Source: an uncultured virus (IMG/VR IMGVR_UViG_3300033175_000390) (taxonomy: Duplodnaviria; Heunggongvirae; Uroviricota; Caudoviricetes). Taken from it: a DNA stretch of 64,000 nt. The notes beneath the pieces were generated by a model, which saw only the letters and a list, made by a program, of their open reading frames with translations, made no database searches and was not told the DNA's origin. Shown here piece after piece: positions 1-64,000 of this stretch; the first letter of the stretch is position 1; each line of letters opens with the position of its first letter. Position numbers and translations under genes: made by a program. Location: IMG/VR virus record IMGVR_UViG_3300033175_000390, one strand, 5' to 3'.

Positions 1-438
1 GTCGATGCCGATTTCTTTTGCGACCATGCGACTAACGGCTGCATACTCCTCTTCTCCCACATCACGAAAGAGTGGAATGATCAGCCTTAATCTTGGATGT
101 TCTGGAGTATGCTTATGAGTAGAATAAATACAACACTGATAAGGGAAGAAGGTAGAGATTTCTTCCCAGATAGTACTTGTGCCATAATCCATATCAAGGG
201 TGAGCATGGAGCGTGATAGAACATTTCCTTTTTTACGTCTGCCATCTTTTAAATGACCTCCGACAAAACCGCCGACATCTTTAATAGAATCCTGACCGCC
301 TTTTCTCATTTTCCGATATTCTTCTACCGTTTCGGTGGTACGCTGTGTGGTCTTAACACGGGAGCAGAAGTCCTCCCAGCTGATGTCTGTGTTTTTCCAC
401 TTTTTATCCATTCGGCTGTTGCCGTATGCTATCTTCAT
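1..438 (-). CDS. Virulence-associated E family primase/helicase, N-terminal part (runs off window)
   Basis: Manual translation MKIAYGNSRMDKKWKN...DVGGFVGGHLKDGRRKK, homologous to 32027..34351; ATGA overlap with upstream gene. Confidence 0.85.
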   Translation of the reverse strand, partial: MKIAYGNSRMDKKWKNTDISWEDFCSRVKTTQRTTETVEEYRKMRKGGQDSIKDVGGFVGGHLKDGRRKKGNVLSRSMLTLDMDYGTSTIWEEISTFFPYQCCIYSTHKHTPEHPRLRLIIPLFRDVGEEEYAAVSRMVAKEIGID

Positions 439-869
439 AGAGACTCTACCTCCTCAAAATCTTTATTAAAGTATCTGACCGGCTGTCTGCGTTTCTTTGC
501 TTTTTCAATTTCAATACTCATGCCCCTTGAAATCACATCACCTAGCACCCAGACCTCTTGGCATTTGCCCATCAGGATAATATCCATAAAAATAGCGAGG
601 TCATGTTCCTGTTCATTGTTGTCATCCATAAACTGTGGAAACAGAAGGTGAGGAGCAAGCGGAATATTGCCCTTATCTAAAGCAAAACGGCAAAACGCTC
701 GTGTCCGCTTATTGTTGTTTTCAATATCGCCACTAAATGGAGAGCAAATATAGACAAGGGGCTTAAAGGCAGCTTTTGCTGCTGCCTTTTCCTCACGGGA
801 TATATTGCTAAGTGCTTCATGGGGAGTTGGGTCATGATACCCTTCTGCATTTTTCATATTGATTCCCAT
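435..869 (-). CDS. DUF4406-like phage protein
   Basis: NAEGYHDPT..., VYICSPFSGD, APHLLFPQF; paralog of 31615..32037; GGAGG RBS before ATG 869. Confidence 0.8.
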   Translation of the reverse strand: MGINMKNAEGYHDPTPHEALSNISREEKAAAKAAFKPLVYICSPFSGDIENNNKRTRAFCRFALDKGNIPLAPHLLFPQFMDDNNEQEHDLAIFMDIILMGKCQEVWVLGDVISRGMSIEIEKAKKRRQPVRYFNKDFEEVESL

Positions 870-870
870 A

Positions 871-1653
871 TCACACCTCCATCTCAATCTGCGGATAAAT
901 ACCATCCGCCTTTAGCTGTTCATAGATAAAGAGTCTGCCTTTTTGTGTCCACTTGGTATGCACTTTCGTATGTTGGATACCTTTGCTGTCTTCATAAATG
1001 TGAGTATTGGTTTTGGTATATCCATTGGGAGCATACTTTTGATAGAGAAGCCAAATATCACCTTGCTTAAACTGAATCCCTTTTTCATGAAGGTATTCGT
1101 TCATACGCATGGCACTCCAGCCATAATCTTTGGCAATCACAGAAATGTTTACCGCATCACTGCATTTAAGAACCACATCATAATAAGTAGCCTTGGGTTT
1201 CATCTCAGCAATTTGCTGCTGACCAATCGCAACTGCTGCCATCAATTCCTTGTTCTTTTCACGCTCTTCTTTTAATGCGGTAAATGCTGCGATGGCAAGG
1301 TCGGGGTTTGCAATTAAATCATCTGTTGCATAAAGTCCATGTTTACGAATAGCAGGGAGGACTTCATTTGTCACCCATCGCTTAAACTTTTTAGCATTTG
1401 GCATCTTGCTTGAGAGGATGAGACTGTACAGACCAGATTCGTTAATAGCAGTCATCGTTTGATTTCTTCCGATGGCGTCACGAATCGTTACGTCATCCTT
1501 GTCCTCTTCATCAACATGATCAATTAAAGCTTTGCGAGTATTTGTATAACCAAGAATGCATGCTACATCCTTGCCAACACAATAAGGTTGACCGCCAATC
1601 GTTGTAGTACGTACGGAGCCGAACTCTGCATTTTTGTAAACTTGTAATTCCAT
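871..1653 (-). CDS. Phage antirepressor (BRO-N + KilAC/ANT)
   Basis: INESGLYSLILSSKMPNAKKFKRWVTNEVLPAIRKHG; C-terminal TKWTQKGRLFI; RBS before ATG 1653. Confidence 0.9.
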   Translation of the reverse strand: MELQVYKNAEFGSVRTTTIGGQPYCVGKDVACILGYTNTRKALIDHVDEEDKDDVTIRDAIGRNQTMTAINESGLYSLILSSKMPNAKKFKRWVTNEVLPAIRKHGLYATDDLIANPDLAIAAFTALKEEREKNKELMAAVAIGQQQIAEMKPKATYYDVVLKCSDAVNISVIAKDYGWSAMRMNEYLHEKGIQFKQGDIWLLYQKYAPNGYTKTNTHIYEDSKGIQHTKVHTKWTQKGRLFIYEQLKADGIYPQIEMEV

Positions 1654-1685
1654 TCGAATTACCTCCTTGTGTTTTTTTGGAGGTC

Positions 1686-1731
1686 TTGACCTCCTACCTA
1701 GTAGCCTTGGGAGAAGGTCAAATCTGACGGT
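1686..1731 (-). promoter_or_regulatory. Hairpin/promoter-like motif at 3' end of sigma-like gene
   Basis: TTGACCT...AGGTCAA inverted repeat; same architecture as the motif at 25601. Confidence 0.5.
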
Positions 1732-2236
1732 TTTCATATTCTTCTTGTAATTTCTTTGTTGCCCGCTTTAATTTCTGAGTAATGTTGTTTTCATCAGCAC
1801 CTATGAAACTGGCATATTCTCGAATCGACATACCGTCAATGCGTACTGCAATGAACATATCTGCCCAGTCCTGCTTTTTGCCAAGAGCGGTACGTATCCA
1901 TTTGCAGACACCTTCATAATCATCCTGATAAGCACGCTCAATTTCGTCTTTTCTAAAAATCCTGTCGTCCGCAACTTCTTTCATAAGTGGTTCCGAGGTA
2001 TCGTATTCATCACCATCGTCATTGAAGCGCTCCTTAGGAGTTGTTAAGTGTCTGGTTTCTCTGTGCCAGATGTTGTACTCCGGCTTGTTGAACTTTTCAT
2101 CGAATGTTTTTTGGATTAATTTTTCCTTTTCAAGATTTTCACCTTCAAGTGAAAGACTGACCCACATCTCCTGAGTTTCTTCCTCATTGAGTTCGATGCT
2201 TTGAAACTGGTTCTCATATCTGATTGATAATCTCAT
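1718..2236 (-). CDS. Sigma-70 region-4 type HTH transcription factor
   Basis: C-terminal DGMSIREYASFIGADENNITQKLKRATKKL; same position as 24912..25589. Confidence 0.75.
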   Translation of the reverse strand: MRLSIRYENQFQSIELNEEETQEMWVSLSLEGENLEKEKLIQKTFDEKFNKPEYNIWHRETRHLTTPKERFNDDGDEYDTSEPLMKEVADDRIFRKDEIERAYQDDYEGVCKWIRTALGKKQDWADMFIAVRIDGMSIREYASFIGADENNITQKLKRATKKLQEEYENRQI

Positions 2237-2239
2237 TAG

Positions 2240-2425
2240 ATTCTCCTAATCCCGTCCTGGAAGACAGCGGAGAACTAATGAATCTTTGGAAAACAATGAC
2301 CAACAGAGTTACCTCCTAAAAATATGTATAGGAAATAAAACGGAGGAGCATAAATTTCACCCAACAGCCTGTCATTGGCTATCTTCGAATCATTTATGTA
2401 TCCGCCGTCTTCTGCTGGCCAGCTT
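2240..2425 (-). ncRNA. Putative structured cis-regulatory 5' leader of sigma-like gene
   Basis: Nested inverted repeats; 2401-2412 pairs with 2260-2271, alternatively TTCTCC pairs with GGAGAA over the RBS. Confidence 0.4.
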
Positions 2426-2496
2426 TAGACGCATTTATATTTTTGTAAGGCTTGTCCCTTACATTTATAAATATAATAGGTTTCAAAATTTCACGA

Positions 2497-2602
2497 CCAA
2501 CTCGTTGAGTTGGGCCAAATTTGTCTATTTATCAGTCTTTTCTAAATTTGGGTATAAAAAAAGAACCCCTTTCGGGGTCCTAAACCAACTCATCGAGTTA
2601 TC
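2497..2602. promoter_or_regulatory. Two operator-like palindromes CCAACTC-N3-GAGTT flanking a terminator-like hairpin
   Basis: ccaactcgttgagttgg (~2497) and ccaactcatcgagtt (~2585); ACCCC-TTTC-GGGGT hairpin with U-tract on minus strand. Confidence 0.5.
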
Positions 2603-2609
2603 AACTTAT

Positions 2610-4196
2610 TTATTCTTTTATTTCACTACCTAGTTCCTGAATACCACATTGCTCTAGAATACCATTGAAATCATCAAGCGAAAGCCCTGGCATAGTATCC
2701 ATAATACGAATATAAGTCTTATCGGGATCTTTATAATAATCTAGTTTATTATTTGATTTATCAAACAGCTTTTGCGTAATCCTCGTGCATAACTGCATAC
2801 CAACACAGATGGCCATCAACACGTTCGTTGTCATATTGTTGGCTTTATCATTTTTTATTCTACCATGATAATTTTTGTGGATTCCTGTCTCTTCATTAAA
2901 CTTATCAGGATAATTCCACTTTCTATTTTCCATCAAAAACCACAGACAATTACATAGTGTTTTGGTAGGGTCACCAAGCAACTTAATGAGTTCAATTTCT
3001 TCCTCCTCATTATAAGAAGCTAGCTGCTGAGAAAATGCTTGATATGTTTCTTCAGGTTCATTCAGTAAAGGGGATTGGTACTTAGGATGAAACGTAAGAA
3101 GTCTACTATCAATGCCTTCAACCTTCTTAAGGACCGTATACCCAAGCAAGTCTTTGTAAGTATTAGTGTATGTTACAAAATTCTGTTCACGAATATTGAT
3201 AGCACATCTAGAGAGATTTTGCTTTGCCTTTGGTGTTAGATGGAGAACCCCATCTTCTTGTACAACATATTGGTTATTAGCAAGTACAAAATACCCTTCA
3301 GCGTATACAAAATGCCGCTCTTTTATCCAGTTTTTCAGTGTTGTATCAGAGTTAATTATTTGTATCGCTTCTACTGGGGTTAACTTAACAAAGTCTTTAT
3401 TACTGTGGATTTCTTCATAGACATCATTGTAATCAGAGAATTCAGATATGGTATCCTCTAAACCAACTTCAATCAATCTATATTTTACTGATAGTCTTGA
3501 CGTTATAAAAAAGCTACTTAAATCTTCAATCAAGGTATCACAAGAGTATATCGTATTTTCACCAGATGCTTTATACTGCTCAATAAACTCTAAAGCTTTC
3601 TTTTTGAAGCTTTTTTTGGGCATCAGAACTCTAGGTGCTAATCTGTGTGCTTGCCATTCCAACCATCGAACTTCATTTTCCTTTGTCTTCTTTCCCTCAG
3701 GTGGTGTAAAGAAAGTCTCGGACTGTCGGCATAAAATTGGATATAGTTTTTCAGATTCGTTTTTATTTTTAACCTCAAGAATTTGAAAATATGTTTTATC
3801 TTTTTCCCAGTGTAGTGCTTCATGAATGAGCGTATTTCTTTTCGAGCCTTCACCATATACAGCCTCAGACAAGGGGTCAATTAATACCGTTCCAGCGCTG
3901 AAGGAAGTTGATAAATATTTACCTGTTTCCCTATCATAAATATCAACATCTGCATCCAAAAGTAAACAACATCCAAAAACATCTAGGTCGCTTGATAAAT
4001 GAACTTCTTGAACAGTAAGCCCCATACCCTTAAGAATGTCATCAACCGGAAGAGGCATCGGTTCAACCAATGCCTGTTTACAGTATTTCGTCAGAAATTT
4101 TGTAGCATAGTCATCAAGGCGATTCTTTCCAAGAATTAGAGCACCTGATTTTTTATTGATATCGAATATATCACTTGGAGTTATCTTCCTCTTCAT
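2610..4196 (-). CDS. ImmA/IrrE family metallopeptidase fused to C-terminal HTH-like domain
   Basis: TLIHEALH (HExxH), EWQAHRLAPRVLMP; C-terminal Xre-like segment. Confidence 0.8.
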   Translation of the reverse strand: MKRKITPSDIFDINKKSGALILGKNRLDDYATKFLTKYCKQALVEPMPLPVDDILKGMGLTVQEVHLSSDLDVFGCCLLLDADVDIYDRETGKYLSTSFSAGTVLIDPLSEAVYGEGSKRNTLIHEALHWEKDKTYFQILEVKNKNESEKLYPILCRQSETFFTPPEGKKTKENEVRWLEWQAHRLAPRVLMPKKSFKKKALEFIEQYKASGENTIYSCDTLIEDLSSFFITSRLSVKYRLIEVGLEDTISEFSDYNDVYEEIHSNKDFVKLTPVEAIQIINSDTTLKNWIKERHFVYAEGYFVLANNQYVVQEDGVLHLTPKAKQNLSRCAINIREQNFVTYTNTYKDLLGYTVLKKVEGIDSRLLTFHPKYQSPLLNEPEETYQAFSQQLASYNEEEEIELIKLLGDPTKTLCNCLWFLMENRKWNYPDKFNEETGIHKNYHGRIKNDKANNMTTNVLMAICVGMQLCTRITQKLFDKSNNKLDYYKDPDKTYIRIMDTMPGLSLDDFNGILEQCGIQELGSEIKE

Positions 4197-4923
4197 AATC
4201 TACCTGTTCTCCTTTTTCAATATGATCCAAAGGCAACTCTGACAATAACTTTCTTGCCTCTTTCCAGGTAGGGTAGAACTCCTCCACAAGTGAATTGAAT
4301 CTATGGGTGTGATTCTTTTCTAACAAGTGTACCAGTTCATGGATAACAACATATTCAAGACATTCTATTGGTTTCTTGGCTAGCTGTAGATTAATCCATA
4401 TTCTTTTTTTATCAATATTGCATGTACCCCACTTAGTTTTCATATTCTTAATTTTGTACTCATTAGCATGGAGGTTTGTTTTTGTTTCACACCTTGAAAC
4501 AACCCCATCCAACACTCGTTTAAGTTCTTCTCTGTACCATTCATTGAATGCCCTCTCCCTTGATTCTTTAGTTGATCTTTCGGGAGCAGTCAATATTATC
4601 TTGTTTGGTAGTTTTGAAATTTCGTATTTGTTTCCTTCATAGACAACTTGTAGCCGATATGGCTTTCCCCACAGGAAATGGGATTCTCCTGAAACATATT
4701 CTCTCTCAGTTTGACGCGCCTGTGACAGCATCCTGTCTCTTACCTTAGTGATTTCTGGCATTTTTTTTAATACAAAAAGCCTTATCTCTTCATCAGGATA
4801 ATCACTAGGAGTACTAACTGTTATACTACCTTCTGGTGGATTTACCCTGATATATAGATTTTTAAGGTTTTTCTTTTTAATAATTTCAACTGGCATACCA
4901 CCAATTACTTCTTCACTACACAT
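4171..4923 (-). CDS. M48/DUF45 (YgjP-like) metal-dependent hydrolase
   Basis: MKTKWGTCN, YVVIHELVHLLEKNH; typical position after hsdR. Confidence 0.9.
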   Translation of the reverse strand: MCSEEVIGGMPVEIIKKKNLKNLYIRVNPPEGSITVSTPSDYPDEEIRLFVLKKMPEITKVRDRMLSQARQTEREYVSGESHFLWGKPYRLQVVYEGNKYEISKLPNKIILTAPERSTKESRERAFNEWYREELKRVLDGVVSRCETKTNLHANEYKIKNMKTKWGTCNIDKKRIWINLQLAKKPIECLEYVVIHELVHLLEKNHTHRFNSLVEEFYPTWKEARKLLSELPLDHIEKGEQVDYEEEDNSK

Positions 4924-7900
4924 CGTATTCTGCCTGCCTTTCAGTTATTTCGAAGACTGCAGCGGTCTCCGCCGTTGCTTCATCTTCGTCATAACCATAT
5001 ATCAATAAATTTTCATAAATAGCAAGCCTTATATTTTGTTGTTTCTGGAAATTCCTTTTCCAATCAGGACGTAATGCAGAAAGGATAGCACTGTCCAAAT
5101 TTACAGCCAGATTTTCGTTCTTCGCAAAATAATCATAAAAGGCTCTTCTAGCCTCGCTATTCTTCACAGTATCAGGATAATCCAAGCTATCTTCTGGGTG
5201 TAAAATTGCTTGTGCCAACTCAACAACTTGTCGTAAATATTCCTCGTAACTCATAGCCTCTATTCGTCTCTGGTCGATTAGTACTTGGAGCATTTCTGAT
5301 AACTTACCATAATAAACTTGGTTAGATGACATCTTCTTTACAATTTCATGCTGCAAGTTATTTTCGATGATTTCTGCTTTAGCATTTTCATTACCTGGAA
5401 GACCTTGTACCAGGGCCTCTATTGGTGTTGTTGAAGTGTTTTCAAGTAACAATTCCACCAACGACATATTCCCGAGTTCACTTACAACTGTAGAATCTTC
5501 TGCACGTATATAAGTATCAAGGACATATCGCATATCAGCCTCATATGGTTTTAAATCGATATAATCACAGCTTGCTAGTTTAACCATTTCTTTTATTTTG
5601 TTATAACCTGAAATATCACTTCTTAGTCTGCTAACTTGCCCCTCTGAATAGCCATAATCGCTCACTAGTTTATCACTGCAGTTAGCAAAAGAGCGTGTTA
5701 GCGAAGCTGTAAGACTATACAAAATATCTCTGCGACCAGTGTTTTCATCGTCTTCACTATTTTCACCACAAAAATACTCAATATAATCAGTATCTTCCTT
5801 AGGATCGCTTACATTTTCTAATAGATCTTTCAGCGATGCAATTGCACCCACCATCTCAGATTTAGCTTCGTCATAGCGATTCTTTATAAGTCCCTCAACA
5901 TCTTCCTTATCAAAGCTATCGAAAGCTTCAGTAGTATAATCAGCCACTGCAAGCTGAACATTACGAAACAAGTCCATGTAATCTACGATATAACCATAGT
6001 CCTTATCTTCGCCATCTGGTCTATTAACTCGGCAGATAGCCTGGAAAAGGTCATGATCCCTCATAGATTTATCAATATATAGATATGTCGCTGTTGGAGC
6101 ATCAAATCCTGTTAAAAGTTTATCTACCACGATAAGAAGTTTCATCTTAGCAGGTTCTTTTTTGAACTGCTCTTTTACTTCCTTCTCAAATTCAGACAAT
6201 TTTTTGCCCTTAAGCATACGCTCATAAATAGACTTCTTATATTCTTCTTCGCCCTCTTGGCTTAAATCACTCGTAGCTGTTCTAACACTTGCTGTTGAAG
6301 GCTCAAATGAAGTTACAACAGCACACTTGTTAAAGCCGTTGCTAGTGAAAATATCCCAGTATCTGCAAGCCTCATATATACTGTTGGCCACAAGCATAGC
6401 TGTACCACGCTCATTTTTTAGACGAGGTTTTAAATTCATATCGAAAATGATGTCACTAGCGATTTTCTCAAGTCTTTGTTTTGAACTATATAATTTGTTG
6501 ATTGAAGTCCAACTTTGTTTCAGCTGTGTCTTTGCTCTATCAGTAAGACCTAAAGTTTTATTATCAAACCATAAATCGACTTTGTCTTTACTAGATAAGT
6601 CCTGGTCAACATCTCTTGCTTCATAACGTAAATCAAGGACAACACCATCCTGAACACCTTCATCAAATTTATAAGTATGGATGTAAGGGCCAAAAGTTTC
6701 AAGACTGGTCGCCTTATCTTTTTTGAGTAGTGGAGTACCTGTAAAACCAATAAGTAATGCTTCAGGCATCAATACTTTAACTGCTTCATGTAATTTACCT
6801 GAGTTAGTGCGATGGCACTCATCAATAAAAGCTATAATATTTCCTTTTGCTTTAAAGTCAGCAGGGAGGTCTTTTATCAATTCTTTACGGTATTGATCCA
6901 CGTCAGATTGTTTACCTGCATTATGTCCGTATTTATGAATCAAAGAGCAGATAATAGAATCATCATTTTTATTCAGAATCTCTCTTAAATCAGCGCTGCT
7001 TTTTGTTCTTCGTACTTTTTCATTTACATCAATAAACAAACTTTCAATTTGGTCATCAAGCTCATCTCGGTCGGTGATGATTACCACTCGGCTATCTGCT
7101 ACATTCTCAATAACCCACTTAGTAAGCCATACCATAATTAGGGACTTTCCTGAACCTTGCGTATTCCAGATTATTCCACCTTCGCCTGCAAGAATTCTTT
7201 TCCTAGCAGCAATATTAGCAAAATACTGATTATGTCTTGCAATCTTTTTCACTCCAGCATCAAAAATAATAAAGTCGTGGATTAGTGAAAGAAACCTCTC
7301 TTTATGACAAAGAGAAATTACACCATCCCTTAGTTTATTTCTTTCTCTGGATTGGATACCTTTAATACTCGCAGAAAGTTCATCACTAGCTTTAATATCT
7401 TCTTTCCAATTCAGGTAATACTTCTCAGGAGTTTCGATTGTTCCATACTTCAGCCCTTCAGCTTCATTACCGGCAAAGAGAAACTGCGTAGTACTAAAGA
7501 AGTTTTGAATATACTCTTTTTTTTGGTTTGTGAGATTTTGACGAATTCCCTCACCAATGCTCACGCATGAACGCTTTAGCTCAAATATGCCAAGAGCGAT
7601 GCCGTTTATATACAGCACCACATCAGGTCGTTTTCTTTCTATTTGATTAAAGCAGAGAACACTTACTTCCTCAGCAGCATAAAAATCATTGTTCTCGACA
7701 TTGTTCCAGTCGATATAATGAACTGTTTGACGATTTTTATTCTCGTCTTTAACACCTTGCTTGCCATAGCGAAGTAGGGAATAGACCTCTTTATTGATTT
7801 GGTAAAGGCTATCCACTTGATTGCTCGCTTTTGATACAAGGTCAGCTACAGCTTTGGAGATCTGATCTTTCGTATAACCACGCTTTTCTAGATTCTTCTT

Positions 7901-8041
7901 AAGTAACTCTTCTTTTATAGGTTTGTTATTCTGATCCTCAAGATTTCCGAGATACGTATAACCAAGACCACCGTCTTCCTCTTTATCTATTAACCAGTGA
8001 AGGACCTTGTTTTGCAATTTTCTCTCTAAATCAACAGACAT
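4916..8041 (-). CDS. hsdR: Type I restriction endonuclease subunit R
   Basis: RPDVVLYINGIALGIFELK nuclease motif, TQGSGKS, DECHR, FTGTP, LLTGFD, QAICRVNR. Confidence 0.95.
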   Translation of the reverse strand: MSVDLERKLQNKVLHWLIDKEEDGGLGYTYLGNLEDQNNKPIKEELLKKNLEKRGYTKDQISKAVADLVSKASNQVDSLYQINKEVYSLLRYGKQGVKDENKNRQTVHYIDWNNVENNDFYAAEEVSVLCFNQIERKRPDVVLYINGIALGIFELKRSCVSIGEGIRQNLTNQKKEYIQNFFSTTQFLFAGNEAEGLKYGTIETPEKYYLNWKEDIKASDELSASIKGIQSRERNKLRDGVISLCHKERFLSLIHDFIIFDAGVKKIARHNQYFANIAARKRILAGEGGIIWNTQGSGKSLIMVWLTKWVIENVADSRVVIITDRDELDDQIESLFIDVNEKVRRTKSSADLREILNKNDDSIICSLIHKYGHNAGKQSDVDQYRKELIKDLPADFKAKGNIIAFIDECHRTNSGKLHEAVKVLMPEALLIGFTGTPLLKKDKATSLETFGPYIHTYKFDEGVQDGVVLDLRYEARDVDQDLSSKDKVDLWFDNKTLGLTDRAKTQLKQSWTSINKLYSSKQRLEKIASDIIFDMNLKPRLKNERGTAMLVANSIYEACRYWDIFTSNGFNKCAVVTSFEPSTASVRTATSDLSQEGEEEYKKSIYERMLKGKKLSEFEKEVKEQFKKEPAKMKLLIVVDKLLTGFDAPTATYLYIDKSMRDHDLFQAICRVNRPDGEDKDYGYIVDYMDLFRNVQLAVADYTTEAFDSFDKEDVEGLIKNRYDEAKSEMVGAIASLKDLLENVSDPKEDTDYIEYFCGENSEDDENTGRRDILYSLTASLTRSFANCSDKLVSDYGYSEGQVSRLRSDISGYNKIKEMVKLASCDYIDLKPYEADMRYVLDTYIRAEDSTVVSELGNMSLVELLLENTSTTPIEALVQGLPGNENAKAEIIENNLQHEIVKKMSSNQVYYGKLSEMLQVLIDQRRIEAMSYEEYLRQVVELAQAILHPEDSLDYPDTVKNSEARRAFYDYFAKNENLAVNLDSAILSALRPDWKRNFQKQQNIRLAIYENLLIYGYDEDEATAETAAVFEITERQAEYDV

Positions 8042-8054
8042 AGCCTTTACCTCC

Positions 8055-9206
8055 TCATACTTTAAGACGCACACGGCCTATTAAGAGGTCGTCCATTGCA
8101 CCTTCTTTGATTTGAATCATTTTTTCTTTTTCTATTTTAAGAGATTCTATTTCTTCATCCATTGCTGTCAGAACTTCAGCAATTGCATGTTGTTCTTTTA
8201 TTTCCCTCGGAAGTCGTATGTTTATATTTTTTATTAAAGTTTTATTCAATCCACCACGTCCACCGTCACCTGATGAAAGTTCTCTCAATTCAAGATACAT
8301 ATTTTCAATTAGATAATATAAGAACTTGGAGTCCGTTTCATCTGCTGCAACTAATGCAGCTAAAGATTGGTTTAATGCCATTGGATACGCTAGAAATGCT
8401 GCTGTACCCCTGGTCTTTCCTTGTCCTGCTAGTGCGATTAATACCGAATCTTTTGGTGCCATTTTAGAGGAGGAATTGTTCAAGCCAATTTTTGTAATAT
8501 TTTTGGTTGCTCTAGTAATTATTTTTTGATGTATTTCTGTAGAAGCAAGCCACGGAATTGACCCACCCCAGTATTTGTCTACCGTAGTAGAAGGAGTACC
8601 CCCTGTAATAATTTCTTTTGTAGAATCTTCAATTGTTGATTCTATCCACTCACCATCAAACCCATCGAGTCTTGTCCTACCACTGAGCAAATCCTCCAAA
8701 GCACCTTCACGGATTGCTTTTTTCTTTTCAATTAGTTCAGACAGATTGTCTATATGTTCGTCAAAATCTGATAGCGCTGAAGCGATAGCTTGTTGTTCTT
8801 TGAAGGGTGGTAAGGGAAATTCCATATTCGCTATCATTGGACGTCTTACAGAATCAACCGTTGATTTCGCAGTATATTTTTCAACTTCTTGCAGGAAGTT
8901 TTTCGAGAAAAAATAATAAAAATACTTTCCGTCAACTTTTTCAAATTTACTAATAACATATACCCGTTGATGGGCTGCAAATTTACCGTTTTTATAGTGA
9001 AAAATCTTCCCTGCTCCGCCATCGCCTGCAGTTAACACTGCCTCACAATCAAAATCATAAAAGTTTATACGTTCCACATCTTTAGATCTGACATAGAATG
9101 GGTATTTACCGTTTTTAACGCTATCCTTTACATCTCTACATCCCGTAGTAATGTCAGCTATTTTATCAATTTGACTAATTTCCCAATCAGAAGGATAAGT
9201 TACCAT
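8055..9206 (-). CDS. hsdS: Type I R-M specificity subunit S
   Basis: Two TRDs each followed by EQxAIA..L...DE.I conserved helices. Confidence 0.95.
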   Translation of the reverse strand: MVTYPSDWEISQIDKIADITTGCRDVKDSVKNGKYPFYVRSKDVERINFYDFDCEAVLTAGDGGAGKIFHYKNGKFAAHQRVYVISKFEKVDGKYFYYFFSKNFLQEVEKYTAKSTVDSVRRPMIANMEFPLPPFKEQQAIASALSDFDEHIDNLSELIEKKKAIREGALEDLLSGRTRLDGFDGEWIESTIEDSTKEIITGGTPSTTVDKYWGGSIPWLASTEIHQKIITRATKNITKIGLNNSSSKMAPKDSVLIALAGQGKTRGTAAFLAYPMALNQSLAALVAADETDSKFLYYLIENMYLELRELSSGDGGRGGLNKTLIKNINIRLPREIKEQHAIAEVLTAMDEEIESLKIEKEKMIQIKEGAMDDLLIGRVRLKV

Positions 9207-11890
9207 GTGTATCCCATCCTTTCTAAAGCGGACTTCACCTTAGCCTTTGACTGAGCTGTCTTTTCTTCAATCTCGCCTAATGTGTGCTCATAGCGTTTAG
9301 CAATTAAGAAAACCTTAGAGGCAAGAGAATTCAGCACCTGGTCAATCGCATCAATAATGTCATTTTCGAGCCTTGCCATCCACTTTTTGTCAAAGAGTAA
9401 ATGCTTTACTTCATCAATCGTTAGTTCTCCATATTTAGAAAGCACTAAATCATCTAGTTCTTTTTGAGCTTCTTTAATCGCTTTATCAGCTTCTTCTTTT
9501 TCAGTTAACTTAGCTTGGTAAGAAAGAAGAGCATTATATTCCTCGACATATGTTTCTGGCATTATTGCATTGTCATTTGCTTCTTTTAATGCATTTTTAA
9601 GCTTAGCCTTTCCAAATGAACCGTTCTTATTTCTAAGCTCATATGTCTTCAGCTCACTATTAGCTTTGACGATTTTTTCCATTTCCGATATATTTCCTGC
9701 ATCAAATAATTCAATAAGTTTTGTAATGTCATCTATCACTTCAGAAGTCTTTTTACTTTCAAGTTCTTTTATCTGTTTATTCAGATTTGCTTTAGGTATT
9801 CCGTCCCCTTTTTCATTTAAAGCATTTACAAGCAAACCTTCGTCACCTGATTCTTCTTCTCTCATTTCATCCAATTCTGATTCAAGCAATGCAGATTTTT
9901 CGATTAGCTCATTAAGAGCCATTAACTCAGTTTCAAAATACTCCCGTTCAATAATGTCTCTCGAAATTAAAGCACCTTCAAACGACTTCATTTTTGAAGT
10001 ATCATCGACCTTTATCTCTTCTCCATTTTCATCTTTAGCTTTCTTTTGAGCGTATACATATTCAATCTCACGTCCCGCATCATATCCACTCGCTTTTATT
10101 ACATATACATCATCTTGCATTTTCTCATTCCAATAGTTAAGCAAGAAGTCATACACATCGTAATTGTCTAGAAGTTTTGCCGATTCAAAATCCCTCAAAA
10201 TTTCAATGCCCAAGCTTCGAATTAATTCTTTTGGATTTGTATCTGTATTAATATTGAGTAATGAATCTTTTACTTTGTTTTTCCACGCCTCGAATAGAGA
10301 ACCGTATTCAGTTTCCTTTTCAACCTTTATATTTTCATCTTCAGAAATGACTATTTCGATTTCATTTGGTTTTATAGCAAGATTATAGACATTATGTTCT
10401 TCATCGACACAAGTAAATATCTCTTCTCTTAACTGTGGCGATATTTTCCAGAGTCTCTCTAAAGAGTTAATATCGACTTCTGGAATACCCCCCTTAAGAT
10501 GAGATGCAATGTTTTGAGGTAATGTATCATCTATTTTTTGGATATAACGAGGCACATTAAGGTTTCCTTCGTTCTCTTCTAAAATCTCCTTATAGGTAAT
10601 AAAGCGGGAGTACCCCTCAACATTTTCTTGGTGAATAAAGGTTTGCACAATTTTCTCAATATCCTGTTCACGAAGACGGTTCTTATTTCCATCTTTCTTA
10701 AACCCATCGCTCGCATCAATCATAAAGATACCTTCACGTTTATCAGCGTTTTCTTTATCGATTATGATGATACTAGCTGGGATTCCTGTACCATAAAATA
10801 AGTTTGCCGGTAGCCCAACTATACCCTTGATATATCGTTTCTCAAGAACAGCTTTTCTAATGGTTTCTTCTGAGTTTCCTCTAAAGAGAACACCGTGTGG
10901 CAGAATAATCCCTGCCTTACCATTGCTATCCAATGCTTTTAGAACATGTAGAAACCAAGCATAATCACCATTCTTTTCTGGTGGAATGCCATAACCATCA
11001 AACCTCTTATATTTGTCTTCAGATGGTTTAATTCCATCAGTCCAGTCTTTATCAGAAAATGGTGGGTTCATGACAATAAAATCAAATTTTCTAAGTCCAC
11101 CAAAATCATCAGTATATTGTGGATTTGCCAATGTATTCCCACTTTTGATTTCACCTGTACCTTTGTTATGTAGGATGAAGTTCATCTTTGCTAAACCAGC
11201 AGTATCAGGATATTTTTCTTGTCCAAATATTGTTACTATGGAATCACCATTATCATCAGTTGGTGCTTCATCTGCTGAACGAATAAGTAATGATCCACTC
11301 CCCGCCGCAGGATCATGGAGGGTCCATTTCTTTCCTGTCTCTTGTTTAATATTGCCAATACCAATAAGTCTAGCAATAATACGTGACACCTCACTAGGTG
11401 TATAAAACTGTCCCTTACTCTTACCAGACTCCTGAGCGAATTTCATCATGAAGTATTCATATGCATCTCCAATGATGTCGTCTCCACTAGCTCTGTTACT
11501 TTTAAAGTCAATCGCAGGATTTTGGAATATAGCAATTAGACCAGAGACTTTATCTACGAGTTCCTTACCAGAACCTAATTCATCTGGATTATTAAAGCTA
11601 ACATCAGGAAGCGCTCCTACTAGCTTATTATCTTCTAGAAACTTTTGAAGAATTACATCAACTCTTTCGCCAACATCTGGTTTACCTTTTGCAGCAATCA
11701 AGTCGTCAAATGAGGCACCTTCATTTACTGTAAATTCAGCAAAACGTTGCCCTTTATATCTGTCTGATACATACTTGAAGAATAACAATACAAGCACATA
11801 ATCTTTATACCTTGAAGGTTCTACTCCACCTCTTAATTTATTACAAGCATCCCATAATAGGGAATACAATTCTGATTTTTTCACGGCCAT
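9200..11890 (-). CDS. hsdM: Type I R-M methyltransferase subunit M (long C-terminal extension)
   Basis: GQFYTP, DPAAGSGSLL, NPPF, LPHGVLFRG. Confidence 0.95.
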   Translation of the reverse strand: MAVKKSELYSLLWDACNKLRGGVEPSRYKDYVLVLLFFKYVSDRYKGQRFAEFTVNEGASFDDLIAAKGKPDVGERVDVILQKFLEDNKLVGALPDVSFNNPDELGSGKELVDKVSGLIAIFQNPAIDFKSNRASGDDIIGDAYEYFMMKFAQESGKSKGQFYTPSEVSRIIARLIGIGNIKQETGKKWTLHDPAAGSGSLLIRSADEAPTDDNGDSIVTIFGQEKYPDTAGLAKMNFILHNKGTGEIKSGNTLANPQYTDDFGGLRKFDFIVMNPPFSDKDWTDGIKPSEDKYKRFDGYGIPPEKNGDYAWFLHVLKALDSNGKAGIILPHGVLFRGNSEETIRKAVLEKRYIKGIVGLPANLFYGTGIPASIIIIDKENADKREGIFMIDASDGFKKDGNKNRLREQDIEKIVQTFIHQENVEGYSRFITYKEILEENEGNLNVPRYIQKIDDTLPQNIASHLKGGIPEVDINSLERLWKISPQLREEIFTCVDEEHNVYNLAIKPNEIEIVISEDENIKVEKETEYGSLFEAWKNKVKDSLLNINTDTNPKELIRSLGIEILRDFESAKLLDNYDVYDFLLNYWNEKMQDDVYVIKASGYDAGREIEYVYAQKKAKDENGEEIKVDDTSKMKSFEGALISRDIIEREYFETELMALNELIEKSALLESELDEMREEESGDEGLLVNALNEKGDGIPKANLNKQIKELESKKTSEVIDDITKLIELFDAGNISEMEKIVKANSELKTYELRNKNGSFGKAKLKNALKEANDNAIMPETYVEEYNALLSYQAKLTEKEEADKAIKEAQKELDDLVLSKYGELTIDEVKHLLFDKKWMARLENDIIDAIDQVLNSLASKVFLIAKRYEHTLGEIEEKTAQSKAKVKSALERMGYTW

Positions 11891-11926
11891 TCATTTAACC
11901 TCTCTCATCTATTAAGTGTTTTATAT

Positions 11927-12139
11927 TTAGTATTCAGTAATATCTATACCTGCTTTTAATAATCTTTCATATCTCTCGTGGGAGATAAGAACTGCTACAG
12001 GCTTTCCATTTTTCAAAACAAAAGCTGTTTTATCTTCATCTGATAAACCAGTAATTAATTTTGATGATTGTCCTCTAAGAAAATCAGACATGTTATAGAA
12101 TTCCATCGGTTCCTTTTGGACTTTATCTTCCTTATCCAT
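11927..12139 (-). CDS. Phd/YefM-like antitoxin-fold protein (orphan)
   Basis: YNMSDFLRGQSSKLI...FVLKNGKPVAVLISHERYE pattern. Confidence 0.75.
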   Translation of the reverse strand: MDKEDKVQKEPMEFYNMSDFLRGQSSKLITGLSDEDKTAFVLKNGKPVAVLISHERYERLLKAGIDITEY

Positions 12140-12266
12140 ACCTAAATCCACCTTTTCTTTTTATCATAACATTTTACAGCTCTTATTTCAACCTTTATAT
12201 GTACTTGAAAAGTAATTACTTTATAAGTGCATTTCAACCTTGTTTATCTATTCAATCCAATAGCCA

Positions 12267-12313
12267 TCTTGTCAACTCACCACATTTTTGCCAGCAATCT
12301 TATCAACTCACCA
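12267..12313. repeat. 17-bp direct repeat ATCTTRTCAACTCACCA
   Basis: Copies at 12267-12283 and 12297-12313; partial inverted copy near 12340. Confidence 0.7.
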
Positions 12314-12458
12314 ATCCTATATTCAAATTCGTAAATCCGGTGAGTAATCCACCACTCTTGGATATCTTCCCACAAAGCAAAAATCCGTGAATATCCTTCC
12401 GGCTTAGAACCAGACCTCAAATCACGGAAAGCCTTTATTTACTTATCTTTTTACACTC

Positions 12459-12500
12459 TTATTTATCAACCCTTGACATCAATACCACCGTCTCAACGTG
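12459..12500 (-). pseudogene. rlmD: Displaced 3' end of 23S rRNA m5U methyltransferase gene (att junction)
   Basis: Reverse strand reads HVETVVLMSRVDK*, the RlmD/RumA C-terminal HVE motif, without the rest of the gene. Confidence 0.75.
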
Positions 12501-12547
12501 GAACGATAGCATCAGATTGATGTCTGGACTGTGTTTTTCTTTTTGTC

Positions 12548-12635
12548 TGTTCTCGGGAATAGGTCAATAGTGGATTTTTGGGTGCTTTCTGTTCGAGGGA
12601 ACAGTTCAACGGTTTTTATCGGTTTGTGGGAACAA
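12548..12635. repeat. TGTTC-N4-GAAYA palindromic repeats next to the att junction
   Basis: ctgttctcgggaata, ctgttcgagggaacag, gggaaca. Confidence 0.55.
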
Positions 12636-12646
12636 GTCTATGCATG

Positions 12647-12670
12647 ACGGGTTCAAGTCCTGTCATCTCC
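12647..12670 (+). other. tRNA-Ala/tmRNA-like 3' fragment (T-arm + acceptor 3' strand)
   Basis: ACGGG-TTCAAGT-CCTGT-CATCTCC; no 5' half and no CCA. Confidence 0.35.
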
Positions 12671-12808
12671 GGTGGCAAAGGTACTACCTATTGATAAAAT
12701 GCACCGCACCAAAGCAAATCGTTAAAACTTGCACCGCTTTGCACACCCCTTAATTGCCATTCACCGCGTTACTTGCCGCATATATTGGGCGCTATTTGAA
12801 GACAACGG

Positions 12809-13402
12809 CTAATCCTCATGTTTTTCATCGGTTATATCCTTAAAGCCTCCGCCGAAAAACCAACCGTGTGCTTCAATAAAACGGATGAACATATCGCAGA
12901 ATTGATCGCTCGATATGGCGGGATGAATCTCAGCGACTCCGTTAATCTCCACCAAACGACAGTCGGGAATTGCATCGACATACGGCAAAGCATCTGAAAT
13001 TCGGTCAGCCGCCAGTTTGTATTTTTGAATCCGCGCTTCATCTTCCTTGCTTGGATTTTGGATACGAGTCAAATCCATATTATCTATTAAATCCGCAAGT
13101 TTCACACGGCAAGCGGTTTCGTTTGGTAAAATACGGCTGATGAACTCATCATAGGTTTCGCCTTCTCGCTTCGTCAAACAGTCGAGAGCTGTGACAATTT
13201 CATCACTAAATCCCTGCTCTTTTAAATCATCAAATGTAGTAATTGAGTCTTCTATCGTATCATGAAGGGCAGCACAAATCTTCGCAGCTTCGCTCTTGCA
13301 ATTCATCATTACACGGAGCGGATGCATAATATACGGATTTCCTCCTTTATCAACCTGCCCGTCATGTGCTTTCGCGGCAATTGCAATCGCTTTGTTCAAC
13401 AT
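12809..13402 (-). CDS. HD-domain protein, RelA/SpoT hydrolase (small alarmone hydrolase)-like, with extra C-terminal domain
   Basis: AHDGQVDKGGNPYIMHPLRV, ALHDTIED, VKLADLIDN. Confidence 0.85.
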   Translation of the reverse strand: MLNKAIAIAAKAHDGQVDKGGNPYIMHPLRVMMNCKSEAAKICAALHDTIEDSITTFDDLKEQGFSDEIVTALDCLTKREGETYDEFISRILPNETACRVKLADLIDNMDLTRIQNPSKEDEARIQKYKLAADRISDALPYVDAIPDCRLVEINGVAEIHPAISSDQFCDMFIRFIEAHGWFFGGGFKDITDEKHED

Positions 13403-13456
13403 TGAAATTTCCTCCTTTACTTACTGGTTGTTTGGATCAAGGCTATATCCAATTTA

Positions 13457-14110
13457 CTATTTACGACCCCCTCGCCGCTTAACGTCCTTGCGAATTTCCT
13501 CAAAGCAAGCCTCGTCAACGGTTCCCGCCCCCCGGAATGCCGCCACAGCACTTGCCATTACCTTAAAGTTCAGTTCTGTCCCCTCACTGTCGGCGAGATA
13601 ATCAATTGCTCTGTCAGGGGAAATCCCGAAGCGCCCGGCAGTCTGAACTGCATCGATGTTTGCTCCGAGAAAAATAAACTCCCATCCATATTTAGTTTTC
13701 TGCCCTTCAATCTGTGCCTTGACTTTTTCTGCAGAGTATTCACGACTGGAGTTTTCTTCGCCATCTGTGATAATAACAAACATTACTTTTTCAGCACGAT
13801 AGTCATCAGCTGTATGCTTCTGGGCGTTGCCAATCTTGTGGATTGTTCTGCCGATTGCATCGAGCAATGCGGTCGAGCCTCCAACCTGATACTCCTTATC
13901 CGTAATTGCACTGACCGCCTTGATATCAATTCGGTCATGGAGCAGTTCATAGTTGTTATCAAACAACACAGTTGTAATGTGACATTCGCCTTCAATTGCC
14001 TGCTGCTTTTTAAGCATTGAGTTATATCCGCCAATGGTGTCCGCTTCCAGCCCGCTCATCGAGCCGCTTTTATCCAATATAAAAACCAGTTCCGTTAATC
14101 CTTTTTTCAT
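13457..14110 (-). CDS. von Willebrand factor A domain protein
   Basis: MIDAS DKSGSM, TALLDAIG, IITDGEEN. Confidence 0.9.
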   Translation of the reverse strand: MKKGLTELVFILDKSGSMSGLEADTIGGYNSMLKKQQAIEGECHITTVLFDNNYELLHDRIDIKAVSAITDKEYQVGGSTALLDAIGRTIHKIGNAQKHTADDYRAEKVMFVIITDGEENSSREYSAEKVKAQIEGQKTKYGWEFIFLGANIDAVQTAGRFGISPDRAIDYLADSEGTELNFKVMASAVAAFRGAGTVDEACFEEIRKDVKRRGGRK

Positions 14111-14169
14111 TTTCGTAGCCTCCTAAGATTTAATGTAACCTTAGAATACTACTCAGCTGGGGGATGTCG

Positions 14170-14186
14170 GTCGCTTTGGAAGCGAC
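14170..14186. promoter_or_regulatory. Palindromic operator GTCGCTT-TGG-AAGCGAC upstream of vWA gene
   Basis: Perfect 7-3-7 palindrome abutting a CCGACA-N16-TATTCT promoter-like sequence on minus strand. Confidence 0.55.
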
Positions 14187-14189
14187 AAA

Positions 14190-14645
14190 TTACCTTTGAG
14201 ATGCAAAGCCCTCATATCTAGGTTCATATTTATAATGCATTATCCCCTCAATCAATTCCAAAGCAAAAACACCTAAGTTTGCATCAATAATTATATCAAT
14301 CCGTCGGCAGTTCGTTTTAATCCAATCTTTTATATTTGAAGAAGCAATGTTTAAGCTGCTCATCTCGCCATCTGAAAGCAGCGATTTTGCAAGTGTTGAC
14401 GGTGCATTCAAGCCATAATGTTGACTGCAGAACCTTGCATTACTCCTATAATTTGCTTTTCCGATTTTTGGAAATTCATCACCGAGTAAAAACATGTATA
14501 TTGCCATTTTTCCATCAGGTAATCGGGTAGGCGGAATGTGTGGTAAACCCCTATCAACGATTTCATACTTATCCTTCAAAATTGGTTTACCAATTGCCAA
14601 TGTAGCTTTTTGAATTAAAGTATCTATTTCATGAACATAATCCAT
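14190..14645 (-). CDS. GIY-YIG-like nuclease family hypothetical protein
   Basis: AIYMF...KIGKA...ARF...ELIE...PRYE pattern. Confidence 0.5.
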   Translation of the reverse strand: MDYVHEIDTLIQKATLAIGKPILKDKYEIVDRGLPHIPPTRLPDGKMAIYMFLLGDEFPKIGKANYRSNARFCSQHYGLNAPSTLAKSLLSDGEMSSLNIASSNIKDWIKTNCRRIDIIIDANLGVFALELIEGIMHYKYEPRYEGFASQR

Positions 14646-14647
14646 AA

Positions 14648-15682
14648 TCAGCACCCTCCTAACAGCGGCTGATCGTATTCGAACAGTACTTCATTGATCT
14701 TAAAAACATCATATTTACCGTTGGTAATGAAATACTCAACGATAACATCGAACTTTACAGCGTGGGAAAGCGCATAGCCCGCTCGTTCCAAGATGTCGTC
14801 GGTTTCGTCGAGCGATAATTCTAGTGCCACGGCAAGGGCTATAGCCGTGCGCTTACTTGGCATATAGCCTTTATTGCTCCTGATTTTGGAGAATAATTTA
14901 CGATCTAAGTTGGCGCGTTTATAAACCTCGACATCTGTCATTCCCTTAACATCAATCAGGCGCAGGAGCATCTGGGAGAATGGTTCATCAAGGTTGCCAA
15001 TCAAATCATCAAGCGGTGCAGGTGCGCCAACAGACGGAGCGAGTATATCTTCAAAAAGAGGCTCGTTGTATTTACTAACACGCTCATCAGCTTCGGATAA
15101 AGCTTGCCGTTCTACATCAAGTAGTTGCCGCCGCTTTATTTGGTGTGTGTCAATGTAATGTTCATCTATGTAGCTTTCGACTGCACCGAGCAGTTCGCGG
15201 CTGATGGAGAATGCTGCCTTGTCATACACCACAAGGGTCACATGAAGATCATGGTCTGTAAGGAAATCTTGAATTGCCGAAGTAGCCACTTGCAGGGCTT
15301 CATTTTTCGGATAACCATAAATACCACTTGAAATCAGCGGAAAGGCTATGCTTTCACACTTGTTTTCAACGGCTCTCTTCAATGAATTCGTATAGGCGGC
15401 ACGGAGATGTTGGTCGTTTTGCTCCTTGTTCCATTGCTGATAGACGGGACCAGCTGCGTGGATAATGAACTTAGCAGGCAGACCGAATCCCGGCGTGATA
15501 ACCGCTTCGCCCGTCTTAATGGGAGCAAGTTTATCACAGGCGGCTTGAAGTTGTGTCGCTCCCGCCGCTTTGAATATAGCTCCGCTAACCCCACCGCCCA
15601 TTTGCAGGTCGGTGTTGGCGGCGTTGACAATGGCGTCAACCTTCAGCTTCGTTATATCTTGGCGGACAATAGTAAGTGGCAT
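14648..15682 (-). CDS. Macrodomain (ADP-ribose-binding) protein fused to C-terminal HTH
   Basis: DAIVNAAN...GGGVSGAI...IHAAGP...AFPLISSGIYG; C-terminal DVEVYKRANLDRKLFSKIR. Confidence 0.9.
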   Translation of the reverse strand: MPLTIVRQDITKLKVDAIVNAANTDLQMGGGVSGAIFKAAGATQLQAACDKLAPIKTGEAVITPGFGLPAKFIIHAAGPVYQQWNKEQNDQHLRAAYTNSLKRAVENKCESIAFPLISSGIYGYPKNEALQVATSAIQDFLTDHDLHVTLVVYDKAAFSISRELLGAVESYIDEHYIDTHQIKRRQLLDVERQALSEADERVSKYNEPLFEDILAPSVGAPAPLDDLIGNLDEPFSQMLLRLIDVKGMTDVEVYKRANLDRKLFSKIRSNKGYMPSKRTAIALAVALELSLDETDDILERAGYALSHAVKFDVIVEYFITNGKYDVFKINEVLFEYDQPLLGGC

Positions 15683-15795
15683 TAACACACCTCCTCTTTT
15701 GTCATCAGCGATTATTCATTTACTTCTTTAACTTCGCTGAATTATATGATGCCTTTAGTTCTGAAGATGGGCAATACTGTTGGCAAGGTATTCAT

Positions 15796-15909
15796 CTACA
15801 GCAATTGAGCCGGAGAGTTAAACTCCCGCTGAATAGATGGAAGCAAATATTTTTTGCTATGAATGTTGGCTATCGTTTCCTTTATAGTTAATGCAGTTTG
15901 AAAAGCCAT
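15796..15909 (-). pseudogene. DUF262 (GmrSD-like) gene remnant
   Basis: AGGAGG RBS then MAFQTALTIKETIANIHSKKYLLPSIQREF, then premature stop. Confidence 0.65.
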
Positions 15910-15944
15910 TATTATATCCTCCTGTGTTTACATGGTTTACAGTG

Positions 15945-18452
15945 TTACTCTTCTGACACCGCGTCCTCATCAAATATTCTATCGAGTTCAGCATTTGAAG
16001 TTACTCCACGCACCTTGTTTCTTATGTGCGATTTATTCATATCCAAACGATAGAAGATGTCGCGTCCAAACTTATGTACCCTTCGGATAAGTTGAATACG
16101 GCCAAAACGATCTCCGTGCTTATCGGCAAACTTGGCTAATCCTACCGCCTTTGGGTAGTTGTCCTTGCGGCTCGGGTCATGGGGTTCAAGAACATCAAAA
16201 ACATAACCTTGGGCATCGGCACGGACGACAAGCAAGTCGGGGAACATAGGTGTTGCGATGCCATTCACATCATACGGGATCTCTAACGACCACTTTTTAC
16301 GGTCAAGGTTGCGGAGCCATGCTACCGCACCATGTACCAATTCCTCTTTTATCAATCCTCTTTCCCAATCATTGAGGCTAACTTTGAAATCATCACCCTC
16401 GGTCGGGATGAAAAGATGATTTTCATAAGCCACAGCATCATTTCCTACAAAGAAGTCTACGGCTTGTGGCAACCGCCAATCAAGCGGAACGGGAGTAGTT
16501 GAAGAGAAAGCCAGTTTTTCATATACATCTTTGCGTTCCTCTCTTAACCTGCGGAAAGCCGACCGGTTTTCGTCATATAGTTCATTGAACAACTTGTCTG
16601 CAAGCCGTTCCAACCGTTCCATAACATCATTGTCATTTGCTAATACGATAGCTTCGGTCTTTACCTCCTCGTAATCCCGCTTTGCGTGGCGTCCCCAGTA
16701 TTCTCTGTGAAGATCGCCGCCGAAGATTTTACCTGCCCGCTCGAAAAGATTGTTTAAGTCAAACTCGGACAACTCAACAGTCTCGGCATTTTCGGCGGTG
16801 CTTTCGTTGTCACTCTCGCAATAATCAATGGTGAGTGTTTTCAGTGCCAACGCAGTGATAGCCTTAGCAGTTTCATCGAATTTACCGGACTCTTTAAGAG
16901 CATCGACTTCTTTATCGAACTCATCCAGCACCTTTTTAAGAGTGCTTTGCCGCGCCGACGGAGCAATCATATCCTGTGTAAGCGCACGAGCAAGTGCCAT
17001 TAATCGGCGTAGAGCGGGTTGTTTCCTTGCCGAATTAACGCGGTATGTTATCAGCTCCATATCGGTGAATATATCCGTAAACGCAGGGTCACGTTTTAAA
17101 GTGACCAGCTCTTTATGAGAGCCTGTTTCAGACGGAATGATCGCTTCACTATCACGCAGGGCTTCTTCCACTGATCTGACAGTTTCTTCATCAAAGAATG
17201 GCAGATAAAGGGCGACATTATTAAGTTCGGCATCAGCTTCTACCCGTCGGGCAAGCGGAGTGCGAATCATACGTCCGAGCAACTGGGCGATGTGAGTATA
17301 GTCTTGAGCATGACGGAATGACATCATTGTTTCAGCACGTGGGCAGTCCCAACCGGTAGAGAGATTCATCTTAAAGAAGACAACCATAGCATTCTGGTTT
17401 TCTTGGATGCGGGAGGCTTCAATTTTGTGAATTTCATAATCACGTACCTTTATTGTCTCACGCCCGTCGAACGTCTGCACCAACTCTCCAGCTTGGAATT
17501 TACGTCCAATGATTGTCTCAAGTATATCAATACAAGCCCCCAAATCTGTCTGAGTGGCTTCTCGTTCATTGCCGTCCTGCACTTGCACAACGAAAATGGG
17601 ACGTATAGGCGTTTTTATATCCTCATGGTCACAGTAGGCTGCCCAATGCTCACACTTCTTTTTCCAGTTGATTGCAGCTTCTTTGAACATCGTCATATCA
17701 GCATTTATAGCTATTTCAGGGAAGTGGATTATGATTCTGTCCTTCAGCAAGCCGGAATCAATTACATCCTCCGGTGGCACAGTCACATACTGAGTCGTTC
17801 GGTTTATGCCGGTTACGAGCTTTTGGAATCGTTGCGGTGTGGCGGTCATGCCAATGACAAGCGGCATAGGAGGAAGCCCGTCCTCCGGGCTGCCCTTGAT
17901 GAACTTCTGCATAATAGATTGCGCCGTTTGCTCTGCCCGTTGCGTGGCTGTGCCTCTGTGCGCTTCGTCAATAACGACATAAAACGACTTAGGCTGCCGT
18001 TTCGCTGTATTGGCGAGTGTTTCCCATATCGCATACTCCCGACCGTCGCCCCTGCTCGTCAGCAGTTTATCCGTACCGAGCTTCTGTGTATTGAGGAAGT
18101 TAATACTTCCGGGAGCAAAAAACTCCGCATCGAAGTTGGAGTCGATAACGTTGATGTCACGGGCGCGGAACTTCTCTGACTTGCTCTCGATTTTCATTCG
18201 TGTTTGCTCATTGAGTTCAGGCATGTCCGATAGCCATACAAAAACTGAATCAGGCTCCGCTACGACATAAGGGTTTCCGAAGATCATGTTTTCAAACAGG
18301 GCGGTCATTATAATCGTTTTACCTGCACCTGTGGGGGCAGTAAATGAGATAACCTGAGGATCTTTTTCACTCCACATAGTGTGTGCTTTTTGAATTTTTT
18401 CGTGCAAGTCGGCCAGTGCCGTTTCTTGAAATGTAAAAAGCGTGGCTCTCAT
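15945..18452 (-). CDS. res: Type III restriction enzyme Res subunit (SF2 helicase + nuclease)
   Basis: APTGAGKT, DEAH, MTATP, GWDCP, QLLGRMIR; C-terminal PD..EPH. Confidence 0.85.
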   Translation of the reverse strand: MRATLFTFQETALADLHEKIQKAHTMWSEKDPQVISFTAPTGAGKTIIMTALFENMIFGNPYVVAEPDSVFVWLSDMPELNEQTRMKIESKSEKFRARDINVIDSNFDAEFFAPGSINFLNTQKLGTDKLLTSRGDGREYAIWETLANTAKRQPKSFYVVIDEAHRGTATQRAEQTAQSIMQKFIKGSPEDGLPPMPLVIGMTATPQRFQKLVTGINRTTQYVTVPPEDVIDSGLLKDRIIIHFPEIAINADMTMFKEAAINWKKKCEHWAAYCDHEDIKTPIRPIFVVQVQDGNEREATQTDLGACIDILETIIGRKFQAGELVQTFDGRETIKVRDYEIHKIEASRIQENQNAMVVFFKMNLSTGWDCPRAETMMSFRHAQDYTHIAQLLGRMIRTPLARRVEADAELNNVALYLPFFDEETVRSVEEALRDSEAIIPSETGSHKELVTLKRDPAFTDIFTDMELITYRVNSARKQPALRRLMALARALTQDMIAPSARQSTLKKVLDEFDKEVDALKESGKFDETAKAITALALKTLTIDYCESDNESTAENAETVELSEFDLNNLFERAGKIFGGDLHREYWGRHAKRDYEEVKTEAIVLANDNDVMERLERLADKLFNELYDENRSAFRRLREERKDVYEKLAFSSTTPVPLDWRLPQAVDFFVGNDAVAYENHLFIPTEGDDFKVSLNDWERGLIKEELVHGAVAWLRNLDRKKWSLEIPYDVNGIATPMFPDLLVVRADAQGYVFDVLEPHDPSRKDNYPKAVGLAKFADKHGDRFGRIQLIRRVHKFGRDIFYRLDMNKSHIRNKVRGVTSNAELDRIFDEDAVSEE

Positions 18453-20827
18453 ATCTTGTTCCTCCTGCTTCCGATAACAAAGTTATCAATATAGTCGCGG
18501 TAAAGCTGGTATGTCCGCTCTATACCTACGCCGTCCGACATTTCTCTGAACGCTTCTTCGGAATTCGTGACAAAGTAAATCGTTTCAACGCCATCTGCCT
18601 CGTGCAAAGCTGCGGAAAACTCGCCGTATCTATCCTCGTCCAACAAAACAGCGAAGGTATTGTTAGGTAAAATCATCCACGGAGGTAGCTCCTCGTCCAG
18701 CAATACGGGGCGTTCACCAACCGCTCCAGCTTTCAACCACAGCAGCGGTAATATCTCGTGGAACTGCTGACCAAGCGACACACTGTTTTTATCTAAGAAG
18801 CCAAGTTTGAAATATTCCACGTTAGCGGGAAACCCTTCGCTCATTGGGCGCTTCAATGGTTCCTTGACAGAGATCGTGCCGAGCGTGTCGACTACCTTTG
18901 CTTTTATTTTGTTAAACACACGACTTTCTTTTGCCACGATGTAGAAATCCGTAATATGTTCCTGATCCTCAAGAGCAACGAGCCATTCTTCTGATGCATC
19001 AGGGTCAAATAGCACGGATGCTGTGTGTTTCTCCGATATAATGAATCGACTGTTAATTTTTACGAGCGACTGAGATAAAATCGTCTCGCTAACAATACTT
19101 TTTATATCCTTTGGTGGGTCGTCTGCCAGCCTGTTGATTCTTTTCTGGATTGATGAAGCTGCACCAACAATCGAAGCCACTATCTGCTTCTTTGTAGATG
19201 CTGTTAGAGCAGCCGGATTATCTACAAAACCAAGCTGATAGAACGAACGGTTGATTGCCCTCGTAGTAGTTCGGGTTGTGAAATATTCGCCTGTCAGTGT
19301 TGTGCCATCTGCTCTTTTGCCAAGGATGCTGTATTCCGTGCGTGGCCAAGTAACCGAGCGACATATGCCATGACTTTCCCATTCTGGATCACCGGGTTGG
19401 TAGCCCGCCGCTTTTAGTTCTCGGACTTCAGGTTCAGCCACCTCATTATTAGTGACGAGAATACAACGACGATGCCCATCATCTTCAACATTCAAAAGGT
19501 TTACAGCATTAAGCGTTGTTCCACTCCCTGCAAAGAAGTCTACAATAAGTGCATCTTTTTTCCCCAAAACTGCAAATGCTAAGGCTTCCCGAACGGCATA
19601 TAGGGATTTTGGAAACGGGAAACCGCCGCCAATAATCTCCTTTATCATAGCTGTCCCGTGAGCCTCAGCGTTAAAAAGACCATCTGACCAAACAGTTTTT
19701 GGAGGTTCACTTTCTCGATGAAGAATTATTTCGATACGTTCTCCACGCTTTTCAGCGAACATCCTTTCCTGTACAGATTCAACCGTTGCTCGAGCATAAC
19801 GCCACTTCTTTTCTATACCGTTTTTATCTATAGGCCAAACGGAAACAGTACCGTCTTCATTGTTTTCAACTTGTGCTGTCGGATGAATGTCATCGTCCAA
19901 CACATCGCCAAACCCGATGATATTCAGTTTATCATCTAATAATACTGGGTAAAAACAAGTGGCGGCCTCATAACGCCCCGAAGTGCTACCCCAACGCCGC
20001 AGGTTGTAGGTATCTCCTCCAGTGTGAGGTTTTCTAAATATGGTGCTTTCGGCTGAATACGAAAAAATGGCGTATTCATTTGTGACAGAGAAGCTTTTAC
20101 CTTGTGTCCCGCCAGGATTGTGTTGTATCGTCACACAGTTGTGAGTTAACTCCGGGAAAATATCGTGGAGCAAGACCCACAAATGGGCATACTCGTTATC
20201 ATCAATAGTCGTTATCAAAACGCCATCTTTTGCGAGTATTCTCTTTGCAATCAACAGTCGCTTCTGCATCATCGACAGCCACTTACTATGCCTGTATGCA
20301 TCGTTCGAATCCACGTAATCGTTATTATATTTCCAGTCCCTTGCTCCTGTATTATAGGGCGGGTCGATATAAATACAGTCCACTTGTCCCTCATATAGGT
20401 ATTCCAACAGCTGAAGCGCATGATAGTTATCAGCTTCAATAATGGTGTGCCAGAGCGAATCGTCCGGCGCATTCTCTACTTTCGCAATCGGCTCTAAACT
20501 AGGGAAAATTGGCTCTCCGAACTGCGCCACAGAAACGAGTTCTGTAATCGGTATAGTTTCCATGACTCGTTTGGCCTTGTTTACACACATGGCGCTTTCA
20601 CCGTCAACCTTCTTAACAGTGAAAATATCACTCATCTTACCTACCTTTCGGGCAACTTTCGAGTTGCGACGAATGGGTACACCATAGAGCGGTGTGCATT
20701 CAGGGACATGTTCCTCGAATACAAGGCCAAATTTCTTATTCTTTGTCAAACGATCAATCTCGACTGACAGGCGCTCTTTTAACGCAGGGTCTGTGATTTG
20801 CCGTAGTAAATCCTTAATCGCTGCCAT
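18449..20827 (-). CDS. mod: Type III R-M Mod subunit, adenine DNA methyltransferase
   Basis: IYIDPPYNTG, FPFPKS, DFFAGSGTT; overlaps res start. Confidence 0.9.
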   Translation of the reverse strand: MAAIKDLLRQITDPALKERLSVEIDRLTKNKKFGLVFEEHVPECTPLYGVPIRRNSKVARKVGKMSDIFTVKKVDGESAMCVNKAKRVMETIPITELVSVAQFGEPIFPSLEPIAKVENAPDDSLWHTIIEADNYHALQLLEYLYEGQVDCIYIDPPYNTGARDWKYNNDYVDSNDAYRHSKWLSMMQKRLLIAKRILAKDGVLITTIDDNEYAHLWVLLHDIFPELTHNCVTIQHNPGGTQGKSFSVTNEYAIFSYSAESTIFRKPHTGGDTYNLRRWGSTSGRYEAATCFYPVLLDDKLNIIGFGDVLDDDIHPTAQVENNEDGTVSVWPIDKNGIEKKWRYARATVESVQERMFAEKRGERIEIILHRESEPPKTVWSDGLFNAEAHGTAMIKEIIGGGFPFPKSLYAVREALAFAVLGKKDALIVDFFAGSGTTLNAVNLLNVEDDGHRRCILVTNNEVAEPEVRELKAAGYQPGDPEWESHGICRSVTWPRTEYSILGKRADGTTLTGEYFTTRTTTRAINRSFYQLGFVDNPAALTASTKKQIVASIVGAASSIQKRINRLADDPPKDIKSIVSETILSQSLVKINSRFIISEKHTASVLFDPDASEEWLVALEDQEHITDFYIVAKESRVFNKIKAKVVDTLGTISVKEPLKRPMSEGFPANVEYFKLGFLDKNSVSLGQQFHEILPLLWLKAGAVGERPVLLDEELPPWMILPNNTFAVLLDEDRYGEFSAALHEADGVETIYFVTNSEEAFREMSDGVGIERTYQLYRDYIDNFVIGSRRNKI

Positions 20828-20837
20828 ATATTTAACC

Positions 20838-22511
20838 TCACTCCTCTGAGTCTTCAGATGATTCTTCGACTATTCCCACTGTCGTCGGTTCTTCGGTTAT
20901 TCTGCTCCACGATTCTCCGAACAGTTCATTGCCAACCGATAACCGAAGTATGGCATTCTTTTTAAGAATGTCGTATGCAGCAGGTGTGGATGAGTTGGCC
21001 TTGTCGAACGCAATAAATATTTGCCGTCTGCTCTCCTGATACATACCGAGTATCCGTTCAAAATCTGCGTCTTCGATGCGCTTTACGATGCTCGAATCAT
21101 GAATCAGCACGGGGAGCGGTGTCAGCGAGAGCATACTCAGGTCATAGACCACAAGATTCTTAAACGCCGTACCTTCGCTTTTATCGTCGGGTGTTTCAAA
21201 CTCGAACGTCTTGTCCGGCTTTAATGTCAGTACCGGCGCTGATCTATCACCGCCCGTGACGATGGTATTAATTCGTGTCAATTCATCGTTGACTTGTTTT
21301 TCGGCGGCAGCAAGAGCCTCCTCTTGCTTGCGACGAAGATTTGTCAACAGTTTCTCTATTTCCTTGCGCTTTTCTATCTGCTCAATCTCAGACTTTAATT
21401 CCCCGTTTTTCTTTTCCAAGTCGTCGATTTCGCGGGTGATTCGCGCATACTGGTTTAATATTGATTGTGAAATCGTCCGTGCGATTCCCGAATCCTTAAG
21501 CTGCGCTTCAATAGTGGCAATGTCTGCATCCGTGTCCTCTATGAGGGGTTCAAGACGGGCAATTTCCTCCTCGATGTCGGAACGCAAAAAGCCGTTAATC
21601 TTGGCGTGGAAATTTTCAACGTCCGTAAACACATCAATATTGGCATCGGGAAAGAACCGTCTCAATGCCGAGAAGTCTTTTCGCAGAACGCCGTCGCTGT
21701 CGGGCATATTGCTCCTGACTGCTCTCAGTTGTGATTCTAATCGGTATTTGCGGGCATCCAACTTCTCCAGTTCTTTTTTAATTTCCGCAAGCCGTGCCGC
21801 TTTTTCATGGTCAATACCCAATGCCCGCAAGTTGGCTTCTTCATTCTGCTTGCTTAGCTTTTCGCGGCGATTCTCCAAGCTTTCAATCTTTTCCTTGTTT
21901 TCACCAATTTCTGCGGTAATGTCGCTTACCGAGCGTTCGACTTGTTTGCTTGGTTTCAAGCCGTAACTTTCCTCGGCGGCCTTCAGGTTGTAAATGTCCT
22001 CGTATTTGTCGAGCAGTTTCATCAGATACTCGACCGCAGTTGCCATCGACTCACGTTCGCCTTGGAGCGGTTTATGTTCGTTATGGCTCCCGTGTCCGTA
22101 GATTCGGATAAATCGCTCGACGATTTCACCGAACTTGATGTCTCGCAAGGGAATCTTATATTCGTGAAATAACCGATCACGGTAGTCGTTAATGCTCATC
22201 TCCTGAATGACGACGCTATATTTGCCATCACAACGGTTCACCGTGTTCGGGCGGCTCGTCGACCGCCAGAAGTATAACGGCTCATCATCAAACTCAAACT
22301 CAAAATTTATCTGATGGTGACCGATGCGCTCAAATACGTCCTTTGCAGACTTGGTGTAGTCATTGCCACCAAATACGAAATCCAGTATCAGCAGGAACGT
22401 AGACTTACCGATGGCGTTGCTACCGCCCGAACTACCCAGTATGACATTAAGCCCTTTATGGAACTCCGATGGCTGCGTCTTAAATTTGTCACATGTCACC
22501 CTTTTTAACAT
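20838..22511 (-). CDS. DUF2326 / LmuB-like SMC-type ABC ATPase of ABC-three-component system
   Basis: GSNAIGKST Walker A, long coiled coil, SEGT signature, LIHDS Walker B. Confidence 0.8.
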   Translation of the reverse strand: MLKRVTCDKFKTQPSEFHKGLNVILGSSGGSNAIGKSTFLLILDFVFGGNDYTKSAKDVFERIGHHQINFEFEFDDEPLYFWRSTSRPNTVNRCDGKYSVVIQEMSINDYRDRLFHEYKIPLRDIKFGEIVERFIRIYGHGSHNEHKPLQGERESMATAVEYLMKLLDKYEDIYNLKAAEESYGLKPSKQVERSVSDITAEIGENKEKIESLENRREKLSKQNEEANLRALGIDHEKAARLAEIKKELEKLDARKYRLESQLRAVRSNMPDSDGVLRKDFSALRRFFPDANIDVFTDVENFHAKINGFLRSDIEEEIARLEPLIEDTDADIATIEAQLKDSGIARTISQSILNQYARITREIDDLEKKNGELKSEIEQIEKRKEIEKLLTNLRRKQEEALAAAEKQVNDELTRINTIVTGGDRSAPVLTLKPDKTFEFETPDDKSEGTAFKNLVVYDLSMLSLTPLPVLIHDSSIVKRIEDADFERILGMYQESRRQIFIAFDKANSSTPAAYDILKKNAILRLSVGNELFGESWSRITEEPTTVGIVEESSEDSEE

Positions 22512-22728
22512 AACGTAGCACCTCCGTTCCTTCTGGTATTTCAACCTTTCCGAGTTTATACAGGCAGTCGAGCGCATCTAAGAAAATGCTTATCTCTGAT
22601 ACCTTTGTCTTTATCTCAACGAGTAACTCGTGCGGGGTCATATCTCGTTTCTCCAACTTCTCTAAGATAGGCGCGAAGAGTGCGATTACGCTATCCGAGA
22701 AAGTATTAACTTTGCTTGGCATTCTCAT
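22489..22728 (-). CDS. ABC-3C middle component (LmuC-like small protein)
   Basis: MRMPSKV...FLDALDCLYKLGKV; overlaps both neighbours. Confidence 0.75.
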   Translation of the reverse strand: MRMPSKVNTFSDSVIALFAPILEKLEKRDMTPHELLVEIKTKVSEISIFLDALDCLYKLGKVEIPEGTEVLRYVKKGDM

Positions 22729-24088
22729 TGAATAAATCACACCTCTTCACCAAATATCCTATGATAATATCGCAGGCATCCTTATGCTGTTGTCCAACCT
22801 GTGAGGATAGCTTTTCAACCAGCAACCCGATCACAAACTCTTGCGGGTCGGTAATTTCCGGTTTGTCTTTAAGCCCACTTGAAAGCAATATTTGTGCGGA
22901 CTTCATCATCTCCCCGAACATTTGGGTATCGAATCCGATTTCCTGTTCAAGTCGACCACAGATGTCTTTTACTTTCTTATACAAACGAACCATACTGGCG
23001 TCGATTTTGTCTTTCAAATATGGCTCGTGGATTTTTTTCTCAATTTCGACCAAATCTTTTAGATCTGTCTTTTCAAGCTCACTGAGATTCTTGACTTTAT
23101 GAATCTCGCGCAGGACGGTTTCGATTTCCTTCGGAAACCGTATGCTTTCCGTTCTTTCAATGAACGCTTGAATTTCAGCGCAACGGCGTTTGCTTGCAAG
23201 CAAGGCTTTCTTCTCGTCAACCGACATAACCTCTACTTCTTTGGCACATGCCCCTTCGCATAGAGCGACTGCGTTCTCGTATCCCTGGGATTCCGTAGCG
23301 GAAAGCGTGAGATAGACGACTTCACATTTCGACGACGGAAGTTTGTTACGCACAGGGATTCCGAGTGCGTTGCCGCAATTAAGGCATTTGCCGTTTGATT
23401 CCGTGAGAAGTGTAACGAGCATATCCTTTTCAGGCTTTTCAAAAACCATAAGTTTCGCTATTTGGTCAGAAATGGTAATAAGTGTTTCCACACCTACCAC
23501 ATCTATTTGCGCACCCTCCTGCACCGTCAAAGCAGTGGTAGTAGGTTTACTCGACGTATTGACCAGAGCAATTTCATCGGAGCGGTCATCAAATGACTCT
23601 ATGTACTCGGCTTTGATATTGCCTATAAAAGACTTTCCGGCAGTATTATTTACAACCGATGCCGTGTAAAGGAACAATCCCGCAAGGAACTCTTCGAGAG
23701 CAAAAGATGTCTGTTTGAGGATGTCGGCTTTGGTTTTTCCGCTTGCCCTGTCGACTACGACATCTGGTTTAATCTCGTTATCTTTAGCAATGATGTCTTT
23801 AAGCGCCAGAATACCGCTTTTCATTTTATTGGCATCCAACAAGGGCAGGATGTTTTTTTTGAAGTAACCCACCGTTTCTTGTGCATCCGCTGTAGGAGCT
23901 TTGTCGGTTACTTGCGGCGACAAATTGCTCCTGCAAATTAATAGGTCATGGACTGTTCCGTCTTCGTTTCTGATGTCATATAGGGGCGCGACCGAAAGCA
24001 AGACTGTACCACAGAGCAATTTCTGTTTTACACTTTTGGGTTTACACAGTTTCAACACGGTCATGAACGAACCAAAGCACAGCTTCAT
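22706..24088 (-). CDS. ABC-3C effector (LmuA-like) with degenerate HNH-type zinc module and C-terminal domain
   Basis: CLNCG...YENAVALCEGAC; C-terminal ACDIIIGYLVKRCDLF. Confidence 0.65.
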   Translation of the reverse strand: MKLCFGSFMTVLKLCKPKSVKQKLLCGTVLLSVAPLYDIRNEDGTVHDLLICRSNLSPQVTDKAPTADAQETVGYFKKNILPLLDANKMKSGILALKDIIAKDNEIKPDVVVDRASGKTKADILKQTSFALEEFLAGLFLYTASVVNNTAGKSFIGNIKAEYIESFDDRSDEIALVNTSSKPTTTALTVQEGAQIDVVGVETLITISDQIAKLMVFEKPEKDMLVTLLTESNGKCLNCGNALGIPVRNKLPSSKCEVVYLTLSATESQGYENAVALCEGACAKEVEVMSVDEKKALLASKRRCAEIQAFIERTESIRFPKEIETVLREIHKVKNLSELEKTDLKDLVEIEKKIHEPYLKDKIDASMVRLYKKVKDICGRLEQEIGFDTQMFGEMMKSAQILLSSGLKDKPEITDPQEFVIGLLVEKLSSQVGQQHKDACDIIIGYLVKRCDLFNENAKQS

Positions 24089-24127
24089 GTATGCTTGCGC
24101 CCCCTTTTGACAGTTTTAGTTAATCGG

Positions 24128-24334
24128 CTACTCGTCCTTAACGTAATCGACGATGTCGCCGAAATTAACGTCCAGAGCCTTACATATCCTACAAAGCACA
24201 TCCATGCTAACCGGTAAGTCCTTACCCATCTTCGCCATTGTTGTTGACGTTATATCTGCCATAGTCAGCAGATCTTTTTTTATCAACTTACGATCAATCA
24301 ACAATTTCCATAATTTATTATAACTGATAGCCAT
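24128..24334 (-). CDS. Xre/Cro-C1 HTH transcriptional regulator
   Basis: ISYNKLWKLLIDR...VSMDVLCRICKALDVNFGDIV. Confidence 0.9.
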   Translation of the reverse strand: MAISYNKLWKLLIDRKLIKKDLLTMADITSTTMAKMGKDLPVSMDVLCRICKALDVNFGDIVDYVKDE

Positions 24335-24600
24335 ACATTTGCCTCCATCCAGCGCTAACGATATGGAATAGGTCACGACTATATTATTAATAATGTATTT
24401 TCAAGCGAATTGCAAGCAAAAATTGCGATTCGCTTACTTTTTATTTTCTAATGCTCACTGGAACTTTTATTTTCTTTAATTCAGGCAAATTCTTAGCCAC
24501 AACCGAGTCGTGCCTTAGTCTCAACTGAGGGACTGAAGGGCGTCTCCCTATAAAATTTAATTAGACGGCTGGTACAGGCCGTACTTGCGGGGAAGGAGAA

Positions 24601-24792
24601 ATGCCAATGGTTCAATTAGTCAAAGCAACTGATAAGTTCGCCAGTCAGCTTTTCCAGTGGGATGCAGAGCGTCGGGTTATATCCCTTCCGCACGGAAAAG
24701 ACATCTGGTTCGCACAACTTGGCGATGACGGGCAGTTCAAAGTCATCAAGAGCAAGCCGAAATCAAGCCTTAATGCAACCGCAACTAATTAG
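24601..24792 (+). CDS. Small hypothetical protein
   Basis: AAGGAG RBS; divergent from Xre gene. Confidence 0.55.
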   Translation: MPMVQLVKATDKFASQLFQWDAERRVISLPHGKDIWFAQLGDDGQFKVIKSKPKSSLNATATN

Positions 24793-24803
24793 CTAACAGC
24801 CCT

Positions 24804-24901
24804 TGGGAGCCGCAGGACGGTCGGGTAATTCGCTGGAAACAGCGAGACCCGGCCGTTTTACGTCCGATTGGCTCTCCTGTTTCCGGCAACCGGAAAAGGA
24901 G
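24804..24901 (+). ncRNA. Putative structured cis-regulatory leader of sigma-like gene
   Basis: Nested stems with GAAA tetraloop; second hairpin pairs CTCCT with the AGGAG RBS. Confidence 0.5.
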
Positions 24902-24911
24902 ATGTCAATCA

Positions 24912-25589
24912 ATGTCAAACACAAGCAAATCTTTCAAACCCACCCCCATTCCACACCGTACAAAATTCGGTGAGCCGATGGCTTACTATACGTTATCGGA
25001 CGACGGGAAAATCCACACCGAGGTGTCTCGGGCAGAGTGTCTTGCTCGCATCGATGAACCCGGCACCCCATTCCCGCAGCGGTGGTATGTCGACGATGAA
25101 TCTGGTCTCGTTATCCGCTTGCCTCACAATCAGATGGGCAAAGACCTTTCCCGTGAGAATATGCGCTCTATATGGCGCGAGCAAAAGTATCAGGAACGAA
25201 AATTCCAGTGCGTATGGAAAGACACCAACAAATGCAGTCAAAAATGTGAGAATTGTAGGTTTCGCACGAGTCGCACCATTGAACTTGATAAACCGATGAG
25301 AAAAGAAGCCGACATCGAAGGATCGGATACATATTTTGAGCCTTCCGACTCGATCGACATCACAGAAATCATAGAGCAAAAGGCCTTACTGGATACCCTC
25401 TATGCCGCCCTCTCCACACTTGCCCAAGAAGACCTCAACCTTATAAAAGACCGTTTCTTCCTTGGAAAAACCGTGCGAGATTTAGCATCTAAGTACGGCT
25501 TCAAATCATCGCGGAGTATCACTGTTCATGTCCGCCGTATTCTTGACATTCTGCGAAACAGCGAAGCCCTGAAGAGATTTTTTGAATAG
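24912..25589 (+). CDS. Sigma-70 region-4 type transcription factor with Cys cluster
   Basis: CVW...CSQKCENC; C-terminal GKTVRDLASKYGFKSSRSITVHVRRIL. Confidence 0.75.
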   Translation: MSNTSKSFKPTPIPHRTKFGEPMAYYTLSDDGKIHTEVSRAECLARIDEPGTPFPQRWYVDDESGLVIRLPHNQMGKDLSRENMRSIWREQKYQERKFQCVWKDTNKCSQKCENCRFRTSRTIELDKPMRKEADIEGSDTYFEPSDSIDITEIIEQKALLDTLYAALSTLAQEDLNLIKDRFFLGKTVRDLASKYGFKSSRSITVHVRRILDILRNSEALKRFFE

Positions 25590-25600
25590 CCGACCTCCGT

Positions 25601-25645
25601 CGGTACGCAACTGCCCCTCTTCTGTCTGTAGACGGTAGAGGGGCG
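25601..25645 (+). promoter_or_regulatory. Conserved hairpin/promoter motif copy 1
   Basis: CGGTACGCAA-CTGCCCCTCT-TCTGTCTGTAGACGGTAGAGGGGCG; repeated at 30491 and 60436. Confidence 0.7.
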
Positions 25646-25676
25646 GTAAAGCCTTCTCGGAAACGGAGGTAAGGCA

Positions 25677-25859
25677 ATGCAAACAAAAACAAATGAAAGG
25701 GACATGGGCATGCGCGATGCTGAGCTGGATGAAGAACTCGCAGGCATCCTAACGGCAATCAGCGTCGTATCCAAACGTCTAGCCAAGAAGCTGCTCGCGC
25801 TTCAAAGGCAGGATAAGTCCACCGGGGAAGGGGGTGCACCAGATGGGCAAGATGAGTGA
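25677..25859 (+). CDS. Small phage hypothetical protein
   Basis: GGAGG RBS; ELAGILTAISVVSKRLA. Confidence 0.7.
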   Translation: MQTKTNERDMGMRDAELDEELAGILTAISVVSKRLAKKLLALQRQDKSTGEGGAPDGQDE

Positions 25860-26172
25860 ACTCGACATCTGTGTCGAGGAGCTTCGTAGCGCAGCACAAT
25901 CCCTGAATTCGGTGGCAGACAGCCTGACGGCTCTATTCGGCGGCAATCAATCCGAAGCATCGACACAGCTGGAACCAAAACCAGCCCCCTCAAAACCCAA
26001 AGCACTGACGCTGGAAGAAGTGCGAGCCGTTCTTGCGGAAAAATCCCGCAACGGGCATACCGCCGAGGTTCGGGAACTGCTCGAAAAGCATGGCGCATCG
26101 AAGCTGTCCGAGATTGACCCCGCCAAATATGCCACCCTGCTTACGGAAGCGGAGGTACTGGGAAATGGGTAA
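25843..26172 (+). CDS. Conserved phage replication-module protein
   Basis: LTLEEVRAVLAEKSRNGHTAEVRELLEKHGASKLSEIDP. Confidence 0.75.
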   Translation: MGKMSELDICVEELRSAAQSLNSVADSLTALFGGNQSEASTQLEPKPAPSKPKALTLEEVRAVLAEKSRNGHTAEVRELLEKHGASKLSEIDPAKYATLLTEAEVLGNG

Positions 26173-27307
26173 ACACGCTCTGCTCTCCGCTTCAAGTTCC
26201 CACCGATGGTTGAACTGTCCTCCGTCGGCTCGGCTCTGCGAGCAGTACGAGGACAAAGGCAGCAGCTACGCCGCCGAAGGCACGGACGCACACACCCTCG
26301 GCGAGTATAAGCTGAAAACCGCGCTCGGTATCCGAGCCAAAAACCCGACCGCCAGTCTGACATACTACTCCGAGGAGATGGAAGAATGCGCCGCCGGGTA
26401 CGCCTACTACATCATGGAATTGGTGGAGACTGCCAAGCAGACCTGCAACGATCCTGTGGTGCTTATCGAACAGCGGCTCGACTTCTCCAAGTACGTCGAG
26501 GGCGGCTTTGGTACCGGTGACTGCGTGGTTATCGCCGATGGTATGCTCCATATTGTGGACTATAAGCATGGCCAAGGGGTACTCGTTGAGGCTGCTGAAA
26601 ATTTTCAAATGATGCTGTACACATTAGGGGCATTAGAGTTGTTTGACGGCATCTACGACATCGACACGGTCAGTATGACCGTGTATCAACCAAGACGAGA
26701 TAACATCAGCACTCATACGGTTTTCAAGGAATCCCTCTACCAGTGGGCGGAGAAAGTGCTGAAACCAACTGCCAAACTCGCCTATGCCGGTGAGGGGGAG
26801 TTCCGATGTGGCGATTGGTGCCAGTTCTGCAAGGCGAAACATGACTGCCGCAAACGAGCGGAGCAAAACATTGAACTTGCAAAATACGAATTCAAGCTAC
26901 CACCCCTTTTAGAAGATGATGAGGTCGAATCCATCCTCGGCAGGATAGATGAACTCGTCTCTTGGGCTTCGGACATCAAGAACTACGCCCTGCAAGCCGC
27001 GCTCAGCGGCAAGCATTGGTCAGGCTGGAAGCTGGTCGAAGGCCGCTCCAACCGCAAATACACAAATGATGAAGCAGTCGCCGACACCGTCAGCGCGGCA
27101 GGCTACGATCCATACGAACACAAGGTGATGGGCATCACCGCAATGGAAAAGGCTCTCGGTAAATCAAAGTTTGCCGAACTACTTGGCGGTCTGGTCGAGA
27201 AGCCGCAAGGCAAACCGACGCTCGTGCCGGAAAGCGATAAACGTGCGGCAATCCATACGGCAAAATACGATTTTAATGATTATGAGGAGGAAAATCCAAA
27301 TGGCTAA
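26165..27307 (+). CDS. DUF2800 Cas4-like PD-(D/E)XK nuclease
   Basis: HALLSASSSHRWLNCPPS, GTGD, IVDYKHG, C-terminal CQFC...C. Confidence 0.85.
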   Translation: MGKHALLSASSSHRWLNCPPSARLCEQYEDKGSSYAAEGTDAHTLGEYKLKTALGIRAKNPTASLTYYSEEMEECAAGYAYYIMELVETAKQTCNDPVVLIEQRLDFSKYVEGGFGTGDCVVIADGMLHIVDYKHGQGVLVEAAENFQMMLYTLGALELFDGIYDIDTVSMTVYQPRRDNISTHTVFKESLYQWAEKVLKPTAKLAYAGEGEFRCGDWCQFCKAKHDCRKRAEQNIELAKYEFKLPPLLEDDEVESILGRIDELVSWASDIKNYALQAALSGKHWSGWKLVEGRSNRKYTNDEAVADTVSAAGYDPYEHKVMGITAMEKALGKSKFAELLGGLVEKPQGKPTLVPESDKRAAIHTAKYDFNDYEEENPNG

Positions 27308-27890
27308 CCAGTCAAACAACAGCAAAAATACACAGACATCCAACCCTATGAAGGTTATCACGGGTCCAGATACCCGCTGGTCTTACGCCAACGTGTGGGA
27401 AGCGAAATCCATCAACGGCGGCACACCGAAGTTCTCGGTATCGCTCATCATCCCCAAGTCCGACACCAAGACCATCGGTAAAATCAAGGCAGCGATTGAA
27501 GCGGCTTACCGTGAGGGCGAGGCGAAGCTAAAGGGCAACGGCAAAACCGTACCGCCCCTTGCCGCCCTCAAGACCCCGCTCCGTGATGGCGACACTGAAC
27601 GTCCCGACGACCCCGCCTACGAAAACGCCTATTTTATCAACGCCAACAGTGCGACCGCACCGGGCGTGGTGGATGCAGACCGTCAGGAAGTTATAAACCG
27701 TTCGGAGGTGTACAGTGGCGTATACGGCAGGGCGAGCGTCAATTTCTACGCTTTTAACAGCAACGGCAACAAAGGCATTGCCTGCGGACTGAACAACCTT
27801 CAAAAAATCCGCGACGGCGAACCCCTTGGTGGCAAATCCCGCGCGGAGGACGATTTCGCCACCTACGACGACGAGGATTTCCTTGGATAA
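27300..27890 (+). CDS. DUF2815 phage single-stranded DNA-binding protein
   Basis: PLRDGD, YSGVYGR, GIACGLNNLQK, acidic tail. Confidence 0.85.
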   Translation: MANQSNNSKNTQTSNPMKVITGPDTRWSYANVWEAKSINGGTPKFSVSLIIPKSDTKTIGKIKAAIEAAYREGEAKLKGNGKTVPPLAALKTPLRDGDTERPDDPAYENAYFINANSATAPGVVDADRQEVINRSEVYSGVYGRASVNFYAFNSNGNKGIACGLNNLQKIRDGEPLGGKSRAEDDFATYDDEDFLG

Positions 27891-27955
27891 CTACATTAGA
27901 CAGACTACGGAGGGCGGCGGGGCGACTTGCCGCCCTCTTCAATTATGGAGGTCTT

Positions 27956-28495
27956 ATGAAAACTGAAATATGGAAAGACATCCCCGGTTATGGAGGTCGA
28001 TATCAAGCCAGCAGTCTTGGGCGAATAAAAAGCCTTGATAGGTTTTTTGACCGAGAGGATTGGCGTACAGGAGTAATCACAAGCGTTCATGTCAACGAGA
28101 AAATCTTGACTGCGGGTAGGTTCAATACGCATGGCCATCTTTCTGTGTTTTTAAGAGATAGTCAGTACCCAAATGGGATTGGAAAGCCGGTGCACCAGCT
28201 TGTGATGCTTGCTTTTGTAGGTTTTGCTCCAGAAGGCTTGGAGGTCTTACACAAGAACGGTATACCGACAGATAACCAAATAACCAACCTTTGCTACGGC
28301 TCCCGTTCTGAAAACATGACAGATAGATACCGCCATGCGGGACAAGGGCTAAAACTGACTGTCAATGACGTGATTAAAATACGGGATATGTTGTGTCAAG
28401 GTGTTCAGCAGCGGCAAATAGCACGAATGTTCAATGTGTCTGACACTACCATTTACTACATCAAGCAAGGGAGGCGTTTTCGGTGGATAAAATAG
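27956..28495 (+). CDS. NUMOD4-HNH homing endonuclease-like protein with C-terminal HTH
   Basis: WKDIPGYGGRYQASSLGRIKS; VLHKNGIPTDNQITNL. Confidence 0.85.
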   Translation: MKTEIWKDIPGYGGRYQASSLGRIKSLDRFFDREDWRTGVITSVHVNEKILTAGRFNTHGHLSVFLRDSQYPNGIGKPVHQLVMLAFVGFAPEGLEVLHKNGIPTDNQITNLCYGSRSENMTDRYRHAGQGLKLTVNDVIKIRDMLCQGVQQRQIARMFNVSDTTIYYIKQGRRFRWIK

Positions 28496-30486
28496 CTAAA
28501 CTTTCGCTTGACATTGAAACCTTTAGCGGTGTCGACCTCAAAAAATGTGGCTTGTATAAATATGCTGAATCGTCCGATTTTGAAATCTTGCTCCTTGGAT
28601 ACAGTGTGGATGGCGGCGAGGTGCGGGTTATCGACCTCGCAGGCGGCGAAGGCATACCTCACAGTATTCTTGAAGCCTTAACGGACGATGATGTGCAAAA
28701 GTGGGCTTTCAATAGCTCTTTTGAACGCATCTGCCTTTCCCGCTATCTGCGAGATATGGGCATCAACCTTGACCCTTTCGCCAACAATCATCACTCTGCC
28801 AACATGCTCGGCAAAGCGAAATATCTGAACCCCAAATCGTGGCGATGCTCGATGGTCTGGTCGGCTTATATGGGTATGCCGCTCTCCCTCGAAGGCGCGG
28901 GAACGGTTTTGGGACTTGAGAAGCAGAAGCTGACCGAAGGCAAGGAACTAATCAGGTACTTCTGCTCGCCCTGCAAACCGACCGCCGCCAACGGGCAGCG
29001 GAAGCGCAACCGACCCGAACACGCTCCGGACAAATGGGAATCATTCAAAGCATACAACCGCCGAGATGTAGAAGCCGAACTTTCAATTCAAGAGCGGCTC
29101 GCCAAGTTCCCCGTGCCTGATAATGTATGGGAAGAATACGCCCACGACCAAGAGATTAACGACCGCGGTGTTGCTCTGGACATGACCCTTGTCCAAAATG
29201 CCATCAAAGCGGATAATCGATCCCGAACCGAATTGATCCGTTTGATAAAGGAACTGACCGACCTCGACAACCCAAACTCCGTACAGCAGATGAAAGAGTG
29301 GCTCGCGGATAACGGTATGGAAACCGACTCCCTCGGCAAAAAGGCGGTAGCGGAGCTGCTCAAGGATGCGCCGGAACCGCTTGGCAAGGTGCTGGCCCTT
29401 CGTCAGCAATTGGCGAAATCCTCGGTAAAGAAATATCAGGCTATGGAAAACGCCGTCTGCGCCGATGGCCGCGCTCGTGGAATGTTCCAGTTCTACGGCG
29501 CCAACCGAACCGGCAGATGGGCCGGGCGGCTCATTCAAATGCAAAACCTCCCCCAGAATCATCTGCCCGACCTTGAACAGGCGCGAGGGCTTGTTCATGA
29601 TGGCGCCTTCGCCGCTTTGGAACTGCTCTATGACAACATTCCCGATCTGCTTTCTCAATTAATCCGCACCGCGTTTGTACCGAAGGACGGTCATAAGCTA
29701 ATTGTCGCTGACTTTTCGGCGATTGAAGCCCGCGTCATCGCTTGGCTTGCCGGGGAGCGGTGGCGAAACGAGGTGTTTGCTACCCACGGCAAAATTTACG
29801 AAGCGTCAGCCAGCCAGATGTTCAACGTGCCGATTGAGGTAGTCACCAAAGGCTCCCCGCTACGGCAGAAAGGAAAGATCGCCGAACTCGCCCTCGGCTA
29901 CGGCGGCTCGGTCGGCGCGCTCAAAGCGATGGGGGCCTTGGAGATGGGTTTATCGGAAGAGGAACTGCGTCCGCTCGTTTCCGCCTGGCGGGCAGCGAAC
30001 CCAAACATCGTGCGGTTTTGGTGGGATGTTGACCGCGCCGCTATGACGGCGGTCAGGGATAGGACGGTGACCGAAACCCATGGCATCCGCTTCGGCTACC
30101 AAAGCGGGATGCTGTTCATCACGCTTCCATCCGGCAGACGGCTTTCCTACGTCAAGCCCCGTATCGGGACAAACCAGTTCGGCTCGGACTGTGTGACCTA
30201 CGAAGGCATCGGTGGCACGAAAAAATGGGAGCGTATCGAAAGTTATGGTCCCAAGTTCGTTGAGAACATTGTACAGGCGACAAGCCGGGATATTCTATCC
30301 TATGCCATGCAGACGCTCCGCCATTGCTCCATCGTGATGCACATCCACGACGAAGTCGTCATAGAAGCTGACCCAAGATTATCTACCGAGGTTCTGTGTC
30401 AGCAAATGAACCGGACGCCGCCTTGGGCGGAAGGGCTTCTGCTTGTTGCCGATGGGTTCGATTGCTCGTTTTACAAAAAAGATTAA
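28483..30486 (+). CDS. Phage family A DNA polymerase
   Basis: DIET exonuclease motif, RTGRWAG, ADFSAIEAR, KIAELALGYG, HIHDE. Confidence 0.92.
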   Translation: MDKIAKLSLDIETFSGVDLKKCGLYKYAESSDFEILLLGYSVDGGEVRVIDLAGGEGIPHSILEALTDDDVQKWAFNSSFERICLSRYLRDMGINLDPFANNHHSANMLGKAKYLNPKSWRCSMVWSAYMGMPLSLEGAGTVLGLEKQKLTEGKELIRYFCSPCKPTAANGQRKRNRPEHAPDKWESFKAYNRRDVEAELSIQERLAKFPVPDNVWEEYAHDQEINDRGVALDMTLVQNAIKADNRSRTELIRLIKELTDLDNPNSVQQMKEWLADNGMETDSLGKKAVAELLKDAPEPLGKVLALRQQLAKSSVKKYQAMENAVCADGRARGMFQFYGANRTGRWAGRLIQMQNLPQNHLPDLEQARGLVHDGAFAALELLYDNIPDLLSQLIRTAFVPKDGHKLIVADFSAIEARVIAWLAGERWRNEVFATHGKIYEASASQMFNVPIEVVTKGSPLRQKGKIAELALGYGGSVGALKAMGALEMGLSEEELRPLVSAWRAANPNIVRFWWDVDRAAMTAVRDRTVTETHGIRFGYQSGMLFITLPSGRRLSYVKPRIGTNQFGSDCVTYEGIGGTKKWERIESYGPKFVENIVQATSRDILSYAMQTLRHCSIVMHIHDEVVIEADPRLSTEVLCQQMNRTPPWAEGLLLVADGFDCSFYKKD

Positions 30487-30490
30487 ATGC

Positions 30491-30539
30491 CAGTACGCAA
30501 AACAACCCCTCCTGTCTGTAGGCAGTAGAGGGGTTTGTT
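30491..30539 (+). promoter_or_regulatory. Conserved hairpin/promoter motif copy 2
   Basis: CAGTACGCAA-AACAACCCCT-CCTGTCTGTAGGCAGTAGAGGGGTTTGTT; compensatory stem changes. Confidence 0.7.
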
Positions 30540-30572
30540 ACCTCTCGAAAATATTTTTTCAGGAGGTTCAAT

Positions 30573-31337
30573 ATGAACGGATTACAAGTGTTCTCCTATG
30601 AGGGGAACGAAGTCAGGACTGTCCAAAAGGGCGATGGAACTTGGTGGGTGTTGAAGGATGTGTGTGACATTCTGGAATTGACCAGTCCCCACAAAGTAGC
30701 CGAGCGGTTGGATCATGACGAAAAGGGGCGGAGTCTGATTCCGACCCTTGGTGGAAATCAGGAACTCACGGTTGTCAGCGAAAGTGGTCTCTACAATGTT
30801 ATCCTCCGCTCCGACAAGCCCGAAGCCAAGAAGTTCAAACGCTGGGTCACTCATGAGGTACTTCCCACCATCCGCAGACACGGCGCATATGTTACGCCCG
30901 CCAAATTAGAAGAGTTGATGAACGACCCTGACTCTTGGATTAAGGTGTTGACCGCCCTTAAGGAGGAGCGCACCGCCAAGGAACAGCTGCAACTGGAGGC
31001 CACCGAGAATAAGCCAAAGGTTATCTTCGCCGATGCGGTATCAGTATCCGATGGAACCATCCTAATTGGTGAACTGGCGAAAATCCTCAAAGGCAACGGT
31101 ATCGAAATCGGTCAAAACCGTCTGTTTGAAAAACTGCGTCAGGACGGCTACCTCATCAAGCGCAAAGGAACGGATTATAACGCGCCAACCCAAAAGGCGA
31201 TGGAACTGGGGCTTTTTAGGGTCAAGGAAACTGCCATCACCCATTCGGACGGACACGTCACTATCAGCAAGACCACAAAAGTCACAGGCAAGGGGCAGCA
31301 ATATTTCATCAATCTGTTTCTTGGGAAGGAGTTATAA
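30573..31337 (+). CDS. Phage antirepressor (BRO-N + KilAC/ANT)
   Basis: SESGLYNVILRSDKPEAKKFKRWVTHEVLP; TKVTGKGQQYF. Confidence 0.9.
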   Translation: MNGLQVFSYEGNEVRTVQKGDGTWWVLKDVCDILELTSPHKVAERLDHDEKGRSLIPTLGGNQELTVVSESGLYNVILRSDKPEAKKFKRWVTHEVLPTIRRHGAYVTPAKLEELMNDPDSWIKVLTALKEERTAKEQLQLEATENKPKVIFADAVSVSDGTILIGELAKILKGNGIEIGQNRLFEKLRQDGYLIKRKGTDYNAPTQKAMELGLFRVKETAITHSDGHVTISKTTKVTGKGQQYFINLFLGKEL

Positions 31338-31340
31338 ACA

Positions 31341-31631
31341 ATGGTGTCTGAAAGAAAACAATCCGTTAAAGCGGCTCTGAAGAAGGTTGGCAAGGCCGTC
31401 TGGTCAGCGTTTCCGTGGATATTTATGTGGATTGGGCTGGCCTGCTTCTTCTCACTCTTATTTATCAGTGCGGACAAAAGTGCGGAACGGGCTAAACAGC
31501 TTGCCGCGCTTGAAGCCGAGAACGCCATGTACGAATCGGCAAACACCCGCCTTGATGAAGAAATCGACTGGCTGCGTTCGCTCGTAGAGCAGTATTACCA
31601 AGGGGAGGCGCCTGATGGACAAGTACAATAG
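31341..31631 (+). CDS. Single-pass membrane protein with coiled coil
   Basis: Hydrophobic segment followed by heptad-like stretch. Confidence 0.6.
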   Translation: MVSERKQSVKAALKKVGKAVWSAFPWIFMWIGLACFFSLLFISADKSAERAKQLAALEAENAMYESANTRLDEEIDWLRSLVEQYYQGEAPDGQVQ

Positions 31632-32037
31632 TGAGGGCTACCCAGACCCGACTGCCTACGAAGCACTCTCGGCGGTTGCCAGATCGGAAATCCCGGTAAA
31701 AATTTATCGTCCGCTTGTTTATGTCGCATCGCCGTTCTCCGGGGATACGGAATACAACATTAGGAGAGCACAGGGTTATTGCCGCTTTGCCGTTTCCAAG
31801 GGGTGCATCCCGATTGCACCCCACCTCCACTACCCACAGTTTATGGATGACGATGACAGAGAGCAGCGAGAATTGGGGCTGTTCTTTGCCCTTGTCCTGC
31901 TTGGTAAATGCGATGAACTATGGGTTTTCGGCAAGCCTTCCGATGGTATGGCTCGTGAAATCGCCAAGGCAAAAAAACGCGGTATGCCTATCAAATACTA
32001 CAACCACAAATGCGAGGTGCCGGAATATGGAACTTAA
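31615..32037 (+). CDS. DUF4406-like phage protein
   Basis: NSEGYPDPT, VYVASPFSGD, APHLHYPQF. Confidence 0.8.
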   Translation: MDKYNSEGYPDPTAYEALSAVARSEIPVKIYRPLVYVASPFSGDTEYNIRRAQGYCRFAVSKGCIPIAPHLHYPQFMDDDDREQRELGLFFALVLLGKCDELWVFGKPSDGMAREIAKAKKRGMPIKYYNHKCEVPEYGT

Positions 32038-34351
32038 AATCGCATATGGCGACAGCCGTCTGGCAAAACGGTGGGTCAATAAAAAAACCACCTTTGACGA
32101 GTTATGCGAACGGTTCAAAGTCACCCGCCGTACAACTGAAACTGTCGCAGAATACAAGAGATTCACCAAAGACCGCCGCGACGCCGCAAAAGACGTAGGC
32201 GGCTATGTCCTTGGCCACCTCAAAAGCGGCAGGCGTAAAAAGGATACGGTGGAAAGCCGCTCCGGGATAACTCTTGACGCCGATCACGCCGGCAGCAATT
32301 TTATCGACACCGTGGAGATGTTGTTTTCTCACAAGTGCGTGATCTACTCCACCCACAGCCATACGCCGGAAGGACCCCGGCTCCGTATGGTTGTCCCGCT
32401 TGCCCGCGAGGTTTCGCCGGACGAATACGTTGCCGTTTCCCGACTGGTAGCGGAAGTCATCGGTATGGACTTCTTCGACGACAGCACCTATGAACCGGAA
32501 CGTTTGATGTACTGGCCGTCCACACCTTCCGACGGTGAATATATCTTCAAAACAATCGACGGCGATGTACTTGACCCTGACGCATACCTATCCAAACTCT
32601 CCGACTGGCACGACTGCTCGCTCTGGCCTACGTCAAGCCGCCAGTCTGAGGTGATACAGCGCAGCATCCGACAACAGCAAGACCCTCTCGCCAAGGATAG
32701 CGTGGTCGGCGCTTTCTGCCGCGCCTATCCGATTGAGGATGTGATTGCAACATTCCTGCCTGACATCTACGAGCCATCAGCAATGGGCGGCCGCTACGAT
32801 TATATCCCCGCCGACAGTTCGGCGGGCGTGGTGCTGTATGAAAGCAAATGGTCGTATTCCCATCACGCCACCGACCCCGCCTGTGGCAAGCTACTAAACG
32901 CCTTTGACCTCGTCCGCATCCATAAGTTCACCGACCTTGACGATAAGGCTGGTTTCAAGGCGATGAGCGAATTTGCAGTACAGGATGAAAATGTAAAGCT
33001 GCTGCTTGCCGAAGAACGCATTGCAAAGGCTGAAAGCGACTTTGACGAAGATGCGGATTGGAAATCCGGGCTTCAGCGTGAGAAAAGCGGCATCCTCTCC
33101 AACACCCTCGGCAACCTGCTCCTTATCTTGAACAACGATGAAACCTTAACGGGCATCCGGCACAATCGGCTTGCCAACCAAATATACGGCGAAGAACTGC
33201 CCTGGGAACGACCCCATAAACCGTGGCGGGATGTCGACACAGCCCAGCTTGTAGCTTTCATCGATAAACGCTACGGCACGTTCTCGGCTCGAAACTATGA
33301 ACTTGCCTTGACAAAGGTCGCCGACGACCGTGCCTACCACCCGATTCGAGAATACCTCGAAGGCTTGCCCGAATGGGACAAGGTCCCTCGAATCGACACA
33401 CTGCTCATTGACTACCTCGGCGCTGAAGATTCCCCATATACCAGAGCCGTCACCCGCAAGACCCTCGTGGCAGCGGTGGCTCGAATTATATTCCCCGGCA
33501 CAAAGCACGACTCCATTCTTGTGCTCAACGGCAAGCAGGGTATCGGAAAGTCCACCCTCTTTTCCAAACTGGGGCAGCAATGGTACTCCGACAGCCTTTC
33601 CATATCGGACATGAAGGACAAAACCGCCCCGGAGAAGCTGCAAGGCTACTGGATACTGGAACTCGGTGAGCTTGCGGGCATTAAGAAAATAGACGTTGAG
33701 ACGGTGAAATCCTTTATTACCCGCACGGATGATAAGTATCGTCCTTCCTATGGCCGGGCGGTCGAAAGCCATCCACGCCAATGCATTATCGTAGGTACAA
33801 CCAACTCAGACGGCGGATTCCTGCGGGACATCACGGGCAACAGGCGCTTCTGGCCTGTTTGGGTATCCGGTGAAGGCAAATACCGTGCTTGGGAACTGAC
33901 GGATATAGACCAGATTTGGGCGGAAGCCCTTGTAAAATATCAAGACGGTGAGGAGTTGTTCTTAAAAGGTGAGGTTGCAATGGCGGCTTTCGCCGAACAG
34001 CGCAACGCTCTGGAGAACGACGAGCGCGAGGGCATGGTTTTAGATTACCTTGAAACCCTGCTCCCTGAAAGTTGGGACACAATGGATATTTATCGCAGGA
34101 TAGAATACATCCGTTCACCTGACGACCCTACAAGGGCGAACGGAAGCATCCGCAGGAATCAAGTCTGCGTGATGGAGATATGGTGCGAGTGCTTCGGTAA
34201 GCCCCGCGAGTCCATAAAGAAAGCTGATTCCTATGAGATTCAAGGCATATTGAATCGTATCGGTGGCTGGTCTCTATTCGATGGAAATAAAACCGGCAAA
34301 AAATCCTTGCCCATCTATGGCATCCAGAGGGTGTTCGTTAGAACGGAATGA
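32027..34351 (+). CDS. Virulence-associated E family primase/helicase
   Basis: YSTHSH primase-like motif; GKQGIGKS, ELGEL, TGNRRF. Confidence 0.9.
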   Translation: MELKIAYGDSRLAKRWVNKKTTFDELCERFKVTRRTTETVAEYKRFTKDRRDAAKDVGGYVLGHLKSGRRKKDTVESRSGITLDADHAGSNFIDTVEMLFSHKCVIYSTHSHTPEGPRLRMVVPLAREVSPDEYVAVSRLVAEVIGMDFFDDSTYEPERLMYWPSTPSDGEYIFKTIDGDVLDPDAYLSKLSDWHDCSLWPTSSRQSEVIQRSIRQQQDPLAKDSVVGAFCRAYPIEDVIATFLPDIYEPSAMGGRYDYIPADSSAGVVLYESKWSYSHHATDPACGKLLNAFDLVRIHKFTDLDDKAGFKAMSEFAVQDENVKLLLAEERIAKAESDFDEDADWKSGLQREKSGILSNTLGNLLLILNNDETLTGIRHNRLANQIYGEELPWERPHKPWRDVDTAQLVAFIDKRYGTFSARNYELALTKVADDRAYHPIREYLEGLPEWDKVPRIDTLLIDYLGAEDSPYTRAVTRKTLVAAVARIIFPGTKHDSILVLNGKQGIGKSTLFSKLGQQWYSDSLSISDMKDKTAPEKLQGYWILELGELAGIKKIDVETVKSFITRTDDKYRPSYGRAVESHPRQCIIVGTTNSDGGFLRDITGNRRFWPVWVSGEGKYRAWELTDIDQIWAEALVKYQDGEELFLKGEVAMAAFAEQRNALENDEREGMVLDYLETLLPESWDTMDIYRRIEYIRSPDDPTRANGSIRRNQVCVMEIWCECFGKPRESIKKADSYEIQGILNRIGGWSLFDGNKTGKKSLPIYGIQRVFVRTE

Positions 34352-34565
34352 AGCGTTTTTATTGCCTGTCTGCTCGTTTGGGGGCTTCGGCAACCAAACT
34401 CGGCAAAGTCGCAAGCCCCTAATAAATCAAGGTTCTGCGGTTGCTGTTTCCCTTATTGCCCATTTTATTCTACTAATTTATATAGGTAAGGATAAGGGTA
34501 ATAGGCACACGTAAAACGCACGCGTAGTAATTATAGGAAAAATCGGGCAAACGGCAATTGAGAAA
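34352..34565. other. Putative replication origin with GGCAA/TTGCC iterons
   Basis: Multiple GGCAA/TTGCC boxes around an AT-rich core directly after the VirE gene. Confidence 0.4.
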
Positions 34566-34577
34566 TTGGAGGTCATC

Positions 34578-34865
34578 GTGAGAGAAAAAACCATAGAACA
34601 AAAACTCATAAAAGCGGTCAAGGCAGTGGGCGGTATCGCACCTAAATTTACAAGTCCCGGTTTTGATGGAATGCCCGACCGCCTTGTTCTCCTGCCACGT
34701 GGCAAAATCGCCTTTGTTGAAGTGAAGCGGCATGGGGAGAAACCCCGACCTTTGCAGGAAGCGCGGCATGGGTTGCTTCGGCGGTTGGGTTTTGCGGTCT
34801 ACGTTTTGGACGATGGAGAGCAAATCGAAGAAATCTTAGAACAGATAGGAGGTGATGCCGAATGA
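34578..34865 (+). CDS. VRR-NUC domain nuclease
   Basis: GMPDRLVLL...FVEVK...PRPLQ. Confidence 0.9.
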   Translation: MREKTIEQKLIKAVKAVGGIAPKFTSPGFDGMPDRLVLLPRGKIAFVEVKRHGEKPRPLQEARHGLLRRLGFAVYVLDDGEQIEEILEQIGGDAE

Positions 34866-36225
34866 AGTTCATACCGCACGATTACCAGCGATATGCCACC
34901 GAGTATATCAAAGAAAAGCCTGTTGCTGCTATATTCCTCGATATGGGCTTGGGTTAGGTAAGACTGTGTTAACACTCACTGCCATTGCCGACCTGCTGTT
35001 TGACAGCTTCGAAGCCCACAGGATTTTAGTCATCGCACCTTTGCGAGTTGCCCGAAACACGTGGCCGGAAGAACTTCACAAATGGGAGCATCTCGACCAC
35101 CTGCGGTATTCGGTGGCGGTCGGCACGGAAGCGGAGCGGAAAGCGGCACTACGAGCCAAATCAGATATTTACATCATCAACCGTGAAAACATCCAGTGGC
35201 TGATTGAGGACAGCAGTATCCCCTTTGACTTTGACACCTTGGTAATTGATGAACTGTCCAGCTTCAAAAACCACCAGACAAAACGCTTCAGGTCTTTAAT
35301 GAAAGTTCGCCCCAAGGTTAAACGCATCATCGGGCTGACGGGAACGCCGAGCAGCAACGGACTAATGGATTTATGGGCTGAATATCGGCTACTTGACATG
35401 GGACAGCGGCTTGGAAGGTTTATCGGGCAGTATCGCACGGCATACTTCACGCCTGATAAGCGGAATGGTCAGGTCATCTTCAGCTACAAGCCCCTGCCCG
35501 ATGCGGAAAAGCAAATATACGCTAAAATTACCGACATCACCATTTCCATGAAATCCACTGACCATCTGATCATGCCTGAACTGGTAACCGCCGAATACTT
35601 GGTCACTTTATCGGGCAAAGAGCGTGAGCGGTACGATGAACTTAGGCAGGACTTGGTGCTGAAACTGGTAGGTGGCGAAATTACAGCCGCAAATGCCGCC
35701 GCCCTGTCAGGCAAGCTCTGCCAAATGGCAAATGGTGCGGTTTATGGTGATGATGGCGAAGTCCACCACATCCACGACCGCAAGTTGGATGCCCTTGAGG
35801 ATTTAATCGAAGCCGCCAACGGCAAGCCGGTTCTAGTGGCGTACTGGTTCAAGCACGACTTGGAGCGAATAAAAGAACGGCTGCAAAAACTGCATATCCC
35901 TTTTTTACAGCTTGATTCATCCGAGAGCATCACCTGTTGGAATCGCAGAGAACTGCCCGTGGCACTTGTCCATCCCGCTTCAGCAGGCCACGGGCTGAAC
36001 CTTCAAACAGGTGGCGGCGCTATTATATGGTTCGGGCTGACATGGAGTCTTGAGCTTTACCAACAGACCAACGCCCGCCTATGGCGGCAGGGTCAGACCG
36101 CCGAAACGGTGGTTCTCCACCACATAATCGCCAAAGACACCCTTGACGAGCGGGTGATGAAAGCCCTGTCCGATAAAGACAGGACGCAGACCGCCTTAAT
36201 CGAAGCGGTAAAAGCCAATCTATGA
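34862..36225 (+). pseudogene. SNF2-family helicase, frameshifted at Walker A
   Basis: RBS-led MKFIPHDYQ...LDMGLG* then KT..., DELS, LTGTP, QTNARLWRQGQ in another frame; extra 5 nt at 34955-34959. Confidence 0.8.
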
Positions 36226-36282
36226 AAATCTATGGAGTCAATAGCTGCCAATCCGAGTGGACTAAATTATCGGAGGTAGCCT

Positions 36283-36714
36283 ATGAGCAAGCCAAAACTG
36301 TCGGCAAAGGACTATCTGTCCCAAGCCTACCGTATAGACCAGCGCATCAACAGCAAGATTGAGCAGGTACAGTCACTGCGAGACATCACCGAAAAAGCGA
36401 GCGCCACCCTGTCGGACGTGCCGCCAAGCAAAGGAACCCGTAATGTCCACCGCATGGAGGATGTTATCGCCAAGATGGTGGATTTAGAGTCGGAAATTAA
36501 CGCCGACCTGACCCGCCTTATAAACCTGAAGCATGAAATCGTCACGGTGATTAAGTGCGTAGAAAGCCCCGAATTGCAGACCCTTCTGGAACTGAGGTAT
36601 CTTTGTTTTAAGACTTGGGAGCAGATAGCGGTTGCGCTGCATTTCGATCTCCGCTGGGTACACCGTCTCCACAACCGCGCCTTGAACGAGGTAGAATTAA
36701 TACGCCACTGTTGA
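36283..36714 (+). CDS. DUF1492 / ArpU-RinA-like late transcriptional activator
   Basis: AKDYLSQAY...LLELRYL...TWEQIA; precedes packaging genes. Confidence 0.8.
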   Translation: MSKPKLSAKDYLSQAYRIDQRINSKIEQVQSLRDITEKASATLSDVPPSKGTRNVHRMEDVIAKMVDLESEINADLTRLINLKHEIVTVIKCVESPELQTLLELRYLCFKTWEQIAVALHFDLRWVHRLHNRALNEVELIRHC

Positions 36715-36834
36715 CCACTATAATACCTCTAAGGGACCTGTTATTATTAGAATAGCAAAGTTGAATGCACACACGAGCCTCGCGGGAGCAATTCCACGGG
36801 GCTTTTTCTATGCCCCGAAACGGAGGAAAAAGCA

Positions 36835-37185
36835 ATGCCATATAAAGCGAAGAAGCCGTGCGCCCACAGAAGCTGCCGTGAATTGACTTCGAGCCGCTAC
36901 TGCGAAGCCCATACAAAACAGGAAGCCAAACGATATAACAGGAACGACCGCGACCCTGACAGCAACAAACGCTACGGCAGGACATGGAAACAAATCCGCG
37001 CGGCGTTCCTGTCAGCGAACCCGCTGTGCGCGATGTGTCAACGTGACGGACGGCTTACTCCCGCGACGCTTGCCCACCACAAAGTCAAGCTGACTGATGG
37101 CGGCACGAACGACTGGGAGAACATGATGGCGCTTTGTCAAGAATGCCACTCAAGGCTTCACGCTGGGCAAGGCGACTACTTTTAG
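36835..37185 (+). CDS. HNH endonuclease (packaging-associated)
   Basis: NPLCAMC...HH...NMMALCQECHSRLH before terminase. Confidence 0.9.
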   Translation: MPYKAKKPCAHRSCRELTSSRYCEAHTKQEAKRYNRNDRDPDSNKRYGRTWKQIRAAFLSANPLCAMCQRDGRLTPATLAHHKVKLTDGGTNDWENMMALCQECHSRLHAGQGDYF

Positions 37186-37312
37186 GTTCAGACCGAGGGG
37201 CGGTCTCAATCCCTGTGGCTGTTAAGGCGGACAGCGCGTTCGGCCTTTCGTGTGAATTTTTCAAAAATCAAAAATCAAAAAATCAAAACGGAAATCAAAA
37301 CCGAGGAGGTGA
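37186..37312. other. Putative cos/packaging region with AAATCAAAA repeats
   Basis: Position between HNH and terS; four AAATCAAAA units at 37264-37300. Confidence 0.4.
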
Positions 37313-37318
37313 CGCTTT

Positions 37319-37819
37319 ATGCCCAGCGGCGGTTATCGTCCGGGGGCAGGCCGTCCTCGGAAGAACCCAATCGATAAGAAGCTTGAAGGCAAAACTGCCA
37401 ACACGAATGTTACGAGTCAGCCCAAACCCAAAAAGGTTAATTCCAAAAATGTGATGGCGGACTACTTCTCTATGGCGATGAAGGAATGTGAAAAGGAAGT
37501 GCCATCGGCGGACGTGCTGCGAAACGAAATCGAGGAATACATTGCGGCTCGCGGCTGTGACGGTTATGTCGCGCCGCAGACAATTACGGACTATGTGCTG
37601 AACAGACAAGGCTTTCTTGCCTGCGAAGCCATGAACCGCAAAATCGGACGCATGACCAAGGAACTAAAGCTGTCGCCCTACGTCACGGCGGGTTCAGCTT
37701 ACTATAAGGCAATGCAAGGCGACTTTAACCTGATTATGCAAATTATCAATCGGCACAGCGGGAATCAGGGCGAAGAAAAGAACGCTTTCCTCGAACTGCT
37801 CACAAACAGGGGGTTTTAG
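37319..37819 (+). CDS. Terminase small subunit (probable)
   Basis: GGYRPGAGRPRK N-terminus, SPYV motif, position. Confidence 0.7.
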   Translation: MPSGGYRPGAGRPRKNPIDKKLEGKTANTNVTSQPKPKKVNSKNVMADYFSMAMKECEKEVPSADVLRNEIEEYIAARGCDGYVAPQTITDYVLNRQGFLACEAMNRKIGRMTKELKLSPYVTAGSAYYKAMQGDFNLIMQIINRHSGNQGEEKNAFLELLTNRGF

Positions 37820-37822
37820 GAT

Positions 37823-39076
37823 ATGAAATCGACCGAGAGATTTGAAAAAGTAAATATAGACCGGCTTGTGCCATACGCCCGCAACGCGAGGATCCACAGC
37901 AAGGAGCAGATTTTACAGCTTCGCTCAAGCCTACGGGAATTTGGCTTTGTATCCCCTATCATCGCGGACAAAGAGTTAAACATCATTGCAGGACACGGCC
38001 GTGTCCTCGCCGCCAAAGCCGAAGGCTTAACCGAAATCCCCTGCGTGTTTGTGGAGCATCTGACCGAAGCCCAGAAAAAAGCGTATATCCTCGCCGACAA
38101 CCGTCTGGCTCTCAGCGCTGGATGGGATGAGGAGCTGCTGGCATTGGAATTTGCCGACCTCAAGGAACTCGGCTTTGACCTCGAAATAACGGGCTTTGAC
38201 ACCGACGAGATTGAAAAACTCTTCGCCGACTCCGACGGCGAGGTAACTGATGACGACTTTGACCTTACAGCCGCCCTTGAACAGGCGGCTTTTGTTTTGC
38301 CCGGTGATTTGTGGACGCTGGGGCGGCACCGGCTTATCTGCGGCGACGCCACCGATGCCGATACATTGAAAAGGCTGATGGACGGACGCAAGGCTAACCT
38401 CGTCCTCACTGATCCCCCTTACAACGTCAGCTTTGAGTCTGCGAGCGGACTGAAAATCAAGAACGACAGCATGAAAGCCGAGCAGTTCTATAACTTCCTG
38501 CTCTCAGCTTTCCGCAACCTCGCTGAGAACCTCGAAGGCGGCGGCTCGGTATATATCTTCCACGCCGACACCGAGGGCGAGAACTTCCGCAGAGCGTTCC
38601 GGGAGTCGGGCTTCCACCTTTCGGGAACATGCATCTGGGTAAAGGACAGCTTCGTTATGGGACGCTCACCCTACCAGTGGCAGCATGAGCCTATCCTCTA
38701 TGGTTGGTTGAAAACGGGAACGCACAAATGGTACGCGGGGAGAGCCGAAGCGACCATCTGGAACTTCGCCAAACCGAAGCGCAACAGCGACCACCCGACC
38801 AGTAAACCCCTCGATCTGCTTGCTTACCCCATCAGGAACAGCAGTCAGGCGAACGGTATCGTACTCGACACCTTCGGAGGTAGCGGCTCGACGCTCATTG
38901 CCTGCGAGCAAGCGGATAGAATCTGCAATATGCTCGAACTGGACGAAAAATACGCGTCGGTCATCCTGCGCCGTTATGCCGTGTTCAAGCAAAACGACGG
39001 TGCGGACATCACTTGCGAACGTGGCGGCAAGACATTCCGATATGCCGACCTCGTGAAGGAGGTGGCGGGAAAATGA
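37823..39076 (+). CDS. ParB-like domain fused to N4/N6 DNA methyltransferase
   Basis: IIAGHGR, TDPPYNV, HPTSKP, DTFGGSGST. Confidence 0.9.
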   Translation: MKSTERFEKVNIDRLVPYARNARIHSKEQILQLRSSLREFGFVSPIIADKELNIIAGHGRVLAAKAEGLTEIPCVFVEHLTEAQKKAYILADNRLALSAGWDEELLALEFADLKELGFDLEITGFDTDEIEKLFADSDGEVTDDDFDLTAALEQAAFVLPGDLWTLGRHRLICGDATDADTLKRLMDGRKANLVLTDPPYNVSFESASGLKIKNDSMKAEQFYNFLLSAFRNLAENLEGGGSVYIFHADTEGENFRRAFRESGFHLSGTCIWVKDSFVMGRSPYQWQHEPILYGWLKTGTHKWYAGRAEATIWNFAKPKRNSDHPTSKPLDLLAYPIRNSSQANGIVLDTFGGSGSTLIACEQADRICNMLELDEKYASVILRRYAVFKQNDGADITCERGGKTFRYADLVKEVAGK

Positions 39077-39852
39077 TACAGACCGTACTCAGATACCCCG
39101 GCGCCAAGTGGGTCTTGTCAAAATGGATATGCGACAACCTCCCATCTCACGAAGTCTACCTTGAACCATTCTTCGGGAGCGGCGCGGTGTTTTTCGGCAA
39201 AAAGCCATGCCACACCGAGACAATAAATGACCTCGACGGCGACGTGGTGAACCTCTTCAAGGTTATCCGCGAGCGCGCCGAGGAACTATGCGAGGCCGTG
39301 TCACTCACGCCTTGGGCGCGTGACGAATATTACAAGTCCTACAAATGTGATAGTTCAGATGACGTGGAGCGGGCGCGGGTTTTCCTCGTCCGCTGCTGGC
39401 AAGCCTTCGGTACCCGTACCGGCCAGCGCAGCGGATGGCGAAACCGTACCATCGGCAAAAGTCCAAAAGAGCCGAACACCTGGCGCAAACTACCGGAACG
39501 TATTCAGGCGGCAGCCGACAGGCTACTCGGTGTCCAGATTGAGAATACGGACGCGCTTTCGCTCATCGGCCGCTATAACTCCACGAACTGCCTGATATAC
39601 GCCGACCCGCCGTACATGGCGGGCACCAGAAGCAAAAGCATCTACGCTTATGAGTGCGACGACGGTTACCATGTCCGCTTGCTCGACAAACTTACCGCGC
39701 ACAGCGGGTCGGTAGTGCTGTCCGGTTATGACAGCCCGCTTTACAACGAGCGATTAAAAGACTGGAGGCGCATCGAAAAGGATGCCCGTGCCGAACGTGG
39801 CATGGGGCGGCGCGAGGTGCTGTGGATTAAGGAGGCGGTCGCCAATGAATAA
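39073..39852 (+). CDS. Dam-like (D12 class) DNA adenine methyltransferase
   Basis: RYPGAK, EPFFGSG, INDLD, YADPPY. Confidence 0.9.
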   Translation: MIQTVLRYPGAKWVLSKWICDNLPSHEVYLEPFFGSGAVFFGKKPCHTETINDLDGDVVNLFKVIRERAEELCEAVSLTPWARDEYYKSYKCDSSDDVERARVFLVRCWQAFGTRTGQRSGWRNRTIGKSPKEPNTWRKLPERIQAAADRLLGVQIENTDALSLIGRYNSTNCLIYADPPYMAGTRSKSIYAYECDDGYHVRLLDKLTAHSGSVVLSGYDSPLYNERLKDWRRIEKDARAERGMGRREVLWIKEAVANE

Positions 39853-39963
39853 GAAAATCACCCTACCCTGCCTGGTATTCGTTCTCGGCGGTATTGTGTC
39901 ATACACACAAGGATAAAGGGCTGTTTTTCCTTGATATTCGGTACATTTATTATCACATATACG

Positions 39964-39996
39964 CTTGCTATTACAGGTGTTTAGAGTGATATATGT
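39964..39996 (+). promoter_or_regulatory. 33-bp repeated promoter-like element copy 1
   Basis: CTTGCTATTACAGGTGTTTAGAGTGATATATGT; 31/33 identical to 41495-41527. Confidence 0.65.
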
Positions 39997-40051
39997 AATG
40001 CGCGGAGGGTAACAAGCCCCCGCAAAATCAAGGAAAACGGAGGAAACGAAC

Positions 40052-41032
40052 ATGAAAATCAACTATAACGTAACAGGCTCGGAACGCAAATCACTGGTGG
40101 CGGCCATCAGCCAAGAACTGAACGCCCCAACCAAGTACCTCGGAGCACCGTCATTCGCCTATGAAGTGGGTGGCTACCACATTGATAAGAACGGCACAGT
40201 CACGGGCGAGGATAACCGCGAGCTGGTCGCAGACCTTTGCGGTTTGCACAGCTTCAGGGCGGTCAGCGAAGAATACGACACGCCGACCACCGAAGCCGAG
40301 GAGTCCCCCGCTTTTGCTGACTTACAGCTTATCGCAAACGAGGAATTGGGGCTTGGGCGGGAACGCCGCGACCCTGTCGGCGAAAACGGAATGCAAGCAA
40401 ACGATGTTCCCGAAAGCTACACCTACCAAGCGGAACTCAGCGACCCCGATTGCCCTGACCGTATGGAGGTTTTTGGCGCGGAGAATGACGAGGACGCTTT
40501 ACGGCAGGCTTACGAGTTATGTGAAGGCGAGGTAGTTTTGCTTGAACTCTTCCAACTGGACGAGGATTACAACATCATCCGCTCGGTGGAGATTACACCC
40601 CGAACCGACTGCCTTACCATTGAAATACCCCTTGACGGCTTCACGCCTGAGAAGCTCGACAACCTCGCCAAACTGGTGAATGCCAAAGCCCCGCTTATCA
40701 AGGCGGCGCTCGGCACGGATGACCTGCCGATTAAGCAGACCAGCGACAAGCTCCAGTTCCCTTGGTTTAGAGGAACGATTGACGCGGAATACACGGAAGC
40801 CTACGCCACGCTGGTCAGCCTGCTCTGCAAGACGGCGCTTGAAAAGAAGCGTGTCACGGCAAAAGAAAAGGACGGCATTGACAATCCCAAATACGCCATG
40901 CGGTGCTTCCTGCTCTCCCTCGGCTTCATCGGAGACGAATACAAAGCGGCTCGGAAGATACTGCTTTCAAGACTTGAGGGCAATTCAAGCTGGAAAAGCG
41001 GCAAGAAAATGGAGGTGACGGACAGTGAATAA
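40052..41032 (+). CDS. Conserved prophage accessory protein
   Basis: ERKSLVAAIS...YLGAPSFAY; NPKYAMRCFLLSLGFIG...LEGNSSW. Confidence 0.7.
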   Translation: MKINYNVTGSERKSLVAAISQELNAPTKYLGAPSFAYEVGGYHIDKNGTVTGEDNRELVADLCGLHSFRAVSEEYDTPTTEAEESPAFADLQLIANEELGLGRERRDPVGENGMQANDVPESYTYQAELSDPDCPDRMEVFGAENDEDALRQAYELCEGEVVLLELFQLDEDYNIIRSVEITPRTDCLTIEIPLDGFTPEKLDNLAKLVNAKAPLIKAALGTDDLPIKQTSDKLQFPWFRGTIDAEYTEAYATLVSLLCKTALEKKRVTAKEKDGIDNPKYAMRCFLLSLGFIGDEYKAARKILLSRLEGNSSWKSGKKMEVTDSE

Positions 41033-41435
41033 TTTCATTTCAAAGGCCTCCCTCGAAGCTCGGAGGGCAAGGTACAAAAAAGGCGCAAGTGTAGAGCTAG
41101 TCTCCATGAACGACCCTTACACCAAACTGAAGCCCGGCGATACTGGCACGGTAGATTTCGTGGACGACACAGGCACGGTTTTCATTATCTGGGACAGCGG
41201 TTCACACCTTGGTGTGGTTTTTGGAGAGGATGAAATTAGGCTGCTTTCCAAAGCCGAAGTTATAAAAGAGCAATGCCGTAAGGTGGCGGCCACGGGGCGC
41301 ACGAATATGTTTGACACCAAGGCAGTATTGGAAATAGCCCTTGAGATGGGTTTTAGTGAGTTGGCGGACTTGATTGCCGACACCAAGCGCTACTCCACCC
41401 TGATACTTACGGGCAAGCTTGACGGAGTGGAATAA
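41025..41435 (+). CDS. DUF4314 + DUF5049-like fusion protein
   Basis: VELVSMNDPY...GTVDFVDDTG...WDSGS.L; TGRTNMFD. Confidence 0.7.
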   Translation: MNNFISKASLEARRARYKKGASVELVSMNDPYTKLKPGDTGTVDFVDDTGTVFIIWDSGSHLGVVFGEDEIRLLSKAEVIKEQCRKVAATGRTNMFDTKAVLEIALEMGFSELADLIADTKRYSTLILTGKLDGVE

Positions 41436-41494
41436 AACACAAATTCGACGACAACATAGCACCAAAGATTGTGTAATTTATAGCGGGCAAACGA

Positions 41495-41527
41495 CTTGCT
41501 ATTACAGCGGTTTAGAGTGATATATGT
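41495..41527 (+). promoter_or_regulatory. 33-bp repeated promoter-like element copy 2
   Basis: CTTGCTATTACAGCGGTTTAGAGTGATATATGT. Confidence 0.65.
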
Positions 41528-41565
41528 GTATGCCGCAAGGCACACAACACCTGAACAGGAGGTCA

Positions 41566-41757
41566 ATGACGATGAACGACAAACAATGGCAACAGGTCGA
41601 AGCGCAACTGCCTCAAGGAGCGAAAATCCTGCGCACTTACAACGCCTTCGAGAATGGCGAATTGCGGATAATCGTACAACTCCCCGGCGAGCGGTTCGAA
41701 ACCCGCTACATCATCCACTTTGTGGGCGAAGACGTAAGACTGGAACACAGGCCGTAA
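41566..41757 (+). CDS. Small hypothetical protein
   Basis: AGGAGG RBS downstream of the repeated promoter. Confidence 0.55.
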   Translation: MTMNDKQWQQVEAQLPQGAKILRTYNAFENGELRIIVQLPGERFETRYIIHFVGEDVRLEHRP

Positions 41758-41836
41758 TAAACAGCGAAATAGCCGAGGACACCCCGCAAGCACCGAGCCG
41801 GTGTGGCAGGGCTGTCTCTCGTACAGATAGATTTTG

Positions 41837-41865
41837 AGGACTTCTTCGGAGGTCTTTTTATTTTG
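41837..41865 (+). terminator. Intrinsic terminator-like hairpin
   Basis: GAGGACTTC-TTCG-GAGGTCTTT followed by T-rich run. Confidence 0.55.
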
Positions 41866-41883
41866 CGCGGAAGGAGGATGGCG

Positions 41884-43491
41884 ATGCCTGAATTCAAATA
41901 TAAACCAACTCCACTCATGCTACCGACCAGTCGATACGAAGAGCGGCGGGCGGACTTTGCTGTTAATTTCATATCCATGCTCAAGCACACCACCGGCGAA
42001 TGGTACGGGAAGCCGTTCCGTCTGATGCCGTGGCAGGAACAGATTGTACGTGACATTTTTGGCATCGTCGGCGAGGATGGCTACAGGCAGTTTCGCACGG
42101 CGTATGTCGAGGTCGGTAAGAAGAACGGCAAGTCCGAACTGGCGGCGGCAATTGCCCTCTACCTTCTGTTCGCCGATGGCGAAGCGGGTGCCGAGGTCTA
42201 CTCCTGCGCCGCCGACATCAACCAGGCGAGTATCGTTTTCAACACTGCCAAGGCGATGGTCGAGCAATGCGGCGATTTGGCAAAGCTGTCCAAACTCGTG
42301 CCATCCACCAAGCGGATTATATTCCCGCACACCAACAGTTTTTACAGGGTATTGTCGAGCGAAACCAAGTCCAAACAGGGCTTCAATGTGTCGGGGCTTA
42401 TATTCGATGAACTTTTCGCCCAGCAGACCAGAGAATTGTTCGATACGATGACCAAGTATACCGGCGATGCCAGACGGCAGCCCCTCTACTTCCTCATCAC
42501 CACGGCGGGCCGGGATAAGACGAGCATTTGCTATGAAATCCACCAGAAAGCCAAGGCGGTTATGGACGGCTCGAAGGTTGACCCATCCTTCTATCCCGCC
42601 GTGTTCGGCATCAATGAGGATGATGATTGGAACGATGAATCCGTCTGGCGGCGGGTCAATCCCTCCATCGGCGTGACGATTCCCTTTGAAACAGTGCTGG
42701 CCGCCTACGAACAGGCAAAGCAGAACCCCGCTGAGGAGATGCACTTCCGGCAATTTCGTCTGAACGAATGGTGCAACGCCGATATCAGGTGGATGCCTAT
42801 GGATAAATGGGACGCCTGCGGCGAGGACTTAGACTTTGACGAATACGAGGGTCGGGATTGCTATTGCGGTCTCGACCTTTCCAGTACCGGCGACCTCACG
42901 GCTCTGGTGCTGGTATTCCCACCTACCCTCGGCGATACCAAATACACGGTGATGCCGTTTTACTGGCTGCCGGAGGATGTTATCGACCTGCGAACACGGC
43001 GCGACCATGTTCCCTACGCTGTGTGGAAAAAGGCGGGTGTGTTCAACACCACCGAGGGCAATGTGGTGGACTACGACTATATCGTGGCTTTCATCGGCAA
43101 GCTGTCGGAGCGTTTCAAAATTCGGGAAATCGCCTACGACCGCTACGGCGCGGAGAAGATTCGCCGCGACCTGGAGGAATTGGGCGCGGAGCATGGCTTT
43201 ACGGTATTTCCCTTCGGTCAGGGCTTCATATCCTTGTCCCCGCCGTCAAAGGACTTCTACCAGTTCGTGATGGAGGGCAAAATCCGGCACGGCAAGCACC
43301 CCGTCCTCGACTGGAATATGGCAAATGTTATTGTCGACCAGGACGCGGCGGGCAACATCAAGCCCAACAAAAAGAAATCAACGGAGAAAATAGACGGCGT
43401 GGTGGCGCTGATTATGGGAATTGCGAGAGCGACCCTCGGCGGTGGTATCGACGGCAGCGTCTATGACGAAAGGGGGTTGTTGTTTATATGA
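41884..43491 (+). CDS. terL: Terminase large subunit
   Basis: KKNGKSE Walker A, IFDEL, GLDLS, KIDGVVA. Confidence 0.95.
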   Translation: MPEFKYKPTPLMLPTSRYEERRADFAVNFISMLKHTTGEWYGKPFRLMPWQEQIVRDIFGIVGEDGYRQFRTAYVEVGKKNGKSELAAAIALYLLFADGEAGAEVYSCAADINQASIVFNTAKAMVEQCGDLAKLSKLVPSTKRIIFPHTNSFYRVLSSETKSKQGFNVSGLIFDELFAQQTRELFDTMTKYTGDARRQPLYFLITTAGRDKTSICYEIHQKAKAVMDGSKVDPSFYPAVFGINEDDDWNDESVWRRVNPSIGVTIPFETVLAAYEQAKQNPAEEMHFRQFRLNEWCNADIRWMPMDKWDACGEDLDFDEYEGRDCYCGLDLSSTGDLTALVLVFPPTLGDTKYTVMPFYWLPEDVIDLRTRRDHVPYAVWKKAGVFNTTEGNVVDYDYIVAFIGKLSERFKIREIAYDRYGAEKIRRDLEELGAEHGFTVFPFGQGFISLSPPSKDFYQFVMEGKIRHGKHPVLDWNMANVIVDQDAAGNIKPNKKKSTEKIDGVVALIMGIARATLGGGIDGSVYDERGLLFI

Positions 43492-44732
43492 GCATATTTT
43501 CAGGGCTGTTCCGTTCACGGGATAAGCCTAAAAACCGTGTCGGCGGCGGCTGGAGTTTCCTCTTCGGCAGTACGACCAGTGGCAAGGCAGTCAATGAGCG
43601 AACGGCGATGCAGACCTCAGCGGTCTACGCCTGTGTCCGCATCCTTGCCGAATCGGTGGCGGGACTTCCGCTCCATGTTTACGAGCGAACTTCCAACGGA
43701 AGCAAAGCCACAAAGCCGTCTCATCCCCTTTACCGACTGCTCCATGATGAGCCAAACCATGAGATGACTTCATTTGTGTTCAGGGAAACGCTTATGAGTC
43801 ATCTTTTACTATGGGGCAACGCCTACGCGCAGGTTATCAGGGACGGCAGGGGCTTTCCGATTGCCCTCTACCCGCTTCTGCCGGACAGGATATCGGTCGA
43901 CCGCAACAATAACGGCGAAATAGTCTACATCTATCAAAGCGACAAGGGTCAGGTGAAACTGCGGCGTGAGAATGTACTGCACATCCCCGGTCTGGGTTTC
44001 GACGGTTTAATCGGCTACTCCCCAATTGCGATGGCGAAGAACGCCGTGGGGCTTGCCATCGCAACAGAGGACTACGGCGCCACCTTTTTTGCCAATGGCG
44101 CAAACCCCGGCGGCGTGCTGGAACATCCCGGCGTGGTCAAAGACCCCGACAGGCTTCGGGAGTCATGGCAGACGCAGTTTTCAGGTACAAACGCCCATAA
44201 GGTGGCGGTTCTGGAGGAAGGACTCAAGTTTCATCAGATGTCCATCCCGCCCGAGCAGGCACAATTTTTGGAGACCCGCAAGTTTCAGATAAACGAAATA
44301 GCGAGGATATTCCGCGTGCCGCCCCACATGGTCGGCGACCTCGAAAAGTCGTCATTCAGTAACATTGAGCAGCAGAGCCTTGAATTCGTCAAATACACCC
44401 TCGACCCTTGGGTGATCAGGTGGGAGCAGTCTTTACAGCAGTCTCTCATCTTGCCATCGGAAAAGACGACGATCTTTATCAAGTTCAACCTCGACGGACT
44501 GCTTCGTGGCGACTATCAAAGCCGTATGCAAGGATACTCCACGGGCATTCAAAACGGCTTCATGTCGGTCAACGACGTGCGTAGCTTGGAAGATATGAAC
44601 TTGTTGACCGCCGAGGAAGGCGGCGACCTGCACTTCGTCAACGGCAACATGGTCAAGTTGGCCGACGTCGGCGCGGCGTACCTTCCTCCCGAACAGTCGG
44701 GCAACCCAAAAGAAACGGAGGACACTTCATGA
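43488..44732 (+). CDS. HK97-family portal protein
   Basis: AVYACVRILAE, LLWGNAYA, EIARIFRVPPHMVG. Confidence 0.95.
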   Translation: MSIFSGLFRSRDKPKNRVGGGWSFLFGSTTSGKAVNERTAMQTSAVYACVRILAESVAGLPLHVYERTSNGSKATKPSHPLYRLLHDEPNHEMTSFVFRETLMSHLLLWGNAYAQVIRDGRGFPIALYPLLPDRISVDRNNNGEIVYIYQSDKGQVKLRRENVLHIPGLGFDGLIGYSPIAMAKNAVGLAIATEDYGATFFANGANPGGVLEHPGVVKDPDRLRESWQTQFSGTNAHKVAVLEEGLKFHQMSIPPEQAQFLETRKFQINEIARIFRVPPHMVGDLEKSSFSNIEQQSLEFVKYTLDPWVIRWEQSLQQSLILPSEKTTIFIKFNLDGLLRGDYQSRMQGYSTGIQNGFMSVNDVRSLEDMNLLTAEEGGDLHFVNGNMVKLADVGAAYLPPEQSGNPKETEDTS

Positions 44733-45433
44733 AAGTAAAGAAATTCTGGAACTGGGTGCGAGACGAAACAACAGGCGAACGTACCCTCTACCTAGACGGG
44801 GTCATTTCCGAGGACACTTGGTGGGGAGACGAAATCACTCCAGCAATGTTTAAGTCGGAACTGTTCTCAGATAAAGGAGATATCATCATCTGGCTCAACT
44901 CACCCGGCGGCGATTGTATCGCAGCCAGCCAAATCTATGCCATGCTGATGGATTATCCGCACAACGTCACAGTTAAGATTGACGGCATTGCAGCTTCGGC
45001 GGCAAGCGTAGTAGCGATGGCGGGGACAAAAGTCCTCATGGCTCCCACCGCTCTGATGATGGTGCATAACCCGCTGACCATTGCCATCGGCGACAGCGAG
45101 GAAATGCAAAAAGCGCTGGATATGCTCGCCGAGGTGAAGGAGAGCATTATCAACGCCTATCAAATCAAGACCAACCAGAGCCGGGTAAAAATCTCCCACT
45201 GGATGGACGCCGAAACATGGATGAACGCCAACAAGGCAATGGAACTTGGCTTTGCCGATGGTGTACTGGAGGACGGCAAACGACAGCAAGCTGCTCCGAC
45301 TTATGCGTTCAGCCGCAGAGCGGTTACTAATTCCCTGCTTGACAAGGTTAAGCCGAAAATAGCAGCCGAACCTGCGCCGCAAAGCGTACCCGTTGAGTCG
45401 CTCGAAAAGCGGCTCAATTTGATTATCCACTAA
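44729..45433 (+). CDS. ClpP-like head maturation protease
   Basis: NSPGGD, AASAAS, MVHNP, ETWM. Confidence 0.92.
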   Translation: MKVKKFWNWVRDETTGERTLYLDGVISEDTWWGDEITPAMFKSELFSDKGDIIIWLNSPGGDCIAASQIYAMLMDYPHNVTVKIDGIAASAASVVAMAGTKVLMAPTALMMVHNPLTIAIGDSEEMQKALDMLAEVKESIINAYQIKTNQSRVKISHWMDAETWMNANKAMELGFADGVLEDGKRQQAAPTYAFSRRAVTNSLLDKVKPKIAAEPAPQSVPVESLEKRLNLIIH

Positions 45434-45452
45434 TTTTATGGAGGTAAAGACA

Positions 45453-46628
45453 ATGAGTAAAATTCTTGAACTGCGTGAAAAGCGCAACAAAATCTGGAAC
45501 ACCGCTAAACAGTTCCTCGACCAAAAGCGCGGCGCGGACGGGCTTGTCCCCGCTGAAGCTGCCGCTGAGTACGACAAGATGGAAGCCGACATGGTCGCCC
45601 TCGGCAAGGAAATCGAGCGCCTGGAACGTCAAGCGGCCTTCGACCTCGAAATGAGCAAGGCAACATCTGAGCCTATTGTCGGCAAGCCTATCACCCCCGA
45701 AAAACCCAAGACTGGCAGAGCTTCCGACGAGTACCGTGCAGATTTCCGCAACGTTCTGCGCGGCAAGCCGATGATTCACAATGTCATGCTGGAAGGCGTG
45801 GACGCGGACGGCGGCTATCTCGTGCCGGAGGAATTCGAACGTCAGATTATTACGGGGCTTGAGGAATCCAACGTCGTCCGCTCCATCGCCAAGGTCATCA
45901 CGACCTCTGCGGAGCGCAAAATCCCGCTTGCTTCCACCCACAGCGTAGCACAGTGGACGCTTGAAAACGGGGCGTACCAAGAAAGTAACCCCACCTTCGG
46001 GCAAATCACCGTGGACGCCTACAAGCTGACCGATCTCGTGAAGATTTCCACGGAACTCCTGCAGGATTCGATGTTCGATCTTGAAACCTACATCGCCGGG
46101 GAATTCTCCCGCGCCTTCGGCATCGCCGAGGAGCAGGCGTTTTGCGTCGGCACCGGCACGGGTCAGCCCACGGGTATCTTCACGACAAACGGTGGTCACA
46201 TCGGTGTGGCTGCGGGAGCAGCTGTCACGGTGGATAATCTTATCGACTTGATTTACAGCCTGAAAGCCCCGTACCGCAGAAACGCCAAGTTCCTGATGAA
46301 GGACAGTACCATCTCTTCGCTCCGCAAACTGAAAGACAGCAACGGTGCGTATCTCTGGCAGCCTTCTGTTCAGGCGGGTCAGCCCGACCGCTTGCTCGGC
46401 TACCCGATTTACACCTCTCCGTATGTGCCGGATGTGGCGGCGTCGGCGCTGCCGATTGCCTTCGGTGATTTCTCCAACTACTGGATTTGCGACCGTCTGG
46501 GCAGAACGGTGCAAAGGCTCAACGAACTCTACAGCACCAACGGGCAGGTCGGCTTCATCTGCACTCAGCGTGTGGACGGCAAGGTCATCCTCGCCGAAGG
46601 TATCCAACTGCTCCAGATGGGCGCGTAA
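45453..46628 (+). CDS. HK97-fold major capsid protein
   Basis: DGGYLVPEEF, LKDSNGAYLWQP, FGDFS. Confidence 0.95.
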   Translation: MSKILELREKRNKIWNTAKQFLDQKRGADGLVPAEAAAEYDKMEADMVALGKEIERLERQAAFDLEMSKATSEPIVGKPITPEKPKTGRASDEYRADFRNVLRGKPMIHNVMLEGVDADGGYLVPEEFERQIITGLEESNVVRSIAKVITTSAERKIPLASTHSVAQWTLENGAYQESNPTFGQITVDAYKLTDLVKISTELLQDSMFDLETYIAGEFSRAFGIAEEQAFCVGTGTGQPTGIFTTNGGHIGVAAGAAVTVDNLIDLIYSLKAPYRRNAKFLMKDSTISSLRKLKDSNGAYLWQPSVQAGQPDRLLGYPIYTSPYVPDVAASALPIAFGDFSNYWICDRLGRTVQRLNELYSTNGQVGFICTQRVDGKVILAEGIQLLQMGA

Positions 46629-46646
46629 GAACGGAGGTGAACGGCG

Positions 46647-46964
46647 ATGACGCCAACAGAATTGTTACCGAAAGTCAAAGAAAACCTGATACTGGCCCAC
46701 GGTGAGGACGACGCTCTGCTCCTGCGGCTCATCGCCACCGCCGTGAACTATGCGGAAAGCTATCAGCATATCGCGGAGGGCTATTACACTGAAAACCCGA
46801 TGCCGCCCACCACAGAACAGGCGGTGATTATGCTGTCGAGCCATTTCTTTGAAAGCAGAGATGGCTCGACGGCCGGTTTCTTCGCCGACAGCGTACAGGC
46901 AGGTCAGCAGGTCTGGAACACGGTCAACCTCTTACTGCGGCTGGACAGGAAGTGGAGCGTATGA
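46647..46964 (+). CDS. Head-tail connector (gp6-like)
   Basis: DDALL...QAVIMLSSHFFESR. Confidence 0.85.
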   Translation: MTPTELLPKVKENLILAHGEDDALLLRLIATAVNYAESYQHIAEGYYTENPMPPTTEQAVIMLSSHFFESRDGSTAGFFADSVQAGQQVWNTVNLLLRLDRKWSV

Positions 46965-47293
46965 GCTTTGGAAAGATGAACACCTTTGTAGACCTTATTG
47001 AGAAAGTAACTACAAAAGACTCGGAAGGTTTCAGCACTGAGATTGACAATATTGTTGCTTCAATAAGAGCATATCGGGAAGGTCGGCACGGCAACGAGAA
47101 ATGGGCAAACAGAGCCACATTCTCCGAAGCCACCGACCTTTTCCGTTTCCGCTCTATTCCAGGTGTCACCGTTACGACTGCAATGCATATTTCTTGTGAA
47201 TACGGACGATTTGAAATCACTTCTGTGGAGGATGTCAAAGGTCGTGGAATGTACATTGAAGTACTCGCCAAGGAGGTGAAGCCCAGTGGCTAA
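46961..47293 (+). CDS. Head-tail adaptor/closure protein
   Basis: Position and MSFGKMN...FEITSVEDVKGR. Confidence 0.8.
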   Translation: MSFGKMNTFVDLIEKVTTKDSEGFSTEIDNIVASIRAYREGRHGNEKWANRATFSEATDLFRFRSIPGVTVTTAMHISCEYGRFEITSVEDVKGRGMYIEVLAKEVKPSG

Positions 47294-47717
47294 ACCAACT
47301 ATGAAAATGCCGGAGGACTTCTTGTTGAAGGTTTCCCGGCTGGCCGATCAGACCGATGTCATCCTCCCCAGGGTGCTGAAAGCGGGCGGCGAGGTCGTCC
47401 TGGACAAGGTAAAAGGAAACCTAAGCTCGTCTATCGGACGCGGCACGAAATACCCGTCCAAGTCCACCGGCGAATTGATGGGCGCATTGGGGGTCTCCCC
47501 GGCGAAGCAGGATTGGGACGGCAACTTCAACGTGAAGGTCGGCTTTTCAGAACCTCGGAAGGACGGCGGCTCCAATGCCAAGATTGCCAACATCATCGAG
47601 TACGGCAAGCATGGCCAGCCGCCCAAGCCCTTCCTCAAGCCCGCCAAGTCAGCTTCACGGAAGGCTTGCATCGAAGCGATGGCCGTCAAGCTGGATGAGG
47701 AGATTAGAAACCTATGA
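47286..47717 (+). CDS. HK97 gp10-like tail component
   Basis: EYGKHGQPPKPFLKPA. Confidence 0.85.
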   Translation: MAKPTMKMPEDFLLKVSRLADQTDVILPRVLKAGGEVVLDKVKGNLSSSIGRGTKYPSKSTGELMGALGVSPAKQDWDGNFNVKVGFSEPRKDGGSNAKIANIIEYGKHGQPPKPFLKPAKSASRKACIEAMAVKLDEEIRNL

Positions 47718-48058
47718 GCATTTTATCTGAATTGAACAGCCTGCTTGACGGACTTCACATCCCGGTTGAAACAGGCGTGTTTTCCACCGCCGCCCCGGAA
47801 GAGTATGTGGTTATCACTCCCCTTGCTGATACCTACGAACTCCATGCGGACAACCGCCCGAAATTCGAGACCCAGGAAGCGCGGCTGTCATTGTTCTCCA
47901 AGGGCAGCTACACCCAGCGCAAGAACCAAATCTGCGCCGCCCTGCTGGAAACGGAGATGACCGTGACCGATCGCCGCTACGTCGGGCATGAGGATGACAC
48001 GGGCTATCACCACTACGCCATCGACGTGGCGAAAGAATACGAAGTACAGGAGGAATAA
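47714..48058 (+). CDS. Tail completion/terminator-like protein
   Basis: Position; EDDTGYHHYAIDV. Confidence 0.7.
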   Translation: MSILSELNSLLDGLHIPVETGVFSTAAPEEYVVITPLADTYELHADNRPKFETQEARLSLFSKGSYTQRKNQICAALLETEMTVTDRRYVGHEDDTGYHHYAIDVAKEYEVQEE

Positions 48059-48062
48059 CACT

Positions 48063-48656
48063 ATGGCTACTATCGGGCTTGACAAGCTCTACTACGCGCC
48101 GATTACCGAGTCGGCGGCCACGGGCGAGGAATCTTACGGCACCCCCGTCCTGTTGGCAAAAGCAATCTCAGCGGAGCTGTCGGTTGAACTGGCTGAAGCG
48201 ACCCTCTACGCCGATGACGGAGCGGCCTATGTCATCAAAGAATTTAAAAACGGAAAGCTGAAACTTGGTGTTGACGACATTGGGCGCACCCAGGCGGAAA
48301 CCCTTACCGGAGCGGCCACCGACGAAAACGGGGTGCTTATCTCATCCAGTGAGGACGGCGGACCCCCTGTCGCCATCGGCTTTCGGGCCAAGAAAGCCAA
48401 TGGCGCTTACCGCTACTTTTGGTTTTACAAAGTTAAGTTCGGGGTGCCGTCTACGAACCTGGCCACCAAAGGTGACTCCATCACTTTCTCTACGCCCACA
48501 ATTGAAGGTACGGTATCGCGCCGCAACAAACTGGACGGCAACGGCAACCACCCCTGGAAGGCTGAGGTCAACTCGGACGATGACGGTGTGGCGGCGGCGA
48601 TCATCACCGGTTGGTACACGGAAGTTTACGAGCCAGCCTTCGCTCTGCAGGGTTAA
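48063..48656 (+). CDS. Major tail protein (phi13 family)
   Basis: IGLDKLYYA, LYADDG, VAIGFRAKK. Confidence 0.9.
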   Translation: MATIGLDKLYYAPITESAATGEESYGTPVLLAKAISAELSVELAEATLYADDGAAYVIKEFKNGKLKLGVDDIGRTQAETLTGAATDENGVLISSSEDGGPPVAIGFRAKKANGAYRYFWFYKVKFGVPSTNLATKGDSITFSTPTIEGTVSRRNKLDGNGNHPWKAEVNSDDDGVAAAIITGWYTEVYEPAFALQG

Positions 48657-48670
48657 AGGAGGTCTGACCT

Positions 48671-49054
48671 ATGGATAACGAGAGAAGCGCGAAAATCAAT
48701 ATCGGGGGCACGGATTTTGAACTGGTTCTTACTACAAGAGCTACCAAGGAAATAGCCCGCCGCTATGGCGGTCTGGAAAATCTAGGCGAGAAACTGATGA
48801 AGGCTGAAAACTTCGAACTTGCCTTAGATGAGATTATCTGGCTGATTACGCTCTTAGCCAACCAGTCCATCCTCATCCATAACCTAAGAAACAAGGACGC
48901 ACCAAAATCTGTTCTTACCGAGGACGAGGTGGAACTTTTGACCTCGCCTTTGGAACTGGCCAGCTACAAGGCGGCCATCACCGAAGCGATGTTTAAAGGC
49001 ACCAAACGCGACATCGAGAGCGAGGGTGACCTAAAAAACACCGGAGCCGAGTAA
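48671..49054 (+). CDS. Tail assembly chaperone gpG
   Basis: Between major tail and tape measure genes; ends with slippery A-AAA-AAC. Confidence 0.8.
   Translation: MDNERSAKINIGGTDFELVLTTRATKEIARRYGGLENLGEKLMKAENFELALDEIIWLITLLANQSILIHNLRNKDAPKSVLTEDEVELLTSPLELASYKAAITEAMFKGTKRDIESEGDLKNTGAE
49033..49039 (+). promoter_or_regulatory. -1 programmed ribosomal frameshift site (A AAA AAC)
   Basis: X XXY YYZ heptamer in correct phase; -1 frame reads HRSRVSDDELFTRLLY up to the intron. Confidence 0.75.
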
Positions 49055-49086
49055 GCGACGATGAGTTGTTTACCCGGCTTCTTTAT

Positions 49087-51557
49087 GTGCGCCCAGATAG
49101 GGCATTGCCTAATGTGGTGTAGGAGCCACTCCGAACGATAACTCGGGAAATAACCCACTTAACCGAAAGGCGAAAGCTGGCACGGGAACAAAGCACGGTG
49201 GGAAAGCGGTAAGTCACCTTAAAACACATTGGTGCGACTGAACTGCAATATTAAGCGGATATAAGGTTTAAATTGGGTTTATTGAATGCGAGTTTCCAGT
49301 TTCTGTTAGTCGTAGGCGGAGGAAATGTGTTTGTAACCTCTGGAGCAGGAAAGGTTGTCATTAATAGAGGGACAATCGGTTATCAAATATCCTGTTCAAC
49401 ACGCAAGAGAACTTGTGATAACGAAACGAAAGCAAAACCGACAATCCGCACATACCTGTAGGCAGTGTTAACTGGGGATACCCTAAACAGGAACGCCACA
49501 ACGCGGCTATAGCCACAGGGCTTGAATACCCTGCATGGGTACGGAGCGTTCGTAGTAGTCCGAGGACGGGAAAGCCGTCCACATGGCGAAGGGACGCAGT
49601 TGTTGTGTACTAAAATCAAAATTGATTAGGGAGGAAAACCTCATATGCAACCAACAATAGAGATTTTAGCAAGAATCAGCGTAAACTCTAACGCAAACAA
49701 GGATGAAGTTTTTACAAGACTTTACCGCTATTTGTTGCGACCAGATATCTACTTTGAAGCATATAAAAACCTGTATGCCAATAACGGAGCAGCGACCCGT
49801 GGCGTGGATAATGATACCGCAGACGGTTTTAGCGAAGCGAAAATTGATAAAATAATAAAATCGCTTAGTGATGAAACCTACACGCCAAAATCAGTGCGAA
49901 GAACTTATATCGATAAGGGAAACGGGAAAAAGCGACCGTTGGGCATTCCGACTTTTACGGACAAACTGGTGCAGGAGGCACTTCGTATGGTACTTGAAGC
50001 TGTGTATGAACCGTCTTTCTTGGATTGGTCGCACGGTTTCAGACCGAACCGAAGCTGTCATACCGCGCTGGCAAGTTTGAAGAAAGAGTTTACAGGGGCG
50101 CGTTGGTTTGTCGAGGGCGACATTAAGGGTTGTTTTGATAATATCGACCACGCCGTTTTAATAAGTATGCTGAACAAGAAAGTGAAGGATGCACGAATAG
50201 TCAAACTGATTTACAAATTTTTAAAAGCAGGTTATATGGAAAATTGGCAGTACCACAACACCTACAGCGGTACTCCGCAAGGCGGAATTATTTCGCCGTT
50301 GCTTGCCAATATCTATCTGCACGAACTGGATAAGTTTGTAATGATGTTAAAGGCAGAGTTTAACAAGCCGAGAGAAACCCATTCCACGTATGAATACGGG
50401 GTTATAAGAAGAAAGATGAAAAAACTCCGTAAGGAAATCGAAAACGCGGACGGTGACAAGCGTGGGCAATTGCTTGATGAATATAAAGCAACTCGCGCAC
50501 AGTTATTACAAACCCCCGCGAAGTCACAAACTGATAAGAAAATCAAGTATATCAGATATGCAGACGATTTTTTGATTGCCGTCAACGGAAGTCGTGAGGA
50601 CTGTGCGGAAATCAAGCGCAGGTTATTCGAATTTATCGGACAGACCTTGAAAATGGAACTCAGCGACGAAAAAACGTTGATTACCCATAGCAATGATTAC
50701 GCGCGGTTTTTGGGCTACGATGTACGTGTGAGGAGAAATGGAAAAATTAAGCGCGGCGGTAAAAATGGTTGTACTAAACGCACGCTTAGCAATAATGTGG
50801 AACTCTTAGTGCCCTTTGAAGATAAAATCAATAAATTCCTGTTCTCAAAGGGTGTTGTTAAACAACGGCTGAACGGTACTGTCTACCCAACGCACAGACC
50901 CGCCCTGGAACGATTGACCGACCTTGAAATTGTGATGACCTACAACGCCGAACTCCGTGGAATATGCAATTATTACAGATTAGCCAGCAACTATAATAGT
51001 CTTGGGTATTTTGCATATCTGATGGAATATAGTTGTTTACGAACGCTTGCAGGAAAACACAAATCAAAGGTTAGCAAAATCAAGGAGAAGTTCAAAGACG
51101 GTCATGGCAAATGGGGTATTCCTTATACGACTAAAAAGGGTGAAAAGCGCTGTTATTTCGCTAAATTAGCCGATTGCAAAGGGGCAAAATTCTGTACGGA
51201 TATATTGCCAAACGCTTTTGTAATCCACATGAGCGCAAGAAATACCTTTGAAAACAGGTTGAAAGCGAAAGTTTGCGAGCTATGTGGGACAACGGATGCA
51301 GAACACTATGAAATTCATCACATTCACAAGGTAAAAGACCTCAAAGGGAAAGAGCCTTGGAAAGTGGCGATGATAGCCAAACGGCGAAAAACTATGGTGG
51401 TTTGCAGAAACTGTCATAACACAATTCATCATTAAGAGTTTAACTGACCAAACAACAATGGGGAGCCGGATACCTTGAGAGGGGTAAGTCCGGTTCCGGG
51501 AGAGGACTGTGCAAACCTACCGTAGAAATGCGGCAAGGCGGCATTTTCCTACTCCAC
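49087..51557 (+). mobile_element. Group IIA intron (Ll.LtrB-like)
   Basis: 5' GTGCGCCCAGATAGGG, domain V GAGCCGGATAC...GTCCGGTTC, 3' CCTACTCCAC; EBS1/EBS2 match the 5' exon. Confidence 0.92.
49645..51435 (+). CDS. ltrA: Group II intron reverse transcriptase/maturase with HNH endonuclease
   Basis: RPLGIP, GTPQGGIISPLLANIYL, RYADD, CELCG...HH...CRNCH. Confidence 0.95.
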   Translation: MQPTIEILARISVNSNANKDEVFTRLYRYLLRPDIYFEAYKNLYANNGAATRGVDNDTADGFSEAKIDKIIKSLSDETYTPKSVRRTYIDKGNGKKRPLGIPTFTDKLVQEALRMVLEAVYEPSFLDWSHGFRPNRSCHTALASLKKEFTGARWFVEGDIKGCFDNIDHAVLISMLNKKVKDARIVKLIYKFLKAGYMENWQYHNTYSGTPQGGIISPLLANIYLHELDKFVMMLKAEFNKPRETHSTYEYGVIRRKMKKLRKEIENADGDKRGQLLDEYKATRAQLLQTPAKSQTDKKIKYIRYADDFLIAVNGSREDCAEIKRRLFEFIGQTLKMELSDEKTLITHSNDYARFLGYDVRVRRNGKIKRGGKNGCTKRTLSNNVELLVPFEDKINKFLFSKGVVKQRLNGTVYPTHRPALERLTDLEIVMTYNAELRGICNYYRLASNYNSLGYFAYLMEYSCLRTLAGKHKSKVSKIKEKFKDGHGKWGIPYTTKKGEKRCYFAKLADCKGAKFCTDILPNAFVIHMSARNTFENRLKAKVCELCGTTDAEHYEIHHIHKVKDLKGKEPWKVAMIAKRRKTMVVCRNCHNTIHH

Positions 51558-51713
51558 TACGGTACGGTGCATCTGAACCGTTCCGAAGAGGAAACCTGGC
51601 TGACCCCGTTGGGTCTGCTCATGGACTTGTGGGAGTGTCATAAGCAGTTTCTGGGCTTGGCCAGGCCCAAACAGGAGATGTTCATAGACGGCATCATTCC
51701 GGAAGGCGTTTAA
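51558..51713 (+). CDS. 3' exon of tail assembly chaperone gpGT (T part)
   Basis: YGTVHLNRSEEETWLTPLGLLMDLWECHKQF continues RLLY in frame after splicing. Confidence 0.75.
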   Translation, partial: YGTVHLNRSEEETWLTPLGLLMDLWECHKQFLGLARPKQEMFIDGIIPEGV

Positions 51714-51760
51714 GGGTTATCTGCATATAAGCGGCGGCTTATGCACAGATAGCCCTTTTC
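51714..51760 (+). terminator. Strong hairpin/terminator before tape measure gene
   Basis: GGGTTATCTG...CAGATAGCCC followed by TTTT. Confidence 0.55.
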
Positions 51761-51794
51761 TATGTGCAATTCCGCAGCTAAAGGAGGTGGCGGC

Positions 51795-54200
51795 ATGGCG
51801 GACAATTTCGGCCTTAAAATTGGGGTCGAAGGCGAAAAGGAATTTAAAAATGCTCTCAGGGACATCAACCAGTCCTTTAAGGTGCTGGGTAGCGAAATGA
51901 CCCTCGTAACCAGCCAATTTGATAAAAACGATAAATCCATACAATCGGTTACCGCCCGGAACACGGTTCTAAGTAAAGAAATCGACGCTCAGAAAGAGAA
52001 GATTTCCACCCTTAAGGCTGCACTGGACAATGCCTCCTCCTCTTTCGGTGAAAATGACCGCCGTACTCAGAACTGGCAGATTCAACTAAATAAGGCTCAG
52101 GCAGAAATCAACGGTATGGAGCGTGAACTTGAGCAGTCCACAATCGATGCGGATAAGCTCGGTGAAGAATTAGACGATTCCGGTAAAAGTGCTGACGAGG
52201 CCAGTGGCAAGTTCGAAAAGCTGGGCGGCATCCTCAAAGGCATCGGCGTAACTATGGGCGCGGTTGCGGTTGCCGCCGGTGCCGCCGCAATCAAGCTAGG
52301 CCAAGAAGTCGTGCAGCAGTTCGGCGAACTGGAGCAGAACCTGGGCGGTTCAGAAGCCGTGTTCGGCCAGTACGCCGCCTCCATCCAGAAGACCGGCGAA
52401 GAAGCCTACAAGAACCTGGGAGTTTCCCAAAGCGAGTACCTCGCCACCGCCAATAAGATGGGTGCGCTGTTCCAAGGCTCCGGCATTGAACAGCAAAAGT
52501 CGCTGGAACTGACTGAAAAAGCCATGCAGCGAGCGGCGGATATGGCCTCCGTCATGGGTATTGATATGCAGATGGCTTTGGACTCCGTGGCAGGTGCGGC
52601 CAAAGGCAATTTCACCATGATGGATAACCTGGGCGTAGCCATGAATGCCACCAACATCCAAGCCTACGCTTTAGCCAAGGGCCTTGACTTCACCTGGGCA
52701 TCCGCCACCAATGCGGAAAAAGCCGAAGTCGCCATGCAGATGTTCTTTGATACTACCGAGCAGTATGCGGGGAACTTCGCCAAGGAGTCGACCCAGACCA
52801 TCACTGGTTCAATCGGGCTGCTCCAAGCCGCCCTGGGATCGTTTACCGCCGGGCTGGGCAACGCCAACGCCGATATGACAAACCTGACCCAGAATCTGGT
52901 GGAAGCCTTTCAGGCTGTCGTTACTAACATTGTACCGGTTTTGGAGAACATCGTAGCTGCGCTGCCCCCGGCGGTTGGTTCCATATTGCAGGCGGTGGGT
53001 GATCTGCTGCCCACGCTCCTGAGTACAGTTACGGAACTGTTCTCGCAAGTGCTGGAAACCGTCCTGAATCTTTTGCCGCAACTAATCCCGGCGGCTGTTG
53101 GTGCCGTAATGACGATTGTCGGGGCCTTGATTGATAACCTTCCATTGCTCATCGAAGCGGCAGTGCAGCTGGTGTCTGCCCTTGTGGAGGGCATCGGTCA
53201 GGCTTTGCCGGAGTTAATCCCCGCCGCCGTAAACGCTGTCGCAACGATTGTCCAAGGCTTGGCAGACAATCTGCCCATGCTGCTGGGCGCGGCTTTGCAG
53301 CTTATCCTGGGCCTGGCGCAGGGGCTGGTGGACGCGATACCGCAGTTAATTGCCGCATTGCCCGCCATAATTAATGCTCTGGTTGATTTCATCATCGGGG
53401 CTGTGCCGCAGATTATCCAGGCGGGCATCCAGCTTTTAGCGGCCTTGGTCAAAGGACTGCCGGAAATCATCATAGCTGTTGTGGCAGCCATACCCCAGAT
53501 TGTCGAAGCGCTGGTTACCGCCATCATAGACCCGGAAAGCACCGGGATGATAATTGAGGCTGGTTTTGTCCTCTTTGTTTCTTTGATTCAGAACCTGCCT
53601 GCCATCATAGCTGCCATAGTTAAAGCCGTACCCCCGATCATTACCGCCATAGTGAACGACTTTCGCCAGGGCATCGACCGTATTGTGGAGGTAGGCAAGT
53701 TTATCGTCGAGGGTATCTGGGAAGGGGTCAGCCAGATGGGTGGCTGGCTGGCGGACAAAGTGAGAAACTTTGCTAAATCCATCATTGACTCCATAACCAG
53801 CGCTTTAGGGATTAGCTCGCCATCAGTCGTCATGCGGGACTTGGTCGGCAAAAACCTGGTATTAGGTTTGGCGGAAGGAATAAGCCAAAACAGCAAAGAC
53901 GCGGTCATAGCAGCTCATCGTCTGGTCAGCGATACTCTGGCTGCCATGGAGGAACTGAGCAAGGGGACGGATTTTACGATTGCAGTGGGTGGTCTTAAGT
54001 CTGGATTGGAAGGTATGATGCCGCCAGCAGCAGCTCCTTCTGAACTGGCTTCATCAAACTTCGGCAGATATTCCCCAGACACACCAGGCAGCGCTGTGAT
54101 CAACAACACTCTAAACTTTTACACTCCCACCGCCAGCCCAGCGGATATCGCTAAAGCCAGCCGCCGGGCAGCGGAGCAGATGCTGCGGTATGCCACTTAG
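51795..54200 (+). CDS. Tape measure protein
   Basis: GLKIGVEGEKEFK start, Ala/Leu/Ile-rich repeats, GISSPS. Confidence 0.9.
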   Translation: MADNFGLKIGVEGEKEFKNALRDINQSFKVLGSEMTLVTSQFDKNDKSIQSVTARNTVLSKEIDAQKEKISTLKAALDNASSSFGENDRRTQNWQIQLNKAQAEINGMERELEQSTIDADKLGEELDDSGKSADEASGKFEKLGGILKGIGVTMGAVAVAAGAAAIKLGQEVVQQFGELEQNLGGSEAVFGQYAASIQKTGEEAYKNLGVSQSEYLATANKMGALFQGSGIEQQKSLELTEKAMQRAADMASVMGIDMQMALDSVAGAAKGNFTMMDNLGVAMNATNIQAYALAKGLDFTWASATNAEKAEVAMQMFFDTTEQYAGNFAKESTQTITGSIGLLQAALGSFTAGLGNANADMTNLTQNLVEAFQAVVTNIVPVLENIVAALPPAVGSILQAVGDLLPTLLSTVTELFSQVLETVLNLLPQLIPAAVGAVMTIVGALIDNLPLLIEAAVQLVSALVEGIGQALPELIPAAVNAVATIVQGLADNLPMLLGAALQLILGLAQGLVDAIPQLIAALPAIINALVDFIIGAVPQIIQAGIQLLAALVKGLPEIIIAVVAAIPQIVEALVTAIIDPESTGMIIEAGFVLFVSLIQNLPAIIAAIVKAVPPIITAIVNDFRQGIDRIVEVGKFIVEGIWEGVSQMGGWLADKVRNFAKSIIDSITSALGISSPSVVMRDLVGKNLVLGLAEGISQNSKDAVIAAHRLVSDTLAAMEELSKGTDFTIAVGGLKSGLEGMMPPAAAPSELASSNFGRYSPDTPGSAVINNTLNFYTPTASPADIAKASRRAAEQMLRYAT

Positions 54201-54214
54201 AAAGGAGGAAGGCT

Positions 54215-55081
54215 GTGCAGAAGCTGGTATTTACGAATTCAAGGGGCCTATCGGTTTCCTTTGATACAGTGACTCCCTATCTTTTTTGGAAGATAGACGG
54301 CACCGGCTTGCCCCCGGTTACGCCCATACAGACCCAGACCGTCGGGCAGAACGGTTATACACTGCACTCCACCTTGCTGGAATCCCGCGAAGTGCGCCTG
54401 ACCGGGCATATATACAGCCGTGAGGGTTTTAAGGCGTTTTACTCTGCCCGCAAGCGGATAAACGCAGTTTGCAACCCCTTGCTGGGTCCCGGCTGGATTC
54501 TTTACGAAAATAACTATGGTGTATTTAAAACCGGCGCCTTTGTGACAGACATAGCTTTCAGAGACCGGGTAGGCAACTCCCAGACCCTAACGGTTTCATT
54601 TGAGTGTCCTTCGCCTTTTTGGACGGCGGCGGAAAAAAGCGTGGCCTTACTGGCTTACATGTGGGGCGGGATGTCTTTCCCGATTAAAACCCCGAATCGT
54701 TTTGGAGTTATGGGCTACCAGGCCATCATCAACAACGACTCGGACGCGGATACCCCGCTAGAGCTTACCATGGACGGAGGTTCTTTAAACCCGGAGATAA
54801 TTAACCAGACTACCGGGGAGTTTATTAAACTGGCGCACCAGGTTAACCCCGGCGATAAGCTCTACATCAACACTGACCCGGAATACCTGGAAGTCAGCCT
54901 GATTACCACCGATCCGGAAACCAACCAGAAAGTAAAGCAAAACGCTTACGGCTACATTACCCACGACTCCTCCTTGTTCAAGCTGGTACCGGGGGTAAAC
55001 CGCCTGACTTTTGAGTCTGACGATGAGAACACGGCGGTGCGGCTGGTGATTGGCTTTTACAAAAGATATGTGGGGGTGTAG
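54215..55081 (+). CDS. Distal tail protein (Dit)
   Basis: FECPSPFW, LVPGVNRL; position after tape measure. Confidence 0.8.
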   Translation: MQKLVFTNSRGLSVSFDTVTPYLFWKIDGTGLPPVTPIQTQTVGQNGYTLHSTLLESREVRLTGHIYSREGFKAFYSARKRINAVCNPLLGPGWILYENNYGVFKTGAFVTDIAFRDRVGNSQTLTVSFECPSPFWTAAEKSVALLAYMWGGMSFPIKTPNRFGVMGYQAIINNDSDADTPLELTMDGGSLNPEIINQTTGEFIKLAHQVNPGDKLYINTDPEYLEVSLITTDPETNQKVKQNAYGYITHDSSLFKLVPGVNRLTFESDDENTAVRLVIGFYKRYVGV

Positions 55082-55083
55082 GT

Positions 55084-56196
55084 ATGGCAGATATTTGTGA
55101 AATCCGGGTTTACGACCCAGAGCTTAACTGGATTGGAGTATGCGCCACCGCCGAGTCGGCGCGTTTTGAGCGAGAACTCTACGGGGCGGGAGCTTTTGAA
55201 ATTCATGTGCGCCCTGAGAAATCCGGGGCGATAGAACTGGCCACCCCCGGCAATTTTATCATCATAAACGGAGATCCCGCTTGGTCGGGAATCATCCGCA
55301 GCTTTTCGGTCATCGAGAGCCGGGGCCAAGCCGAGTTTGCCATCTGGGGCGAATCTTGCGCCGGAATATTAAAACAGCGGGTAATCGTGCCCCCTACCCA
55401 GGCTCAGGATCTCACGGCCTTGGGTTGGGATAAAGTGACGGGCAGCGCGGAAGCGGTTATGAAACATTACGTCAGCCTGCAGGCAATGGAGCCTTATGAC
55501 CCTGCCCGCGCTTTTCCCCTGCTGAGGATAGAGGCAAACCAGAACCGAGGTCAGTCCTTTTCTTGGCAGGCGCGTTACTCCATCCTTCTAGACGAGTTAA
55601 GCGATATCGGCAAATACGCCGGAATGGGTTTTGCGGTAACGGCTCACGCCGGAGCGAAGCAGCTTGCCTTTGAGACTGTTCTCGGCACTGACCGCAGCAA
55701 AAACCAGGATATAGTCTCCCCCGTGTCCTTTAACATGGAGTACCAGAACCTGGCTGACTACACCTACACGGAAGATTACAGTAATTACCGCACCACCGCC
55801 TATGCCGGGGGTGACGGCAAGGACGAAAACCGGCCGGTAATTGTACTAGACGGTGATATATCCGGCCTTTTGCGCTTTGAAACCTTTATTGACTGCTCCA
55901 ACGCCAAGAATACGGCGGAACTGCAGGCCCTGGGGCGGCAAAAGCTCGCTGAGATGGCGGCGGCTAAAAACGTGGAGGCTTCCGCTTTGCCCAAGGCCTA
56001 CATCTTCGGTCAGGATTACTTTTTAGGCGACCTGGTGACCTTGTATATCTCCCGGCTGGGACTGGATATCAGTGCCAGGGTTACCTCTGCGGTTGAAATC
56101 TGGGAAAGGCAGTCCGGACACAAGACGGAAATCCGCTTTGGGGAGAAGCTGCCCAATATATTTACCACATCTTTAAAAAAGGAGGTGATCCTCTAA
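55084..56196 (+). CDS. Siphovirus Gp37-like tail/baseplate protein
   Basis: AYAGGDG, DYFLGDLVT; position after Dit. Confidence 0.75.
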   Translation: MADICEIRVYDPELNWIGVCATAESARFERELYGAGAFEIHVRPEKSGAIELATPGNFIIINGDPAWSGIIRSFSVIESRGQAEFAIWGESCAGILKQRVIVPPTQAQDLTALGWDKVTGSAEAVMKHYVSLQAMEPYDPARAFPLLRIEANQNRGQSFSWQARYSILLDELSDIGKYAGMGFAVTAHAGAKQLAFETVLGTDRSKNQDIVSPVSFNMEYQNLADYTYTEDYSNYRTTAYAGGDGKDENRPVIVLDGDISGLLRFETFIDCSNAKNTAELQALGRQKLAEMAAAKNVEASALPKAYIFGQDYFLGDLVTLYISRLGLDISARVTSAVEIWERQSGHKTEIRFGEKLPNIFTTSLKKEVIL

Positions 56197-57158
56197 TGGC
56201 ACAAATCTGGTACGGACATTTTGACTCAACTGAAGATGACGAACGTGTCCTATTGGCAGAAGACTGGGCCAGGTATATACGCTCTTTCGTTTCCGACGGC
56301 GTCCGCAATGGCGGGGCTTGCCTGCAGGTCAGCGCTGATGGAGGCGCTAACGTTAAGATAGATACCGGCATTGCCTCAATTCAGGGATATATCTTTTATC
56401 TGGATGAAGATTACACGGGCAGATACTACAGTGTACCCGTCCCTGACGCCAACCCCAGCCTGAACAGAATAGACCGTTTAATCCTGCGCCTGGATCGGAC
56501 CATCCAGAACCGGGCCATCATTCCCCTGGTCTTAACCGGAGAAGCCTCCGCCAGCCCGGTGCCGCCTGCTTTGACAAGGAACGAAAACATCTATGAGCTG
56601 TCTTTAGCGCGTATCTATGTGAAAGCCGGGGCTTTGCAAGTCTATGAACAGGATATTACCGACGAGCGTTTTATCCAAGAGGTATGTGGACTGATGCACT
56701 CGGTGCTGGGACTGGACTCATCCGCCTGGCAAGCTCAGTTTGACGCCTTTATGGCCCAAATTGGGGCTGCTTTTACCGATGCCCAAAATGACCGGGATAA
56801 TAACTGGCAGGGACAGATGGACAGTCAAGAGGCACAGTTTGAAACCTTTATGGACGGGGCACAAAGTAGCCTGGCGACCGCTGCCGGTTTTGACTTCTGG
56901 AACACAGCTCGTTTACCGGGGAATTATTATCTGACTGAGTACCCAGCCGACGGCAGCATCGTCACTACTATCAAAAAAACGGCTGGCGATACTCTAGTAG
57001 CTACCGGGGTTACCACCTACCCGGCAGACGGTTCAGTGGTTTATGAGGAAACGGTCTACCAGGCGGATGGAGCGACTATCCAGCGCCACACTATTGAAAC
57101 TACAACTTACGCGGCCGACGGAAGTATTATGAAGGAGGTGCAGGGGCTGTATGATTGA
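56196..57158 (+). CDS. Baseplate/upper tail fibre protein with YxADG repeats
   Basis: RIDRLILRLD, YELSLARI, ITDER; four YxADG repeats. Confidence 0.65.
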   Translation: MAQIWYGHFDSTEDDERVLLAEDWARYIRSFVSDGVRNGGACLQVSADGGANVKIDTGIASIQGYIFYLDEDYTGRYYSVPVPDANPSLNRIDRLILRLDRTIQNRAIIPLVLTGEASASPVPPALTRNENIYELSLARIYVKAGALQVYEQDITDERFIQEVCGLMHSVLGLDSSAWQAQFDAFMAQIGAAFTDAQNDRDNNWQGQMDSQEAQFETFMDGAQSSLATAAGFDFWNTARLPGNYYLTEYPADGSIVTTIKKTAGDTLVATGVTTYPADGSVVYEETVYQADGATIQRHTIETTTYAADGSIMKEVQGLYD

Positions 57159-58659
57159 AGCCGACATCAAAAAATTCTTAAATGACCGGGTTCCCAATGA
57201 TCCTGAGTTTAAAGCCTTAAACCGGCAAATTGAGGGGTTAGAGGGAATGCTCGCTGCCGAAGCGGATAAAGAGCAATTAAGGCGGATGCGCAGGCGGTTG
57301 GCAAACGCGGCCACTTATTGCGCGGGGGTTAATTTTCCCAATACCGCCGCTTTGTATTTCCCCACCGTCAGGAGCCAATACAATAACAGCAATATTTTCT
57401 TAACCAGCCACTATGCCAATAACATAGGCTGGGGCAACATCAACACTTTTAAGCTTAAAATCAATGATGCCATGGATACCTTCGTGTACCTCTATACCGA
57501 CGGCGCCAGCGCCAGTTATTCCATGTGGCGCTTGGCCGGGGCTTATAACGGGGGTACGTTTTTGACACAAAGCACCAGAACGGCAATCTCCTTTACTGGG
57601 CTGCCTTCAGATATATCCTATACCGCCATGGATATGTCGGCAGATGGTGATATTGTCTGCGTCGCCACCAGCAACGAGGCCAACCGGCTGACGGTGCTCA
57701 AACGAAACAGCGGTTCCAATACCGCCTATACAGCCGCAACGGTTGACGCTCAGCCGGACGCCAATGCCAGCGCCCTTTGCCTAAGCGGCGATGGCAGGAT
57801 GATATTGGTGTCCCACACTGCCGCTCCTTATTTGACGGTCTATATGACCAATGCCGACCGCAGTGCCTATACCCGGCAAAGCTTGGCTGAAATCGGTGTT
57901 AGCGTGGGCCGGGCAGTGTATATCACCGCCGCCAGTTTTGACGGCGCTACTTTTGCCCTGGGCTATAACCAAAATACGGCCGCCACCCCGGCGGTAGATG
58001 TTTACCGGCTGCAGCCGGGCGGGGTTTATGCCTCAGCGGGGGTGGATTACCTCTCCCTATATAGTTTAGGCATTTTATGCTACGGCCACCGGGAAGGGCT
58101 GCAATTAAGCCGTGACGGCAACACCCTGCTTATGTTCCTGCGGCAGTCCACCAATTACTATGAACCGGTAATTCTGAAATTCGACGAGTCAGGACAGCGC
58201 TTCGCTTTTGACGCGACAGAACACAACAACCAAATCTGGCGTCTTTCCTATTCCTCGACGGAATACGGCGGCGGATTAAGTTACCGTGACATTAATTATG
58301 AACTGTCGGCGGACGGCAACTGGCTTTTTTCCAGCCAGCTTTACCGCAGTACCTCATCGCCATATGGTGTCTACAACCTGCTGCGGGTCATGGATGTGTC
58401 AGGCGGGGTTATCCGCCAGGCTTTGCCGGTACATTCCGCACTGCTTTCCACCACCAACCCCGGCGACGAAGCCCGCTATGGGGCCTCTTACTGGGCGCAG
58501 CACTATTTCTGGGTGGACCCGAAGATGCGTTTTGTCTGGCGGGGAGTGATTCCCTATACAAATTACACCAACGATTCCCCCTACTATGCCTATTATTTAC
58601 ACTACAATTCCTACGCCTCCAGCGACATCATCATGCTGGATGGAGTCTGGACTGATTAA
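57151..58659 (+). CDS. Beta-propeller-like putative receptor-binding protein
   Basis: Repeated SADG/SGDG/SFDG/SRDG blade motifs. Confidence 0.55.
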   Translation: MIEADIKKFLNDRVPNDPEFKALNRQIEGLEGMLAAEADKEQLRRMRRRLANAATYCAGVNFPNTAALYFPTVRSQYNNSNIFLTSHYANNIGWGNINTFKLKINDAMDTFVYLYTDGASASYSMWRLAGAYNGGTFLTQSTRTAISFTGLPSDISYTAMDMSADGDIVCVATSNEANRLTVLKRNSGSNTAYTAATVDAQPDANASALCLSGDGRMILVSHTAAPYLTVYMTNADRSAYTRQSLAEIGVSVGRAVYITAASFDGATFALGYNQNTAATPAVDVYRLQPGGVYASAGVDYLSLYSLGILCYGHREGLQLSRDGNTLLMFLRQSTNYYEPVILKFDESGQRFAFDATEHNNQIWRLSYSSTEYGGGLSYRDINYELSADGNWLFSSQLYRSTSSPYGVYNLLRVMDVSGGVIRQALPVHSALLSTTNPGDEARYGASYWAQHYFWVDPKMRFVWRGVIPYTNYTNDSPYYAYYLHYNSYASSDIIMLDGVWTD

Positions 58660-58671
58660 GGGAGTGAAATT

Positions 58672-59304
58672 ATGTACGCGATTTTAAATGAGGACGGCTA
58701 CTGTATTATGTACGCCAAAGAAGCGCCTTCGCCGGAACTGGCGGTAAAAGTAGCCATGGCGGAGGTTTTAAGCGGCAAGTATGCAGGCCAGCGCTTTGAT
58801 CGGGAAACCGGGCTGTGGGCCGATGAAAGGGACGAGGTTCTGGCGGCGGGTTTCCCGCCTTATATATTCAGCCTGGAAGAGAAGGTTGATTTAATTCTGA
58901 CCTTGCTTTGCGGCTTGCTTATGCCGGGCGCTTTTGAAGCCGTTTTATCCCCGGATACTGCTATCCTGGCGGCAAACCGGGGGCTGATCAAAGAAACCGC
59001 CGACGGCTCCCAGTGGGCACCTAATAAGAGGATGGTAAAAGGCCAGCTGGTAACCTGGCAAGGGCAGGTGTACAAAATCATCCAAGAGCATATTTCTCAG
59101 GCAGACTGGCCGCCGGACATGGTTCCGGCTTTATTTTTGCCTGTGGCCGAGGGCGGGGTTTTCCCGGAATGGAAACAGCCTAGCGGAGCGCATGACGCTT
59201 ATCATCTCGGCGACAAAGTGACTTATGAAGGGAAGCTCTGGGTCTGCGTAGTGGAAAGCACCAGCTACGCGCCGGGGGTATACGGATGGGAGGAATTGCA
59301 ATGA
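58672..59304 (+). CDS. Tail-associated protein with carbohydrate-binding (CBM5/12-like) repeats
   Basis: VTWQGQVYKIIQEH; AYHLGDKVTYEGKLW. Confidence 0.7.
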   Translation: MYAILNEDGYCIMYAKEAPSPELAVKVAMAEVLSGKYAGQRFDRETGLWADERDEVLAAGFPPYIFSLEEKVDLILTLLCGLLMPGAFEAVLSPDTAILAANRGLIKETADGSQWAPNKRMVKGQLVTWQGQVYKIIQEHISQADWPPDMVPALFLPVAEGGVFPEWKQPSGAHDAYHLGDKVTYEGKLWVCVVESTSYAPGVYGWEELQ

Positions 59305-59711
59305 AAGATATATGGGATATGGTACAAATCGCCGCGGCCGCTTTAGGCGGTTTTACAGGCTGGTTTTTAGGAGGCTGGGATGGGTTTGTATTCGCTCTGG
59401 TGGCTTTTGTGGTCTTAGACTACCTGACCGGGTTTATGCGGGCGGTGGCGGAGAAGCGCCTTTCCAGCCAGGTGGGGGCTTTAGGCATTATGAGGAAGGT
59501 TTTGATTTTCTTTATCGTAGGCGCCGCCCATGTAGTTGACACCCACCTTTTAGGAGGTGCGGCAGCGCCCCTTCGTACCGCGGTTATCTTTTTCTACATC
59601 GCTAATGAGGGAGTATCCCTGCTGGAAAACACCGCCGCCATAGGGCTGCCGGTGCCTAATGCCCTTAAGCAGGCACTGGCGCAGCTGCAGGACAAGGAGG
59701 GCGACAGATGA
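59301..59711 (+). CDS. Phage holin
   Basis: GWFLGGWDG, DYLTG, NEGVSLLEN. Confidence 0.9.
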   Translation: MKDIWDMVQIAAAALGGFTGWFLGGWDGFVFALVAFVVLDYLTGFMRAVAEKRLSSQVGALGIMRKVLIFFIVGAAHVVDTHLLGGAAAPLRTAVIFFYIANEGVSLLENTAAIGLPVPNALKQALAQLQDKEGDR

Positions 59712-60424
59712 ACCTGCGCAAACTGATCTTTACTAACAACGCCTGCTACAAGGCGGGCAGAACTATAACCCCCAAGGGCATTATGATACATTCTACGGGC
59801 GCCAACAACCCATGGCTGAAACGCTATGTGGGACCAGACGACGGGCTTCTTGGCAAAAACCAGTATGGCAATCACTGGAATCAAAATTTGCCGGAGGGGC
59901 GGTCAGTCTGCGCCCACGGCTTTATCGGCAAGCTGGCTGATGGGAGCATTGCTGCCTATCAGACTTTACCCTGGAACCATCGCGGCTGGCATGCTGGCGG
60001 CAAAGCCAACGACACCCATATAGGCTTTGAAATCTGCGAGGACGGACTGAACGATGCAGCATATTTCAACAAGGTGTACCAGGAAGCCGCCGAACTGTGC
60101 GCCTACCTCTGCAAGCAGTACGGACTGACCGAGAAGAGCGTCATCTGTCACAGCGAGGGGTATCAGCTGGGCATTGCCAGCAACCATAGTGATGTGATGC
60201 ACTGGTTTCCCAAGCATGGCAAGTCGATGGATATTTTTCGCACAGAAGTCAAAAGGCTGCTCACGGCAAGCGAAACGTCAAAACCTCCAGCACCCGTCCC
60301 GACCGAGCCGAAGAAACTCTATCGCGTCCAAGTCGGCGCGTATTCGGTTAAAGCAAACGCGGATGCCATGCTCGAAAGGATCAAGGCGGCAGGGTTTACG
60401 GATGCTTTCATCAAAACTGAATGA
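59708..60424 (+). CDS. N-acetylmuramoyl-L-alanine amidase endolysin with SPOR domain
   Basis: IMIHSTG, GWHAG, IGFEICED; LYRVQVGAYS. Confidence 0.92.
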   Translation: MNLRKLIFTNNACYKAGRTITPKGIMIHSTGANNPWLKRYVGPDDGLLGKNQYGNHWNQNLPEGRSVCAHGFIGKLADGSIAAYQTLPWNHRGWHAGGKANDTHIGFEICEDGLNDAAYFNKVYQEAAELCAYLCKQYGLTEKSVICHSEGYQLGIASNHSDVMHWFPKHGKSMDIFRTEVKRLLTASETSKPPAPVPTEPKKLYRVQVGAYSVKANADAMLERIKAAGFTDAFIKTE

Positions 60425-60435
60425 GCCGCTTACGG

Positions 60436-60490
60436 CGGTACGCAAACGCCCCTCTCCTGTCTGTAGACGGTAGAGGGGCGCTTTTTATTT
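60436..60490 (+). promoter_or_regulatory. Conserved hairpin/promoter motif copy 3 (with U-tract)
   Basis: CGGTACGCAA-ACGCCCCTCT-CCTGTCTGTAGACGGTAGAGGGGCG-CTTTTTATTT. Confidence 0.7.
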
Positions 60491-60515
60491 CCCCTCCGAA
60501 ACGGAGGAAAACAAA

Positions 60516-60749
60516 TTGAGTATGCAGGAACAACGGATTACACCCCTATGCGACAACATTGCTGATAAAAAGAATCCTATTCCAGAAGAACAGTTACAGC
60601 GGGAAGCGGACTATGTGAAGGCACAGCAAGTGCTGAAATCCATGCTGGACTGTGGGCTTATTTCCTTGTCAGAATTCAACAAGATAACCGCGCTTAACCG
60701 CCAATCTTTCTCTCCTGCTCTGGCACAGATAATGCCCAGAAATCGTTGA
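60516..60749 (+). CDS. SHOCT-like small protein
   Basis: MLDCGLISLSEFNKITALNRQSFSP; typical position before recombinases. Confidence 0.75.
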   Translation: MSMQEQRITPLCDNIADKKNPIPEEQLQREADYVKAQQVLKSMLDCGLISLSEFNKITALNRQSFSPALAQIMPRNR

Positions 60750-60799
60750 TATTACTTGGGTCCAGAGGTAATATGTCACACTAACAAGGAGGTGAGGAA

Positions 60800-62362
60800 C
60801 TGAAAAAGGTAACAAAAATCGCGGAAAATACAACTGATTTCACTGAATGTCCCAAGCTGCGGGTAGCGGCCTACTGCCGTGTTTCTACCGATAGGGATGA
60901 TCAATTGGTCAGCCTTGCAACCCAGATAAAGCATTATGAATCCTACATCAATGCAAACCTTGAATGGGAGTTCGCTGGGCTTTATTATGACGAAGGTGTC
61001 ACAGGTACAAAAAAAGAAAAACGGCCTGAGTTGCTTCGGATGATTGCCGACTGTGAAAACAAGAAAATAGACTTCATTGTAACAAAGTCTATTAGCAGAT
61101 TCGCCCGTAACACTACCGACTGCCTTGAACTGGTTAGAAAACTGCTTGACCTCGGCATTTTTATTTATTTCGAGAAGGAAAATATTAACACAGGGTCAAT
61201 GGAAAGCGAACTCATGCTGTCAATCCTAAGTGGACTGGCCGAAAGTGAATCGGTTTCCATCGCTGAAAACAACAAGTGGTCGATACACCGTCGCTTTCAA
61301 AGTGGCACGTACAAGATATCCTATCCGCCCTATGGCTACGATAACGTGGATGGGGAGATGGTCGTCAACGAGTCACAAGCAGAAATTGTTCGCTATATTT
61401 TCGCTTCAATTCTATCTGGTAAAAGCACTCACAAAATTGCCGACGAGTTGAACAACCGAAAAGTACCAACCAAAAAAGGCGGTCGTTGGACAGCAACAAC
61501 CATCCGTGGAATGGTCAGCAATGAAAAATACACAGGGGACGCCATTTTTCAGAAAACCTATACCGATGTCCATTTCAATCGGCATAACAACAGGGGTGAG
61601 AAGGATCGTTATCTGATTAAAAACCATCATGAAGCGATTATCAGTCATGAAGATTTTGAAGTTGCTCAGGATATTATTGAACAGCGTGGTAAAGAAAAGG
61701 GATTGGAAAGGCAGAACCAAAAGTATCAGAACCGTTACCCCTTTTCGGGCAAAATCATCTGCGGTCAGTGCGGAGGTACATTTAAGCGCAGAATCCATTC
61801 AAGCGGCAGGCATAGAATTGCTTGGTGCTGCTCCATTCATATCGCAGACATCGAAAAATGCTCTATGAAATATGTACCAGAGTCAGATTTTGAATATGTG
61901 TTTGTTACCATGATGAACAAGCTTATTTTCGGACATGAATTTGTCCTCAAGCCGCTGCTAATCAGCCTGCGAGGGATGAAATCAGATGACAGCTTAATAA
62001 ACATTCGGGAGCTTGATAAGAGACTCGAAGAAAACGCGGAACAGCGAAATGTACTGGTTGGGCTGATGACCAAAGGTTATCTTGAGCCTGCCGTTTACAA
62101 TAAGAGCAACAATGAGCTGCTGCAGGATGCCGAAAGGCTACGCCGTCAAAAGGAATCCTTAACCCGATTCTTAAATAACGATTTCCAAAACTTAAGTGAG
62201 GTCAGTGCCCTATTGCAATATGCCACCAAGGCATCGATAATGAAGGGCTTTGACGGAGATATTTTTAAACGCTTTGTGGAGCGGGTTGTTGTGTATTCCC
62301 GAGCAGAGATTGGGTTTGAGCTAAAATGCGGCATTACGCTGAAAGAAAGGTTGGTGAGATAA
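60800..62362 (+). CDS. Large serine recombinase 1 (CTG start)
   Basis: RVAAYCRVS catalytic motif lies upstream of the ORF-track start; KSISRFARN; zinc ribbon CGQCG. Confidence 0.9.
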   Translation: MKKVTKIAENTTDFTECPKLRVAAYCRVSTDRDDQLVSLATQIKHYESYINANLEWEFAGLYYDEGVTGTKKEKRPELLRMIADCENKKIDFIVTKSISRFARNTTDCLELVRKLLDLGIFIYFEKENINTGSMESELMLSILSGLAESESVSIAENNKWSIHRRFQSGTYKISYPPYGYDNVDGEMVVNESQAEIVRYIFASILSGKSTHKIADELNNRKVPTKKGGRWTATTIRGMVSNEKYTGDAIFQKTYTDVHFNRHNNRGEKDRYLIKNHHEAIISHEDFEVAQDIIEQRGKEKGLERQNQKYQNRYPFSGKIICGQCGGTFKRRIHSSGRHRIAWCCSIHIADIEKCSMKYVPESDFEYVFVTMMNKLIFGHEFVLKPLLISLRGMKSDDSLINIRELDKRLEENAEQRNVLVGLMTKGYLEPAVYNKSNNELLQDAERLRRQKESLTRFLNNDFQNLSEVSALLQYATKASIMKGFDGDIFKRFVERVVVYSRAEIGFELKCGITLKERLVR

Positions 62363-62794
62363 ATGAGCCACACACCATTTGGCTACCGTATTAAAAACGG
62401 AAAGGCTGTTATTGATATCGAAGCAGCCGAGCAGATAAAAATCTTGTTTGAGTCCTATTTGTCCGGAGATTCGTTAGCAACAGCTGCAAAGAAGGCAGGC
62501 ATCAAAGCCTTTCACGCCGGTATCGGCAGAATGCTTCGCAATACGCGTTATCTTGGCGACGACTATTATCCCGCCATAATCGACCCGGACACGTTTACAG
62601 CCGCCGAAGCGGAGCGTATCAGGCGGGCTGAGAAACTCGGTCGTATCTATGAACCACAAGAAGAAACAACGGTCGTCTATCCTACTGCCTTTCACGTAAT
62701 AGAAGGAAGAGAAGAATTTGACGACCCCTTCGCACAGGCGGAATACGCCTACAGTTTAATCGAAACGGAGGTGAACAAGAATGGCAGTAAGTAA
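62363..62794 (+). CDS. Small recombinase-domain protein
   Basis: HTPFGYRI...[11 protein letters not shown]. Confidence 0.8.
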
Positions 62795-64000
62795 AAGCGT
62801 CACCGTGATTCCGGCAAGGAAGCATGTTCGAAAGAGTGAGGACGAAGAAAAGCCTAAACTCCGTGTTGCTGCCTATTGCCGTGTTTCCACGGACAGTGAC
62901 GAGCAGGCTACCAGTTATGAAACACAGATTGAACACTACACTGCCTATATACAAGGGCATCCTGACTGGGTGCTGGCGGGAATATTTGCAGACGACGGCA
63001 TTTCCGGTACCAACACCAAAAAGCGTGAGGAATTCAACCGCATGATTGACGAGTGTATGGCTGGTAATATCGATATGATTATTACAAAGTCCATCAGCCG
63101 ATTTGCCCGAAACACACTGGACTGTTTGAAATATATCCGTCAGCTCAAGGAGAAAAACATTCCCGTTTATTTTGAAAAGGAAAATATTAACACTATGGAT
63201 TCTAAGGGCGAAGTTCTGCTCACGATTATGGCATCCCTTGCCCAACAGGAAAGCCAGTCACTAAGCCAAAACGTAAAACTGGGGTTACAATATCGCTACC
63301 AACAGGGTGAAATTCAAGTCAACTGCGCTCGGTTTCTCGGCTATACCAAGGATGAAAACAAGCGTCTGGTGGTTGTTCCCGAAGAAGCTGAAATCATCAA
63401 ACGCATCTACCGGGAATACCTTGAGGGTGCCAGTATGTTGAAAATAGCTCGTGGTTTGGAAGCGGACGGTATCCTAAACGGTGCCGGCAGGGAACGCTGG
63501 CATACAAGCAACATAAATCAGATCCTGCGAAACGAAAAGTACATCGGCGACGCTCTTTTACAGAAAACATATACCGTAGATTTTCTCACAAAAAAGCGAG
63601 TCAAGAATAACGGTATCGTTCCGCAATATTATGTAGAAAACAGCCATGAAGCCATTATTCCGCGTGAAATCTTCATGCAGGTGCAGGAGGAGCTTGTCCG
63701 CCGTCGTATTGTGCACACCAGCCCAAACGGAAAGAGCCGAACCTTTAGCAGCAACCACTGCTTCGCTCAGATTGTTATCTGCGGCAACTGCGGCGAGGTT
63801 TTCCGCAGGGTTCACTGGAACAACCGAGGCAAGAAATCCATCGTCTGGCGCTGCGTAAGCAGACTGGAGAACACTGGCCTTTTCTGCGATGCCCGCACGG
63901 TGCTTGAAAGCACCATCGAGCAGGTACTGGTCACCGCCATCAATAATACCCTGAGGGGAAGGGACGCTTTCCTATTCATACTAAAGGAGAACATCGCAAC
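62781..64000 (+). CDS. Large serine recombinase 2 (runs off window)
   Basis: Manual translation [12 protein letters not shown]...[15 protein letters not shown]...KSISRFARN; absent from ORF track because it has no stop in the window. Confidence 0.9.

Follow-up and report, generated by a model that had tools for sequence, protein, structure and literature searches.

The closest described relatives of the gene arrangement considered here are the gpG/gpGT pair of phage lambda and the gpG/gpT pair of TP901-1, encoded between the major tail and tape measure genes, where G carries an X XXY YYZ heptamer close to its end and the T part lies in the -1 frame and has no start codon of its own. In lambda, G and GT are made at about 30:1 and this ratio matters (Atkins 2016, PMC5009743). 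The T part is required in both phages (PMC5009743, PMC4493119); TP901-1 without gpT makes capsids lacking tails, and a permanent G-T fusion leads to non-infectious particles (PMC4493119), according to the available portions of these papers.

For the intron found at this locus, the nearest known system is Ll.LtrB, with its protein LtrA (PDB 5g2x), which interrupts a Lactococcus relaxase gene and whose splicing is needed for the transfer function of the mobile element (PMC6003770 and PMC7293003, in their accessible parts). Self-splicing introns also occur in essential structural genes of phages, namely in the capsid and minor tail genes of Cluster J mycobacteriophages (PMC3706429) and, in-frame, in the tape measure, tail tube and terminase genes of Bacillus cereus-group prophages (PMC2504315); in the accessible text of both papers these introns belong, certainly or probably, to group I, and a frameshifted chaperone is not among their locations. 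A 2025 survey of phage group II introns (Merk et al.) described introns in phage coding regions, confirmed, as here, by intron-less homologues. Its Table S2 contains the domain V/VI (DV/DVI) match of the present intron, in IMGVR_UViG_3300033172_000274, as a raw Rfam row without host gene. In its supplement the word 'tail' occurs once only (an ORF-less IIB intron in the c-st minor tail gene) and 'chaperone', 'portal' and 'capsid' are absent, and the accessible part of its text holds no discussion of frameshifts or insertion phase. In the main text of the Heliusvirales paper (PMC11283538), the terms intron, reverse transcriptase, frameshift and chaperone are all absent. The G/GT frameshift (for long), phage group II introns (since 2025) and group I introns in virion genes are known separately; a non-exhaustive literature search uncovered neither an intron in a chaperone frame that depends on frameshifting, nor an intron-binding site (IBS) inside a frameshift hairpin, nor the virion-gene sites described below.

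The window, a stretch of 64,000 nt, corresponds to GenBank PV036457.1 (phage IMGVR 15682261, Ca. Heliusvirales, 64,355 bp) with identical coordinates, and its positions 32-52317 also constitute contig C56 of genome G000. The same gpG-intron-T arrangement is present in PV036457.1, in IMG/VR contig L002 and in the G000 contig, three assemblies that are possibly not independent. All the features discussed are on the + strand. The major tail protein gene (48063-48656, start as annotated; phrog_88, E 8e-52, for the ORF 47988-48656) is followed by gpG (48671-49054, 127 aa, phrog_2115), the intron, the second T exon and the tape measure gene (51795-54200, phrog_58); since the latter has a ribosome-binding site of its own, it should be independent of splicing. 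GenBank labels gpG 'tail protein' and the intron-encoded protein (IEP) 'reverse transcriptase', adds four short reverse-strand ORFs, and carries no intron or frameshift annotation. A scan for promoters and terminators gave signals no better than shuffled sequence.

The assignment of gpG as a tail assembly chaperone rests on its position between the major tail and tape measure genes and on several searches. An atlas search gave a first match at 0.90, with PF11836 (Phage_TAC_11) on 29% of members; the predicted structure had a pLDDT of 85.5, and two of the six BFVD matches to this model at E<=0.001 are named tail assembly chaperone (E 6e-5 and 3e-4). Solved structures, searched by sequence and by fold, gave no clear match (best Z 5.1), and lambda gpG matched this gpG neither by sequence nor by solved structure.

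As in lambda and TP901-1, two overlapping frames lie between the major tail and tape measure genes, G ending in a conserved slippery sequence and T being open in the -1 frame. Unlike lambda, where it is GGGAAAG, the heptamer is A AAA AAC (49033-49039). It was sought in the best 80 of 575 and the best 80 of 263 candidate gpG loci from two collections, which left 122 distinct loci once three copies of this phage had been removed and duplicates merged. Among these best-matching intron-less loci our script scored A AAA AAC 112 times and A AAA AAT once (A AAA AAY, 113/122), another heptamer once, and missed eight; all eight show the heptamer in their sequence, with a T part that is disrupted, truncated or unmatched by the search pattern. 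The codon preceding the heptamer lysine specifies eight different residues and ends in A in 114/114 cases (background 994/6335, 16%), and the lysine codon itself is AAA in 113/113 homologues (background 442/1036, 43%), these loci being kin, so that the counts overstate independence. Such conservation of an A-ending codon and of AAA argues that the heptamer is not due to chance. Its first six bases are invariant in 87/87 aligned rows, which were chosen for carrying the heptamer. We infer that gpG to gpGT frameshifting takes place here; transcriptional slippage is a less likely source of the -1 product as the run of A comprises just six bases and is codon-phased.

A stem-loop that was not part of the earlier, sequence-only reading of this DNA starts three bases past the heptamer (49043-49081) and overlaps IBS2 and IBS1; the gpG stop codon (49052-49054) sits in its 5' arm. 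Its predicted energy is -24.1 kcal/mol (z -7.3), and the corresponding stretch has z<-2 in 99/99 distinct homologues, versus 3/99 and 5/99 for the upstream and downstream controls. In an alignment of 87 rows, comprising the window and the 86 homologues that share the most frequent spacing, 85.9% of the cells pair and 9 of the 17 pairs are changed on both sides. The covariation score was 0.273 versus 0.164 for shuffled alignments, a contrast inflated by relatedness, and at most 0.097 for slid ones. Such a strong covarying 3' hairpin distinguishes this locus from lambda and TP901-1 in the available descriptions of these. From its position and from the general frameshift model, as given in the accessible parts of PMC5009743 and PMC10885494, the hairpin probably stimulates -1 frameshifting. 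The spacer separating it from the heptamer looks short, so that the bottom pairs may open.

Group IIA introns start with 5' GUGYG, end with 3' YAY, and have an AGC triad in DV and a bulged A in DVI seven bases from the end. The GWYRG motif and the DV triad are also given as group II features in PMC12350094. The 2471-nt intron (49087-51557, phase 0) starts with GTGCG and ends with CAC, and its DV and DVI (51461-51557; fold z -5.5) contain the AGC triad (51464-51466) and the bulged branch A (51551); they match Rfam RF00029 at 54.6 bits (cut-off 40). No Rfam D1-D4 model matched the intron at E<=1; folding covered the exon-binding site (EBS) loops and DV/DVI. EBS2 (AGTCG, 49308-49312, in a predicted loop and aligned with relatives) faces IBS2 (CGGCT, 49075-49079), EBS1 (ATAGAG) faces IBS1 (CTTTAT, 49081-49086), and the delta A that shares an 11-nt loop with EBS1 (49363-49369 for both) faces the first base of exon 2; 12/12 pairs form, with one wobble in each of the two EBS-IBS pairings. 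The IEP (49645-51435, 596 aa) has a reverse transcriptase (RT) with YADD, a maturase X domain and an HNH endonuclease (En), with PF00078, PF01348 and PF21368 above cut-off, and scores 299.1 bits against TIGR04416 (NCBIfam), 0.9 bit below the cut-off of 300. It matches LtrA (5g2x_C) over its full length (E 1e-250), with 836 bits in pairwise comparison versus at most 151 for other solved RTs. To judge from these sequence features, the intron is an intact LtrB-like group IIA intron with correct exon pairing, which shares with Ll.LtrB the RT-X-En layout and the EBS2/EBS1/delta geometry; unlike Ll.LtrB, its host is a phage tail chaperone gene in which ribosomes get to the interrupted part through frameshifting alone, and its IBS2 lies in an exon hairpin.

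The sequence-only reading had proposed that gpGT requires both a -1 frameshift and group II splicing; all its coordinates and peptides were confirmed on re-reading the sequence. From the heptamer the -1 frame reads HRSRVSDDELFTRLLY and reaches 49086 after the 16 T codons of exon 1 (49039-49086), meeting the intron at a codon boundary (49086/49087). Joining 49086 to 51558 restores the frame through exon 2 (51558-51713, 51 codons plus stop) and gives a gpGT of 123 + 67 = 190 aa, the size that had been predicted, whereas unspliced RNA gives a 150-aa product ending, as had also been read, in VRPDRALPNVV. Exon 2 corresponds to positions 13-63 of the 72 of phrog_10988 (E 8e-22); this family has 12 further N-terminal residues, which exon 1 supplies, so that the join is not due to chance. 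When the boundary was shifted from -4 to +4 (n=9), a homologue-like LLY|YG was obtained at -2, -1 and 0, and a GTGCG start at 0 only. In intron-less homologues T runs on unbroken as F.RL..Y[YF]G, contiguous across RLLY|YG and mostly without a start codon of its own. A T part split by an intron is a further difference from lambda and TP901-1 as described in the sources at hand. The double requirement is supported by the conserved heptamer, the contiguous homologue frame, the exon pairing and the restored frame. As foreseen for ordinary gene callers, annotation missed the split gene: GenBank has only a 61-aa ORF (51528-51713) that starts within domain VI of the intron.

Relatives of this intron were collected as 159 loci with an IEP 55-100% identical (the best 79 viral and best 80 metagenomic), the viral database favouring phage sites. 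When compared with the proteins of this phage by blastx, 77 were mapped, 51 unmapped and 31 incomplete. The 77 fall into 16 phage sites, all in phase 0 and 15 of them in virion genes: portal (2), ClpP-type protease (5), major capsid, connector, major tail (2), gpG, gpT (2), tape measure and antirepressor. An HK97-gp10 site and a second capsid site recognised by eye bring the virion-gene sites to about 17. Most of the unmapped loci we take, from their motifs, to be conjugative-element genes (relaxase, VirD4, NlpC); among those testable for phase, 33/37 were in phase 0 and 4 were ties. When each of 29 site classes was represented by one best-pairing member, G or U made up 68/87 of the EBS bases facing third codon positions versus 121/232 of those elsewhere (Fisher p 2e-5, the kin being non-independent), and 30/38 wobble pairs were opposite third positions. 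Phase 0 also places the unpaired -7 base on a third codon position. In a quick tree of 52 IEPs with a weak backbone, phage and conjugative-element introns were interleaved, which makes repeated exchange between them likelier than one phage-only clade.

Several alleles point to recent movement of the intron at the gpT site. In L164 it shows 1 difference in 2434 nt next to an exon 1 only 71% identical to that of the window; contigs of run X1 (probably DNA) contain the intron with 2 and 3 differences, flanked on either side by other exons; and in RNA run X6 the 5' part of a near-identical intron is joined to another gpG. At least four alleles (this one and at least three others) carry the intron at this position, and its near-unchanged sequence in the latter indicates spreading. 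An assembly artefact was rejected, the same intron being found at the same site in other alleles. The EBS pairs with at most one mismatch with 99/107 intron-less sites (64/107 for a strict complement of the window allele); carriers are rare, with 1/160 best-matching gpG loci (best 80 of 575 and of 263), L002, which is the same phage. The exact intron start gave 0 matches in metagenome_contigs, the IEP was not found with this query at 1e-100 in two same-genus genomes (84-88% complete), and no second copy of the intron or of gpG was found in G000. G000 contains four other DV/DVI matches. One contig of RNA run X9 is intron-free with a different exon 2 and may come either from another allele after splicing or from a phage that lacks the intron.

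The reading that we consider quite probable is that a selfish, currently mobile group IIA intron homed into a conserved codon boundary of T in an ordinary lambda-type G/GT gene of a Ca. Heliusvirales prophage, so that gpGT needs both slip and splice. The late transcript would be spliced with the assistance of the intron's own maturase. Most translation would end at the gpG stop and yield the 127-aa gpG, and a few ribosomes would slip by -1 on A AAA AAC, aided by the hairpin; those on spliced mRNA would make the 190-aa gpGT and those on unspliced RNA the 150-aa dead-end product. Since gpGT is needed in small amounts only, incomplete splicing may be tolerated. The dependence of gpGT on splicing follows from the gene layout and, given what is known of the G:GT ratio and of the need for T in lambda and TP901-1, partial splicing would bear on phage output. 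We regard this dependence of tail assembly on splicing as a by-product of parasitism, with no evolved switch.

This homing scheme has to accommodate the position of the docking site. IBS2 and the first base of IBS1 make up the hairpin's 3' arm (predicted pairing probability 0.94-1.0), so that IBS2 must be freed, most plausibly by ribosomes reaching the gpG stop: a terminating ribosome would mask the 5' arm and lower the opening cost. In folding predictions this cost is 13.6 kcal/mol in the window and falls to 0.1-3.9 kcal/mol, depending on the footprint, when the 5' arm is masked; with columns 1-32 masked, a small alternative hairpin keeps IBS2 about 80% paired.

The overlap could also speak for splicing having been recruited as a regulator, the phage or its host adjusting the G:GT ratio and phage output to particular conditions by means of splicing or of a contest for IBS2 in which EBS2 and the 5' arm are rivals. 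The consensus 5' arm of the homologues includes the same five bases as EBS2, and Ll.LtrB lowers the expression of its host gene through EBS-IBS pairing in a cold-sensitive manner, as reported in the accessible parts of PMC6003770 and PMC7293003. A second, different intron points the same way. Found in IMG/VR contigs L187 and L188 (10 differences in 2650 nt; L250 is apparently the same contig as L187), with an intact IEP that is 69% identical and has YADD, it lies six codons upstream and splits the hairpin; the joined exons fold at -24.1 kcal/mol whereas the unspliced RNA adopts another fold at -14.4 kcal/mol, so that in these sister phages the hairpin is predicted to form only after splicing. 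Against such a regulator, the intron of the window is rare and recent. Moreover, a stretch doubly selected for coding and for pairing makes a conserved homing target, where an overlap of IBS and hairpin is expected anyway. Weakening of the hairpin in intron-bearing alleles was considered and rejected: their IBS opening costs are 13.6 and 13.9 kcal/mol versus a median of 13.5 in 84 intron-less ones, a strength that is the same with or without the intron and shows no sign of adaptation. We therefore hold a regulated gate to be unlikely. The suggestion, made from sequence, that the maturase acts as an evolved gate on phage output found no support, given the single carrier, of this same phage, among the 160 loci; near-identity of the intron in divergent alleles and the relatives in many virion and conjugation genes indicate selfish homing instead.

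A buried IBS could also hinder splicing, to the point that the phage would be crippled and make few or no tails, the intron persisting by homing among resident prophages. The opening cost for this site class (median 13.75 kcal/mol) is the highest of all those examined (medians of 0.2-9.1 for the others), the EBS2:IBS2 duplex is predicted at just -3.9 kcal/mol, and the exon-exon joint 49086-51558 was not seen in the contigs of four public runs, contigs informing on presence only. Retrohoming, however, requires excised intron RNA; the spread to at least four alleles at this site therefore implies that the intron splices from this context, and exon 2, the IEP and the downstream tail genes have all kept open reading frames, which makes a crippled phage improbable. 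That T is translated as a separate protein, beginning at a start codon of its own or at the ATG annotated at 51528, so that either the frameshift or splicing could be dispensed with, hardly deserves belief despite the GenBank gene call and a GTG or ATG in the -1 frame of 9/114 homologues, because no ATG, GTG or TTG lies between slip site and T motif in the other 105/114 scored, ATG 51528 is within domain VI without a Shine-Dalgarno-like sequence upstream, and in one relative from the databases (P0003) G and T are fused in frame into a protein of 192 aa, whether naturally or through an assembly slip.

Beyond the homing of a selfish intron into a G/GT gene, we put forward, tentatively and as something rather doubtful, that group II introns directly affect a signal for ribosomal frameshifting, the state of the intron RNA setting tail stoichiometry. 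EBS2 and the 5' arm of the hairpin would compete for the same bases, and splicing would need translation of gpG to open the hairpin; the excised intron, by re-binding the spliced mRNA, would weaken the stimulator and shift the G:GT ratio; and at the sister site splicing would build the stimulator. On a wider scale, LtrB-like introns would have colonised the approximately 17 sites of the virion module by way of codon boundaries and of G or U opposite third positions.

To conclude, the locus would be a clean natural case, missed by annotation pipelines, in which a single essential phage gene combines two decoding events at the RNA level. It offers a small, testable system for asking how a group II intron can dock when the exon is already engaged in a fold with a different role, and whether splicing or re-binding of the intron alters frameshift rates. 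The codon-boundary and wobble pattern would amount to a simple rule by which homing introns cover many synonymous alleles, and bears on targetron design. For the phages themselves, the survey of related introns suggests that Ca. Heliusvirales-like phages repeatedly carry introns in their virion genes and that these go unannotated.

A long cargo block occupies the minus strand of the window at 2610-22577. As judged by eye from the translations, it contains restriction-modification-like genes of types I and III, together with genes for macro-domain, vWA and HD-like proteins. The header of the matching GenBank entry, PV036457.1, gives 'human feces' as the source, whereas the sequencing runs with most of the stretch come from biogas, sludge and fermentation samples. 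In the host bin, three other contigs (C37, C96 and C139 of G000) carry four further group II DV/DVI matches above the Rfam cut-off.

Among the relatives, related introns are found in the phage genes for portal, protease, capsid, connector, HK97-gp10, major tail, gpG and tape measure proteins (loci L165-L241, L247, L249, L263, L267-L270 and L273); wherever a phase was assigned, they lie at codon boundaries. In L139, the 3' end of a related intron-encoded protein (L139:3-275) is located about 3.7 kb upstream of gpG, and the head module of that phage therefore probably holds a further intron. In L214, L215, L289 and L303, the exon-binding sequences match conjugative-element sites, yet the introns sit elsewhere, one of them inside a phage antirepressor gene; these are probable retrotransposition events.

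Other insertions or frameshifts break the gpT or gpG frame in L147, L160, L071 and L132, which are possibly decayed prophages or assembly errors. The database representative P0003 is a G-T fusion in one frame (192 aa), consistent with loss of one A from the slippery run, and is either natural or an assembly error.

Another group II intron interrupts gpT in L187 (192-2677), L188 and L250 (the last apparently the same contig as L187), six codons upstream of the site used in the window. It splits the frameshift hairpin (49043-49081 in the window), which in these loci is predicted to form only once this second intron has been spliced out.
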